Below the pieces are notes generated by a model. That model was not told the DNA's origin. It saw only the letters and a program-made list of their open reading frames with translations, and ran no database searches. From Eledone cirrhosa (Eukaryota): a stretch of 64,000 nucleotides of DNA. Below, one piece after another: positions 1 through 64,000 of the stretch. The stretch is from assembly GCA_964016885.1 (NCBI GenBank), contig OZ024741.1, positions 390,910,001-390,974,000 of the forward strand, given 5' to 3'. Every line of letters starts with the position of its first letter. The stretch's first letter is position 1. The position numbers and the translations under genes were made by a program.

Positions 1-1226
1 GCAAAGCACGAAGGCTGCGTTGTCAGAGCTAGGGCGCGTGCTCTCAGAAACGAGGGGACAAAAGCTGTTCGATGGGCCCGAGTGGAGGAGGCGCGTCGTG
101 GTAACAAAGCTACGATCCGGTCTTTGGATGACCACGACGGTTACTCGAACCCGAACAAATGTGTGCGGCTTTTCAGCGACACTTTGTTAAGCTGTTCGGG
201 GGCAGCGGTGGGTCGGATCGCAGGATGGATTTTAGCACCTACCTTGACGGACTGCCGCGGATCTCGGCCACTCAGGCGGAGCGTTGCGAAAGGCCCATAA
301 CAGCCGCTGAAATACGGGAAGCAATGACTGACTGTACGATGAGTAAATCGCCTTCTTTGGATGGTCTACCCTATGAGCTTTACGTACGCATGCCAGACTG
401 GTTCGGTGACCTTTTGGCGGACGTCTGCTGCAATTGGCAGCAGAACCGGAAAATTCCAGCTCTGTGAGCCGAGGAGCGGCAGCGCTGCTGAGAAAGGACC
501 CTAACAAGGGGGACAAGATAGATAATTTCAGTTCCATAACTCTGCTAAAGGCAGAGTTCAAGATTTTGGCTAAGGTACTAGCAAAAATGTTGGCGTTTGT
601 CGTCAGTGGTCTGGTGGCAGAGCCGCAGACCTGCGCCATTCCAGACAAATCCATCCACGACAACCTCCACCTATTGTGATACATCGTAGAGAGGGCAGCT
701 AACGGACCTGGCACGGGAGTGGCCTTGATCAATTTAGATCAGTCGAAAGCTTTCGATAGGGTCGACCATCGTTATCTGGCGGCGGTCCTGAGGGTGGCCG
801 GCTTTGGGTCCATCTTCAGAGGCTGGATCGGTGCCATGCACAGCGACATTTGCTCTGTGGTGAGAGTGAACGGTCACCTTTCGGAAACGTTCAACATCAT
901 GCACTCGGTCCGCCAAGAATGTCCCCTCTCGTCCCTTTTGTACGTATTTACTCTCCCGCCATTACTGCACAAAAAGAAGATGTTGAATGGCGTCCCGCGC
1001 GAACTAGGATGCGAGAGAACCGTGTCAGCATATGCCCACGACGTCACCGTAGTGGTGTCGAATGCCAAACACATCGAGACGATCGGCACTACACTAAGAG
1101 AATAGGAGGCGGTGATAAGAGCAAAGATAAACCAAGAAAAGTCGGTAGGCCTTGGCTCGGCATCTGGAGAGGCAGGACCATGCCTTCCAACAGCGTCATT
1201 GGGCACTGGACGGACGGACCGACAAA
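1..1226 (+). mobile_element. Decayed L1/Tx1-clade LINE ORF2 fragment (tether + RT region), frameshifted
   Basis: ORF fragments 159-467, 434-679 and 719-1105 (KSPSLDGLPYELY, DQSKAFDRVDH, SVRQECPLS, AYAHDVT) are colinear with the intact ORF2 at 39797-43216. Confidence 0.92.
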
Positions 1227-1243
1227 AACTGGGACAACAACTG

Positions 1244-2200
1244 GAACGGAGTGGAATGCAAGGAATAGGATCGATGCCTTAAACACGCTTGCCATACCAG
1301 TAATAACTTAGTTTCAATGTCATCAACTGGTCAAGCACAGAGATCCGTAGGCTGGATACGAAAATTAGAAAATTCTTAACCATGAACAGAATGCATCACC
1401 CTAAGGCAGATACAGATAGAATATATCTCCCTAGGAAAGAAGGAGGATGTGGATTAATCCAGTTAGATATTTCTTTGAAAACTGCAACAAGTGGATTATC
1501 TACATATCTAAGGGAAGCACATGATTGGATGATGAAGCTTGTTTTGAAACATGAAAGCATCAAAAGATCATACTCCATTACAAAAGATGCACAAAGATAC
1601 AGTAATGAACTACAAATTTCAGACGTTCCCTTTACTGCTGAAATGAAAAACACAGAAAAAGCAAAGCAGCTAAAAGTAACTACAAAGAAAGAACTGCTAC
1701 AGAAACTGGCTAAGAAATGGCAAGAAAAGCCTCTGTATGGAAATACCCAGAAAGAGCTAACAATCCTGATGTTGACAAAACTTTAACCCATCAGTGGTTG
1801 GCAGCCTCTGGACTGAAATCGGAGACTGAAGGACTGATTATATCAGCACAAGATCAGTGTCTGCCAACAAAAAATTACCAAGCCAACATAATAAAAAAAT
1901 GGATGCAACCCATTATGCCGTGTATGAAAAAAACAACCAGAGACCATTGATCATATAATTTCAATGTGCAGTCCTATAGCTCCAACCGAATACCTAAACA
2001 GGCATGACAGAGCTGCACAATACATACATTGGATAATGTGTAAGCATTTGACCTGCCCCATCAAAAGAATTGGTGGGAGCATCAACCACCTCCCATACTT
2101 GAAAAAGATCACATCTCAATCTTGTGGAACTTTAGCATCCAAACAGACCGAAAAATAGATGCAAATAGACCTGATATGATACTGAAGGACTTTAAAAAGA
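1244..2200 (+). mobile_element. R4/Dong-clade family A fragment (C-terminal thumb/CCHC/RLE region), decayed
   Basis: MNRMHHPKADTDRIYLPRKEGG...SETEGLIISAQDQ...RHDRAAQYIHW, matching DongA copies at 21924-24569 and 48351-49448. Confidence 0.9.
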
Positions 2201-2203
2201 ACA

Positions 2204-2313
2204 TAATTCCCCAATGGGAGGAGACTTCCGAGGGACACTCGTGGTGAAAGCCCATTAAAAAAATCCACTGTGACCCTGACCACCAGGGCAAGTGCCCTCC
2301 CAGTTTTCACCTC
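2204..2313 (-). mobile_element. Isolated Tx1 3'UTR fragment
   Basis: aattccccaatgggaggagacttccgagggac...gaccctgaccaccagggcaagtgccctccc matches the Tx1 3'UTR at 33697-33800 and 39682-39790. Confidence 0.85.
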
Positions 2314-2314
2314 C

Positions 2315-3790
2315 AATTTTCTAATTTTCGTATCCAGCCTACGGATCTTTGTGCTTGACCAGTTGATGACATTGAAACTCTAAGTTACTACTGGTATGGA
2401 AAGCATGTTTATGGCATCGATCCTATTCCTTGCATTCAATTCCGTTCTTAAGATTGCACTTATTCTGCGGTAACATTCCTTCCTTATCCTTTCCCTCATC
2501 GTCGAGTGCTTGATTCCGTCTCCCTCACAAACACCTAGATATTTGTAAGTTTCCTCTTGATCAAATTCTCTTATCACATTCCCCCGATCAAGATTAATGT
2601 CTGAACCACTCAGCAGCTTTCCTGTGGTGAACGTGGCTTTGGCGCATTTATCTAGTCCAAACTCCATTTTAATATTATCACTGAACTGCTTCATTGTTGC
2701 TCATAATTTTTTTGCAAATAGCTTCAGGTCATCCATGTGATTAAGGGTTTTGTCATAGACTTCATATCCATGTTTTGTTTCATTGAGCATTTTACTTAAT
2801 GGTATAAGTGCGATGAAGAATAAAAGCGGTGTTAAAGAGTCACCCTGAAAAATTCAACAATTAATATTAACTTCTCCAGCTTCTAGTGATTCTTTTCATT
2901 GTTCCAAATGAGTGTTGTTTTCCAATTTTTCATACCAAATGACAGGAACCTCCTGACAACGGAAGATATAAATGCTTTTTTGTAATCTATCCAAGCAATT
3001 GATATATTTTTGTGTCTATTATGACAATCTTCCAGTATGATTTTGTTAATCAATTTCCATTTGCCGGATTTTCTAAGAGCTTAACGCAGATGTTCAACTG
3101 TTATATTTTCCCATGTTTGTTCCTCAAGGTGAACTGTATCTTTCATCTGTCTACCCATGGAGCATCTATATTATGAACTTTTTCTTCGGCCCAGATCTTT
3201 TCCAAGAATTCTTGCACTTCCTCCTTGGGTGGTATTGATTCAGCAGTTATTGTTGACTTGCCAATTTTTCTGTAGAAGTTTTTGGTTGTTTTCGAACATA
3301 TTATTGTCCTTATAGAATGTAGAGCGTTTCTCAAAGCGCCTTATACGAGAGCTTTGGCCGACACTTTTTGCTTGATTGTTTCTATCATCATGTCTATGTT
3401 GCTTGTTGATTTTATATTGTATTTTCTTTTCAATTTTCTGAGTTTAGTTTGTTTAACATGTTCACCTACTTTGTAGTTTGCTAACATTTCTATATCAGAT
3501 CGGAAAAGGTTTATTTGGCGATTGATGTTCTCTTGCCAAGTAGGTTTTTTGTGGGCATTCCTTTGTTTTTTTTTTATTTTCACTCCCCATAATTGAGTGG
3601 TGACTTTAGCCGATACATAATAGAGATGATTTAGATCAGTAATGTTTAGTTTATTTGTGGTGATAATGTCTTTGAAAGCTATGCGAGTCTGGCGTATAAT
3701 CCTCTGGTTTTGTTTGGAGTTCTGGATCTTAGGGAGGGTGTCTCGTTCCTCCATGTCAGATTCTTTCGTTTTCATCCATTCGATCATAAT
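2315..3790 (-). mobile_element. R4/Dong family A fragment, internally deleted, decayed
   Basis: ORFs 2380-2694 (FSDNIKMEFGLDKCA...YKYLGV), 3143-3334 and 3341-3787 match DongA. Confidence 0.9.
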
Positions 3791-4209
3791 GTGACAAATG
3801 ATAACGGATGGACAAAGCTATTTACAAAATGGAGGTCCGAGAGGAACAAATTTACATTATCAAGGAAGACAGGTTCGAGAGGAGAACAAGTTTATGGACG
3901 TGACATGGATGAGAACGGCACTGGATAGAAATAATTATTATTGGCTTGGAAAACAATTTTCTTTGCAAAGGGCAGATAATGGCCGAGAACGATTATTTGT
4001 TTTTTTTTATCACGACTCTTTATCAATAATTTTGTGAAGTATATCCTTGACAAACGGTAACACATTGAAGATATTTCCACTAACAGCACTTCGTCCACTG
4101 AAGGACGTATATAGATAATGATAGAACCAGTGAACTTAGATACCGTGAGTGTGTTGGCTTACGTAAAAAAATAAAGGGAAAATCTGTGGCTTGTAATTGA
4201 GTGTGCATG

Positions 4210-4319
4210 TCTTCTTCTTCTTCTTCTTCTTCTTCTTCTTCTTCTTCTTCTTCTTCTTCTTCTTCTTCTTCTTCTTCTTCTTCTTCTTCTTCTTCTTCTT
4301 CTTCTTCTTCTTCTTCTTC
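4210..4319. repeat. (TTC)n/(GAA)n microsatellite, probable 3' tail of the adjacent RTE element
   Basis: Pure TTC run directly abutting the RTE 3' end. Confidence 0.95.
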
Positions 4320-4668
4320 CTGAGAGGGTGGTGGGAGCAGAGTCCTCAAACACTCCTTCCAGCGAGTCTTGTAAGAAGCAACCGTCTCCAACTGATCCGG
4401 CTAGATCCTCAAGCAGCGAGACCAGTAAAGCGCATGGATGATAGCCAACCACCTTGCTCGGGTCTACACCTGGATCTCTGTAAAATCTGTTCAACGATTA
4501 TTTCCTGACACATTCTAACCACATGTCCATAGTATCGGAGCTGTGATCTCCTAATTCGGAGATGTATCGGCTCTATTTGGAAGGACTCTCTGATCTCTGT
4601 CGAGTAGCGTTACTCCAAACACCCTTCGGAGGAACCCTATTTCGGTCCCTTGTATTCGCGATCGTATT
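4320..4668 (-). mobile_element. RTE-clade (Expander/Rex3-like) LINE, 3' portion
   Basis: Minus strand reads IRSRIQGTEIGFLRRVFGV...RRSQLRYYGHVVRM, a typical RTE ORF C-terminus, and ends in (GAA)n. Confidence 0.8.
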
Positions 4669-5607
4669 TAAGGGAGATAAAAGAGATTGTTCTAATTACA
4701 GAGGGGCCTCCTTGTTATGTTAAGTCTCCCCGGTTAAATCTATGCTAAGTGTCTGGCAAAGAGATGCAGGGAGATTGTCGAGTCCAAGCTAGCTGATGAA
4801 CAGTGTGGTTTTTTCCCCAGATGCAGCACAGCTGACCAAATATTCACTTTGCGGCAGGTCTTCGAGAAATCGTGGGAGCATTACCAAAATGCATACTCTT
4901 GTTTTGTCGACCTTTAGAATGTATACGACTACGTTCCTCAGGATCTGCTGTGGAAGGTTCTGCAGGAGTATGGGATTGATGGTCAGCTCCTTACTACTCC
5001 GATGTCTCTATACGAATGCCCAAGAATTTGCGTTTGGATAAATGGTGCTAAATCGAAACCATTCAATATGGGAGTCGAACTCCGCCAAGGGTGCACACTG
5101 TCACCTCTCCTGTTCATTATTTACATGAACAGGAATGACATGCGCAGCCGGGTTGGATGTGGCATCAGGACTGGCAGGTGTAAAATCAGTCGGCTGGAAT
5201 TTGCAGACAACATGGTGTTACTTAACTCGACAGAAGGTGATCTCTGACTTATACTTGATTGGTTTGGTGCCGAGTGTTGCATGGCTGAAATGAAAATCAG
5301 TGCTGAGAAAACTGTGACACTCGTCCTCTCAAGGAATCCTGTGCAGTGTACTCTTCATTTAAATGGAGTTCCACTGAAGCAGGTAGATAAGTTCAAGTAT
5401 CTCGGGGCCGTGTTTCCGAGTGATGGAAGGCGGGAGGCTGAATTAATTGCAAGAATTGCAGTAGCTGGTACAGTAATAGACCAGCTTCAGCATTCAATAA
5501 TCAGAAGAAGGGAAGTAGGTGTAAAAGCCAAACTGGTTATCTTCAATTCGGTATTCGTGCCAACCCTTACCTATGCTCATGAATCTTGGGTAATGGCCGA
5601 AAGAATA
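4667..5607 (+). mobile_element. RTE-clade LINE RT domain, inverted relative to its own 3' portion, decayed
   Basis: KGDKRDCSNYRG, EQCGF, DQIFTLRQ, GVELRQGCTLSPLLF, FADNMVLL, FKYLG, PTLTYAHESWVMAERI. Confidence 0.88.
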
Positions 5608-5609
5608 TA

Positions 5610-6494
5610 TAGGGTGGCCCAAAAGTACACAGGGTGGTCGCAACTGCTTATCATTTTTTTATTTTATATTTTTCCTTTCTTTTCAAGAATTATATGAACT
5701 AGACCGGGGAAATTAATTTTACCCAAAATTTAATGATGACTGATGAAGCCCACTTTCATTTGAATGGGTTCATCAACAAACAAAATTGCCGCTTTAGGGG
5801 TTCTGAGAACCCGAGATCAGTACACCAACGAGAGCTGCACCCTGTAAAGTATACGGTATGGTGTGGATTGACAGCGGATGGTATAATCGGTTCTTATTTC
5901 TTTGAGGACGATTACGGGAATGTTGTCACTGTGACTGGAGAACGGTACAGGTCCATGATTGAGAACTTTTTGCGCCCAGCCATTCAAAATAGGCCTGATA
6001 CGTGGTTCCAGCAGGATGGGGCAACTGCTAATACTGCAAGAGAGGCAATGCAGTTGCTACGGCAGGGCTTTGGAGAGAGAATAATCTCCCGTTACGGCAA
6101 TGTCAACTGGCCATCACGTTCCCCAGACTTGACTAGACCTGACTTCTTTTTGTGGGGATATCTGAAGGAGAGGGTTTATGTCAATAAACCGGAGACTCTG
6201 GCGCAACTGAAGGAGAACATCATCAATAGAGAAATCAGGGAAGTGGTACCTGAAACCCTTGCAGCTGTTATGGAGCACGTTATGGAAAGAGCACGGTTGT
6301 GCGAAGCCGAAAATAGTCGCCATTTGAAGGATGTAATTTTTCATAAGTAATGTAGAGGTGTGACAAGGATTGATGAGTGTAAAATAATTTCCATTATGTT
6401 CTTCATATGTTGTATCAACATTTCATACATCAATCTGTACAATTCAGGAAGTTAATAAAAACTAAAACTCCTGTGTGACCTTTGGGCCACCCCG
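5610..6494 (+). mobile_element. Tc1/mariner-superfamily DNA transposon (DD41D rosa/Visitor-like), internally deleted
   Basis: Imperfect TIRs tagggtggcccaaaagtacacagg / cctgtgtgacctttgggccaccccg flanked by TA; the element carries only the catalytic half of the transposase. Confidence 0.88.
5733..6350 (+). pseudogene. Mariner-like transposase catalytic domain (N-terminal HTH missing)
   Basis: TDEAHF...WFQQDGAT...WPSRSPDLTRPDFFLWG; 41 residues counted between the 2nd and 3rd Asp. Confidence 0.85.
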
Positions 6495-6512
6495 TATATA
6501 TAAATATATACG

Positions 6513-6629
6513 TTGTTATTGTGTTGTTGTTGTTGTTTTATTGTAATTGTGGCGTTACTGTTGTTATTGTTGGGATATAATTATTGTTGTTGTTTGTTGA
6601 GTTGTTGTTGTGTTGTTGTTGTTGTGTTG

Positions 6630-6662
<33 letters not shown>

Positions 6663-7457
6663 GTTGTTGTGTCGTTGTTGTGTTGTTGTGTTGTTGTTGT
6701 TGTGTTGTTGTTGGGGTGTTGTTGTTGTGTTGTTGTTGTGTTGTTGTTGTTGGGTTGTTGTTGGGTTGTTGTTGTGTTGTTGTTGTGTTGTTGTTGTTAT
6801 TGTTGGGTGTTGTTGTGTTGTTGTTGTTGTGTTGTTGTTGTTGTGTTGTTGTTGTTGTGTTGTTGTTGTGTTGTTGTTTTGCTGTTGTTGTTGTTGTTGT
6901 TGTTGTTGTGTTGTTGTTGTGTTGTTGTGTTGTTGTTGTGTTGTTGTTGTTGGGTTGTTGTTGTGTTGTTGTTGTTGTTGGGGTGTTGTTGCGTTGTTGT
7001 GTTGTTGTTGTTGTGTTTTTGTTGTGTTGTTGTTGGGTTGTTGTTGTGGTGTTGTTGTGTTGTTTTTGTGTCGTCGTTGTTGTTGTGTTGTTGTTGTTGT
7101 TGTTGTTGTTGTGTTGTTGTTGTTGTGTTGTTGTCGTTGTTGTGTTGTTGTTGTTGTTGGGTTGTTGTTGTTAGGTTGTTGTTGGGTTGTTGTTGTTGTT
7201 GGGTTGTTGTTGTTGGGTTGTTGTTGTGTTGTTGTGTTGTTGTTGCTGTGTTGTTGTTGTTGTGTTGTTGTTGTTGTTGGGGTGTTGTTGTTGTGTTGTT
7301 GTTGTTGTTGTTGTTGTGTCGTTGTTGTTGTTGTGTTGTTGTTGTTGTTGGAGTGTTGTTGTCGTTGTTGTGTTGTTGTTGTTGTTGGGGTGTTGTCGTT
7401 GTGTTGTTGTTGTGTTGTTGCTGGGGTGTTGCTTTTGTTGTTTGTGTTGTTGTTGTT
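6513..7457. repeat. Imperfect (GTT)n/(GT) low-complexity tract, about 0.95 kb
   Basis: Nearly all G/T on the + strand; explains the poly-C/V/L ORFs. Confidence 0.95.
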
Positions 7458-8569
7458 TTAGAGCTGTTTTTGTGGATGTTTGTTATCGTGAAATTAAGCG
7501 AGTTTCAGAGAACGTTGTACATAGAGGATTAATTTGTGGAATTTAGTTTCCTCTTGCAGATGTCAGTGAAAATTATAGTTATATAAGGCTTAGTGCAAAT
7601 CAAAAAAAAAAAAACGGCACAAACATATGTATGCATTCAGGCGCTCTCTTTCCATGTTAGACTATAATATAATGAAGGACACATTGTTAAATACAATGTA
7701 GTTCTCAATACATAAAAGACGGCAAATGAGGCAGCTGACCATTGGATCGCTTTTTGCCATAAGTCTTTTGGCCATCATTCAAACTTGTTATCGTTTAAAC
7801 GAAGGTTAAACAAATAACAAATTGAAGATGTTGGGTGTGTTTTGAGACTTATTTGGCTGTTATTACTAACAGTTCGAGTGACTAGAAATGTCCAAAATAG
7901 TAATAAGCTACAATAGAATGTTATACTTCTCGTAGAGAAAGAAATCGCACCTTCTGGAATCATTGCTGTAGATAGAAGAATGTTCTGTAACGAATCACTG
8001 TAACGATCTTATAAATTCTTTTAGAACCCAGATATATTTTGTACAGTCTACCAGTAGATGCAATAACAACCCATAGTATCTATTGATGCACTATTTGATA
8101 AGTGCCCTGGTAACGGATATTGAGGCAATGCTGACAACAGAATACAAACTGTTGATCAGTTGTCTGCTAGTCCAAGGCCAGGATTAATTCATACAGTCTG
8201 ACACCAACATTTAATTGTTTTTTTTACTGTCATGTTGGATTTGTATTTCATCCTAATTATCAACTAATTATGATAATTTAATACCCAATAATATCTATTA
8301 GATGACTGGCATATGGACTACGGCAACAACAAGGTAGTAAAAGATAGGGGTAATAGGGAAAGGGGAAGAGGGAAAGATTGGTAGAGACAGAGAAGGGGAG
8401 GGACAGAGAGCGAAAGAAAAAAAAAAACAATATGAGAAAAATAACAAAAAGAAAGAATATTAAATTCAGTCGGTAATCTGTTGATCTATTTCTAGCATGG
8501 ACTCTCCTACTTAATCAAACCGTAATCGGATAGAACAAGATTTTCTTGATTCCCAGTTCCGAGTGATGG

Positions 8570-8960
8570 AATAGTTTTGTCTGTCGAGTTAAAGGTGTAC
8601 ACTAACTATAAACACTATTATACTGCATGGCGGTAATATTAAGGGTAAAGGGAAAGAAACGTCAGAATGGATTTTCATAACAAATATGAATGCCCATAAT
8701 AAATATTTTCACTCGCCCTTGATGAATTGGATACCAACCTTTACAAGAAATTCTTATAGAAAACACAGAAAAGGTGGCGCAATTAAAGAAAATAGTTATA
8801 TTTTTGGTGAGTTCATTAATATAGTGGATCATAGAAAGCAGCATAGAGGTTTTCATTTTCATACAATGTATATATAGGGTAGGTCAGACTGTGGAATTAA
8901 TCTCATCAAGCTATATCCACATAGGATATTTGTAAATGTCATTGGCATGGCATGGTACCA
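8570..8960 (+). mobile_element. Possible ancient hAT (Charlie-like) transposase remnant
   Basis: Frameshifted KYF-SLALDELDT near 8700 resembles the hAT FSLALDES.D first catalytic motif; otherwise very decayed. Confidence 0.25.
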
Positions 8961-9134
8961 TAACTCATAAGAGAGTCGTAGGGGTGCCGAATTGACATAC
9001 GTCATTTCTAGGACATTTTAAAACCTGGTGGAGCCCATTTCCTCTCCAGGTCTGAATACAATGGATTTGTTCCAGAGAAGGATAGATAGCGAGAGAATAG
9101 ACGTGTGAAAAAGATATAGAGGAAGAATCAACCT

Positions 9135-9282
9135 AGTACTAGCTTGGTATCTTTTTTATCGACCTCAAATGGATGAAAGTCAAAGTTGACTGCGACTGGA
9201 TTTGAACTTAGACAGTAGAGAGCCGAAACGCCGCAAAGCACTCTGTCCTATGCTCTAACTACTTTGCTAATTCGCTGTCGTA
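9135..9282 (-). mobile_element. tRNA-derived SINE, decayed
   Basis: tttatcgacc...ggatgaaagtcaaagttgac...ggatttgaact matches the SINEs at 25910-26100 and 49606-49788. Confidence 0.75.
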
Positions 9283-9295
9283 AATGTCATAGAGG

Positions 9296-9412
9296 AGTGG
9301 TAAATTGGCAGAATCGTTAAAACATGAAGTAGAAGTCTTACGGCATTTGTTCACTGAGTTCAATTTTGCTTTTTATCCATTCAGGGTCGATAAATAAAGT
9401 ATTGACCAAGGT
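9296..9412 (+). mobile_element. tRNA-derived SINE, decayed, head-to-head with the previous copy
   Basis: ggtaaattggcagaatcgtta...gagttcaa...tttgctttttatccattcagggtcgataaataaagt, same family as 25910-26100. Confidence 0.7.
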
Positions 9413-9924
9413 ACTAGATTGACAGGATCCTTAGAACGTTGGAAGTTCCATATCTTTGCGTTCTGACAGCAATGCTTGCGATGACATCCCTTGGACAACA
9501 TTTGTAGCGTGGAGAAGGAGACTGGCATATCTGGGCAACTGATAATCTTCTATAAAAAAAATAAAAAAAAAAATAAAGATTTGTGCATTGACGAGGACTT
9601 TCTAGGTGCCGATCCATGGTATGTCGAGACATATTTAGACCCCCGATAGTCAGAGAAAGAAAGGCAGTGTCCATGATTCTTTTCAAGGCCTCCAACACTG
9701 TTGGGAGAAGGAATGAAAATCTTTAGACCGGAGACCTGGCCTGAATGCTTGCAACAGAATGAACTCTGCTAAAAGCACCCAAAGACATAGTGGTGGTGGT
9801 GAGATTATCAATGAAAGCCTTTCATATTCTGGAATCAACAAAATTACTTTCAGTGTGGAATAGGATAAACATCTGTCTGTTTCAACGATAAATGTTCCAG
9901 TTGTTTGATCAACAAAGCAGCCCA

Positions 9925-10210
9925 CGCAAGAAATTAATGTGTAAGTGACAGAGAATTCTACAGACATGCGTACCCTTAATGTGATTCTCAAGAAGATTCA
10001 TTGTGACATAGTGTGTGACAAGGCTGACACATTGAATTACTGGTACATTCCATACGACGGGCTTCCAAACAGTTTTCATCTACTTAATTTCACTCACACT
10101 TACAAGGCATAGGTTGACCCGATGTTATGATAAATTACACTTGCCCACGCAGTGGTGCCGAACCTGGGACTTAATGATTGAAAAGCGAACTTCTTAACTA
10201 TTCCGTCATG
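9925..10210. mobile_element. Decayed SINE-like interspersed repeat fragments of other families
   Basis: cagacatgcgtacccttaatgtgattctc...gtgtgacaaggctg and cgacgggcttcc...tttcactcaca...cacttgccca resemble cephalopod SINE bodies (recognition only). Confidence 0.45.
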
Positions 10211-10272
10211 TTACTTCTACACTATTGATCTTTGTTTATATCCTATCACTTGTGTCAATATTTCATACTACT

Positions 10273-10425
10273 GGCAGTGGATTGGCGGGCTCTTTAGAGC
10301 GTCGGTCAAAATGAAGGACAACCGTCTTTCGTTCTTCATAAGATAAAGTTCCAATCAAGTATTGGAGTCAGCCCCCTCCCCCATAAACTATTGACCTTGT
10401 GCCTGAAATGCAAACTATTATTATC
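10273..10425 (+). mobile_element. SINE copy, decayed, ending in a short (ATT)n
   Basis: 3' end gaccttgtgcctgaaatgcaaactattattat matches the SINE tail ggccttgtgcctaaagtagaaacaattattatt. Confidence 0.6.
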
Positions 10426-10427
10426 AT

Positions 10428-10580
10428 TTGGGCTTTCTCCACAATTGACCCTCGGCTGTTACCCTCCCTATGGGGAATTTGTTTTGTGTGATTTTTTAAA
10501 TGTTTATTTTTTAAAAGTTTTTGTTACAGGCTTCTGACACATCGTACCGTCCTGTACCGTCTTTAATGTTTTCTTCTTAT
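10428..10580 (+). mobile_element. Tx1 3'UTR fragment
   Basis: gggctttctccac...gaccctcgg...cctatggggaattt...gtaccgtcctgtaccgtc. Confidence 0.75.
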
Positions 10581-10594
10581 CGCGTGTTGTTTTC

Positions 10595-11176
10595 TGTCGC
10601 GTCTTGGACGGATCCGACTATTAGCTGAGTCCATCGTGAAAATTGCCCCACCGCCTTCCTTTAGCCAGGTAGAGCATGGTAAAAGAGGTTGTATGGGGGA
10701 CGCGTCTGAAAGGGTTGAATACGGGCACTTTCCTCTTCGGTGACGCCTTCATTAACCTTTTCAGGTTTCACCTAAAAATGAAAATCAGGGTGGAGAGGGA
10801 AGTGCTGCTTTCCAGCCAGTTTGTTGAAAGGTGGGTGAGAGAGGCAAGAATAGCACGTATGAATGGGCCTGCTCTAAGCATGTGCCTGTAGCATTGTAGG
10901 AGGAAAACTGAAAGAGGGCGCTTGCCCTAGCTGTCAGGGTGACCGTGGCTCTTTTGTGGGCTTTCTCCACGAGTGACCCTCGGAATTTTTCCTTGTTTCA
11001 TTTTTTTTGCTTATACCTTTGTTTTTGTTTTTATATATATATATATAACTTTGTTTTTTTTTACACGCAGAAATGTCCATTTGTACCGTCCTGTGTTGTC
11101 CTTAATCTTATACTTTATGTCAACCCTTGTGGTTAATAAAGAAAGCATTATTATTATTATTGTTATTATTATTATT
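10595..11176 (+). mobile_element. 5'-truncated Tx1 (ORF2 C-terminus + 3'UTR + AATAAA + (ATT)n tail)
   Basis: ORF 10676-10891 matches the ORF2 C-terminus; ends aataaagaaagc(att)n. Confidence 0.9.
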
Positions 11177-12348
11177 TGAGTCTCAGTCATTGATGTTATT
11201 TAAATGGAAGGCTTGTTGAAATGAATATCAAGCCGCTACCGCAACCTCAGATATTCAGGACGTATCGGAGGGTTCTTGCTGTTACCAGCAAGCATACCTT
11301 TTGAAGTGTTCCAAAAAGCGGGGCTGGACTAATCTTCTTTAACCATCCTTGGAAACTCTTTGAGATAGTACCTAGTGCGCCTATGACAATCGGACGACTC
11401 TGATTTCATGGAAGTTCCAAATCCTTTTAAACTCCCACTTTAAGTCCTGGTACCGGTTAATTTTCTCCCTCTCCTTTTCTTGCACTCTCGTGTCAAATGG
11501 GCAGGCTACATCTACAATCTGGCACGATCTTTTTTCCTTGTCCAAAACCACCAGGTCAGGCCTATTGTGTTCCAGTTTCTTGTCCGTCTGTATCCTAAAA
11601 TCCCACAGCACCTTGACCTGATCGTTTTCTATCACCGACTCTGGCTTATGCTCATACCACTTCTCAGAATGTGGTAAATTATTTACTTTGCATAGATGCC
11701 AGTGGATCACCCTTCCTATAACATCATGTCTCCAGCCTTTATAGTGAGGCTGGGCTAGGTGTTTACACTCGGATACAATGTGAGCCACAGTCTCCTCTCT
11801 CTCTCTCCACAGATCTTACACAGTGAGCTAGCCACCTCCTTGTCAATATGGTGTTTCACCCACTTCGTTCTGAGGGCTTGCTCTTGCGCAGCCATTATCA
11901 TTCCTTCTGTAACTTTTTTAAGGTCTCCTCTTTTTAACCAGTTCCATGTCTGTGGATCTCTAAATTCAGTTTTCTTAAAGAAGGTACTATGAAAGGATTT
12001 TTCATGAAGGTTGCTCTTCCTCCTTGTTGTTATTTCCTCCTTGGACATCCCGTATCTATTGTCTTCTCCTTCAGTACAGTTTTTAGCATTGGCTTCCTAC
12101 TGTCAGTCACATATTTGTGCAGGTTGTTTTTCTCCATCTGAACACAGTCCTCTATGCTGATAAGACCTCTTCCACCTTAAGTAGAGTCTATCGACATCAC
12201 TCCTCTTGTGGAACATGTTGTAGATAGTCAATAGCTTCCTAGTCTTCCTATCCATTTCTTTTTGTTCAGCAACATTCCATCTCAGAATTCCCGCACTGTA
12301 CTTAATAATAGACACAGCTCGGGAATTCACTGCACTTATGACATTCCT
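11177..12348 (-). mobile_element. 5'-truncated R4/Dong family B copy, decayed
   Basis: ORFs 11381-11788 (HIVSEC...RPDLVVLD...IVDVACP) and 11755-12048 match 16933-20325; (ATT)n on both flanks. Confidence 0.92.
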
Positions 12349-12372
12349 ATTATTATTATTATTATTATTATT

Positions 12373-12802
12373 AGGGCGCTTGCCCTGGTGGTCAGCGTGG
12401 CCGTGGTCTTTTGTGTGGTTTTCGCCACGAGTAACCCTCGGAGGTTTCCCCCCTATTGGGGAATTTTTCATTGTTTCAATTTTCATTTTTATTGTTTATA
12501 TATATATATATGTTCTATGTCTTTTTTTCTTTTCTTATATAAATAATAAAAATCTTTACACGCACAAAACCCACATCGTACCGTCCTGTACCGTCCTGTA
12601 CCGTCCTGTACCGTCCCGTACCGTCCTGTACCGTCCTGTACCGTCCTGTACCGTCCCGTACCGTCCTGTACCGTCCTGTACCGTCCTGTACCGTCCTGTA
12701 CCGTCCTGTACCGTTCTGTGCCGTCCTGTGCCGTCTGTAATGTTTTCTTCATGTCAGCCCGTGTGGCCAATAAAGAAATATTATTATTATTATTATTATT
12801 AT
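12373..12802 (+). mobile_element. Tx1 3'UTR-only insertion with expanded decamer array and (ATT)n tail
   Basis: agggcgcttgccctggtggtcag...aataaagaaat(att)n. Confidence 0.88.
12578..12737 (+). repeat. Tandem 10-mer minisatellite (GTACCGTCCT)n, about 15-16 units
   Basis: Directly visible; only 1-3 units occur in the other Tx1 3'UTRs. Confidence 0.95.
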
Positions 12803-15800
12803 GCATTTATCTTGCTTTATGTTTATACGAGTTATCACCAAGTCACAACCAGTGACCTCATGAGACAACAAGGTCCGCCATGTTCAAGAAAGAACATACA
12901 CACACACATGAATCTTTAGGTGTTTAGACTTGTGATGTACTTATATTGACAGAATCTTCCTTAGTATATGGGCAGTTCCCATTAGTACTATTTTTTGTAT
13001 TTCTCCTATACGCGGGTTTCCTGGGATTTGCGATATATAATTATTAGACCCCTTAGGTATCCTTCCTAGAGCGCCTACAACCACTGGTATTGTTTTAGTT
13101 TCCACATTTTTCCAATTTCTATCTCCAGGTCCTTATATTTGCTCAATTTTTCAAATGTTTTTATAGATAAATTCTTGTCTATTGGAACGGACATATCAAT
13201 TAGCAGGCATACCCTCTTTTTAAAGTCTTTCAGTATTTTATCAGGTCTATTTGCATCTATTTTTCGGTCTGTTTGGATGCTAAAGTTCCACAAGATTGAG
13301 ATGTGATCTTTTTCAAGTATGGGAGGTGGTTGATGCTCCTACCAATTCTTTTGATGGGGCAGGTCAAAATGCTTACACATTATCCAATGTATGTATTGTG
13401 CAGCTCTGTCATGCCTGTTTAGGTATTCGGTTGGAGCTATAGGACTGCACATTGAAATTATATGATCAATGGTCTCTGGTTGTTTTTTTCATACACGGCA
13501 TAATGGGTTGCATCAATTTTTTATTATGTTGGCTTGGTAATTTTTTGTTGGCAGACACTGATCTTGTGCTGATATAATCAGTCCTTCAGTCTCCGATTTC
13601 AGTCCAGAGGATGCCAACCACCGATGGGTTAAAGTTTTGTCAACATCAAGATTGTTAGCTCTTTCTGGGTATTTTCCACACAGAGGCTTTTCTTGCCATT
13701 TCTTAGCCAGTTTCTGTAGCAGTTCTTTCTTTGCAGTTACTTTTACCTGCTTTGCTTTTTCTGTGTTTTCCATTTCAGCAGTAAATGGGACTTCTGAAAT
13801 GTGTAGTCCATTACTGTATCTTTGTGCATCTTTTGTAATGGAATATGATCTTTTGATGCTTTCGTGTTTCAAAACGAGTTTGATCATCCAATCATGTGAT
13901 TCCCTTAGATATGTAGATAATCCAATTGTTGCAGTTTTCAACGCAATGTCTAACTGGATTAACCCACGTCCTCCTTCTTTCCTAGGGAGATATATTCTAT
14001 CTATATCTGCTTTAGGGTGATGCATTCTGTGCATGGTTAAGAATTTTCTAATTTTTGTATCGAGCCTACGGATCTCTGTGCTTGACCAGTTGATGACATT
14101 GTAACTGTAGGTTACTACTGGTATGGCAAGGGTGTTTATGGCATCGATCCTATTCCTTGCATTCCACCCCGTTCTTAAGATTGCTCTTACTCTGCGGTAA
14201 CATTCCTTCCTTATCCTTTCCCTCATTGTCGAGTGTTTGATTCCGTCTCCTTCACAAACACAGATATTTGTAAGTTTCCTCTTGATCAAGTTCTCTTATC
14301 ACATTCCCCCGATCAAGATTAATGTCTGAACTCTTCAGCAGCTTTCCTCTGGTGAACGTTGCTTTGGCCCATTTATCTAGTCCAAACTCCATTTTAATGT
14401 CATCACTGAACTGCTTCACAGTGGATAATAGCCCTTGCAATTGTTCATCATTTTTTGCAAATAGTTTCAGGCCATCCATGTAGAACAAGTGATTAATGGT
14501 TTTGTCATAGACTTTATATCCATGTTTTGTTTCATTGAGCATTTTATTTAATGGTATAAGTGCAATGCAGAATAAAAGCAGTGATAAAGAGTCACCCTGA
14601 AAAATTCCACAATTAATATTAACTTCTCCAGCTTCCAGTGATTTTTTTTCACTATTCAAAAGGAGTGTCGTTTTCCATGTCTTCATACTGAATGACAAAA
14701 ACCTCCTGACAACGGGAGATATTTTGAAAATGTCTAAACGTTTTTCAATCCACCTGTGTGGCAAACTATCGAATGCTTTTTTGTAATCTATCCAAGCAAT
14801 TGATAGATTTTTGTGTCTATTATGACAATCTTCCAGTATCATTTTGTTAACCAAAAGCTGATCCTTACAGCCATATGAGCCTCGTTTACACCCTTTCTGC
14901 TCATTGGGAAATAGATCATTTGTTATCAGGTGATCATATGTATATTCAGTTAGGACTGATGTTAAAATTCTATACATTGTGGTCAAGCAAGTTATCGGTC
15001 TGTAATGTTTGGGATTGTTTGTCTCCTCATTCTTCGGAAGCAGGAATGTAATGCCGTTAACTAGCCATGATGGTATCTTTTCTGGCTCCTTAACTATTTC
15101 ATTGTAAAATTCAGCTAACAGCTCATGAGACTCTGTGAAGGCATTTATCCAAAAGTTTTGTATTTTGTCTTTTCCTGGGGATTTCCATTTGCTGGTTTTT
15201 CTAAGAGCCAAACGCAACTGTTCAACTGTTATATTTTTCCATATTTGTTCCTCAAGGTGAGCTGTATCTTTCATTTGTCTGTCTATCCATGGGGCATGTA
15301 TATTATGAACTTTTTCTTTGGCCCAGATCTTTTCCCAGAATTCTTACACTTCCTCCTTGGGTGGTATTGATTTAGCAGTCATTGTTGACTTACCAATTTT
15401 TCTGTAGAAGTTTCTTTGGTTGTTTTTGAACATATTATTGTCCTTATAGAATCTAGATCGTTTTTCAAAGCGCCTTATACGAGAGCTTTGGCCGACACTT
15501 TTTGCTTGATTATTACTATCAGCATGTCTCTGTCACTTGTTGATTTTATACTGTATTTTCTTTTCAATTTTCTAAGTTTAATTTGTTTAACATGTTCACC
15601 TACTTTGTAGTTTGTTAAAATTTCTATGTCAGATCGGAGAAGGTTTATTTGGCGATTGATGTTCTCTTGCCAAGTAGATTTTTTGTGGGAATTTCTTTGT
15701 TTTTTTCATTTTCACTCCACATAAGTGAATGGTGACTTTAGCCGATGCATAATAGAGATGATTTAAATCAGTAATGTTTAGTTTGTTTGTGATGATAATG

Positions 15801-16729
15801 TTTTTGAGAATTATGTTAGTCTTGTGTATTATCTTTTGGTTCTGTTTGGAGTTCTGGATCTTAGGGAGAGTGTCTCGTTCCCCCATGTCAGATTCTTTCA
15901 TTTTCATCCATTCGATCATAATTTCATCCTTCAAGTTGGCAAGTTCATTCTCATTCATTTCTTTATCATTTACGATCTCATTGTTTTCATTTTGAGTTTC
16001 ATCTTGAGCATGCACTCCCTCCACTTTTTCAAACCTTTCTTTAATTTGTTCTGTTGTCAGTGATTCCGCCCCAACCCTGGGATTCGAAGTGTTACAATTT
16101 ACCTCGTTTTCACTGACACATGTTTCATTTTCCCTTCGCTGACTTTGTGCTAATAGCTTGATCTGATCAATTTCTATATCAGTTAGTAACTTTTTTTAAA
16201 CAATATTTCTTCGTATATTGGCTAGTTTGTTATTATCAATATAGCCTCTGTTTTCGGGACGTTTTTCTTTTCAGTTGATATATGTCTGTTCTGTATTCGA
16301 TGTATTTGATGGGTAGTACATGGCAGTGTAGAAAGCCTCAAGGACTTCTTTATTGTCTTCCCTTGACCATTTTTCTCTCTTTTTCTTTGGATTTCTTGGT
16401 GGTGAGCATGAAGGGCCAACAGTAGGAATATTCCGGTTATGGAAGGTCTCCAGCTCCGAAGTGATGGGAAGGTTTGAACCATTAGCTGATTTTTCGACCC
16501 CAGTCTGGTTCCTCTCTGAGGGACGCGGCCCTTTTTGACCCGGGTGACGGCCGATCCGGTATGAAATTTTATCATTTGACATTTACTTTATTTTGTTGCG
16601 TTTTATCCTTAACCGCCAAGGGGTAATCATTTCGTGTTACCACTTCTAGGACGAGTGTCAACCAAGACTAGAGGGGTCGGCCTCCTCTAGAGACACGGCT
16701 ATTCCCCGCCGGCCACGATCCCGGTATTT
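12803..16729 (-). mobile_element. Near full-length R4/Dong family A retrotransposon, frameshifted
   Basis: ORF pieces 16271-16582, 15629-16024, 14252-15274 (RT; FYMDGLK), 13513-14289, 13075-13293; 5'UTR 16583-16729. Confidence 0.93.
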
Positions 16730-16753
16730 CTTCTTCTTCTTCTTCTTCTTCTT

Positions 16754-16784
<31 letters not shown>

Positions 16785-16785
16785 A

Positions 16786-16846
<61 letters not shown>

Positions 16847-16857
16847 GTTATTGTTAT
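16727..16857. repeat. Compound (TTC)n-(ATT)n microsatellite between DongA 5' end and DongB 3' end
   Basis: Directly visible. Confidence 0.95.
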
Positions 16858-19800
16858 TCCTTGAATCTCAGTCATTGATGTTGGTTAACTGGAAAGTCCG
16901 TTGGATTGAATATCAAGCCACTACCTGCAGCCTCAGATATTCAGGACGTATCGGAGGGTTCTTGCCGTTCCAAGCAAGCATGCCTTTTGAAGCGTTCCAA
17001 AAAGCGTGAAGGGGCCGATTTTCTTTAACCATCCCTGGAAACCTTTGGAGATAGTCCCCAGTGCGCCTATGACAATCGGGATCACTTTGACTTCATGGCA
17101 GTTCCAAATCCTTTTCACCTCCCACTTTAGGTCCTGGTATCGGTTAATTTTCTCCCTCTCCTTCTCTTGCACTCTCGTGTCGAACGGGCAGGCCACATCC
17201 ACAATCAGGCACGATCTTTTTTCTTTGTCCACAACCACCAGGTCAGGTCTATTGTGTTCCAGTTTTTTGTCCGTCTGTATCCTAAAATCCCACAGCACCT
17301 TCACCTGACTGTTCTCCATCACCGCCTCTGGCCTATGCTCATACCATTTCTCAGAATGTGGTAGATTGTTTACTTTGCACAGGTGCCAGTGGATCACCCT
17401 GCCCATCACATCGTGTCTCCAGCCCTTATAGTGGGTCTGGGCTAGGTGTTTACACTCGGACACAATGTGAGCCACAGTCTCCTCTCTCTCTCCACAGATC
17501 CTGCACAGTGGGCTAGCCTCCTCCTTGTAGATATGGTGCTTCAACCACTTCGTTTTGAGGGCCTGCTCCTGCGCAGCCATTAGCATTCCTTCTGTAGCCT
17601 TTTTGAGGTCTCCTCTTCTCAACCAGTTCCATGTCTGTGGATCTCTAAATTCAGTTTTCTCAAAGAAGGTACTATGAAGGGATTTTCCCTTAAGGCTGCT
17701 CTTCCTCCTTGATGTTATTTCCTCCTTGGATATCCCCTGGCCTACTGTCCCCTCCTTCAGTACAGCTCTGAGCATTGGCTCCTTACTATAGGTCACGTAT
17801 TTGTATAGGTTGTTTTTCTCCATCTGAACACAGTCCTCTATGCTGATAAGACCTCTTCCACCCTCAGATCTCCTTAGGTAGAGTCTATCGACATCACTCC
17901 TCTTGTGGAACATGTTGTAGATAGTCAATAGCTTCCTAGTCTTCCTATCCATTTCTTTTTGTTCAGCAACATTCCATCTCAGAATTCCCGCACTGTACCT
18001 AATAATAGACACAGCTCGGGAATTTACTGCGCTTATGGCATTTCTGCTGTTCAGATGTGACTTCAATACGCTCCTTACTCTCCGAATGTATTCAGTTCTT
18101 AACAATTCCTTCATTTTTTTGTTCTTTATGCCATCAGCCTCCAGAACGCCCAAATACTTGTATCCTTCCTCAGAGTCAATTTCCTTTATCATCTCACCTG
18201 TTGGTATCTGGATCCCGTTACTTCTGCTCAACCTACCCCTCCTCATCACAATGACTCCACATTTACCAATACCAAACTGCATACATATATCACTGCTGAA
18301 AATACGGACAGTGTCAACAAGCACATCCAACTCCTTCTCACTTTTCCCGAAGAGCTTAAGATCGTCCATGAAGAGGAGGTGATTGATGGTAAGCTCTCCC
18401 CTTCCCAACTTGTATCCTGCTCTCACTTTTCGCAGCATAATGGTCAAGGGCATCAGGGCAAGGACAAACAACAGAGGGGACAGGCTATCTCCCTGGAAGA
18501 TACCTCTCTTGATCTTCACGCTTCCCAAGGATACTCCAGTTGATGTCAACTCTGTCTCCCAGGACCCCATACTCCTGCCCAGCAACTGTCTGATGTTATC
18601 TGCCACCCTGAAGATCTCCAGGCTTTTGGTGATCCAGGAATGAGGCACCATGTCAAATGCCTTTCTGTAGTCTATCCATCCCATGGCAAGATCAGTGTGT
18701 CTCCTCCTGCAATTCCCCATTACCATCTTATCAATAAGCAACTGGTCCTTTGTACCACGTGACTTCTTTCGGCATCCTTTCTGTTCGTCCGGCAACAAGT
18801 TGTTTGTGTGGAGGTGATGGTAGATTTCCTCAGACACAATGCTCGTCAACAGTTTCCACATTACGGGCAGACATGTGATAGGTCTATAGTTGGTAACATC
18901 ATTACCCTTGATTCGGTCTTTCATTATCAGAACTGTGGTACCTTTTGTCAACCACTCTGGCACCTCACCCGACACCAAGCAGTCATTGAACATGGCCGTC
19001 AGCTTCGGGTGGAGGGATGTTAAATGTTTAATCCAATACCCCTGCACACCATCTGGGCCTGGTGATTTCCAGTTGGTTAGTTTTTTGGCTTGCCCCTTAA
19101 GAGTTTCAACTGTGATACTCAAATCAGTCTGTTGCTGTGCCTGCTCACCGATCTCCCTCTGTACTGTCTCAGTCCACCCTGCCTGGGCATTGTGTCTAAC
19201 ATCCTGCTCCCATATTCCTCTCCAGAATGTTTTAGCTTGTTCCGCCCCAGGGATCAAGTCGTTGCCTCTTTCTTTCCCCTCAAGCTGTCCAAACAGCATC
19301 TTCTGGTTGTTGTCGAACATGCGGTTCTGTTTATACTGACTGACTCTGTTCTCGTATCGCCTGATTTTGGCACTCTTTGCTACAATGCGTTGCTTCAATT
19401 CCTCTATGATAATATTTAGCTTTTTACTCCTAGTTTTGTATTTTATTTCCAGTCTATTTTTAGTGCCTATGTTTTTTAGTGTCCCATTCAGTAGTGACTC
19501 AAGCTTTCCTATGTCATTTCTCATTTCCTCGATTTGCCCACTCAGTCGCTTCTTCCACCACGGCTCTGCTCTTTCTTGTCTGTTGTTTCCTCTCGCTTTT
19601 ATACCAAGTAGTTTCCTCGCCGTATTTGCTGTTGCTTTGAGGATATTGTTGCACTGGTGAAGACTCCTCGCCTCAAGGTATGGGATGACTTTGTTTACCT
19701 TAGCTGTTGTTTCTTTTAACTTTTTCCTGTCTACAAATCTTAGGTTCATAGGTCTCCCACTATCATTGTTCAACTCATCTACCACTAAATTTAGGATGTC

Positions 19801-20500
19801 AACCGAATCTTGTCCTAGCCCGTCAGCATTCATCTCCTCAGTGGCCGTATCTCTGTTCCAGGTATTATTTATCTCAGTATTCAGATCATTGTCTGCTTCG
19901 GGTGGTTCCTCCGTTCTCAGGACCTCCTCACCTTCATTTCCCGCCGGCTCGCTTGTCTGGCATACTACACCCGCCATCTCCAAGCCATTCTCTCTGCTCA
20001 GTTCCTCCAGTTCCAGCTCGCTTATCCACCCATTAGTTCTTATTACCCGAGCCTGCCCGGCCAATTTTTGTTCATCTAATTTAAATAAACCAATCTCGTT
20101 CCAGATGTTATGCATCCGTCTCCTGTAGCCCCTCTCCTTGGGGTTACTTTTCAGGTAGCATTGCATAACAGTTCTATTCAATTCTTTCGTCCAGTTGGTT
20201 CTGGCCCCTTTCCTTCTTCTTCTTCCTCCAACATCAGCAGTATTTGGTTGACAGTCAGGTTCCTGCTGCTGAGCCAGGGGGCACCTGTTGGGTGAGAGTC
20301 TGTCACATGACGTTCTAGTCTCCATTTCACCGTTATTCGAACTGTTTATGTTCGATATTTAAACACTCTTATCGAGGATTGGCGAATGTATGTTTACATA
20401 GCCATCTGTGGATCCGCCATCCCACTTGGCCCTTGTGTGGCATTATCACCACGCTGTATACGGACACACATAAACAAACAAACACACGGGCAGAAAGGGC
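16858..20500 (-). mobile_element. R4/Dong family B retrotransposon with intact ORF (5' boundary uncertain)
   Basis: Single long ORF, short 3'UTR ending in (TAA)n on the sense strand. Confidence 0.93.
16933..20325 (-). CDS. R4/Dong-clade polyprotein, 1130 aa: N-terminal region, RT, CCHC zinc knuckle, restriction-like endonuclease
   Basis: WKSPGPDG, NYRPITCL, WIDYRKAFD, GIFQGDSLSP, LFMDDLKLF, CRICGEREETVAHIVSEC, RHD, RPDLVVVD-IVDVACP; no APE domain. Confidence 0.95.
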   Translation of the reverse strand: METRTSCDRLSPNRCPLAQQQEPDCQPNTADVGGRRRRKGARTNWTKELNRTVMQCYLKSNPKERGYRRRMHNIWNEIGLFKLDEQKLAGQARVIRTNGWISELELEELSRENGLEMAGVVCQTSEPAGNEGEEVLRTEEPPEADNDLNTEINNTWNRDTATEEMNADGLGQDSVDILNLVVDELNNDSGRPMNLRFVDRKKLKETTAKVNKVIPYLEARSLHQCNNILKATANTARKLLGIKARGNNRQERAEPWWKKRLSGQIEEMRNDIGKLESLLNGTLKNIGTKNRLEIKYKTRSKKLNIIIEELKQRIVAKSAKIRRYENRVSQYKQNRMFDNNQKMLFGQLEGKERGNDLIPGAEQAKTFWRGIWEQDVRHNAQAGWTETVQREIGEQAQQQTDLSITVETLKGQAKKLTNWKSPGPDGVQGYWIKHLTSLHPKLTAMFNDCLVSGEVPEWLTKGTTVLIMKDRIKGNDVTNYRPITCLPVMWKLLTSIVSEEIYHHLHTNNLLPDEQKGCRKKSRGTKDQLLIDKMVMGNCRRRHTDLAMGWIDYRKAFDMVPHSWITKSLEIFRVADNIRQLLGRSMGSWETELTSTGVSLGSVKIKRGIFQGDSLSPLLFVLALMPLTIMLRKVRAGYKLGRGELTINHLLFMDDLKLFGKSEKELDVLVDTVRIFSSDICMQFGIGKCGVIVMRRGRLSRSNGIQIPTGEMIKEIDSEEGYKYLGVLEADGIKNKKMKELLRTEYIRRVRSVLKSHLNSRNAISAVNSRAVSIIRYSAGILRWNVAEQKEMDRKTRKLLTIYNMFHKRSDVDRLYLRRSEGGRGLISIEDCVQMEKNNLYKYVTYSKEPMLRAVLKEGTVGQGISKEEITSRRKSSLKGKSLHSTFFEKTEFRDPQTWNWLRRGDLKKATEGMLMAAQEQALKTKWLKHHIYKEEASPLCRICGEREETVAHIVSECKHLAQTHYKGWRHDVMGRVIHWHLCKVNNLPHSEKWYEHRPEAVMENSQVKVLWDFRIQTDKKLEHNRPDLVVVDKEKRSCLIVDVACPFDTRVQEKEREKINRYQDLKWEVKRIWNCHEVKVIPIVIGALGTISKGFQGWLKKIGPFTLFGTLQKACLLGTARTLRYVLNI

Positions 20501-20509
20501 CCCAAAAAT

Positions 20510-21705
20510 GAATAAGCATAAGTTTCATTGTAATGTAGTATTCGAATGTCTGACTTAGTTTTTGTTTTTTAAGTTTTACTTTTTCCCCCCTCTTCTCTGT
20601 CCGTCCGCCTGCTTCTCTCTTCATTCTTATTTTCTTTACGTTTTTGGGGTGTCTTTTTTTGTTTTTGTTTTTCTCTGTTTGTTTTTCTCGTTTTTTGCTG
20701 TTGTTGCTGTGCTGCTTTTGTTGTTTGTTTTTTCTTTTTTCTTTTGAGTCTATCTATATATTTTGATGCCTTCCTCTTTGTTAGTAGTAGGAATTCTATA
20801 ATGTGGAAGTGGCAGCCAGCAGAGACTGGCGGCGTTGGCGATACTGAGACAGTGGTGGTGGTGATGTCGATACCGAGGCAGTGGTGGCGGTGATGCGACC
20901 GTATTACTGTAGTGATGGTGCTGTAGCGGTGGCAGCAGCAGTGAAGGAGTCAAGGGGTGGTGGCGGCGGTGATGGGATAGTGGTGGTAATGATGGCCGTA
21001 GTGAGCGGTGGCGGTGAAGGTGAAAATGCTGTTGTGTTTAGTGTACACAGATGATGGGGTGGGTGGTGTATCTAGTTTCTGGTGTTGGTGAGTTTCGCTG
21101 TCCTATATAGTGTAGCCAGAGGAGAGGAGGGGGGGGGGTTCTTCTTCTTCCATTTATAGCCATTTTATTTTTTTTGGATATACAGTGTACAATACAAAGT
21201 TGAATATTTGAATATTTGAGCCGTATTACTGTAGTGATGGTGCTGTAGCGGTGGCAGCAGCAGTGAAGGAGTCAAGGGGTGGTGGCGGCGGTGATGGGAT
21301 AGTGGTGGTAATGATGGCCGTAGTGAGCGGTGGCGGTGAAGGTGAAAATGCTGTTGTGTTTAGTGTACACAGATGATGGGGTGGGTGGTGTATCTAGTTT
21401 CTGGTGTTGGTGAGTTTAGCTGTCCTATATAGTGTAGCCAGAGGAGAGGAGGGGGGGGGTTCTTCTTCTTCCATTTATAGCCATTTTTTTGGGATATACA
21501 GTGTACAATACAAAGTTGAATATTTGAATATTTGAGCCTTATAACAATATATTTTGGGTCCGAATTTTTTTGGGGCTCAAGCCGGGTGCTTTACGTAGCA
21601 TTTGTACTAAGAGTTGTTATTTCACAAATGATTTAAATATGTTAAAAATTCAAAACTTACGGGAGCGATTTCATGACCTCCGTCACCTCGTGCGTCTTCT
21701 TCCCT
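20510..21705 (-). mobile_element. Tx1-type 5'UTR plus decayed ORF1 remnant (fourth 5' variant)
   Basis: gatttaaatatgttaaaaattcaaaacttacgggagc (about 21630-21666) matches gatttaaatacgttaagattacaaacttacacgagc (about 60750-60785); A-run then ATGGCT start at 21484, as in other Tx1 ORF1s. Confidence 0.65.
20899..21536. repeat. Direct tandem duplication, about 320-bp unit (20899-21220 / 21221-21536)
   Basis: Near-identical units beginning ccgtattactgtagtgatgg and ending gaatatttgag. Confidence 0.95.
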
Positions 21706-21706
21706 A

Positions 21707-21731
21707 ATTATTATTATTATTATTATTATTA

Positions 21732-21779
<48 letters not shown>
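21707..21779. repeat. (ATT)n microsatellite (DongA 3' tail/target)
   Basis: Directly visible. Confidence 0.95.
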
Positions 21780-21780
<1 letters not shown>

Positions 21781-24700
21781 AGTTGCATTTATCTTGCTTT
21801 ATGTTCATACGAGTTATCACCAAGTCACAACCAGTGACCTCAAGAGACAACAAGGTCCGCCATGTTCAAGAAAGAACATACATATTCACACATGCATCTT
21901 TAGTGTTTAGACTTGTGATGTACTTATATTGACAGAATCTTCCTTAGTATATGGGCAGTTCCCATTAGTACTATCTTTTGTATTTCTCCTTTACGCGGGT
22001 TTCCTGGGATTTGCGATATGTAATCATTAGACCCCTTAGGTATCATTCCCAGAGCGCCTACAACCACTGGTATTGTTTTAGTTCTCAATTTCCACATTTT
22101 TCCAATTTCTATCTCCAGGTCCTTATACTTGCTCAATTTTTCAAATGTTTTTATAGATACATTCTTGTCTATTGGAACAGACATATCAATTAGCAGGCAT
22201 ACCCTCTTTTTAAAGTCTTTCAATATTATATCAGGTCTGTTTGCATCTATTTTTCGGTCTGTTTGGATGCTAAAGTTCCACAAGATTGAGATGTGATCTT
22301 TTTCAAGTATGGGAGGTGGTTGATGCTCCCACCAATTCTTTTGATGGGGCAGGTCAAAAGGCTTACACATTATCCAATGTATGTATTGTGCAGCTCTGTC
22401 ATGCCTGTTTAGGTATTCGGTTGGAGCTATAGGACTGCACATTGAAATTATATGGTCAATGGTCTCTGGTTGTTTTTTGCATACACGGCATAATGGGCTG
22501 CACCCATTTTTTATTATGTTGGCTTGGTAATTTTTTGTTGGCAGACACTGATCTTGTGCTGATATAATCAGTCCTTCAGTCTCCGATTTCAGTCCAGAGG
22601 ATGCCAACCACTGATGGGTTAAAGTTTTGTCAACATCAGGATTGTTAGCTCGCTCTGGGTATTTTCCATACAGAGGCTTTTCTTGCCATTTCTTAGCCAG
22701 TTTCTGTAGCAGTTCTTTCTTTGCAGTTACTTTTACCTGCTTTGCTTTTTCTGTGTTTTCCATTTCAGCAGTAAATGGGACTTCTGAAATTTGTAGTCCA
22801 TTACTGTATCTTTGTGCATCTTTTGTAATGGAATATGATCTTTTGATGCTTTCGTGTTTCAAAACGAGTTTGATCATCCAATCATGTGATTCCCTTAGAT
22901 ATGTAGATAATCCAATTGTTGCAGTTTTCAACGCAATGTCTAACTGGATTAACCCACGCCCTCCTTCTTTCCTAGGGAGATATATTCTATCTATATCTGC
23001 TTTAGGGTGATGCATTTTGTGCATGGTTAAGAATTTTCTAATTTTTGTATCGAGCCTACGGATCTCTGTGCTTGACCAGTTGATGACATTGTAACTGTAG
23101 GTTACTACTGGTATGGCAAGGGTGTTTATGGCATCGATCCTATTCCTTGCATTCCACCCCGTTCTTAAGATTGCTCTTACTCTGCGGTAACATTCCTTCC
23201 TTATCCTTTCCCTCATTGTCGAGTGCTTGATTCCGTCTCCTTCACAAACACCTAGATATTTGTAAGTTTTTTCTTGATCAAGTTCTCTTATCACGTTCCC
23301 CCGATCAAAATTAATGTCTGAACTCTTCAGCAGCTTTCCTCTGGTAAACGTTGCTTTGGCGCATTTATCTAGTCCAAACTCCATTTTAATGTCATCACTG
23401 AACTGCTTCACAGTGGATAATAGCCCTTGCAATTGTTCATCATTTTTTGCAAATAGTTTCAGGTCATCCATGTAGAACAGGTGATTAATGGTTTTGTCAT
23501 AGACTTTATATCCATGTTTTGTTTCATTGAGCAATTTACTTAATGGTATAAGTGCGATGCACAATAAAAGCAGTGATAAAGAGTCACCCTGAAAAATTCC
23601 ACAATTAATATTAACTTCTCCAGCTTCCAGTGATTTTGTTTCACTATTCAAAAGGAGTGTCGTTTTCCATGTCTTCATACTGAATGACAAAAACCTCCTG
23701 ACAACGGGGGATACTTTGAAAATCTCTAAACATTTTTCAATCCAACTGTGTGGCAAACTATCGAATGCTTTTTTATAATCTATCCAAGCAATCGACAGAT
23801 TTTTGTGTCTATTATGACAATCTTCCAGTATCATTTTGTTAACCAGAAGCTGATCCTTACAGCCATATGAGCCTCGTTTACACCCTTTCTGCTCAATGGG
23901 AAATAGGTCATTTGTTATCAGGTGGTCATATGTGTATTCAGTTAGGACTGATGTTAAAATTTTATACATTGTGGTCAAGCAAGTTATCGGTCTGTAATTT
24001 TTTGGATTGTTTGTTTCATCATTCTTCGGAAGCAGGAATGTAATGCCGTTAACTAGCCATGAAGGTATCTTTTCTGGCTCCTTAACTATTTTATTGTAAA
24101 GTTGGGCTAACAGCTCATGAGACTCTGTGAAGGCATTTATCCAAAAGTTTTGTATTTTGTCTTTTCCTGGGGATTTCCATTTGCTGGTTTTTCTAAGAGC
24201 CAAGCGCAACTGTTCAACTGTTATATTTTCCCATGTTTGTTCCTCAAGGTGAGCTGTATCTTTCATTTGTCTGTCTATCCATGGGGCATGTATGTCATGA
24301 ACTTTTTCTTCGGCCCAGATCTTTTCCCAGAATTCTTGCACTTCCTCCTTGGGTGGTATTGAGTTAGCAGTTATTGTTGACTTACCAATTTTTCTGTAGA
24401 AGTTTCTTTGGTTGTTTTTGAACATATTATTGTCCTTATAGAATCTAGATCGTTTTTCAAAGCGCCTTATACGAGCAGCTTTGGCCGACACTTTTTGCTT
24501 GATTATTTCTATCAGCATGTCTATGTCACTTGTTGATTTTATACTGTTTAGTTTGTTTAACATGTTCACCTACTTTATAGTTTGTTAAAATTTCTATGTC
24601 AGATCGGAGAAGGTTTATTTGGCGATTGATGTTCTCTTGCCAAGTAGATTTCTTGTGGGAATTCCTTTGTTTTTTCATCTTCACTCCACATAAGTGAGTG

Positions 24701-25805
24701 GTGACTTTAGCCGATGCATAATAGAGATGATTTAAATCAGTAATGTTTAGTTTGTTTGTGATGATAATGTTTTTGAGAATTATGTTAGTCTTGTGTATTA
24801 TCTTTTGGTTCTGTTTGGAGTTCTGGATCTTAGGGAGGGTGTCTCGTTGCCCCATGTCAGATTCTTTCATTTTCATCCATTCGATCATAATTTCATCCTT
24901 CAAGTTGGCAAGTTCATTCTCATTCATTTCTTTATCATTTACGATCTCATTATTTTCATTTGGAGTTTCATCCTGAGCATGCACTCCTTCCACTTTTTCG
25001 ATCCTTTCTTTAATTTGTTCTGTTGCCAGTGATTCCGCCCCAACCCTGGGATTCGAAGTGTTACAGTTTACCTCGTTTTCACTGACACATGTTTCATTTT
25101 CCCTTCGCTGACTTTGTGCTAATAGCTTGATCTGATCAATTTCTATATTAGTTAGTAACTTTTTTCTTACAATATTTCTTCGTATATTGGCTAGTTTGTT
25201 ACTGTCAATATAGCCTCTGTTTTCGGGATGTTTCTTTTTCCAGTTGATATATGTCTGTTCTGTATTCGATGTATTTGATGGGTAGTACATGGCAGTGTAG
25301 AAAGCCTCAAGGACTTCTTTATTATCTTCCCTTGACCATTTTCTCTCTTTTTCTTTGGATTTCTTGGTGGTGAGCATGGAGGGCCAACAGTAGGAGTATT
25401 CCGGTTATGGGAGGTCTCCAGCTCCGAAGTGATGGGAAGGTTTGAACCATTAGCTGATTTTTCGACCCCAGTCTGGTTCCTCTCTGAGGGACGCGGCCCT
25501 TTTTTACCCGGGTGACAGCCGATCCGGTATGAGATTTTATCATTAGACATTTACTTTATTTTGTTGCGTTTTATCCTTATCCGCCAAGGGGTAATCATTT
25601 CGTGTTACCACTTCTAGAACGAGTGTCAACCAAGACTAGAGGGGTCGTTCTCCCCTAGAGACACGGCTATTCCCCGCCGGCCGCCATCCCGGTATTTCTT
25701 GGTCATGGGGTTTTCTTTTTGTTGTTTTTTTTAAAATTGTTATTATCATGAGTGGTTCCTTAAAATTGTTATTATCATGAGTGGTTCCTCATTGCGTGGC
25801 TTAAG
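21780..25805 (-). mobile_element. Full-length R4/Dong family A retrotransposon with lesions in the N-terminal part
   Basis: ORFs 25191-25550, 24526-25377 and 21924-24569 reconstruct one polyprotein; 5'UTR with a 30-bp tandem duplication at 25731-25790. Confidence 0.94.
21924..24569 (-). pseudogene. DongA RT-CCHC-RLE open frame (881 aa), separated from its N-terminus by a small deletion/frameshift
   Basis: LFYMDDLKLF, CRVCKKQPETIDHIISMC, RHD, RPDIILKD-LLIDMSVP. Confidence 0.9.
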
Positions 25806-25868
25806 AATGAAATTATTAATAATTGTCTCCACTCCAGGCACAAGGCCAGCAATCGCCCAGTGCATTAC

Positions 25869-25909
<41 letters not shown>

Positions 25910-25911
<2 letters not shown>

Positions 25912-26104
25912 GGCGGTGAATTGGCAGTATCGGTAGAGGGTTGGACGCCATGCTTTCTAGCATAGTTACTTCCCTTTACGGTCTGAGTTCAAATCCCGTC
26001 AAGGTTAACTTTGCCTTTCATCCTTACGGGGTCGATAAAATAAAGTATCAGTAATGTACTGGGTAATTGCTGGCCTTGTGCCTAAAGTAGAAACAATTAT
26101 TATT

Positions 26105-26107
<3 letters not shown>
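25910..26107 (+). mobile_element. tRNA-derived SINE, flanked by (ATT)n on both sides
   Basis: A-box-like tggcagtatcgg, B-box-like gagttcaaatcc; tail ggccttgtgcctaaagtagaaacaattatt; an inverted tail fragment lies at 25821-25868. Confidence 0.8.

Positions 26108-26160
<53 letters not shown>
26108..26160. repeat. (GTT)n microsatellite continuing the (ATT)n SINE tail
   Basis: Directly visible. Confidence 0.95.
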
Positions 26161-26164
26161 AACC

Positions 26165-26370
26165 ATTCCCCAGCAGTCCTGGGTCAAGGAAGGAAAGACC
26201 GAGAAGGAACATTTGACAACTGGAATTTCGTAAAATAGGGTACTGTGATCGGTGGAAAATCCACTTTGGCGTTCTATAGAGGATTAGTGGGGATACTCTG
26301 AGGAATGCATAGCCACTTACACTGTAATTTCGGGAGCAGATTGTCTGTTGACCAAACAACTAAAACACTT
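26165..26370 (+). mobile_element. Highly decayed Tx1 ORF2 fragment
   Basis: cagtcctgggtcaag...ggaaaatccactttggcgttctatagaggattagtgg matches the QSWVK...STLAFYRGLV region of ORF2. Confidence 0.7.
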
Positions 26371-26879
26371 ATCGTCAAAACAGACAGGAGTCAATTACCT
26401 TCCATTGTTATATTATCCCTGGTAACAAACACACTTCAAACCTCATTACTTCGAAACACACATACATATGTTGCTACTGTAGTGAGAATTAACTTGTAAT
26501 AGAAACGATTTTCACTAGGGGAAAATGCACTAAACATGGTTTTATGCTTCGTACACCATGCTCTGTTCAGAACTTCGATTGAGTGATTAGATATATTAAA
26601 ACTCTCGTAAATAATACAGTCATCAATATCTTACGGCCATATAAGATTCCTTGTTAAAAGTCTAATGATGACTATCCTACCTAATGCAATCATCTTTATT
26701 CTAAATTCTACGAAGTTCAGAAATCAAATTAGAAATGTTTCATTTCTGTCGCAAATAGCCATTAGGAAATACATAAACGTTAAACATTCTGCTCCCACAC
26801 GTTAAACATATTACAGTTGCAGTGTATAAGTATTATTACATCTTCAAATGGTTGCATGCTAAATAAATAAAGAAGTCAG

Positions 26880-26912
<33 letters not shown>

Positions 26913-26916
<4 letters not shown>

Positions 26917-29900
26917 AAAATGGAACGGGAACAAAACAGAGAGGCAGTACAAACAAAGGTTTATTAGTTTCACGCTCTTAGGGCGGTGTGGGGGGGGGGG
27001 GACGTTTCGGGCATAACCCCTTTTTCAGGAGAAAAGTGGGTGGGAAGAGAGTTCCGAGGGTGTGTGGGGGAGTGGTGGAGAGACATTTAGAAAAGGGGGG
27101 GGGGAGGAAAGGGAAGAAAAATGGTCGAAGGGGTACAAATAAAAATAAAAATAGGGGGTGAGGATTCCGGAGGCTGAGTGTGTATATATGTGGGGCTACG
27201 CACGTGTGTGTTGGTGTTATTACGTTTTGTGGATGTAGGTGGCGTGGTTCGAAAAATAAATTGTGAGTGTATGTCCGTGGGTAAGTTCCTAAGGTAGTTC
27301 CGTAGAGGATGTGAAGAGTTGCCGGATATTTTCCATGTTATGGAGTGGATAGTTGGAACGATGGCCGGTGGTGTGTAATCCGTTGGTTGTGGTGGTGGGA
27401 AGAGAGGAGATATGGGGTGCGCGCGCAACAGGAAGTGGTCAGAGGGTCAAGGCAGGATGAAGGTAGAGGAGAATGATAGGTGGAGAGGACTGTGTATCTG
27501 TGTGTGCGGAGATGTGGTCAGAGGGTCAAGGCAGGAGAAGGCATAGCAGCAGTAGAGAGAATGGCAGGTGGAGAAAGTCAGTGTGTTTGTGTGTGCGGAA
27601 GTGCAGTGGACAGGGGAGAGGATGGGTAGGTGTGAAAGGTGGAGTGAGGAGGGGGTCATGTGGGGGGAAGGGGTGTGTATTAATAGAGGTGTTAGTGGGA
27701 TGTGTGTGTGTGTGCGAAGGGGTGTGGGTGGAGCGGTAAGAGGGAGAGAAAAGGTGTGGGGGACGGTGGAGGGAGTGTAGTGCATTGGTGTGTGTGTGGT
27801 TAAGGGGGTGTTAGTGGGTGTTAGTATACTGGTGGAAGGGGTTGAATGCGGGTGTGTTAGTGGGGGCCAGTGGTGGTAGGGTGTGTAGAGTGGGTGGTGT
27901 AAGTGGGTTTGGGTGGATGTGTGTGTTCGTGTGCGTGGGGTCGGGGGGATGTTAATGGTATTAGTTGTGGGGTGGATGTGTGGGTGAGGGTTAGTGGTGG
28001 TAGTAGGGTGTGTGAATGCGTGTATATATGTACAGGTGGGTGTGTGCGTGATAGGTGGAGGGGTGGGGATGTTATTATTGTTAGCGTGGTGATGGTGGCC
28101 GGGGTGAGGTGGGGGTGTTAGTATTGTTAGTTGTGGGGTGGGCCAAGGGATGGGCGGTGAAAAGGAGGAGTGTGTTAGTGGTGTTAGTGGGGGATATGTG
28201 TGTGTGTGTGTGGGGAGAACAGGGCGGTCGAAGGCTAAAGGAATAGGGGTGGGGAGTTCAGGCCGGGGGGAGTGTGGGTCTGTAGGGTGAAGATGGTGCG
28301 TTGTTCAGTGAAACGGTCCGCCAGGCGACGTCCAGTCTGTCCGACGTAGGTTGCGCTGCACTCCGTGCAGCGAAGTCCATAGACTAGGTTGGAGGAGGTG
28401 CAGCGGAAGGCGTGCCAGACACAGAGAGAGTGGCCGTTTGGACCCTGGAAGGTGGTGGTGTTGGTGATATGGGGGCAGGTGTTGCAACGAGGCCTGGAAC
28501 AGGGAAGGGAACCGGGGGGGAGGAAGAGCGTGGGTTGGGGGTAGGGAGCTGCGGACAAGGAAGGTGCGGAGATTGCGTGCGCGTTTGAAGGAGAGGAGGG
28601 TGGGAATGGGAAGATGTGGGAGGTGGAAGGGTCGGACTGGAGGCGTCGGAAGAGGCGGAGGATGGTGCGGTGGATGGGTAGGGTGGAGGGGTGGTAGGTG
28701 ATGGGGAAGGGGAGATGGTGGGTGGGTGTGCGGTGACGTGGGGTGAGGGTGGTGGAGTGGTGGACAGCACGGGCGCGCGTGAGCGCGGTGAGGACGAGGT
28801 AGAGGGGGGGGGTGTAAGCTCTGCGGATGAAATGGCTGACTAGAGAAAGGGCCTGGGACTCAAAGTCAGCATCTCGGCTGCAGAGGCGGTGGATCCTGAG
28901 GAGTTGGGAGTAGGGAATGGAGTGTTTAGTGTGTGTAGGGTGGGAGGAGGTGAAGTCGAGGTATGAGTGGGAGTCGGTGGGTTTGAAGAAGGCGGAGGTG
29001 ACGAGGGAGTGGTGGGAGGGATCGATGGCGACGGAGATGTTTAAGAAGTGGACGTGGGTGGTGGAGATAGAAGTGGTGAAGTGGAGGGAGGGGTGGAAGG
29101 AGAGAAAGGAGTCGAGCTGTTCTCGGGTGAAGTCGTGGCTCCGATACAGTCATCGATATAACGACCGTACAGTTCGGGCGTAGGGCCGGTGTACTGGGCA
29201 ATAATTTGGGCCACAACATGGCCAACGAAAAGGTTGGCATAGTTTGAGCCCATTCTTGTGCCCATGGCTACCCCCGTGGCCTGTTGGTAAAACTCACCCG
29301 AGAAGGAGAAGCAGTTGAGGGTGAGGACCAGCTCGGCGAGGCGAAGGAGAGTGGGCGTGGAGGGGATGGGGGAGGGGCGAAGATCGAGGTAGTGCTTGAG
29401 GCCACGTAGGCCGTCGGCGTGGGGATGACAGTATAAAGTGACTTGATATCTAGGGTGAAGAGGAGGGTGTGTGGGCTGGGTGGGAAAGTGAAGGAGTCGA
29501 ACAGGCGAAGGGCGTGGGTGGTGTCGGAGATGTGGGAGGGGAGGGTGGTGACGAGGGGGAGGGTGCGAGAATGGAGTCAAGAAAGGCGAGATGAGTTCGG
29601 TGGAGCAGTTGCAAGCGGAGACGATGGGGCGGCCGGGGTTGTCGGGTTTGTGGAGTTTGGGGAGGAAGTAGATAGAGGGGTGCGGGGGGGGGAGTGCGGA
29701 TGATAAGGTGGGAAGCGGTGGGAGGGAGGAGGGAGGAGGAGACAAGGTGTTGGATGGTGGAGGAAACTTGTTGTTGGTAGAGGGGTGTGGGGTCAGAGGG
29801 TAGAGGGCGGTAGAAGAGTGGGTTACGGAGCTGCCTGAGGGCTTCGGCCGTGTAGAGGTCAGCGCGCCACACCACCACGGCGCTCCCTTGTCCGCCGGTT

Positions 29901-30856
29901 TGATGACGATGTTATCTCGGCTACGGAGGGAGCGGAGAGCGAGGAGTTCACCCCGTGAGATGTTATGCCGTTGGGACCGGTGGCGGAAGTCGAAGCGATT
30001 TACTGCGCTACGGCAGGCGTCGACGAACGCATCCAGGATGTTAAATTGCCCTGGGGCCAGCGTCTAAGACGATGGTCGTCGGCCCAGGGGGAGAGACGGG
30101 TCTGGGGCGTTCGGAGCCGGTGGCGTTTGATGAAAATATGCACGTAGCTTCGTGCGTCGCACGAATCGCTCGACTTCCGTTCGGGTGCGGAACTCGTCGC
30201 TGTGCGGAGTGTGGGGTATGAAGCGAAGGCCTCTACTGAGGGGTGAGCGCTCAGGTGCGGAGAGGGGGAGGTCAGGGGGTATGGTGACAACAAGTGGTGG
30301 GGTTTGGGTGTGTGAAGGAGGAGAAGAGGGTGTGGTGGGGGTGAGGTGGAGGGTGGAGATGGGGTAGGGGTGTGTGTGGTGGGGAGGGGTGGGATGGGTG
30401 TGTGGGGGTCATACGGATGGTTATAGGAGGGTCATAGAGTGGTGGATGGGGGTGGTAGGGAGGTGAAGAAGGAGAAGAGGTCGGGGTTGAGGTTTTGGAT
30501 GAAGAGGAGGGGGTAGCATGCGGAATTAAGGCGGAGGAGGGTGGGGGTCAGTTTGTAGTCAAGGTTGCGGATGGTGGAGCGGGAAGAGCGGAGGGAGTTG
30601 CGCATTAGGAGGCGCGAGGATCGGGTGAGGATACGTTGGGTGGAGGGGGAAGCGGAGGGGGAGGTGTGGAAGTGTAGTCGGAAGCTGAGGGGGATGAGGT
30701 GGAGGTGGAGGCAGCAGCTGAGGAAATGGATGTGGCTGGAGTGCCGGGTTTTGGTGAAGAGAAGGTAGGAGAGTTGGAGGGCCGAGGGGAGACAGCAGGG
30801 TGGAAGGAGGGGGGTGAGGAAAGGTTTGAGGCGGGTGTGGAGTTGGTGGAGAAAGG
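26913..30856 (-). mobile_element. Penelope-like element (Neptune-type: RT + Cys-rich linker + GIY-YIG), frameshifted, between two (TA)n tracts (26885-26912, 30857-30875)
   Basis: HFLSCCLHLHLIPL N-terminus; YFLPKLHKPDNPGRPIVSAC; GVAMGTRMGSNYANLF; YGRYIDD; CSRPRCNTC...VYGLRCTECSATYVGQTGR; downstream hammerhead-like core and AATAAA (26960-26965, minus). Confidence 0.9.
27001..27029 (-). ncRNA. Degenerate minimal hammerhead ribozyme core of the Penelope pLTR
   Basis: Minus strand CCTGAAAAAGGGGTTATGCCCGAAACGTC = CUGAN(G>A)A - GGG/CCC stem II - GAAAC GUC; G8 is substituted and stem I is not evident. Confidence 0.6.
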
Positions 30857-31281
30857 ATATATATATATATATATACTGACAACCACGGGCACGCATCACC
30901 TTCGAGTCAAAAAGGAAAAAAGCACATTTTTTCGTCTCTGTGTCTTTCTTCTCTGCTTTTCCTCCTTAAAGCCTTTTGGTATATAACTATTGTGCAATAT
31001 ACACCTGATGATGTCACCAGGTTCATACGTAACTCGGCCACTGAAATGTACATAGTATTTGCAGAAATAAAAATCTGAAGCAATTTAACCTGTCCGGCGT
31101 CCTATTATTTTACTCTATAATATTTAACTCCGTTCCCACACAACCTACACGATTCAACATCAAAGATGGATGAGTTGCATAACGTCGAGTGCTTTCCAAT
31201 TATTTCATCATGATTAACATTCCGGAATTACCAATTCTACCCAGTGGTGAACCACCAAACTTAAATGTATATATAATAATG

Positions 31282-31325
<44 letters not shown>

Positions 31326-31367
31326 TACATTTTTTTTTTCCACCCGAAACTGACAACCATGTAAAAA

Positions 31368-33531
31368 TATAACACCCCTCCACCCGAAACTGACAACCAT
31401 GTTCAATGACTGCTTGATGTCAGGTGAGGTACCAGAGTGGTTGACAAAAGGTACCACAGTTCTGATAATGAAAGACCGAATCAAAGGTAATGATGTTACC
31501 AACTATAGACCTATCACATGTCTGTCCGTAATGTGGAAACTGTTGACGAGCATTGTATCTGAGGAAATCTACCATCACCTCCACACAAACAACTTGTTAC
31601 CGGACGAACAGAAAGGATGCCGAAAGAAGTCACGTGGTACAAAGGACCAGTTACTTATTGATAAGATGGTAATGGGGAATTGCAGGAGGAGACACACTGA
31701 TCTTGCCATGGGATGGATAGACTACAGAAAGGCATTTGACATGGTGCCTCATTCTTGGATCACCAAAAGCCTGGAGATCTTCAAGGTGGCAGATAACATC
31801 AGACAGTTGTTGGGCAAAAGTATGAGGTCCTGGGAAACAGAGTTGACATCAACTGGAGAATCCTTGGGAAGCGTGAAGATCAAGAGAGGTATCTTCCAGG
31901 GAGATAGCCTGTCCCCTCTGTTGTTTGTCCTTGCCCTGATGCCCCTGACCAGTGTACTGCGAAAAGTGAGAGCAGGATACGGGTTGGGAAAGGGAGGGCT
32001 TACCATCAATCACCTCCTCTTCATGGACGATCTTAAGCTCTTCGGGAAAAGTGAGAAGGAGTTGGATGTGCTTGTTGACACTGTCCGTATTTTCAGCAGT
32101 GATATATGTATGCAGTTTGGTATTAGTAAGTGTGGAGTCATTGTGATGAGGAGGGTAGGTTGAGCAGAAGTAACGGAATCCAGATACCAACAGGTGAGAT
32201 GATAAAGGAAATTGACTCTGAGGAAGGATACAAGTATTTGGGCGTTCTGGAGGCTGATGGCATAAAGAACAAAAAAATGAAGGAATTGTTAAGAACTGAA
32301 TACATTCGGAGAGTAAGGAGCGTATTGAAGTCACATCTGAACAGCAGAAATGCCATAAGCGCAGTAAATTCCCGAGCTGTGTCTATTATTAGGTACAGTG
32401 CGGGAATTCTGAGATGGAATGTTGCTGAACAAAAAGAAATGGATAGGAAGACTAGGAAGCTATTGACTATCTACAACATGTTCCACAAGAGGAGTGATGT
32501 CGATAGACTCTACTTAAGGAGATCTGAGGGTGGAAGAGGTCTTATCAGCATAGAGGAGTGTGTTCAGATGGAGAAAAACAACCTACACAAATACGTGACT
32601 GATAGTAAGGAGCCAATGCTCAGAACTGTACTGAAGGAGGGGACAATAGGCCAGGGGATGTCCAAGGAGGAAATAACATCAAGGAGAAAGAGCAGCCTTC
32701 AGGAAAAATCCCTTCATAGTACATTCTTTGGGAAAACTGAATTTAGAGATCCACAGACATGGAACTGGTTGAAAAGAGGAGACCTTAAAAAGGCTACAGA
32801 AGGAATGTTAATGGCTGCGCAGGAGCAGGCCCTCAAAACGAAGTGGTTGAAACACCATATTTACAAGGAGGAGGCTAGCCCACTGTGCAGGATCTGTGGA
32901 GAGAGGAGACTGTGGCTCACATTGTATCCGAGTGTAAACATCTAGCCCAGACCCACTATAAGGGCTGGAGACATGATGTGATGGGCAGGGTGATCCACTG
33001 GCACCTGTGCAAAGTAAACAATTTACCACATTCTGAGAAATGGTATGAGCATAAGCCAGAGGCGGTGATAGAGAACGATCAGGTAAAGGTGCTGTGGGAT
33101 TTTAGGATACAGACGGACAAGAAACTGGAACACAATAGACCTGACCTGGTGGTTGTGGACAAAGAAAAAAGATCGTGCCTGATTGTGGATGTGGCCTGCC
33201 CATTCGACACGAGAGTGCAAGAGAAGGAGAGGGAGAAAATTAACCGATACCAGGACTTAAAGTGGGAGGTAAAAAGGATTTGGAACTGCCATGAAGTCAA
33301 AGTGATCCCGATTGTCATAGGCGCACTAGGTACTATCTCAAAGAGTTTCCAAGGATGGTTAAAGAAAATCGGCCCCTTCACGCTTTTTGAAACGCTTCAA
33401 AAGGCATGCTTGCTGGGAACAGCAAGAACCCTCCGATACGTCTTGAATATCTGAGGCTGCAGGTTCGTGGCTTGATATTCATTCCAACAAACTTTCCAGT
33501 TAACTAACATCAATGACTGAGACTCAAGGAG
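31368..33531 (+). mobile_element. 5'-truncated R4/Dong family B copy, two frameshifts
   Basis: ORFs 31399-32163, 32130-32945, 32885-33454 nearly identical to 16933-20325; (AAT)n upstream (31272-31326) and downstream (33532-33568). Confidence 0.94.
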
Positions 33532-33538
33532 TAATAAC

Positions 33539-33569
<31 letters not shown>

Positions 33570-33811
33570 TTTTCTTTATTAACCACAAGGGTTCACATAA
33601 AGTAGACATTAAGGACAGTACAGGACAATACAGGACGGTACAAATGGGCATTTCTGCGTGTAAAAAAACAGAGGTTGAAATAAAATAACAAAGAAAAATT
33701 CCCCAATAGGGGGGAGACTTCCAAGGGACATTTGTGGAGAAAGCCCATTAAAAGACCACAGTGGCCCTGACCACCAGGGCAAGTGCCCTCTCCCAGTTTT
33801 CCACCTTTAAT

Positions 33812-36800
33812 TTACAGACACATACTCAGAGAAGGCCCATTCATTCGGGCCATACTTGCTTCTCTCATCCATCTTTCAACAAAATGCTGGGAAGAGAGCA
33901 CTTCCCTCTCTACCCTGATTTTCCTTTTCAAATGAAATTTGAAAAAGTTAATCAGGGCATCACCGAAGAGGTAAGTGCTCGTCTTCAGCCCTTTCAAACG
34001 TGTCCACCATACTATCTCTTTCGCCATGGCCACCAGACAGATAAAAACTGCCTGCCCTTCCAGGCTAAGGAAGGGGGCGGGGCAATCCTCACGATGGACT
34101 CAGCTGATAGCTGGATCCGTCCTACACGTGACAACAGGTGTTCGACATAAACCCACAAGTCAGAAATGCTCGGACACTGGACGAGTGCGTGCAGGACGGT
34201 TTCGTCGCCCTGCGCGCATCTCGGACATGCCGGGCTGACGGCACCTCCATGCCTGTAGAGTTTATCCCGAACTGGCAAAGCTCCTCGGTAGCACTGCCAG
34301 GCTAGGGATTTCTGGAAGTTGTCCATAGGCCCCGGCCCGAAAGTCCTTCCGAAGAGATTGGCTAGTTGATTTTCGTCGACGCCTAGAGTTTCTCCAAGTA
34401 CGTCGTCGCTCTTCCCCTCCACTAATCCCCTATAGAACGCCAAGGTGGAGTTTCCACCGATCACATTGCCCGATTGGTCGAGGGCTGTGAGCGCCTGAAG
34501 ACATTCCAGTCTCCAAGCGCTCCCTCTCGGTCTTCGCTTGACCCAGGACTGCAGCTCCGTCAAGGAGACGAGCTGGGGAAAAACGTGTCTTGCAAACGGC
34601 GACCACACCTGATCACCGTCGAGGAAGAGGTGGAGATGTCGTAGCCTGAGCGCGTGTCTGCGCATCATCAGCCACGGCATGCCCAGCCCTCCACGTAGCG
34701 GGTGTTGACAGCAGATGGACCGCCTGACCATCGGAGCGCGTCCCTTCCACAAGAAGCGAAAGAGCAAACGCTCCAGCGCAGTCAGGCGGGGCTTAGGACA
34801 AGGTACGACGGTCAGGCGGTAGTAGATGACGGATGCGATGTACGCATTCGCCACCTCCGCTCGACCTTTCAGGGATAGCTTCCTCTCGGCCCATTTCTGG
34901 GTGAGAGAAGCCACCCTGCTCGTCACCTCGTCCCAGTTTTTGTCCGTCTGGAGGTCTGGACCGAACCAGACCCCTAGCAGTTTAACCGGTCCGTCCGTCC
35001 AGCGCCCGACGACGCTGTTGGACGGCATGGACCTGCCTCTCCAGGTGCCGAGCTGCAGGCCCACTGACTTTTCCTGGTTGATCATTGCTCCTGTCACCGC
35101 TTCGTATTCTCTTAGTGTAGTGCCGATCGCCTCGATGTGTTTGGCGTTCGACACCACTACGGTGACATCGTCCGCATATGCTGACACGGATCTTCCGCAT
35201 CCTAGTTCGCGCGGGACCCCCCTCAACGTCTCCAGTTTGTGCAGTAATGGGTCGAGAGTCAATACGTACAATAGAGACGAGAGGGGACATCCTTGGCGGA
35301 CCGAGCGCATGATGCTGAACGGTTCCGAAAGGTGACCGTTCACTCTCACTACAGAGCAGATGTCGCTGTGCATGGCAGCGATCCAGCCTCTGAAGACGGG
35401 CCCAAAGCCAGCCGCCCTCAGGACTGCCGTTAGGTAACGATGGTCGACCCTATCGAAGGCTTTCGACTGATCTAAATTGATCAAAGACCCACCCGTGCCA
35501 GGTTCCCTAGCTACCCTCTCTACGATGTATCGCATGAGGTGGAGGTTGTCGTGGATGGATCTGTCGGGAATGGCGCATGTCTGTGCCTCTCCCACCAGAC
35601 CACCAACGACAAGCGCCAACCTCTTTGCTAGCACCTTGGCCAAAATCTTGAACTCTGTGTTTAGCAGAGTTATGGGCCTAAAATTATCTATGTTATCCCC
35701 CTTGTTCGGATCCTTTCTCAGTAGCGCCACCGCTCCTCGGCTCACAGAGCTGGGAATTCTCCCGTTCTGTTGCCAGTTGCAGTAGACGTCCGCCAAGAGG
35801 CCTCCGAACAAGTTTGGCATTTGTACGTAAAGTTCATAGGGCAGACCATCCAAACCAGGCGATTTGCCCCTTGTGCAACTAGTCATTGCATCCCGTACTT
35901 CAGCGGTTGTTATCGGCTTTTCGCAACACTCCGCCTCAGTGGCCGAAAGCCGCGGCAGTCCGTCGAGGTAGACACTAAAGTCCATCCCTCGATCCGGCCC
36001 GCCACTGCCCCCGAACAGTTGAGCGAAGTGTCGCTGAAAAGCTTCACACATTTGCCCGGGATCGAGTAGCATGCGCCCGTCGTGGTCCACCAAAGACCGG
36101 ATCGTAGCTTTGTTGCCACGACGCGCCTCCGCCACTCGGGCCCATTGAACGGCTTTCGCCCCCTCGTGTCTGAGAGCACGCACCCTAGCTCTGACAACGC
36201 AGCCTTCGTGCTTTGCATTGAAGAATTGGTCAAGGGCCAATTTCGCCGCAAGTACGTCGGTTGCGATGCCTTTGCTAAGCGCCTCATCTAATTTTCTAAC
36301 TAATTCTCCCTCTGCTCTATTTTTCTCTATTGCTAAAGTCTTACTAAACCTAATGGACTCTATTCTAATTGCTCTTTTCAGAGCAAACCACCACTTGTTG
36401 TTGACGATGGCCCCCGTCAACGCCCGCTTAACTAGTTCGCTAATCCGGTCTCTGTAGGCCTTGCGCGCTGGTAAGGACGCGTTTAGCTTCCAGTAGCCGG
36501 GTCCTCGTCTATGAAGCCTATCTAAGTCAAGCACACAGGTCACGAATTTGTGGTCCGTGTAGCTGACTATCTTGAATTGTGGACAGCCTATGCTAGACCT
36601 ATCTATTTCCCTACAAAATACTCTATCTAGATATGATCTGGATGACCCTATGCGATTTGTCCAAGTACACATTGGTACATTCGGGAAATCCATTCGGTAC
36701 CTGTCAGACAGTTCAAAACGTCTGAGCAGGTTGGTGAGACTCTTGCACCCTCCTTCCCTATCCACTAATCCCACACAATCCTAGCATGCATCTAAGATCC

Positions 36801-37230
36801 CGTTCCAGTCGCCCACTAACACTAAAGAGCGGGACGTTCCAAGAAAGGTCTCCAGACGCCGGAAGAAATCAGGCCGCCCTGCTCCTGTCGGGGCATAGAC
36901 GGCCACTAACCTGAAAGCTTGCCCGTCTCCGCTGGTCACGTCCAGCACCACCAACTTACCTTCTGGGTCCAGGAAGATGGCCCGTATGGCAAGATCCAAA
37001 CCTCTCCGAAAAAGCACAGCAACTCCTCCCCCCGATCCCGGACGGCTGGGAGATGCGTACACATCGTAGCCGCCGAAGATCGGTGCGAAAGCCTGTGCTT
37101 CGGAGATTCTGGTCTCGCTGATGGCCACTACATCTATGTTTAGTGACCTGAGGTCGTTGAGCAGGTGGCCCTGCTTCCATGACGACCCCAAGCCACGCGC
37201 ATTTATGCTGCCTATTCTGAGTGAGGTCAT
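33812..37230 (-). pseudogene. Tx1 ORF2 (APE endonuclease, RT, C-terminal CCHC), disrupted
   Basis: TGG>TAG at 36781-36783 relative to copy 2 and a 1-nt frameshift near 34070; otherwise almost identical to 39797-43216. Confidence 0.93.
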
Positions 37231-37264
37231 GTTGAAAAGGAGTGGAAAAGATGGGAAAGACCAC

Positions 37265-39262
37265 TTACCTTACTTCTCGTAGGGGAAGGACGGCTTTTCC
37301 ATCCTTTTCACTGCTTGTGGCCTCCTCAGGAAGGATGTCCTTATAAATCCTCCTGGAGAGTGCTTGTCGGAAGTCTCCGATGTCTTTGGGGAATTTTTGT
37401 TTTAGTGTCATGTACGTTTTCTGTGTGATGCGAGTGATTTGTATGTGTGGAGGTGGTGTGAATTTTGGGGTTGTTGTGTAGTCTTTTTCTGTGATGCTGG
37501 TGTTGTGTTGGATGTAGTGTAATAATTGCTTGTTGTTCAAATTTAATGCTGTGTAGTGTGTATCGTTTTGGTTGTTTTGTTTTGTTTGCGTTTGTTGTGG
37601 GTTTGTTTCTGTTTCGTATTTTGGTGACTTTTGTGGTGTAGGTGATGGTGGTGCTGGGGATAATGATGGTGATGGTGTTGGTGTTTGGGTTGATGGGGTT
37701 GGTGATGCTGGTGTGGATGGTGGCATATCTGTCCTAACTTTTTTGTTTCTTAGTTTATTTGTTTCCCTCTGTATTTTGTTTTTGGAGGAGGAAGGAAGAG
37801 AATTTTTTCTTTTTTGGTTTCTTTTTTTTTTTCCGGATATCGTTTCCCACTCCTCGTCGTCACAATCTGTCTCCAGTTGTGATAGGCCGGGGAGTGGAAA
37901 ATCCTCCACAGCCGTTAGTTTTGGTTGTGGTGTGGTGGATGGTGTAGGCGCTGGTGCTAGTTCTGAAGCGTTGGGTGGTGGTGGTGTTGATTTTGCTGGT
38001 GGTGGTAGTGGTGTTGGTTTTGCTACTGTTGCTGGGGTTGTTGCTGTTATAGTTGCTTCTGTTGTTGTTGCTACAGTTGTTGCTGGCATCTCTGCTACTG
38101 GTGGTGTTGATGGTTGTGTCACTGGGGTGGGTAGGAGAGGTGGCCTCAACCTTTTAGCCTGAGGGCAGAAAGCCCTTAGGTGGGTTTCTTCACCACAAAC
38201 GACACACCTAGGTCTTCTGCCCTCGACAATTACCGTGAGGTGGCTGCCGTCAGTGAGGTCTATTACCTCTGGGATCTCCTCAATGCTTTTTTGGTCCGCT
38301 TGGATCAGGAGCTCCATCCCAGATCCGGACCAGTTTTCCTGCTTTTCTTTTGCTATTGTTATTATTTTCGTGTTGGCCTCGATGCCGGCGATGACAGCCG
38401 CTATTAGCCAGGGAATTTCGATGGCCGGTGGAACGTGGGTCACCCTGATCTTTACGAGTCTCTGGCCACAATAGCTTGGGACGAGTGTGAAGTCGTCACT
38501 TTTTAATGGGGCCATGGAGTGTTCTCTAGCCTCCTCTGGTGTTTCAAAGAACACATCCACGGTTCCATACTTTTGCCCACGTCTGATGTGGGTTTTTCTT
38601 GCCCACACATGTCCCAAAGCTTTTTGGATTTGGGACTCGGATGCCCGTTCCACTCGGCGCGATTTTACATTTATTGTTCTATACGACACGGTGCACAGGC
38701 GCCGATGCTCCATTTTATTAGGTGGGGGGGGGGGGGGGGGGGTGAGGCTGACCCTGTACCCATCTTTCTTTACCATTTGTTTGGCATTTTCTAAATCTTC
38801 TTGAGTTACCGTGAACGCTTCGAATTGTTTTGCTACTCTGGCGAAACTGAGGGTCGGTTTTATAATGTCATTGTTGTTGTTGTTGCTATCGTTAATATTA
38901 ATTTTAGTTTCAGATGTGGTGATGGTGACGTCAGTCGTCTTTGGTGCGGAAGAGTCCATTTTGCTTGATTTCATTTCGACATCACGAGTTAATATATTTT
39001 TTTCTTCTTTTGTTTCTGTTGTCGCGGTGGTGGTGGGGGTGGTGGTTGTCGCGGTGGTGGTGGTGGTGGAGGCTTTAACACCTGCAGTCATTGGTAATGG
39101 CGGGAAATGAATGTCTGCCTGAGACAAATTTAAAATATTGCTACTGCTTATATTTTTTTTTGTGTTGGCAAACGTAGTAACATTTACAATGGTGGTGTCG
39201 GTGTGAGGTGTTATTTTGTGAGGAAGGCTTTCAGCTGCTTCGTGCAGAGGGGAATTAGCCAT
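37265..39262 (-). CDS. Tx1 ORF1 (Gag-like nucleic-acid-binding protein, 665 aa) with CCHC zinc knuckle
   Basis: Intact ORF upstream of ORF2; CVVCGEETHLRAFC (CX2CX4HX4C); T/P-rich linkers. Confidence 0.9.
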   Translation of the reverse strand: MANSPLHEAAESLPHKITPHTDTTIVNVTTFANTKKNISSSNILNLSQADIHFPPLPMTAGVKASTTTTTATTTTPTTTATTETKEEKNILTRDVEMKSSKMDSSAPKTTDVTITTSETKININDSNNNNNDIIKPTLSFARVAKQFEAFTVTQEDLENAKQMVKKDGYRVSLTPPPPPPPNKMEHRRLCTVSYRTINVKSRRVERASESQIQKALGHVWARKTHIRRGQKYGTVDVFFETPEEAREHSMAPLKSDDFTLVPSYCGQRLVKIRVTHVPPAIEIPWLIAAVIAGIEANTKIITIAKEKQENWSGSGMELLIQADQKSIEEIPEVIDLTDGSHLTVIVEGRRPRCVVCGEETHLRAFCPQAKRLRPPLLPTPVTQPSTPPVAEMPATTVATTTEATITATTPATVAKPTPLPPPAKSTPPPPNASELAPAPTPSTTPQPKLTAVEDFPLPGLSQLETDCDDEEWETISGKKKRNQKRKNSLPSSSKNKIQRETNKLRNKKVRTDMPPSTPASPTPSTQTPTPSPSLSPAPPSPTPQKSPKYETETNPQQTQTKQNNQNDTHYTALNLNNKQLLHYIQHNTSITEKDYTTTPKFTPPPHIQITRITQKTYMTLKQKFPKDIGDFRQALSRRIYKDILPEEATSSEKDGKAVLPLREVR

Positions 39263-39471
39263 TTTTTTTCAAAGAAATTTTTGGATAATAATAAAAGTTA
39301 AAATTTTGGGCACAAGGCCCCAATCTTTTTGGGTGTCCTTTTCGGAAAACAATGTATGTGTGCTTATAAACAGTTTACAATACAATTTTCCATAAATGGC
39401 AATTTTTAAACAAACGGAAATAACAAACCTTTGCGGAGCTCACGATAATACGATTTCCTACGTAGGTCGCC

Positions 39472-39534
<63 letters not shown>
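39472..39534. repeat. (AAT)n microsatellite joining two head-to-tail Tx1 copies
   Basis: Directly visible. Confidence 0.95.
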
Positions 39535-39536
<2 letters not shown>

Positions 39537-39796
39537 TTTCTTTATTAACCACAAGGGTTTACATAAAGTAGACATTAAGGACAGTGCAGGACAATGCAGG
39601 ACGGTACAAATGGGCATTTCTGCGTGTAAAAAAACAAAAACAGAGGATGTAACAAAAATAACAATGAAAATAACAATGAAAAATTCCCCAATAGGGGGGA
39701 GACTTCGGAGGGACATTTGTGGAGAAAGCCCAGTAAAAAGCCACAATGACCCTGACCACCAAGGCAAGTGCCCTCTCCCAGTTTTCCACCTTTAGT

Positions 39797-42700
39797 TTAC
39801 AGATATATACTCAGAGTCGGCCCATTCACCTGGGCCATTCTTGCTTCTCTCACCCATCTTTCAACAAAATGCTGGGAAGAGAGCACTTCCTTCTCTACTC
39901 TGATTTTCCTTTTCAAATGAAATTTGAAAAAGTCAATCAGAGCATCACCGAAGAGGTAAGTGCTCGTCTTCAGCCCTTTCAAACGTGTCCACCATACTAT
40001 CTCTTTCGCCATGGCCACCAGGCAGATAAAAACTGCCTGCCCTTCCCGGCTAAAGGAGGAGGGCGGGGCAATCCTCACGATGGACTCAGATGATAGCCGG
40101 ATCCGTCCTAAACGCGACAGCAGGTGTTCGACATAAACCCACAAGTCAGCAATTTTCGGACACTGGACGAGTGCGTGCAGGACGGTTTCGTCGCCCTGCG
40201 CGCATCTCGGACATGCCCGGCTGACGGCACCTCCATGCCTGTAGAGTTTATCCCGAACTGGCAAGGCTCCTCGGTAGCACTGCCAGGCCAGAGATTTCTG
40301 GAAGTTGTCCATAGGCCCTGGCCCGAAAGTTCTTCCGAAGAGATTGGTTAGTTGATTTTCGTCGACGCCTAGAGTTTCCCCAAGTACGTCGTCGCTCTTA
40401 CCCTCCACTAATCCTCTATAGAACGCCGAGGTGGAGTTTCCACCGATCACATTGCCCGATTGGTCGAGGGCTGTGAGCGCCTGAAGACATTCCAGTCTCC
40501 AGGCGCTCCCTCTCGGTCTTCGCTTGACCCAGGACTGCAGCTCCGTCAAGGAAACGAGCTGGGGAAACACGCGTCTAGCAAACGGCGACCACACCTGATC
40601 ACCGTCGAGGAAGAGGTGGAGATGTCGTAGCCTGAGCGCGTGCCTGCGCATCATCAGCCACGGCATGCCCAGCCCTCCACGTAGCGGGTGTTGACAACAG
40701 ATGGACCGCCTGACCATCGGAGCGCGTCCCTTCCACAAAAAGCGAAAGAGCAAACGCTCCAGCACAGTCAGGCGAGGCTTAGGACAAGGTACGACGGTCA
40801 GGCGGTAGTAGATGACGGACGCGATGTACGCGTTAGCCACCTCCGCTCGACCTTTCAGGGATAGCTTCCTCTCGGCCCATTTCTGGGTGAGAGAAGCCAC
40901 CCTGCTCGTCACCTCGTCCCAGTTTTTGTCCGTCTGGAGGTCCGGACCGAACCAGACCCCTAGCAATTTAACCGGTCCGTCCGTCCAGCGTCCGACGACG
41001 CTGTTGGACGGCATGGACCTGCCTCTCCAGGTGCCGAGCTGCAGGCCCACTGACTTTTCCTGGTTGATCATTGCTCCTGTCACCGCTTCGTATTCTCTTA
41101 GTGTAGTGCCGATCGCCTCGATGTGTTTGGCGTTCGACACCACTACGGTGACATCGTCCGCATATGCTGATACGGATCTTCCGCATCCTAGTTCGCGCGG
41201 GACCCCCCTCAACGTCTCCAGTTTGTGCAGTAATGGCTCGAGAGTCAATACGTACAAGAGGGACGAGAGGGGACATCCTTGGCGGACCGAGCGCATGATG
41301 TTGAACGGTTCCGACAGGTGACCGTTCACTCTCACCACAGAGCAGATGTCGCTGTGCATGGCAGCGATCCAGCCTCTGAAGACGGGCCCAAAGCCAGCCG
41401 CCCTCAGGACTGCCGCTAGGTAACGATGGTCGACCCTATCGAAAGCTTTCGACTGATCTAAATTGATCAAGAACCCACCCGTGCCAGGTTCCCTAGCTAC
41501 CCTCTCTACGATGTATCGCATGAGGTGGAGGTTGTCGTGGATGGATCTGTCGGGAATGGCGCATGTCTGCGCCTCTCCCACCAGACCACCAACGACAAGC
41601 GCCAACCTCTTTGCTAGCACCTTGGCCAAAATCTTAAACTCTGTGTTTAGCAGAGTTATGGGCCGGAAATTGTCTATGTTATCCCCCTTGTTCGGATCCT
41701 TTCTCAGCAGTGCCACCGCTCCTCGGCTCACAGAACTGGGAATTCTCCCGTTCTGTTGCCAGTTGCAGTAGACGTCCGCCAAGAGGCCTCCGAACAAGTC
41801 TGGCATCTGTACGTAAAGTTCATAGGGCAGACCATCCAAACCAGGCGATTTACCCCTTGTGCAGCCAGTCATTGCCTCCCTTACTTCAGCGGCTGTTATC
41901 GGCTTTTCGCAACACTTCGCCTCAGTGGCCGAGAGCCGCGGCAGTCCGTCGAGGTAGACACTAAAGTCCATCCCTCTACCCGGCCCCCCGCTGCCCCCGA
42001 ACAGTTGAGCGAAGTGTCGCTGAAAAGCTTCACACATTTGCCCGGGATCGAGTAGCATGCGCCCGTCGTGGTCCACCAAAGACCGGATCGTGGCTTTGTT
42101 GCCACGACGCGCCTCCGCCACTCGGGCCCATTGAACGGCTTTCGTCCCCTCGTGTCTGAGAGTACGCACCCTAGCTCTGACAACGCAGCCTTCGTGCTTT
42201 GCATTGAAGAATTGGTCAAGGGCCAATTTCGCCGCAAGCACGTCGGTCGCAATGCCTTTGCTAAGCGCCTCGTCTAATTTTCTAACTAGTTCTCCCTCTG
42301 CTCTATTTTTCTCTATTGCTAAAGCCTTACTAAACCTAATCGATTCTATTCTAATCGCTCTTTTCAGAGCAAACCACCACTTGTTGTTGACGATGGCCCC
42401 CGTCAACGCCCGCTTAACTAGTTCGCTAATCCGGTCTCTGTAGGCCTTGCGCGCTGGTAAGGACGCGTTTAGCTTCCAGTAGCCGGGTCCTCGTCTATGA
42501 AGCCTATCTAAGTCAAGCACACAGGTCACGAATTTGTGGTCCGTGTAGCTGACTATCTTGAATTGTGGACAGCCTATGCTAGACCTATCTATTTCCCTAC
42601 AAAATACTCTATCTAGATATGATCTGGATGACCCTATGCGGTTTGTCCAAGTCCACATTGGCACATTCGGGAAATCCAATCGGTACCTGTCAGACAGTTC

Positions 42701-43216
42701 AAAACGCCTGAGCAGGTTGGTGAGGCTCTTGCACCCTCCACCCCTATCCGCTAATCCCACACAGTCCCAGCGTGCATCTAAGATCCCGTTCCAGTCGCCC
42801 ACTAACACTAAAGAGCGGGACGTTCCAAGAAAGGTCTCCAGACGCCGGAAGAAATCAGGCCGCCCTGCTCCTGTCGGGGCATAGACGGCCACTAGCCTGA
42901 AAGCTTGCCCGTCTCCGCTGGTCACGTCCAGCACCACCAGCTTACCCTCTGGGTCCAGGAAGATGGCCCGTATGGCGAGATCAAAACCTCTCCGAAAAAG
43001 CACAGCAACTCCTCCACCCGATCCAGGACGGCTGGGAGATGCGTACACATCGTAGCCGCCGAAGATCGGTGCGAAGGCCCGTGCTTCGGAGATTCTGGTC
43101 TCGCTGATGGCCACTACATCTATGTTTAGTGACCTGAGGTCGTTGAGCAGGTGACCCTGCTTCCATGACGACCCCAAGCCACGCGCATTTATGCTGCCTA
43201 TTCTGAGTGAGGTCAT
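39797..43216 (-). CDS. Tx1 ORF2, 1139 aa: APE endonuclease + reverse transcriptase + C-terminal CCHC
   Basis: GSINARGL, ISETR, VYAP, GDWN, SYLDR, TDH; KSPGLDG, NFRPITLLN, DQSKAFD, SVRQGCPLS, AYADD; CPRCAQGDETVLHALVQC. Confidence 0.96.
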   Translation of the reverse strand: MTSLRIGSINARGLGSSWKQGHLLNDLRSLNIDVVAISETRISEARAFAPIFGGYDVYASPSRPGSGGGVAVLFRRGFDLAIRAIFLDPEGKLVVLDVTSGDGQAFRLVAVYAPTGAGRPDFFRRLETFLGTSRSLVLVGDWNGILDARWDCVGLADRGGGCKSLTNLLRRFELSDRYRLDFPNVPMWTWTNRIGSSRSYLDRVFCREIDRSSIGCPQFKIVSYTDHKFVTCVLDLDRLHRRGPGYWKLNASLPARKAYRDRISELVKRALTGAIVNNKWWFALKRAIRIESIRFSKALAIEKNRAEGELVRKLDEALSKGIATDVLAAKLALDQFFNAKHEGCVVRARVRTLRHEGTKAVQWARVAEARRGNKATIRSLVDHDGRMLLDPGQMCEAFQRHFAQLFGGSGGPGRGMDFSVYLDGLPRLSATEAKCCEKPITAAEVREAMTGCTRGKSPGLDGLPYELYVQMPDLFGGLLADVYCNWQQNGRIPSSVSRGAVALLRKDPNKGDNIDNFRPITLLNTEFKILAKVLAKRLALVVGGLVGEAQTCAIPDRSIHDNLHLMRYIVERVAREPGTGGFLINLDQSKAFDRVDHRYLAAVLRAAGFGPVFRGWIAAMHSDICSVVRVNGHLSEPFNIMRSVRQGCPLSSLLYVLTLEPLLHKLETLRGVPRELGCGRSVSAYADDVTVVVSNAKHIEAIGTTLREYEAVTGAMINQEKSVGLQLGTWRGRSMPSNSVVGRWTDGPVKLLGVWFGPDLQTDKNWDEVTSRVASLTQKWAERKLSLKGRAEVANAYIASVIYYRLTVVPCPKPRLTVLERLLFRFLWKGRAPMVRRSICCQHPLRGGLGMPWLMMRRHALRLRHLHLFLDGDQVWSPFARRVFPQLVSLTELQSWVKRRPRGSAWRLECLQALTALDQSGNVIGGNSTSAFYRGLVEGKSDDVLGETLGVDENQLTNLFGRTFGPGPMDNFQKSLAWQCYRGALPVRDKLYRHGGAVSRACPRCAQGDETVLHALVQCPKIADLWVYVEHLLSRLGRIRLSSESIVRIAPPSSFSREGQAVFICLVAMAKEIVWWTRLKGLKTSTYLFGDALIDFFKFHLKRKIRVEKEVLSSQHFVERWVREARMAQVNGPTLSIYL

Positions 43217-43251
43217 GTTTAAAATAGAGTGGAAAAGATGGGAAAGACCAC

Positions 43252-45348
43252 TTACCGTACTTTTGGTAGAGGAGGGATGGTTTTTACATCCCTTTTCACT
43301 TGATCGTCTGGTGAAGGGACCGTTGAATCGTCCCTTCGGCTGGTCGTCGGCTTTTCTAAGAGAATGTCTGAATATACTCTTCGATTGATGGTTCCTCCTA
43401 GGTCCCTGAAATCACCAACTGCGTTGGGGAATTTCGTTTTAATGTTTGTGTATTGTTTCTGTGCTATTTTTAGCAGTCTTATGTTAGTTGGCGTTTTGAT
43501 TGGTGCTGGTATTATGTAGTCCTGTTGTGAAATGTCTGTGTGTTCAATTATGTAAGTCATTAGTTTCTTGTTGTGTGTGTTTATTGCCGTGCATTTGTTT
43601 TTCTGGGGGTGGGGTGTGGTTCTGCTATTTTCTTGTCGTTGTTGCTGGGTGTGTGTGTTTTGTTGTTGTGTTTGCGATGTTGGTGCTTGTGGTGGTGGTG
43701 TTGAAGGTGTTGTTGGCGGTGGGGTTGTCGCCGGTGGTGATGGTGGTGCTGGTGTGGGTGGTGATGGTGTTGGTGGTGTTGCTGCTGTGGGTCTCTTTGC
43801 AGTAGACTTTACCCTTTTCTCATTTCTTTCCTCCCTTTTCAAAGGCGACGATGCGCTGCTTCTGCGTTTGTGCCTTCTTACGACCTTTTGCCATCCCTCT
43901 CCCACCTCACACTCCATGTCTGATTCTGTAAGGTCGGGGAGGGGTACCAGCTCCACTCTTTCACTTGTTGTTGTTGGTGATGTTTGCACTGGAGTCTCTG
44001 TTGCAGCTGCATTTGGTATTGCTGTTGTTGTTGTTAATATTTCCACTGCTGCTGCTGTCTTTGATTTCCGTGGAGTGGGTATGGGTGCCACGGACCTATC
44101 GTTCCTGGTTGCCGCTTGTCCTGTTGCTGGTAGCTGTGGAGCCGGATTCGGAAGGAGGGGGGTTTTCTCCTTTCTCAGGGTCTTCTCGTTGCAGAAGGCC
44201 CTGAGGTGAGTCTTCGATCCACAGCGAAAGCATTTCGGGCGTTTGCCCTCAACACTTATGGGCAGTTGAGTGCCGTTATCGAAGTCTATCACATCCGGGA
44301 TAGCTTCGATGCACTCCTGGTTGGTTTGGATTAGCATCTCAATGGAGGAGCCGACCCAATCTTCTCTTACTTTTTTCTGTACTTGCAGTACAGTTGTTTT
44401 GTCCTCGATTCCGACGAGGACAGACGCGGCCAGCCAAGAAGGGGTCATTCCGGGGGGGACGTGGGTCAGTTTGACCCTCACAATTTTTTGCTCGCAGTAG
44501 GAGGGCACCAACACCATTTCCTCGCTCCTTAGGGTCACTACTGATTGGGCCTTTGCCTCCTGGGGTGTGGCAAAAAGTACGTCTACGGTGGCGTATTTTT
44601 TGCCTCGGGTGATGTGCGTTTTCCTCTGCCACACAGACCCCAAGGCTTTTTGTATTTGGGCCTCTGTGGCTCTTTCCACCCTACGGGATTTTGTACTTAC
44701 TGTACGGTACGTGACCGTACAGTGCTCTTGGGTTTCGAAAAAATTTTTCGCTGCCTTGCAGATTGCTCGGTGTCCGTTCTTTGTCACCATCTTCTTCGCT
44801 TCCTCTAATTCCTCATTTGTTATGAGGATTGTTTCCAAGTTTTTCGCAATACCTGCAAATGAGATTGGTTTTTCTCTGTTGTTGTTGTTGTCGTCAGAGC
44901 TGCTGGTACTTTTGTTGTTGCTGCAGGTACTACGACTACTGCCTCCGCCGCTGTTGCTGTGGTTGTTGTTGGTGTTGCTGCTGCTAATGCTGTTGTTGTT
45001 TATGCTGCTGGTGATGCTGTTGCGGCTGCTACTGTTGTTTTCATTGTCACTGTTGCTGTTGTTATTACGGCTGCTACTGCTATTATTCCTGACGTCAGAC
45101 GAATGAACTGGGTTTTCGTATTTCCCGCACACCTGTTTCGTCGCTGTCGTCGTCGTCGTGGAGAAACCTTGCACGCTTTGCACGAGACTTTTCTTTTCTT
45201 TCGTCACTTGCGAAAGAGAAGGGAGGGAGAGAGACACATTTAAAGAAGGGAGGGAGAGAGACAATCTTCTCTCTGCTGTAGTGATGATTGAGGAAGAAGA
45301 AGACGGAATGAGTGGGAGTGACGTATGAAATTTCTTTTTCGTAGCCAT
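43252..45348 (-). CDS. Tx1 ORF1 (698 aa from first ATG, MATKKK...) with CCHC zinc knuckle
   Basis: CFRCGSKTHLRAFC; core alignable to the ORF1 at 37265-39262; S/N- and P/T-rich linkers. Confidence 0.9.
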   Translation of the reverse strand: MATKKKFHTSLPLIPSSSSSIITTAERRLSLSLPSLNVSLSLPSLSQVTKEKKSLVQSVQGFSTTTTTATKQVCGKYENPVHSSDVRNNSSSSRNNNSNSDNENNSSSRNSITSSINNNSISSSNTNNNHSNSGGGSSRSTCSNNKSTSSSDDNNNNREKPISFAGIAKNLETILITNEELEEAKKMVTKNGHRAICKAAKNFFETQEHCTVTYRTVSTKSRRVERATEAQIQKALGSVWQRKTHITRGKKYATVDVLFATPQEAKAQSVVTLRSEEMVLVPSYCEQKIVRVKLTHVPPGMTPSWLAASVLVGIEDKTTVLQVQKKVREDWVGSSIEMLIQTNQECIEAIPDVIDFDNGTQLPISVEGKRPKCFRCGSKTHLRAFCNEKTLRKEKTPLLPNPAPQLPATGQAATRNDRSVAPIPTPRKSKTAAAVEILTTTTAIPNAAATETPVQTSPTTTSERVELVPLPDLTESDMECEVGEGWQKVVRRHKRRSSASSPLKREERNEKRVKSTAKRPTAATPPTPSPPTPAPPSPPATTPPPTTPSTPPPQAPTSQTQQQNTHTQQQRQENSRTTPHPQKNKCTAINTHNKKLMTYIIEHTDISQQDYIIPAPIKTPTNIRLLKIAQKQYTNIKTKFPNAVGDFRDLGGTINRRVYSDILLEKPTTSRRDDSTVPSPDDQVKRDVKTIPPLPKVR

Positions 45349-45579
45349 GTTTTTTTGTTTAAAATGAAATTTTGGGTACAAAACCCCAATAACTGGTTAT
45401 TTAACCCCGAAGGGCCAAATAACGGACAGAAAGACCCCTCTCACGAGGAGGAGGGTGTCTTTATCAACAATTTGGTTCAAGTTTTAAACAATTTACAATT
45501 GTTTTAACGGTTAAAAATTACTATACCTTACAGAGCCGAGCCTCCGTCAACCATGGCATTCAATAATAATAATAATAAT

Positions 45580-48500
45580 GCTCACATTAAGGAATCACTC
45601 ATGATAATAACAACTTAAAAAAACAACAAAAAAGAAAACCCCGTGACCAAGAAATACCGGGATGGCGGCCGGCGGGGAATAGCCGTGTCTCTAGAGGAGA
45701 ACGACTCCTCTAGTCTTGGTTGACACTCGTTCTAGAAGTGGTAACACGAAATGATTACCCCTTGGCGGATAAGGATAAAACGCGACAAAATAAAGTAAAT
45801 GTCTAATGATAAAATCTCATACCGGATTGGCCGTCACCCGGGTAAAAAAGGGCCGCGTCCCTCAGAGAGGAACCAGACTGGGGTCGAAAAATCAGCTAAT
45901 GGTTCAAAGCTTCCCATCACTTCGAAGCTGGAGACCTCCCATAACCGGAATACTCCTACTGTTGGCCCTCCATGCTCACCACCAAGAAATCCAAAGAAAA
46001 AGAGAGAAAAATGGTCAAGGGAAGATAATAAAGAAGTCCTTGAGGCTTTCTACACTGCCATGTACTACCCATCAAATACATCGAACACAGAACAGACATA
46101 TATCAACTGGAAAAAGAAATATCCCGAAAACAGAGGCTATATTGACAGTAACAAACTAGCCAATATACGAAGAAATATTGTAAAAAAAAAGTTACTAACT
46201 GATATAGAAATTGATCAGATCAAGCTATTAGCACAAAGTCAGCGAAGGGAAAATGAAACATGTGTCAGTGAAAACGAGGTAAATTGTAACACTTCGAATC
46301 CCAGGGTTGAGGCGGAATCATTGGCAACAGAACAAATTAAAGAAAGGATCGAAAAAGTGGAGGGAGTGCATGCTCAAGGTGAAACTCCAAATGAAAATAA
46401 TGAGATCGTTAATGATAAAGAAATGAATGAGAATGAACTTGCCAACTTGAAGGATGAAATTATGATCGAATGGATGAAAATGAAAGAATCTGACATGGGG
46501 CAACGAGACACCCTCCCTAAGATCCAGAACTCCAAACAGAACCAAAAGATAATACACAAGACTAACATAATTCTCAAAAACATTATCATCACAAACAAAC
46601 TAAACATTACTGATTTAAATCATCTCTATTATGCATCGGCTAAAGTCACCATTCACTTATGTGGAGTGAAAATGAAAAAAACAAAGAAATTCCCACAAAA
46701 AATCTACTTGGCAAGAGAACATCAATCGCCAAATAAACCTTCTCCGATCTGACATAGAAATTTTAACAAACTAGAAAGTAGGTGAACATGTTAAACAAAC
46801 TAAACTAAGAAAATTGAAAAGAAAATACAGTATAAAATCAACAAGTGACATAGACATGCTGATAGAAATAATCAAGCAAAAAGTGTCGGCCAAAGCTGCT
46901 CGTATAAGGCGCTTTGAAAAACGATCTAGATTCTATAAGGACAATAATATGTTCAAAAACAAGCAAAGAAACTTCTACAGAAAAATTGGTAAGTCAACAA
47001 TAACTACTAAATCAATACCACCCAAGGAGGAAGTGCAAGAATTCTGGGAAAAGATCTGGGCCGAAGAAAAAGTTCATAACATACATGCCCCATGGATAGA
47101 CAAACAAATGAAAGATACAGCTCACCTTGAAGAACAAATATGGGAAAATATAACAGTTGAACAGTTGCGCTTGGCTCCAAGAAAAACCAGCAAATGGAAA
47201 TCCTCAGGAAAAGACAAAATACAAAATTTTTGGATAAATGCCTTCACAGAGTCTCATGAGCTGTTAGCCCAACTTTACAATGAAATAGTTAAGGAGCCAG
47301 AAAAGATACCATCATGGCTAGTTAACGGCATTACATTCCTGCTTCCGAAGAACGATGAGACAAACAATCCCAAAAATTACAGACCGATAACTTGCTTGAC
47401 CACAATGTATAAAATTTTAACATCAGTCCTAACTGAATATACATATGACCACCTGATAACAAATGACCTATTTCCCATTGAGCAGAAAGGGTGTAAACGA
47501 GGCTCATATGGCTGTAAGGATCAGCTTTTGGTTAACAAAATGATACTGGAAGATTATCATAATAGACACAAAAATCTATCAATTGCTTGGATAGATTATA
47601 AAAAAGCATTCGGTAGTTTGCCACACAGTTGGATTGAAAAATGTCTAGAGATTTTCAAAATATCTCCCGTTGTCAGGAGGTTTTTGTCATTCAGTATGAA
47701 GACATGGAAAACGACACTCCTTTTGAATAGTGAAACAAAATCACTGGAAGCTGGAGAAGTTAATATTAATTGTGGAATTTTTCAGGGTGACTCTTTATCA
47801 CCGCTTTTATTCTGCATCGCACTTATACCATTAAGTAAAATGCTCAATGAAACAAAACATGGATATAAAGTCTATGACAAAACCATTAATCACTTGTTCT
47901 ACATGGATGACCGGAAACTATTTACAAAAAAATGATGAACAATTGCAAGGGCTATTATCCACTGTGGAGCAGTTCAGTGATGACATTAAAATGGAGTTTG
48001 GACTAGATAAATGCGCCAAAGCAACGTTCACCAGAAGAAAGCTGCTGAAGAGTTCGGACATTAATCTTGATCGGGGGAATGTGATAAGAGAACTTGATCA
48101 AGAAAAAACTTACAAATATCTAGGTGTTTGTGAAGGAGACGGAATCAAGCACTCGACAATGAGGGAAAGGATAAGGAAGGAATGTTACCGCAGAGTAAGA
48201 GCAATCTTAAGAACGGAATTGAATGCAAGGAATAGGATCGATGCCATAAACACACTTGCCATACCAGTAGTAACCTACAGTTACAATGTCATCAACTGGT
48301 AAAGCACAGAGATCCGTAGGCTCAATACAAAAATTCGAAAATTCTTAACCATGAACAGAATGCATCACCCTAAGGCAGATACAGATAGAATATATCCCCC
48401 TAGGAAAGAAGGAGGACGTGGGTTAAACCAGTTAGACATTGCGTTGAAAACTGCAACAATTGGATTATCTACATATCTAAGGGAAGCACATGATTGGATG

Positions 48501-49592
48501 ATCAAACACGTTTTGAAACACGAAAGCATCAAAAGATCATATTCCATTACAAAAGATGCACAAAGATACAGTAATGGACTACAAATTTCAGAAGTCCCAT
48601 TTACTGCTGAAATGGAAAACACAGAAAAAGCAAAGCAGGTAAAAGTAACTGCAAAGAAAGAACTGCTACAGAAACTGGCTAAGAAATGGCAAGAAAAGCC
48701 TCTGTATGGAAAATACCCAGAGCGAGCTAACAATCCTGATGTTGACAAAACTTTAACCCATCAGTGGTTGGCATCCTCTGGACTGAAATCGGAGACTGAA
48801 GGACTGATTATATCAGCACAAGATCAGTGTCTGCCAACAAAAAATTACCAAGCCAACATAATAAAAAATGGATGCAGCCCATTATGCCGTTTATACAAAA
48901 AACAACCAGAGACCATTGACCATATAATTTCAATGTGCAGTCCTATAGTTCCAATCGAATACCCAAACAGGCATGACAGAGCTGCACAATACATACATTG
49001 GATAATGTGTAAGCATTTTGACCTGCCCCATCAAAATTGGTGGGAGCATCAACCACCTCCCATACTTGAAAAAGATCACATCTCAATCTTGTGGAACTTT
49101 AGCATCCAAACAGACCGAAAAATAGATGCAAATAGACCTGATATAATATTGAAGGACTTTAAAAAGAGGGTATGCCTTCTAATTGATATGTCCGTTCCAA
49201 TAGACAAGAATGTATCTATAAAAACATTTGAAAAATTGAGCAAGTATAAGGACCTGGAGATAGAAATTGGAAAAATGTGGAAATTGAGAACTAAAACAAT
49301 ACCAGTGGTTGTAGGCGCTCTGGGAATGATACCTAAGGGGTCTAATGATTACATATCGCAAATCCCAGGAAACCCGCGTATAGGAGAAATACAAAAGATA
49401 GTACTAATGGGAACTGCCCATATACTAAGGAAGATTCTGTCAATATAAGTACATCACAAGTCTAAACACTAAAGATGCATGTGTGAGTATGTATGTTCTT
49501 TCTTGAACATGGCGGACCTTGTTGTCTCTTGAGGTCACTGGTTGTGACTTGGTGATAACTCGTATGAACATAAAGCAAGATAAATGCAACTG
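45580..49592 (+). mobile_element. Full-length R4/Dong family A retrotransposon, several lesions
   Basis: ORFs 45799-46752, 46814-47935, 47847-48302, 48351-49448 reconstruct a polyprotein of about 1200 aa; (AAT)n at both ends. Confidence 0.94.
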
Positions 49593-49605
49593 TAATAATA
49601 ATAAT

Positions 49606-49788
49606 AATTGTTTCTACTTTTGGCACAAGGCCATCAATTACCCAGTGCATTACTGGTACTTTATTTTATCGACCCCGTAAGGATGAAAGGCAAAGTTAAC
49701 CTCGGTGGGATTTGAACTCAGACCGCAAAGGAACTAACTATGCTGGAAAGCATGGCGTCCGACCCTCTACCGATACTGCCAAGCCACA
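49606..49788 (-). mobile_element. tRNA-derived SINE, flanked by (AAT)n on both sides
   Basis: Reverse complement of the 25910-26100 SINE. Confidence 0.82.
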
Positions 49789-49802
49789 ATAATAATAATA
49801 AT

Positions 49803-50184
49803 TGCCCTGATGCCCCTGACCATTATACTGCGAAATGTGAGAGCAGGATACCAGTTGGGAAAAGGAGAGCTTACCACCAATCACCTCCTCTTCATGGACG
49901 ATCTTAAACTCTTTGGGAAGAGTGAGAAGGAGTTGGGTGTACTTGTTGACACTGTCCGTATTTTCAGCAATGATATATGTATGCAATTTGATATTAATAA
50001 GTGTGGAGTCCTAGTGATGAAGAGGGGGTAAATTGAGCAGAAGCAACGGAATCTAGGTACCAACAGGTGAGATGATAAAGGAAATTGACACTGAAGAAGG
50101 ATACAAATATTTAGGTGTTCTGGAGGCAAATGACATCAAGAACAAAAAAATGAAGGAATTCATAACAAAAAAATGAAGGAATTG
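49803..50184 (+). mobile_element. DongB RT fragment
   Basis: HLLFMDDLKLFGKSEKEL; ends with a duplicated aacaaaaaaatgaaggaatt. Confidence 0.88.
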
Positions 50185-50193
50185 GCAGAAAAT

Positions 50194-51885
50194 TCAAGGA
50201 ATAAATTTACGCTTCTTTGTGCACCGTGAATGTTGAGCAACAGGAGTATCTCGTTTTAAACACCAGCAATAGTCTGCCATCATTACGACGTCCCAACATC
50301 CTTGGTACCGAGTTTCCATCTCCTTGATGCCCTGATGGAATCGTTCGCCTTGTTCATCGCTAACATCTCCGAGATTTTCAGGAAAACGATCAAGATGACT
50401 AAAAAGATAATGCAGTTTGATGCTCATATTCGCGCCAATATAACGAAAAGTTGATATCAAGTTGGTAACAAGGTCTTTATAGTTTTCACTTCTGTGTTTG
50501 CCAAGGAAATTTTGCACTACTTCTGCAAAGGCTAGCCAAGCTGATGCTTCATTTTCGCTCATCGTTTTCACGAAATTTGTGTCCTTCAAGAGCTTACGGA
50601 TCTGTGGTCCATCAAAAATCCCTGCTTTAAGTTTTTCAATCGTCAAGTCTGGAAATACACTGCAGATATACTTGAAGCACTTCCCATTTTTGTCAAAAGA
50701 TTTGACGAATTGCTTGATCAATCCGAGTTTGATGTGCAAAGGGAGGGAAATGATCTTATCTCGCTCAACTAAAGATTCTTCCAATATATTGGCAGCTCTA
50801 CACGGAGCCATATTTGTTCGAGGCGGCCAGTCTTTCTTAACATAGTGGTTTACTCGGTCTCTACTGTCCCACATGCAAAGAAAGCACAGGTATTTGGTAT
50901 AACCAGATTGCTGTCCCATGAGAAAATTCACCATCTTTAAGTCAACGCAGATGACCCATTTATGATCATGATACAGTATCTTCCCTAAAACCAACTTAAA
51001 TTCTTCATATTTTTCCTTCATAGTTGTTGAGTGGCCGAGAGGGATAGAACCATACACATTGCCGTTATGCAACAATACACATTTTAAACTACGCTTAGAG
51101 CTGTCTATGAAAAGACGCCATTCCTCTGGTTTGTATTCTTCAATGCCAAGTTTATTAAGAAGCCCACTGACATCTCTGCAGTAAACCAACTCTTCCTCTT
51201 TTGTGAAGAAAGAAAGGAACTCTTCATGCCGACTCCGATAAACGGTTATACGGACACCATTCTCTAGAATATTCCTCTCTTTCAGTCGGGAAGCCAGCAG
51301 TTCTGCAGAATTTTTTGGGAGGTTCAAGTCACGAACTAAATCATTCAGCTCTACCTGGGAGAATTGCTGAGGTAAATTCTCAACTGAAAAGTCTTGATCT
51401 CTAGTGTCACCTTCAGGTGATGAATCTTCTTTGGCTGAGGGTAAAGTTATCTGAGGCAAGACATTGAAGACAAGAACAGGAAGCTCTTCACTGTGTGGAA
51501 CCGGTCTAATAGCAGAGGCAAGATTAGGATAGACAAGCGTTTGTCGATTTTTCCGGCTAATACCCTTCAAATTTAGGTTACAAAAATAGCAGTCGTCCAC
51601 GTAATTATAGGGCTCCCTCCATACCATTGGTATAGCAAACCTCATACTTTTCCTTGTCCGTTTAGTCCATTGTCGCAAATGTTCTGTACATTGTTTGTAG
51701 ACACTATGCGGTGCCGAATATTTATCTTGGTCTCCCAGCTTGACCCCAAAATATGCCATATACGCTCTTTCAACAAAATCAATAATGTTTATTCGATTTT
51801 CAGGTAATGTGTATTCTCCACAAACATAACAAAACACATTTGGAGAATTTACGCAACACTTTCTTGAAGAGAATATCTTGCTCAT
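50194..51885 (-). CDS. Chapaev3-like transposase, 563 aa, open but with substitutions at usually conserved sites
   Basis: N-terminal FCYVCG / WREP..DDCYFC zinc motifs, WRLFIDSSKRSLK, DLKMVNFL, LHIKLG, FDGPQIR, SDEQGERFHQ, MMADYCW. Confidence 0.78.
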   Translation of the reverse strand: MSKIFSSRKCCVNSPNVFCYVCGEYTLPENRINIIDFVERAYMAYFGVKLGDQDKYSAPHSVYKQCTEHLRQWTKRTRKSMRFAIPMVWREPYNYVDDCYFCNLNLKGISRKNRQTLVYPNLASAIRPVPHSEELPVLVFNVLPQITLPSAKEDSSPEGDTRDQDFSVENLPQQFSQVELNDLVRDLNLPKNSAELLASRLKERNILENGVRITVYRSRHEEFLSFFTKEEELVYCRDVSGLLNKLGIEEYKPEEWRLFIDSSKRSLKCVLLHNGNVYGSIPLGHSTTMKEKYEEFKLVLGKILYHDHKWVICVDLKMVNFLMGQQSGYTKYLCFLCMWDSRDRVNHYVKKDWPPRTNMAPCRAANILEESLVERDKIISLPLHIKLGLIKQFVKSFDKNGKCFKYICSVFPDLTIEKLKAGIFDGPQIRKLLKDTNFVKTMSENEASAWLAFAEVVQNFLGKHRSENYKDLVTNLISTFRYIGANMSIKLHYLFSHLDRFPENLGDVSDEQGERFHQGIKEMETRYQGCWDVVMMADYCWCLKRDTPVAQHSRCTKKRKFIP

Positions 51886-52130
51886 TTTCTATTGCTTAGT
51901 TCACCTCAACATATAAAAAGTATGGTAAAAGAAAAAAAACTTAGAATTAGAATAAGGTTACGAACACTGCGTACTGGACGTACCCACATACATAGTGACT
52001 ATAGGGATGTTAAATAACTTCAAAACTAGATCTGATAGGTCAAAAAGAAGGTTATATTTGGAATCAGGAGACCGATTTTATATAGGAATGATGTCTATTT
52101 CCTAAACACCAACAACCTTGTAGACCAGTG
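50194..52130 (-). mobile_element. Chapaev3-like (CMC superfamily) DNA transposon, 3' end missing
   Basis: Terminus CACTG (minus strand, 52130-52126) abutting TAA, plus a transposase ORF. Confidence 0.75.
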
Positions 52131-52146
52131 TAATAATAATAATAAT

Positions 52147-54540
52147 GCTTTCTTTATTAACCACAAGGGTTGACACAAAGTATAACATTAAGGACAACAC
52201 AGGACAACACAGGACGGTACAAATGGGCATTCTGCGTGTAAAAAACAAAAACAGAGAATGTAACAAAAAAATAAAACAATGAAAAATTCCCCAATAGGGG
52301 GGAGACTTCCGAGGGTCGCTCATGGAGAAAGCCCACAAAAAAGCCACGGCTACCCTGACCGCTAGGGCAAGTGCCCTCTTCCAGTTTTTCTCCTAGGATG
52401 CTACAGGCACACGCTTAGCGTAGGCCCATTCACACGGGACATTCTTGCCTCTCTCACCCACCTTTCAACAAACTGGCTGGAAGTCAGCAATCCCTCTCCA
52501 CTCTGATTTTCCTTTTTAGGTGAAACCTGAAAAAGTTAATGAGGGCGTCACCGAAGAGGAAAGTACCTGTCTTCAACCCTTTCGGACATGTCCACCATAC
52601 AATCTCTTTTACCATGGCCACCAGGCAGATAAAAACTGCATGCCCTTCTCGGCTAAAGGAAGGTGGCGGGGAAATCCTCACGATGGACTCAGCTGATAGC
52701 CGGATCCGTTCTACACGCGACAGCAGGTGTTCGACATAAACCCACAAGTCAGCAATGCTCGGACACTGGACGAGTGCGTGCAGGACGGTTTCGTCGCCCT
52801 GCGCGCATCCCGGACAGGCCCAGCTGACGGCACTTCCATGTCTGTAGAGTTTATCCCGAACTGGCAAGGCACCTCGGTAGCACTGCCAGGCCAAGGATTT
52901 CTGGAAGTTATCCATGGCCCCGGCCCGAAAGTTCTCCCGAAGAGATTGGCTAGTTGATTTTCGTCGACGCCCAGAGTCTCTCCAAGGACGTCGTCGCTCT
53001 TTCCCCCCACTAACTCTCTATAGAATGCCAACGTAGAGTTTCCACCGATCGAATTGCTCGACTGGTCTAGGGCTGTAAGCGCCTGAAGACATTCCAGTCT
53101 CCAAGCGCTCCCTCTCGGTCTTCACTTGATCCAGGACTGCAGCTCCGTCAAGGAGACGAGCTGGGAAAACACGCGTCTAGCAAAGGGCGACCACATCTGA
53201 TCAGGACCGCCGCCAGATAACGATGGTCGACCCTATCGAAAACTTTCGACTGATCTAAATTGATCAAGGACCCACCCGTGCCAGGTTTTCTAGCTACCCT
53301 CTCTACGATGTATCGCATGAGGTGGAGATTGTTGTGGATGGATCTGTCTGGAATGGCGCATGTCTGCGCCTCTCCCATCAGACCACCGACGACAAACGCC
53401 AACCTCTTTGCTAGCACCTTGGTCAAAATCTTGAACTCTGTGTTTAGCAGAATTTTGGGCCTGAAATGATCTATGTTATCCCCCTTGTTTGGATCTTTCT
53501 CAGCAGCGCCACCGCTCCTCGGTTAACAGAGCAGGGAATTCACCTGTTCTACTGCCAGTTGCAGTAGACGTCCGCTAAGAGGTCTCCGAACAAGTCTGGC
53601 ATATGTACGTAAAGTTCGTAGGGCAGACCATCCAAACCATGTGATTTACCCACTGTGCAGCCAGTCATTGCCTCCCGTACTTCAGCAGCTGTTATCGGCT
53701 TTTCGCCTCAGTGGCCGAGAGCCGCGACAGTCTTTCGAGGTAGGCACTAAAGTCCATCCTACGATCTAGCCCGCCACTGCTCCCGAACAGCTGAGCAAAG
53801 TGCTGCTGAAAAGCCGCACACATTTGCCCTGGATCAAGTAGTATGCGCCCGTCGTGGTCCGTCAAAGACCGGATCGTAGCTTTGTTGCCACGACGCGCCT
53901 CCGCCACACGGGCCCATCGAACAGCTTTCGTCCCCTCGTGTCTGAGAGCACGCGCCCTAGCTCTGACAACGCAGCCTTCGTGCTTTGCGTTGAAAAATTG
54001 TTCGAGAGCCAATTTCGCTGCAAGCACATCGGTCGCGTTGCCTTTACTAAGTGCCTCGTCTAATTTGCTAACTAGATCTCCCTCTGCTCTAATTTTCTCT
54101 ATTACTAACGCCTTATTAAACCTAATGGACTCTATTCTAATCGCTCTTTCCAGGGAAAACCACAATTTGTTGTTGACGATGGCCCCCGTCAACGCCCGCT
54201 TAACTAATTCGCTAATCCGGTCTCTGTAACCTTTGCGCGCTGTTAACGATCGTTTAGCTTCCAGTAGCCGGGTCTCTGTCTATGAAGCTTTAATAAGTCC
54301 ACCACACAGATCATGAATTTGTGGTCCGTGTAGTCGATTATCTCGAATTGTGGACAGCCTATGCTAGACCTATCTATTTCCCTACAAAATACCTTATCTA
54401 GATATGATCTGGATGACCCGATGCGGTTTGCCCAAGTCCACATTGGCACATTCGGGAAATCCAACCGGTACCTGTCAGACAGTTGAAAACGTCTGAACAG
54501 GTTTGCGAGGCTTTTACACCCTCCTCCTCTATCCGCTAGT
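52147..54540 (-). mobile_element. 5'-truncated, internally deleted Tx1 copy
   Basis: 3'UTR after (AAT)n 52131-52146; ORF2 pieces with a jump near 53205 (RYLAAVL|DQVWSP region). Confidence 0.92.
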
Positions 54541-55397
54541 CAATGAGTAAGTAGTACAGCACCTCATGTTCTGGCAGTGACTGATGCATACAGTGAGCTC
54601 ACCAAACCACGCATGCACATGAATGTATGCGCGTCTACTCTGCACATTTTGGTTTCCCTGTCATTACTTCCAACGGTAGAAATAAAGTCAGGTACTTTTT
54701 CAGCAGATATAGTATATATTTAAAATTTCATCAAACATCTAAGCATCTACTTTTCAATGGAACGGTAGAAGTGAATATATCCCATTACCTGAAATGTCAT
54801 CTTTTATAAGCAGCCTAACACAAGGACATGAAGTGCCAGCTGGAGATTTACTGCTTGTACTTCACACCTTTTTAAAATGCCAAAATCACTTGATTTAAAT
54901 CTACTATTTTAGTTGTTCTCAGGTGTGATCAGGAAATATTAAATGACCGAACGACTTACCTGCTTTATATGGCTGACATTAAGAGCTTTACAAAGAATTA
55001 ACCCACACGCATGCTATAAAATTAACACGTTGATGAGACGATATTGATTTATTAAAATAAGGTTGAATATCCTTTATTGGAATCTAACGACAGGTGTATT
55101 TTATAAATTTTATTCAAATAACGAATCAAATTATGCCATAAAGCAAACCATTTAATCCAAGAGAGCCATAACCGAACTAGTTAAATGTGTACTGAATTAA
55201 AAGGGTCGCTGTTTCGTATCACACAAATGACACTGCACTATCCAAAGCCAAGCCACTTAATTCTCTACAATCTTGTTTAGTTTGTTGCAGACGTAGCTGT
55301 GTATTATGACGTCCACTTCGCAACCAAGGTTTCAGATTCGTTGCAGATACGTGCTGTGGTTGGGAGAAATATAATAACAACAACAATATTAATAATA

Positions 55398-58300
55398 ATT
55401 TCTTTATTAGTCACAATGGCCTACATATAGGGGACAATACAAACGACAAGGACAGTGTAGTTTTTACATAATTACGTGTAAAATATATAAATAACAATAA
55501 CAATATTACAAAAAAAAATACAACAATGAAAATTCTTCAATAGGGATAACCACCTAGAGTCGACTCAGGTACCCCACCAACCCTGAATCACCCGAGGCTT
55601 CAAGGGCATCCGGGAAGGGCACCCTTCTTCTCTTCCAATTAACCAGCCTACAGGCGCATGATCATAGTAGGCTCACTCACACGGGCCATTCTCGCCACAT
55701 TCACCCACCTTTCAGCAAATGTACTGGGGGGCAGCACTTCTCTCTCCACCCTCACTATGAACTTGACCGATAGCCGGATCCGTTCTACGGGCGAAAACAG
55801 TCATTCGACATAATTCCACAAGTCAGTAATGTAGGGACACAGGACGAGTGCGTGCAGAACGGTTTCGTCGTCTGCGAGCATGTCGAGCAGGTCCGTCTGG
55901 CAGCATTTCCGTACCTGTAGAGTTTATCCTGAACCGGTAGTGCCCGGTAACACTGCCAAGCGAGGGATTTCTGGAAGTTATCCATCGTCCCCGACTCAAA
56001 CGTTCTCCGGAACAGACTGGTTAGTTCGACTTCGTCGACACCCAGGGCCTCTTCGAGTGCGTCGTCACAGTTTCCCACCACTAATCCTCTATAGAACACG
56101 AGAATAGAAGTTCCACTGACCGCATTGCCTGCCATGTAGAGGGTAGTGAGTGCCTGGCAACATTCTTCTTGGCCCAGGACTGCAACTCAGTCAAAGAGGC
56201 GAGCTGCGAATAGGCCCGTCTGACAAACGGGGACCACACCTGTTCACCGTTGAGGCTGAATATTTGGAGTTGCCGCAGCCACAATGCATGTTTGCACATC
56301 ATTAGCCACGGCACGCCAAGCCCTCCGCGTAGAGTGTGCTGGCAGCAGATGGACCGCCTCATCAACGGAACTTGTCCCTCAACAAAAGTTGAAGAGGAGC
56401 CGCTCTAATTTGGTGAGGCACGAATGGGGAAAAGGCACGAAGGTCAGGTGGTAGTAGATGACGGACGCGATGTATGAGTTCGCCACCTCCACTCGATCTT
56501 TCAGTGACAGCTTCCTCTCGACTCATTTCTCCGTGAGAGTAGCTACACTGATCGTCACCTCATCCCAATTCTTATCCACCTGGAGGTCCGAACCAAACCC
56601 TGAGCAACTTAACCTGTCCTTCTATCCAGCGCCCGACGACACTGTTGGATGGTATGGACTTGCTTGTGCAGCTGCTGGGCTGCAAGCCCACCGATTTTTC
56701 TTGGTTAAGTTTCGCTCCCGTCAGCATTTTATATTCCTCCAATAAGGTGCCGACATTCGATTTCTGAGGTGTCCGACACCATCACGGTGATGTCGTCCGC
56801 ATAAACCGATATAGCCTTTCCGCGTCCCGGTTCGAGCGGGATGCCCTGCAACAGGTCCAGCTTCCACAGTAAAGGTTTGAGTGTCAATACATACAGAAGG
56901 GAGGAGAGAGGGCACCCTTGACGGACCGATCGGGAGATCTGAAACGGTTCGGAAAGGTGGCTATTAATTTTGATTTTGCATTGCAGCCATCCAACCACTG
57001 AAGACAGGACCGAAGTCAGCTGCCGTGAGGACAGCCTCAAAGTATCGATGGTAGACCCCGATCGAAAGCTTTCGATTGATTTAAATTGATCAGATCCCAA
57101 CCAAAGCCAGGTTTACACCCTACCCTCTCTCTGATGCATCGCATGAGTTTGTCGTGTATAGACCTGGTCAGGATTGCGTAAGTTTGCGCTTCCCCTACCA
57201 CATTATCGCCGACAAGCGTCAACCTTTTCGCTAACACCTTAGCCAAAATCTTAAACTCTGTGTTGGGCAGAAATTATCTAACGTATCCCTTTTGTTCTCG
57301 CCTTTCTTTATCGGTGTCACTACGCACCATCTCTCAGACCTGGGAATACTCTCAATCTACTGCCAGTTGCAGAAGAGCGCTTCGAGGAGATCGGGGGACA
57401 AATCTGGCGTATTTACGTAAAGCTCGTAGGGCAGACCATCCAAACCTGGTGATTTGCACTTCGTGCAGCCGACAAGGACATCCAAAGACTCAGCTGAAGT
57501 TATCGGCATTTCTCAGCGTTCCGTATCATCTGGCGAGAGACGAGGGGGGCATCGAGGTAGGGACTGAAATCCGCTACCGTCTCCAACCCTGCTGCCCCCA
57601 AACAGCCGAGGAAAGTGCTGGTGAAAGGCCTCACACATCTGTCTGGAATCGTTCAGCATGCGTTCGTCTCGGTTCGTCAAAGTCCAAATTGTGGTTTTGT
57701 TACCACGCTGCGCCTCGCTCACGCGGGCCCATGAACGGATTTGGTTTCTTCCTTTCTTAGAGCACGCGCCTTTGCTCTGACAATACAACCTTCATGTTTC
57801 TCATTGAAGGAATAATCTAATGCCATTCTCTCTGCTAGCACGTCAGTTGCAATGCCACTACAAATAGCCTCGTCTAATTTAGCTACCAGCTCCTCCTCTC
57901 TAAAGCTACTATTTTTTACTAAAACCTATCGATATTACTCTAATCTCCCTTTTTAGAGCCCACCACCACCTGTTGTTGACGACTTCCCCTGTCAACTTTC
58001 GTTTAACTAAAATGATAACCTGGTCTCTGTAAGCCTTACGTGCTGGAAACGACATGTTCAGCTTCCAGTAACAAGGTCCTAACCTGCCTGTCCAATCTGA
58101 TCTGAATAGGAGATCGTTTGAAAATGTGGACAACATATACTCTCCTTATCTACTGACCTAACAAAGAACCTATCTATATACAATCTAGATCACCCTACGC
58201 GTTTGTCCAGGTCCTCACTGGCGCATTAGGGAACACTAATCGGTAACTGTCAGACAGTTGGAACTGTCTGATCAAATGCTTGAGGCTTTTTCACTCCCTG

Positions 58301-60817
58301 CTTCTATCAGTTACTCCCACACAATCCCACCATGTGTCTAAGATGCCGCTCTAGTCCCCCGTTAACAGTAATGGACGAGAACTTTCCAGAAAGGCTTCCA
58401 GGTGCCTAAAGAAATCCAGCCACCCAGCCCCGATCGGGGAATATACGGCCACCGGTCTAAAGGCACCACATTCACTATTTCTCCCGTCCAGGACCACCAA
58501 CTTACCGTCTGGGTCCAGGAAGATCGACCTTACCTCGAGATCCAGGACTTTCCTAAACAACACTGCCACCCCACCTCCCATTCCCGGCCGACTAAGAGAT
58601 GCAAAGATCGATAGTCGTCAAAAATGGGGGCTAGTGCGCACTTGTCGGAAATCCTGGTCTCACTGACATTAACTACATCCATATCTAATGAACTGAAGTG
58701 GTTCAGCACGTGACCTTGCTTCATGGACGACCCCCAGGCCACGAACATTCAAGCATTCCACTCTTAAGATGGCCATGTTGACAGGCTAAAAGGGAGAGGA
58801 AAGGTCTACTTACCCCCCACAGGCTTGTGTAGGTCGGGTGTTTCGACCTCCGTGGTTGATGGGGTTTCCTTTAAAAGTCTTGAGGTGGGTTTCACATTCG
58901 TGGTTCCCACGTCCAGAGGAAAGCTCCCTCTAATCCCTTCATAGGAACCGAATTACATTCACAACAGTAGTAAATCTTCTGGCACGCAAAATGTGCTCGT
59001 TCCACATGTCACCCACCTTTTCTATTTCTTGCCTTCGTGCAATTTAGCTTACTAGCACGGAGTTATGTGTCTTGTTTTGTTATTGTGTTTGTTGTGGTTG
59101 TTTGCATTTGGGAGATTGTGGTGGTGGTGGTAGTGGTGGTGTTAGTGTTGTTGTGGAAGTGTTTGTGTTTGTTGTGTGTGTGGTGTCTGCATTTTCTGTT
59201 GTGGGTGTGTATGATGCGTGGAGTTTTTTTTTTTGTGCTTTTGTTTTTTTGCTTTTAGCTTTGTTTCATCTTCGCAACTGGAAGACGGGGTTTCTGAGTC
59301 TGGAAGTGTCTCTGTGTCTCTGTGTCTCTGTCTGTGCTTGCGTTTGTGTCAATGTGTGTATTTTTGAGGGTGGGGGAATGGTAGAGCTTTTCATGTCTCC
59401 CTCCTGGGCGGTCAACTTTGGTGGTTGCGTTCCGTTGATGTTGGTGGTAGCCCCCTCCCCGGCAGCGGCATCAACGGAGGATTGTGGCCTCCTGCACTTT
59501 TCAGTTGTGGACAAAAGTCTTGCCGGTGTGTAGCTTCACCACAAACGAAACAGTGTGGCCCTTTAGCTTCCGTAATTACCTGAATTTCATACTCGTCCTG
59601 TAGTTTAAAGTGGTCCGGGATATTTTTGATGTATTCGCGTCTGATTTTGAGAAGAATCCCCAAACCAGTCCTGGACGACCTCTCCTTTTTGTAAATGCGA
59701 TGTCGAGGAGGGTGTCAGGGCCCTCTGTCGTCATGCCTCTCTGAAGCCACCATAGGTCTAGTGCCGATGGAATCCTAGGAACACGGACCCTTACTGTCCT
59801 CCTTCCCATGTAGGAGGGGTACATGATTATTTGTTCCATTTTGCAGGGGACCACAGAATGCTTGATAGCAAGGGCCTCAGCTTTGAAGAGTACCAAAATA
59901 TTCCCAAATTGTCTGGCCCTTGCTATATGCTCGGTGTCATTATTGATGCACTTTAGTGCAGCCTCTACTTGACCTTGAGAGGTTATCTTGGCTTTGCGAG
60001 ATTTCAGAGAAATGCATCTATATTTCAGCGCTCTCCTCTCCTTTGCTGCCATCACCTCTGCCGGGAAGTTTAAGTTGGCCCAGGTCATTTCTCTAGTCAT
60101 AATCGTTTCCACCTTGGCCAAACGTTCATTCTTTTCTGTTAGATCAAAGTTTTACAGAGTTTGACTCTTAGTCGCTGTGGCTGCGAAAGTACTCCTGAAT
60201 ACGTTGTTGTTGCTGCTATTGTTGTTGTTCTTTTTGTTGCTGCTGTTTTGCTGCTCTTTACTGTTGTTCTTGTTGTTGTTGCTATTGTCGTTGTTGCTAC
60301 TGTTGTTAGTGTTGTTATTTTTGTTCTCATTTGTGTTTTCACTGTTCTTGGTGTTTTTATTGTTGTTGTTGTCGTTTGTGCTGCTTAATACTGCTTAATG
60401 TGATGTTGGTGTTCATAATGGTTGTGGGAGGGCTGTGTTACTCCACTCGATATTTAAGACGCTGTCACGTGACAGCTGACTTAATGAGAGGAAGCGTATT
60501 CCATGTTTTATAAAAAAAAAATATATGGCTCAAATATTTGGGACCAAGACTCAAATTTTATGGCGAGTCCCTTCTTGAGGACAAAGACTGCAGTCCTTTG
60601 CCCCTTTTGAAGCAAAACTGTGTGGTGGACAAGGTTGAAAGGATTGAAGACGGACACTTTCCTCTTCGGCGAATCCCTGATTAAGTTTTTCAAGTTTCAG
60701 TTGAAGAGGGAAATCAGGGTGGAGAGGCCAGTGCTGTCAACAACTAAAGGATTTAAATACGTTAAGATTACAAACTTACACGAGCTTACGATATTACGTC
60801 TTTTCACTTCAAACACC
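55398..60817 (-). mobile_element. Older, divergent full-length Tx1-clade LINE (copy 3), decayed, with its own ORF1 and 3'UTR
   Basis: ORF2 pieces 55650-58776 (start MAILRVECLNVRGLG), ORF1 pieces with CFVCGEATHRQDFC, (AAT)n at both ends. Confidence 0.9.
60590..60740 (+). mobile_element. Short Tx1 ORF2 C-terminal fragment inserted antisense into the 5'UTR of copy 3
   Basis: WWTRLKGLKTDTFLFGESLIKFFKFQLKREIRVER, closest to the subfamily at 62150-62300. Confidence 0.8.
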
Positions 60818-60834
60818 AATAATAATAATAATAA

Positions 60835-60912
60835 TTGTTTCTACTTAAGGCACAGGGCCAGCAATTACCAGTGTATTACTGGTACTTTATTTTAATAATA
60901 ATAATAATAATA

Positions 60913-60956
<44 letters not shown>

Positions 60957-61027
60957 AATTGTTTCTACTTTGGCACAAGGCCAGCAATTATCCCAGTGTA
61001 TTACTGGTGCTTTATTTTATCGACCTA
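60835..61027 (-). mobile_element. Two SINE 3'-end fragments separated by a compound (AAT)n-(GAT)n microsatellite
   Basis: ttgtttctactt..ggcaca(a/g)ggccagcaatt..ccagtgtattactggt twice; repeat at 60893-60957. Confidence 0.8.
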
Positions 61028-61059
61028 TCATAGAGGAACACATAGTAGCAACGCTAAAA

Positions 61060-61807
61060 AAGAGGGAGGATACCTTAACAAAGCTACAGAAGGAATGCCA
61101 ATGGCTGCGCAAGAGCAAGTGCTCAGAACGAAGTGAGTGAAACACCATATTGACAAGGAGGAGGCTAGCTCACTGTGTAGGATCTGTGGTGAGAGAGAGA
61201 GGAGACTGTGGCTCACATTGTATCCGAGTGTAAACACCTAGCCCAGACTCACTATAAAGGCTGGAGACATGATATGATAGGCAGGGTGATCCAGTGGCAT
61301 CTATGCAAAGTAAACAATTTACCACATTCTGAGGAGTGGTATGAGCATAAACCAGAGTCGGTGATAGAAAACGATCAGGTGAAGGTGCTATGGGATTTTA
61401 GGATACAGACGGACAAGAAATTAGAATACAATAGGCCTGACCTGGTGGTTTTTAACAAGGAAAAAATCGTGCCTGATTGTAGATGTAGCCTGCCCATTTG
61501 ACACGAGAGTGCAAGAAAAGGAGAGGGAGAAAATTAACCGATACCAGGAGTTAAAAAGGATTCGGGACTGTCATGAGATCAAGGTCGTCCCGATTGTCAT
61601 AGGAGCACTAGGTACTATCTCAAGGAGTTTTCAAGGATGGTTAAAGATTAGTCCAGCCCCGCTTTTTGGAACACTTCAAAAGGCATACTTGCTGGGAACA
61701 GCAAGAACCCTCTGATACGTCCTGAATATCTGAGGCTGAAGGTAGCAGCTTGATGTTCATTTGAACAAACTTTCCAGTTAAATAACATCAACGACTGAGA
61801 CTCAAAG
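61060..61807 (+). mobile_element. DongB 3' fragment, decayed
   Basis: ORFs 61208-61501 and 61509-61715; ends gactgagactcaaag(aat)n. Confidence 0.9.
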
Positions 61808-61840
61808 AATAATAAAAATAATAATAATAATAATAATAAT

Positions 61841-64000
61841 GTTTTCTTTATTAACCACGAGGGCTAACATGAAGAAAAATATTCCAGAAGGCAAAGTGGG
61901 TTTTGGCCGTGTAAAAAGGTTAAAACTTTATATAAGATAGAAATGTGTAAAAACAAATGAAAAAAAATTCAAACTACAATAATTCCCCCAAAATGGGGGA
62001 AACCTCCGAGGGTTACTCGTGGTGAAAACCACACAAAAGACCACGGTCACCCTGACCACTAGGGCAAGCGCCCTCTCTTAGTTCTCCAACTCTTCCGTCT
62101 ACAGGCCCATACTCAGAACGGGCCCGTTTACTCGGACCAGATTCGCCACTTTCACCCACTATTCAACAAACTTCTAGAAGACAGCACTTGCCTCTCCACC
62201 CTGATTTCCCTCTTCAACTGAAACTTGAAAAACTTAATCAGGGATTCGCCGAAGAGGAAATTGTCCGTCTTCAATCCTTTCAACCTTGTACACCAATCTC
62301 TTTCGCCATGGCCTCCAGGCAGATGAAAACTTCCTGCCATTCCCTTAAAGGAGGACGGCGGGGCTATCTGCACAATGGACTCAGTCGATAACCGGATCCG
62401 TCATACACGTGACACCAACTGTTCGACATAGCTTAAAAAGTCAGCAATGCTCGGGCACTGAAGGAGTGCGTGCACGACGGTTTCGTCGCCCTGCGCGCAT
62501 ATCGGACAGGTTCGGCTGTAGAGCTTATCTCAAACCAGCAACGCTCTCCGGTAGCACTGCTAGGCCAGGGATTTCTGGAAATTGTCCATAGGCCACGGGC
62601 TGAAAATTCTCTTGAAGAGAGCGAACAGCTGATCGTCTTTGATGCCCAGGGTTCCCCGAGAACGACGTTGCTCTTCCCCTCCACTAGTCCTCTATAGAAC
62701 GCCGAGGTGGATGTTCCACCGATACTAGTGCCCAGCTGGTGGAAGGGTGTGGGCGCTTGGAGACATTCCAGCTTCCAAGCGCTATCCCTCAGTCTTTTCC
62801 TGATCCAGGACTGCAGCTCCATTAATGAGACGAGCTGGAAGAAAACACGTTTGCAAACGGTGACCACACTTGTTCACCGTCAAGGAAGCACCAGAGATGT
62901 CGCAGCCTCAGTGTGTGTTTGTGCATCATCAGCCACGGCATGCCCAGTCCTCCACGCAACGAGTACCGGCGGAAAATGGATCGTCTGACCATAGGAGCAC
63001 GTCCCTTCCATAAAAATGCGGAAGAGGAGGCGCTCCATTTTTGTCAGAGTTGAGCCAGAGCAAGGCACAACGGTTAGGCGGTAGCAGGTGACGGATGCGA
63101 TGAACGCATTCGCAACTTCTGGCCGACCTTTCAGGGACAGCTTCCTCTCGGCCCATTTCTGGGTGAGAGAGGCCACCCTGTTCATCACCCCGCTCCAGTG
63201 TTTCTCCATCTGGAGGTCCGGACCGAACCAGACCCCGAACAATTTAACCGGCCATTCCGTCCAGCGCCCCACGACGCTGTCGGGTGGCATGGACTTGCTT
63301 CTCCAGGTGCCGAGCTGCAAGCCCACCGACTTTTCCTGGTTTAACTTTGCTCCTGTCACTGCTTCATATTCCTTGAGAACGGTGCCGAGCATCTGGACAT
63401 GTTTGGTGCTTGACACCACCACGGTGACGTCGTCGGTGTAAGCCGATACGGATCTCCCACATCCCAGTTTGCGTGGGATGTCTCTCATCGCCTACAATTT
63501 GTGCAGTAACGGCTCTAGGGCCAATACGTACAAGAGTGACGAGAGGGGACAACCCTGACGGACCGAGCGCATGATGCTGAACGGCTGTGACAGATGACCG
63601 TTCACCTTCACAACTGAGCAGATGTCACTGCATCGTAGCGATCCAACCCCTGAAAATGGGCCCGAAACCATCCGCCTAAAGGACTGCCGCCACGTACTGA
63701 TGGTTGACCCTATCAGATGCCTTAGATTGATCAAAGTTGATCAGGGTCCCACCCGTGCCAAGTTCCTTAACCACCCTCTCTATGATGTATCGCATGAGGT
63801 GGAGGTTGTCGTGGATGGATCTGTCTGGAATGGCGCTGGTCTGAGCCTCTCCTACCAGATTACCGACGACAAGCGCCAATCTCTTTGCTAACATCTTGGC
63901 CAAAATCTTGAAATCTGTGTTTAACTGAGTTATGGGCCTGAAGTTGTCTATAGCGTCCCCTTTGTTCGGGTCTTTTCTCAACAGCGTCACCACTCCCCGG
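61841..64000 (-). mobile_element. Tx1 copy of another subfamily (3'UTR + decayed ORF2), running off the window
   Basis: SVRQGCPLSSLLY, AYTDDVT, WAERKLSLKG; 3'UTR after (AAT)n 61809-61840. Confidence 0.92.

Follow-up and report, generated by a model that had tools for sequence, protein, structure and literature searches.

Why should copies of a two-ORF LINE in the genome of Eledone cirrhosa carry a 5' splice site at the very end of ORF1, immediately ahead of ORF2? LINEs require a long, A-rich and intronless RNA, and splice signals are usually harmful to them. Three such sites occur in the window (the whole stretch of 64,000 nucleotides that was analysed), and a preliminary description proposed that they open a micro-intron whose removal fuses ORF1 and ORF2 in frame. 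The retention of a near-perfect U1 site through three frame states suggests that U1 has been recruited for a role other than splicing, and the more striking claim of an ORF1-ORF2 fusion is unlikely.

Element copies in the window

The features of the three copies are as follows (a slash marks the exon-intron boundary of the donor motif).

39535..45561, minus strand: whole element, copy 2, with leader, ORF1, spacer, ORF2 and a 3' UTR with AATAAA; (ATT)n runs at both sides
43252..45348, minus strand: ORF1 of copy 2, 698 aa, intact
43250..43258, minus strand: donor motif ACG/GTAAGT of copy 2 (subfamily A2), a U1-complementary 5' splice site on the ORF1 stop; phase 2
43217..43251, minus strand: inter-ORF spacer of copy 2, 35 nt, a pyrimidine tract (82% C+T) and then the ORF2 start context AAAC ATG
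39797..43216, minus strand: ORF2 of copy 2, 1139 aa, intact, with endonuclease, reverse transcriptase and zf-RVT
43203..43204, minus strand: candidate acceptor AG in ORF2 codon 5 of copy 2; phase 2
43199-43198, minus strand: candidate second AG in ORF2 of copy 2, 5 nt downstream of the codon-5 AG; phase 1
37265..39262, minus strand: ORF1 of copy 1, 665 aa
37263..37271, minus strand: donor motif AAG/GTAAGT of copy 1 (subfamily A1), on the ORF1 stop; phase 2
58806..58816, minus strand: donor motif GGG/GTAAGT of decayed copy 3 (B4 lineage), with the ORF1 frame end GGT AAG TAG; phase 1

ORF2 matches the Pfam families Exo_endo_phos, RVT_1 and zf-RVT above cut-off and has human L1 ORF2p as its best solved relative, and a Pfam search with ORF1 of copy 2 returned zero families above cut-off. 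Copy 1 has a spacer of 34 nt, an ORF2 ATG at 37230 and an interrupted ORF2, in which the longest ATG ORF is 36693-34012. The ORF2 ATG of copy 3 lies at 58776 and neither of its ORFs is intact; the decayed ORF1 frame ends in ...PDLHKPVGGK* with the stop TAG at 58808-58806 (tblastn with a related ORF1: 63% over 68 aa, E 2e-18).

The minus-strand sites AG/GTAAGT (37268), CG/GTAAGT (43255) and GG/GTAAGT (58813) were all located where they had been placed, a pyrimidine tract, the ORF2 ATG and the codon-5 AG follow the donor in each of the three copies, and the same candidate intron lengths of 52, 53 and 51 nt were obtained for copies 1, 2 and 3. It had further been claimed that each donor contains the ORF1 stop TAA and is in phase 2, allowing an in-frame fusion every time. 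This holds for copies 1 and 2 (ORFs of 665 and 698 aa), where ORF1 does end at the TAA within the donor, which is therefore in phase 2, but not for copy 3, where the stop is TAG; since the ORF1 frame ends at that TAG, the donor is in phase 1 and a join to the codon-5 AG would not preserve the frame. The ORF1s had also been regarded as very different, but two of those in the window are homologous (52% identity over 229 aa), and because copies 1 and 2 also have almost the same spacer, the three sites in the window are not independent.

Conservation of the donor motif

The conservation of GTAAGT is borne out by a wider sample, in which a donor that agrees with the consensus at 6 or more of 7 positions lies ahead of 120 of 131 distinct ORF2 starts, compared with 0.5% of shuffles; 26 loci chosen for odd junctions were excluded from this count, and up to 12 included loci had been retrieved with a pattern containing the donor. 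The motif is retained in three deep lineages, all from one genome, that are ~0.7-1.2 substitutions per fourfold-degenerate site apart. Across 10 representatives of these lineages, fourfold-site identity between lineages is 0.41-0.53 and 8 of 57 fourfold columns (14%) are invariant, while the donor has G at -1, G at +1, T at +2, A at +3 and T at +6 in all 10. The variants observed (GTAGGT, GTAATT and GTGAGT) are all ordinary donor variants that retain the exonic AG or CG, and the motif is a strong 5' splice site. Matched against the 5' end of U1 as encoded by the host itself, it forms 7-9 Watson-Crick pairs of 11 (8-9 if G-U is counted) in 10/10 representatives, and this complementarity appears to be under selection. 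Donor-intact copies of family A alone number 4,290.

Similar motifs occur elsewhere in the elements. Of the 14 elements having an assigned 5' end, 8 have GTRAGT at 30-90 nt from that end, and an equally strong donor within ORF2 (+244 to +271) in 8/17 elements is one for which codons alone can account. Leader uORFs with a stop overlapping a phase-2 donor were considered and set aside, as only some B2 and A2 copies have them. No distant relatives with DNA context were found among metagenome or viral contigs, and a query with a 38%-identical protein gave the same family type as top matches (12 loci retrieved, classified in part).

Donor phase and acceptor region

The donor phase differs between amplified subfamilies, being 2, 1 or 0 over an unchanged acceptor region, which contradicts the idea of a micro-intron with conserved phase that yields a Gag-Pol-like fusion. 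An in-frame fusion is possible in A1, A2, B1, B2, B3 and D. C1 is in phase 1, though the acceptor region CTCAGAATAGG is common to C1 and A; B4a is likewise in phase 1, though TAAGAGTAGG is common to B4a and B1-B3; and the B4b subfamily, with 198 exact copies, is in phase 0. Donor and acceptor phases were accordingly found neither conserved nor co-varying. The candidate introns span 41-67 nt across subfamilies, with only 41-42 nt in B2/B3, and the spacer measures 23-49 nt in most subfamilies and 9 nt in the phase-0 subfamily. As the motif persists through these changes of the ORF1 frame, what is constrained is the nucleotide sequence itself, and neither the codons nor an in-frame join.

This bears on neutral inheritance, in which a stop after an Arg codon made a donor by chance that was then copied along. 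The common ancestry of all lineages, the four bases that G-TAA supplies in phase-2 families, the small number of deep lineages (three) and the incomplete saturation of neutral sites would all allow it, but the motif is found where the stop has shifted (phase 1 and 0), beside a spacer of variable length and directly downstream of sequence that is unalignable across lineages, and few fourfold columns have stayed invariant; we therefore consider chance persistence quite unlikely.

The acceptor side is less distinctive. The codon-5 AG, which had been put forward as conserved, is no better kept than other Arg codons (of 16 all-Arg columns, 9 have AGR throughout), and the TCAAC/TAAAC motif taken for a branch point is simply the context of the ORF2 start codon, which reads GCCCAC in B1. 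Acceptor and branch point were thus not found to be kept beyond coding need, the branch-like motif being missing in B1. A second AG, 5 nt 3' of the codon-5 AG, is present in 10/10 representatives. A strong acceptor (polypyrimidine/CAG; 39621-39620 in the window) lies in the 3' UTR of the A group, to which it is confined, and no partner acceptor is conserved across lineages.

Searches for spliced products

Retrotransposed copies lacking exactly the proposed intron were sought in the genome and no precise one was found: none in family A against its donor-intact copies, of which about 86 would be expected to be spliced at the human L1 rate (~2%), none in B1/B2 and none in C1. One family-A locus (L065) was rejected since its spacer is present, and a B4 locus (L192) carries a deletion from the donor to 1 nt beyond the AG, with 3-nt microhomology and out of frame. 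Of six copies with odd sequence ahead of the acceptor, five proved to have small deletions and one to be joined to foreign sequence, and the two odd copies that might have derived from the B4 leader donor are both small deletions. No ORF1 relatives of 1223-3490 aa, the size of fused proteins, were found, which is weak evidence.

Contig sets of unrecorded kind were also compared with window positions 39545-43660. No joint skipping 43203-43255 occurs among the 15 listed of 1,015 (four sets), a result that speaks neither for nor against splicing since contigs drop rare forms, and the spacer is contained in one X1 contig (41510-43660), one X5 contig (42357-43371) and an X6 contig (43190-43660), all from runs of unrecorded kind, the X6 depth being 3'-biased like RNA.

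Splicing of a 41-67 nt micro-intron into a fusion mRNA, with the unspliced RNA as template, is very unlikely on the genomic evidence. Six subfamilies are in frame for it, the phase-1 families could take the second AG, and in short insect introns a pyrimidine tract can lie between the donor and the branch point. These points are outweighed by the phases of C1, B4a and B4b over acceptor regions shared with in-frame families, the 41-42 nt length of the B2/B3 introns, the start-context nature of the supposed branch motif, the failure to find a precisely intron-less copy and the fact that splicing would remove the well-kept ORF2 AUG context. If anything even less probable is a version with rare, regulated splicing, in which phase-2 families would use the codon-5 AG, phase-1 families the AG 5 nt on, and the phase-0 subfamily stop readthrough or helpers; with unspliced RNA as the sole template that the fusion protein copies in trans, no intron-less copies would arise.

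The donor might alternatively be spliced to a distant acceptor, giving an ORF1-only mRNA that is rarely copied, like the short gag RNA of copia/EVD. The position of the site exactly at the ORF1 end, the 3' UTR acceptor of the A group and the EVD precedent (PMC5580714) speak for such a transcript. That acceptor is missing from B1-B4, however, and 0 genomic copies join the ORF1 end to it. Searches for the donor exon joined to other sequence, each estimated to detect roughly 40-55% of arbitrary acceptors, gave 11, 4, 1 and 0 matches, which are small indels, inversions and unrelated matches, without a spliced product. We regard an ORF1-only mRNA as unlikely.

A proposed U1 site without splicing

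Given that a near-perfect donor is kept, that no spliced copy was found and that the reading frame is variable, the reading we favour, though tentatively, is that the end of ORF1 carries a conserved U1-complementary site that is left unspliced and protects transcription over the full length, while ORF2 is translated from its own start codon. A U1 snRNP-binding element had been offered in the preliminary description as the alternative to splicing, and it is compatible with the data; U1 binding and its effect on transcription are what we infer. U1 snRNP would bind the site with no splicing to follow, and the bound U1 would suppress premature 3'-end formation and so permit a full-length bicistronic RNA. 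The pyrimidine tract and the CAAC-ATG-G context would serve initiation of ORF2 at its own AUG, probably in the manner of L1 and SART1, through termination-reinitiation or internal entry.

No cryptic poly(A) signal close to the site is conserved, positions differing by family; AWTAAA does occur within 500 nt upstream, but about as often as chance would give (2 against 1.1 expected, and 2 against 1.4). Base pairing between the site and the pyrimidine tract that follows it is predicted, clearly exceeding shuffles in C1 and B4a, and could block U1.

It is also conceivable, if somewhat unlikely, that selection concerns another ligand, the likeness to a donor being incidental; the motif might, for example, be bound by a DNA-binding factor at an internal promoter or act as an RNA signal in the reinitiation of ORF2. 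The motif always lies 4-30 nt from the ORF1 stop and 27-53 nt upstream of the ORF2 AUG, local hairpins are predicted, and there are parallels in the conserved donor of human L1, which is a RUNX3 site (PMC5860796), and in the RNA structure required near the stop-start of SART1 (PMC5972666). Against this, all variants remain ordinary donors with their exonic AG or CG, no conserved hairpin was found around the site, and a hairpin better than shuffled spacers (p<0.05) is predicted in only 3/15 sequences.

Comparison with known elements

The U1-site strategy that we propose is demonstrated for plant copia LTR elements. U1 at a conserved donor prevents premature termination of the unspliced genome RNA of Arabidopsis EVD, and EVADE and other Ty1/copia elements resemble the present one in having a conserved U1 site near the structural gene end, where U1 protects unspliced RNA (PMC5580714). 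EVD differs as an LTR element whose polyprotein occupies one frame and whose spliced gag RNA has been demonstrated (PMC5580714), whereas the present element is a two-ORF LINE without a conserved acceptor and with no splice product seen in genomic copies.

Human LINE-1 shares a homologous ORF2 (E 1.6e-52) and a short inter-ORF spacer (PMC5860796, PMC2896524, PMC5972666). It also carries a conserved and mostly unspliced donor, whose rare splicing leaves about 2% spliced copies; this donor, located in the 5' UTR, is explained by a RUNX3 DNA site and not by U1 (PMC5860796). In the present element, by contrast, the donor lies where ORF1 ends and spliced copies were not found. SART1 likewise has a bicistronic LINE RNA on which translation of ORF2 presumably begins at an AUG of its own, but its stop and start overlap (PMC5972666), where the present element has a 23-49 nt spacer (9 nt in phase-0).

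No report of U1 protection at a LINE junction, and none of an inter-ORF donor motif in Tx1-clade LINEs, was found in the literature searched. The family is highly active, with thousands of copies, many of them with intact ORF2, and the site is short, so that its role can easily be tested.

Tx1-clade LINEs are known for microsatellite targeting of the Kibi/Koshi type. An APE/RT/zinc-finger ORF2, an upstream ORF1 and a 3' poly(A) signal or simple-repeat tail place the present elements in the L1 group (L1/Tx1), and their ends at (ATT)n or (TATC)n agree with the repeated-target preference of Tx1, a name that we take over from the preliminary description. For Octopus vulgaris, 13 recently active L1-Tx1 families have been listed (PMC13282606). 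The copies studied here adjoin their (ATT)n or (TATC)n runs often as tandem arrays.

The LINE family in the window

The window is repeat-dense (genome 3.0 Gb), and its three LINE copies, all on the minus strand, belong to an ordinary, active and very abundant family. Genome pattern searches found the first 31 nt of the copy 2 ORF2 4,493 times without mismatch, as well as 4,604 ORF2 starts of other subfamilies. The 1139-aa ORF2 of copy 2, with endonuclease, RT and zf-RVT domains, is homologous to human L1 ORF2p, its nearest named protein match being a 62%-identical piece within an Octopus sinensis gene model, which makes a cephalopod host probable. Copy 1 comes after copy 2 in tandem, with an (ATT)n run between them, and copy 3 is decayed.

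45561-39535, minus strand: copy 2
43255-45348, minus strand: ORF1 of copy 2, intact, 698 aa
37268-39262, minus strand: ORF1 of copy 1

Both ORF1 proteins gave a weak Pfam MBD match (E 0.007-0.008, below cut-off). Target choice differs by lineage, (ATT)n for A and B4 and (TATC)n for B1-B3, and tandem arrays mix different subfamilies about 6 kb apart (loci L096-L115). Two B4b copies, L145 (the same place as L176) and L179, start at the same late-ORF1 point (codons MEVE) directly after (ATT)n, possibly through recurrent 5' truncation or as a short sub-element.

Conservation of the donor motif

The preliminary description reported a GTAAGT donor at the end of each ORF1, a pyrimidine tract and an AG in ORF2 codon 5; all are present, at donor-AG distances of 52, 53 and 51 nt. 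The conservation it proposed for the donor also holds in further copies and subfamilies. Across all sampled loci, excluding 26 chosen for odd junctions and including up to 12 fetched by a donor-bearing pattern, a donor scoring 6/7 or better lies in the 63 nt before 120 of 131 distinct ORF2 starts, whereas shuffled sequences reach this in 0.5% of cases; in family A the donor is intact at 59/60 loci. Ten representatives form three deep lineages (A/C/D, B1-B3 and B4), between which ORF2 identity is 57-72% and divergence at fourfold sites is 0.74-1.18 substitutions per site. No more than 8 of 57 fourfold columns are the same throughout, yet the donor has five positions that never vary in 10/10 representatives. 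This alignment points to selection on the donor, and that the motif is neutral seems improbable.

The donor pairs with the 5' end of the host's own U1 at 8-9 of 11 positions, and is a nucleotide-level, U1-complementary motif fixed in position at the ORF1 end. That it is kept for another ligand is unlikely, though worth consideration. The genes for U1 snRNA are arrayed in tandem, repeating every ~2,674 bp (G000:C2:180973544-180995099 and G000:C1128). In literature searches outside subscription papers and Repbase entries, neither conservation of a donor where ORF1 and ORF2 of a LINE meet nor a spliced ORF1-ORF2 fusion was found reported; the conserved junction signal is real and apparently undescribed.

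Reading phase and the proposed micro-intron

A micro-intron from the donor to the codon-5 AG had been proposed to join ORF1 and ORF2 in frame, in phase 2 throughout. By homology to a related ORF1, however, the ORF1 of copy 3 ends ...PVGGK-stop; its donor is therefore in phase 1 and the join out of frame. Across subfamilies the donor is in phase 2 in A1, A2, B1, B2, B3 and D, phase 1 in C1 (open ORF1 of 728 aa at L142) and B4a, and phase 0 in a B4b subfamily of 198 exact copies, where ORF1 continues through the donor in 12/12 loci examined and stops 12 nt upstream of the ORF2 ATG in 10/12. The acceptor region stays constant despite these changes, C1 resembling A, and B4 resembling B1-B3. A further AG, 5 nt downstream and in phase 1, could rescue the phase-1 families solely if the first AG were skipped. 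Judged by reading frame, a phase-conserved fusion fails, and we regard the micro-intron fusion as very unlikely.

The acceptor side does not stand out. Among the 10 representatives, AGR is the sole codon type in 9 of 16 all-Arg columns, and the third base never varies in 8 of 19 Val/Ile columns. The supposed branch point consists of the bases directly preceding the ORF2 ATG, which vary (CCAAC, TCAAC, TAAAC, CCAAT, CCCAC) and which we take to resemble invertebrate start context. In distant ORF2 relatives the initial Met falls in roughly the same register, and several of them have no Arg at position 5. The candidate introns are 41-67 nt long; lengths of 41-42 nt fall below typical animal minima, from which the host's own may differ.

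ORF1 and ORF2 share one frame with a single intervening stop in B4b, B1 and B2 (L176-L187, L105, L097), so that readthrough could fuse them; the frames of A1, A2 and B3 differ from this arrangement, and at L182 a point change has fused the two.

Search for spliced copies

Reverse transcription from spliced RNA, given cis preference, would be expected to leave intron-less insertions. Human L1 splicing is rare, yet ~2% of copies are spliced (PMC5860796). Genome pattern searches here gave 0 intron-less copies in family A, against 4,290 with intact donors, and 0 in B1/B2 and C1; since the patterns tolerated 1-2 mismatches at most, spliced copies that are old and decayed could escape. The single family-A candidate was rejected, its spacer being still present. 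B4 yielded one near miss, L192, whose spacer is gone from the donor to one base beyond the AG; it shows 3-nt microhomology, is out of frame and appears to carry another deletion.

Splicing of the donor to a distal acceptor is also doubtful, if less so than the micro-intron. A strong acceptor-like site, polypyrimidine/CAG, stands in the 3' UTR of the A group (window 39640-39545 and ~33670-33575), followed by a ~20-codon open stretch and AATAAA, but B families are without it, and no copy joining the ORF1 end to it was found. In searches of partial sensitivity for donor or acceptor joins to any other sequence, everything found was an indel or an inversion, apart from one foreign join and one unrelated match.

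A possible U1-protective role

The most likely working explanation is that U1 binds the ORF1-end motif without splicing and shields the full-length transcript against premature 3'-end formation, ORF2 translation starting at its own AUG. The HIV-1 major donor affords the same U1 protection. For EVD such protection has been shown (PMC5580714), and L1 and SART1 are proposed to begin ORF2 at its own AUG (PMC5972666). The lack of a conserved partner acceptor and of spliced progeny in our searches favours U1 protection, and donor-like hexamers close to the 5' end in 8/14 elements fit general U1 use. Against it, none of the poly(A) signals stands out as conserved, pairing may mask the donor, a similar donor within ORF2 is explicable by codons, and the conserved L1 donor is explained at the DNA level (PMC5860796). 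We therefore infer U1 binding and protection only tentatively.

Additional donor-like sites in the window and sampled loci are:

60817-60770, minus strand: copy 3 leader, donor-like hexamer 30-90 nt from the element start
36959 and 58505, minus strand: second strong donor at +271, in the ORF2 EGKL codons (8/17 elements)
L097, L098, L100, L103, L105, L106: GTAAGT/GTGAGT in 5' leaders, 30-90 nt from the element start

Some B2 leaders have the hexamer across the stop codon of an upstream ORF of 9 codons, again in phase 2 as at the ORF1 end. The C1 spacer (L137, L148) holds a near-perfect donor complement, forming a 9-bp hairpin that beats at least 98% of shuffled spacers.

Other mobile elements

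Other mobile elements lie at 16933-20325, 21924-25377, 45799-49448, 50194-51885 and 5733-6350. They include an intact 1130-aa RT ORF with RVT_1, which with its relatives presumably resembles restriction-like-endonuclease LINEs, and two ORFs that we take to be transposase-like.
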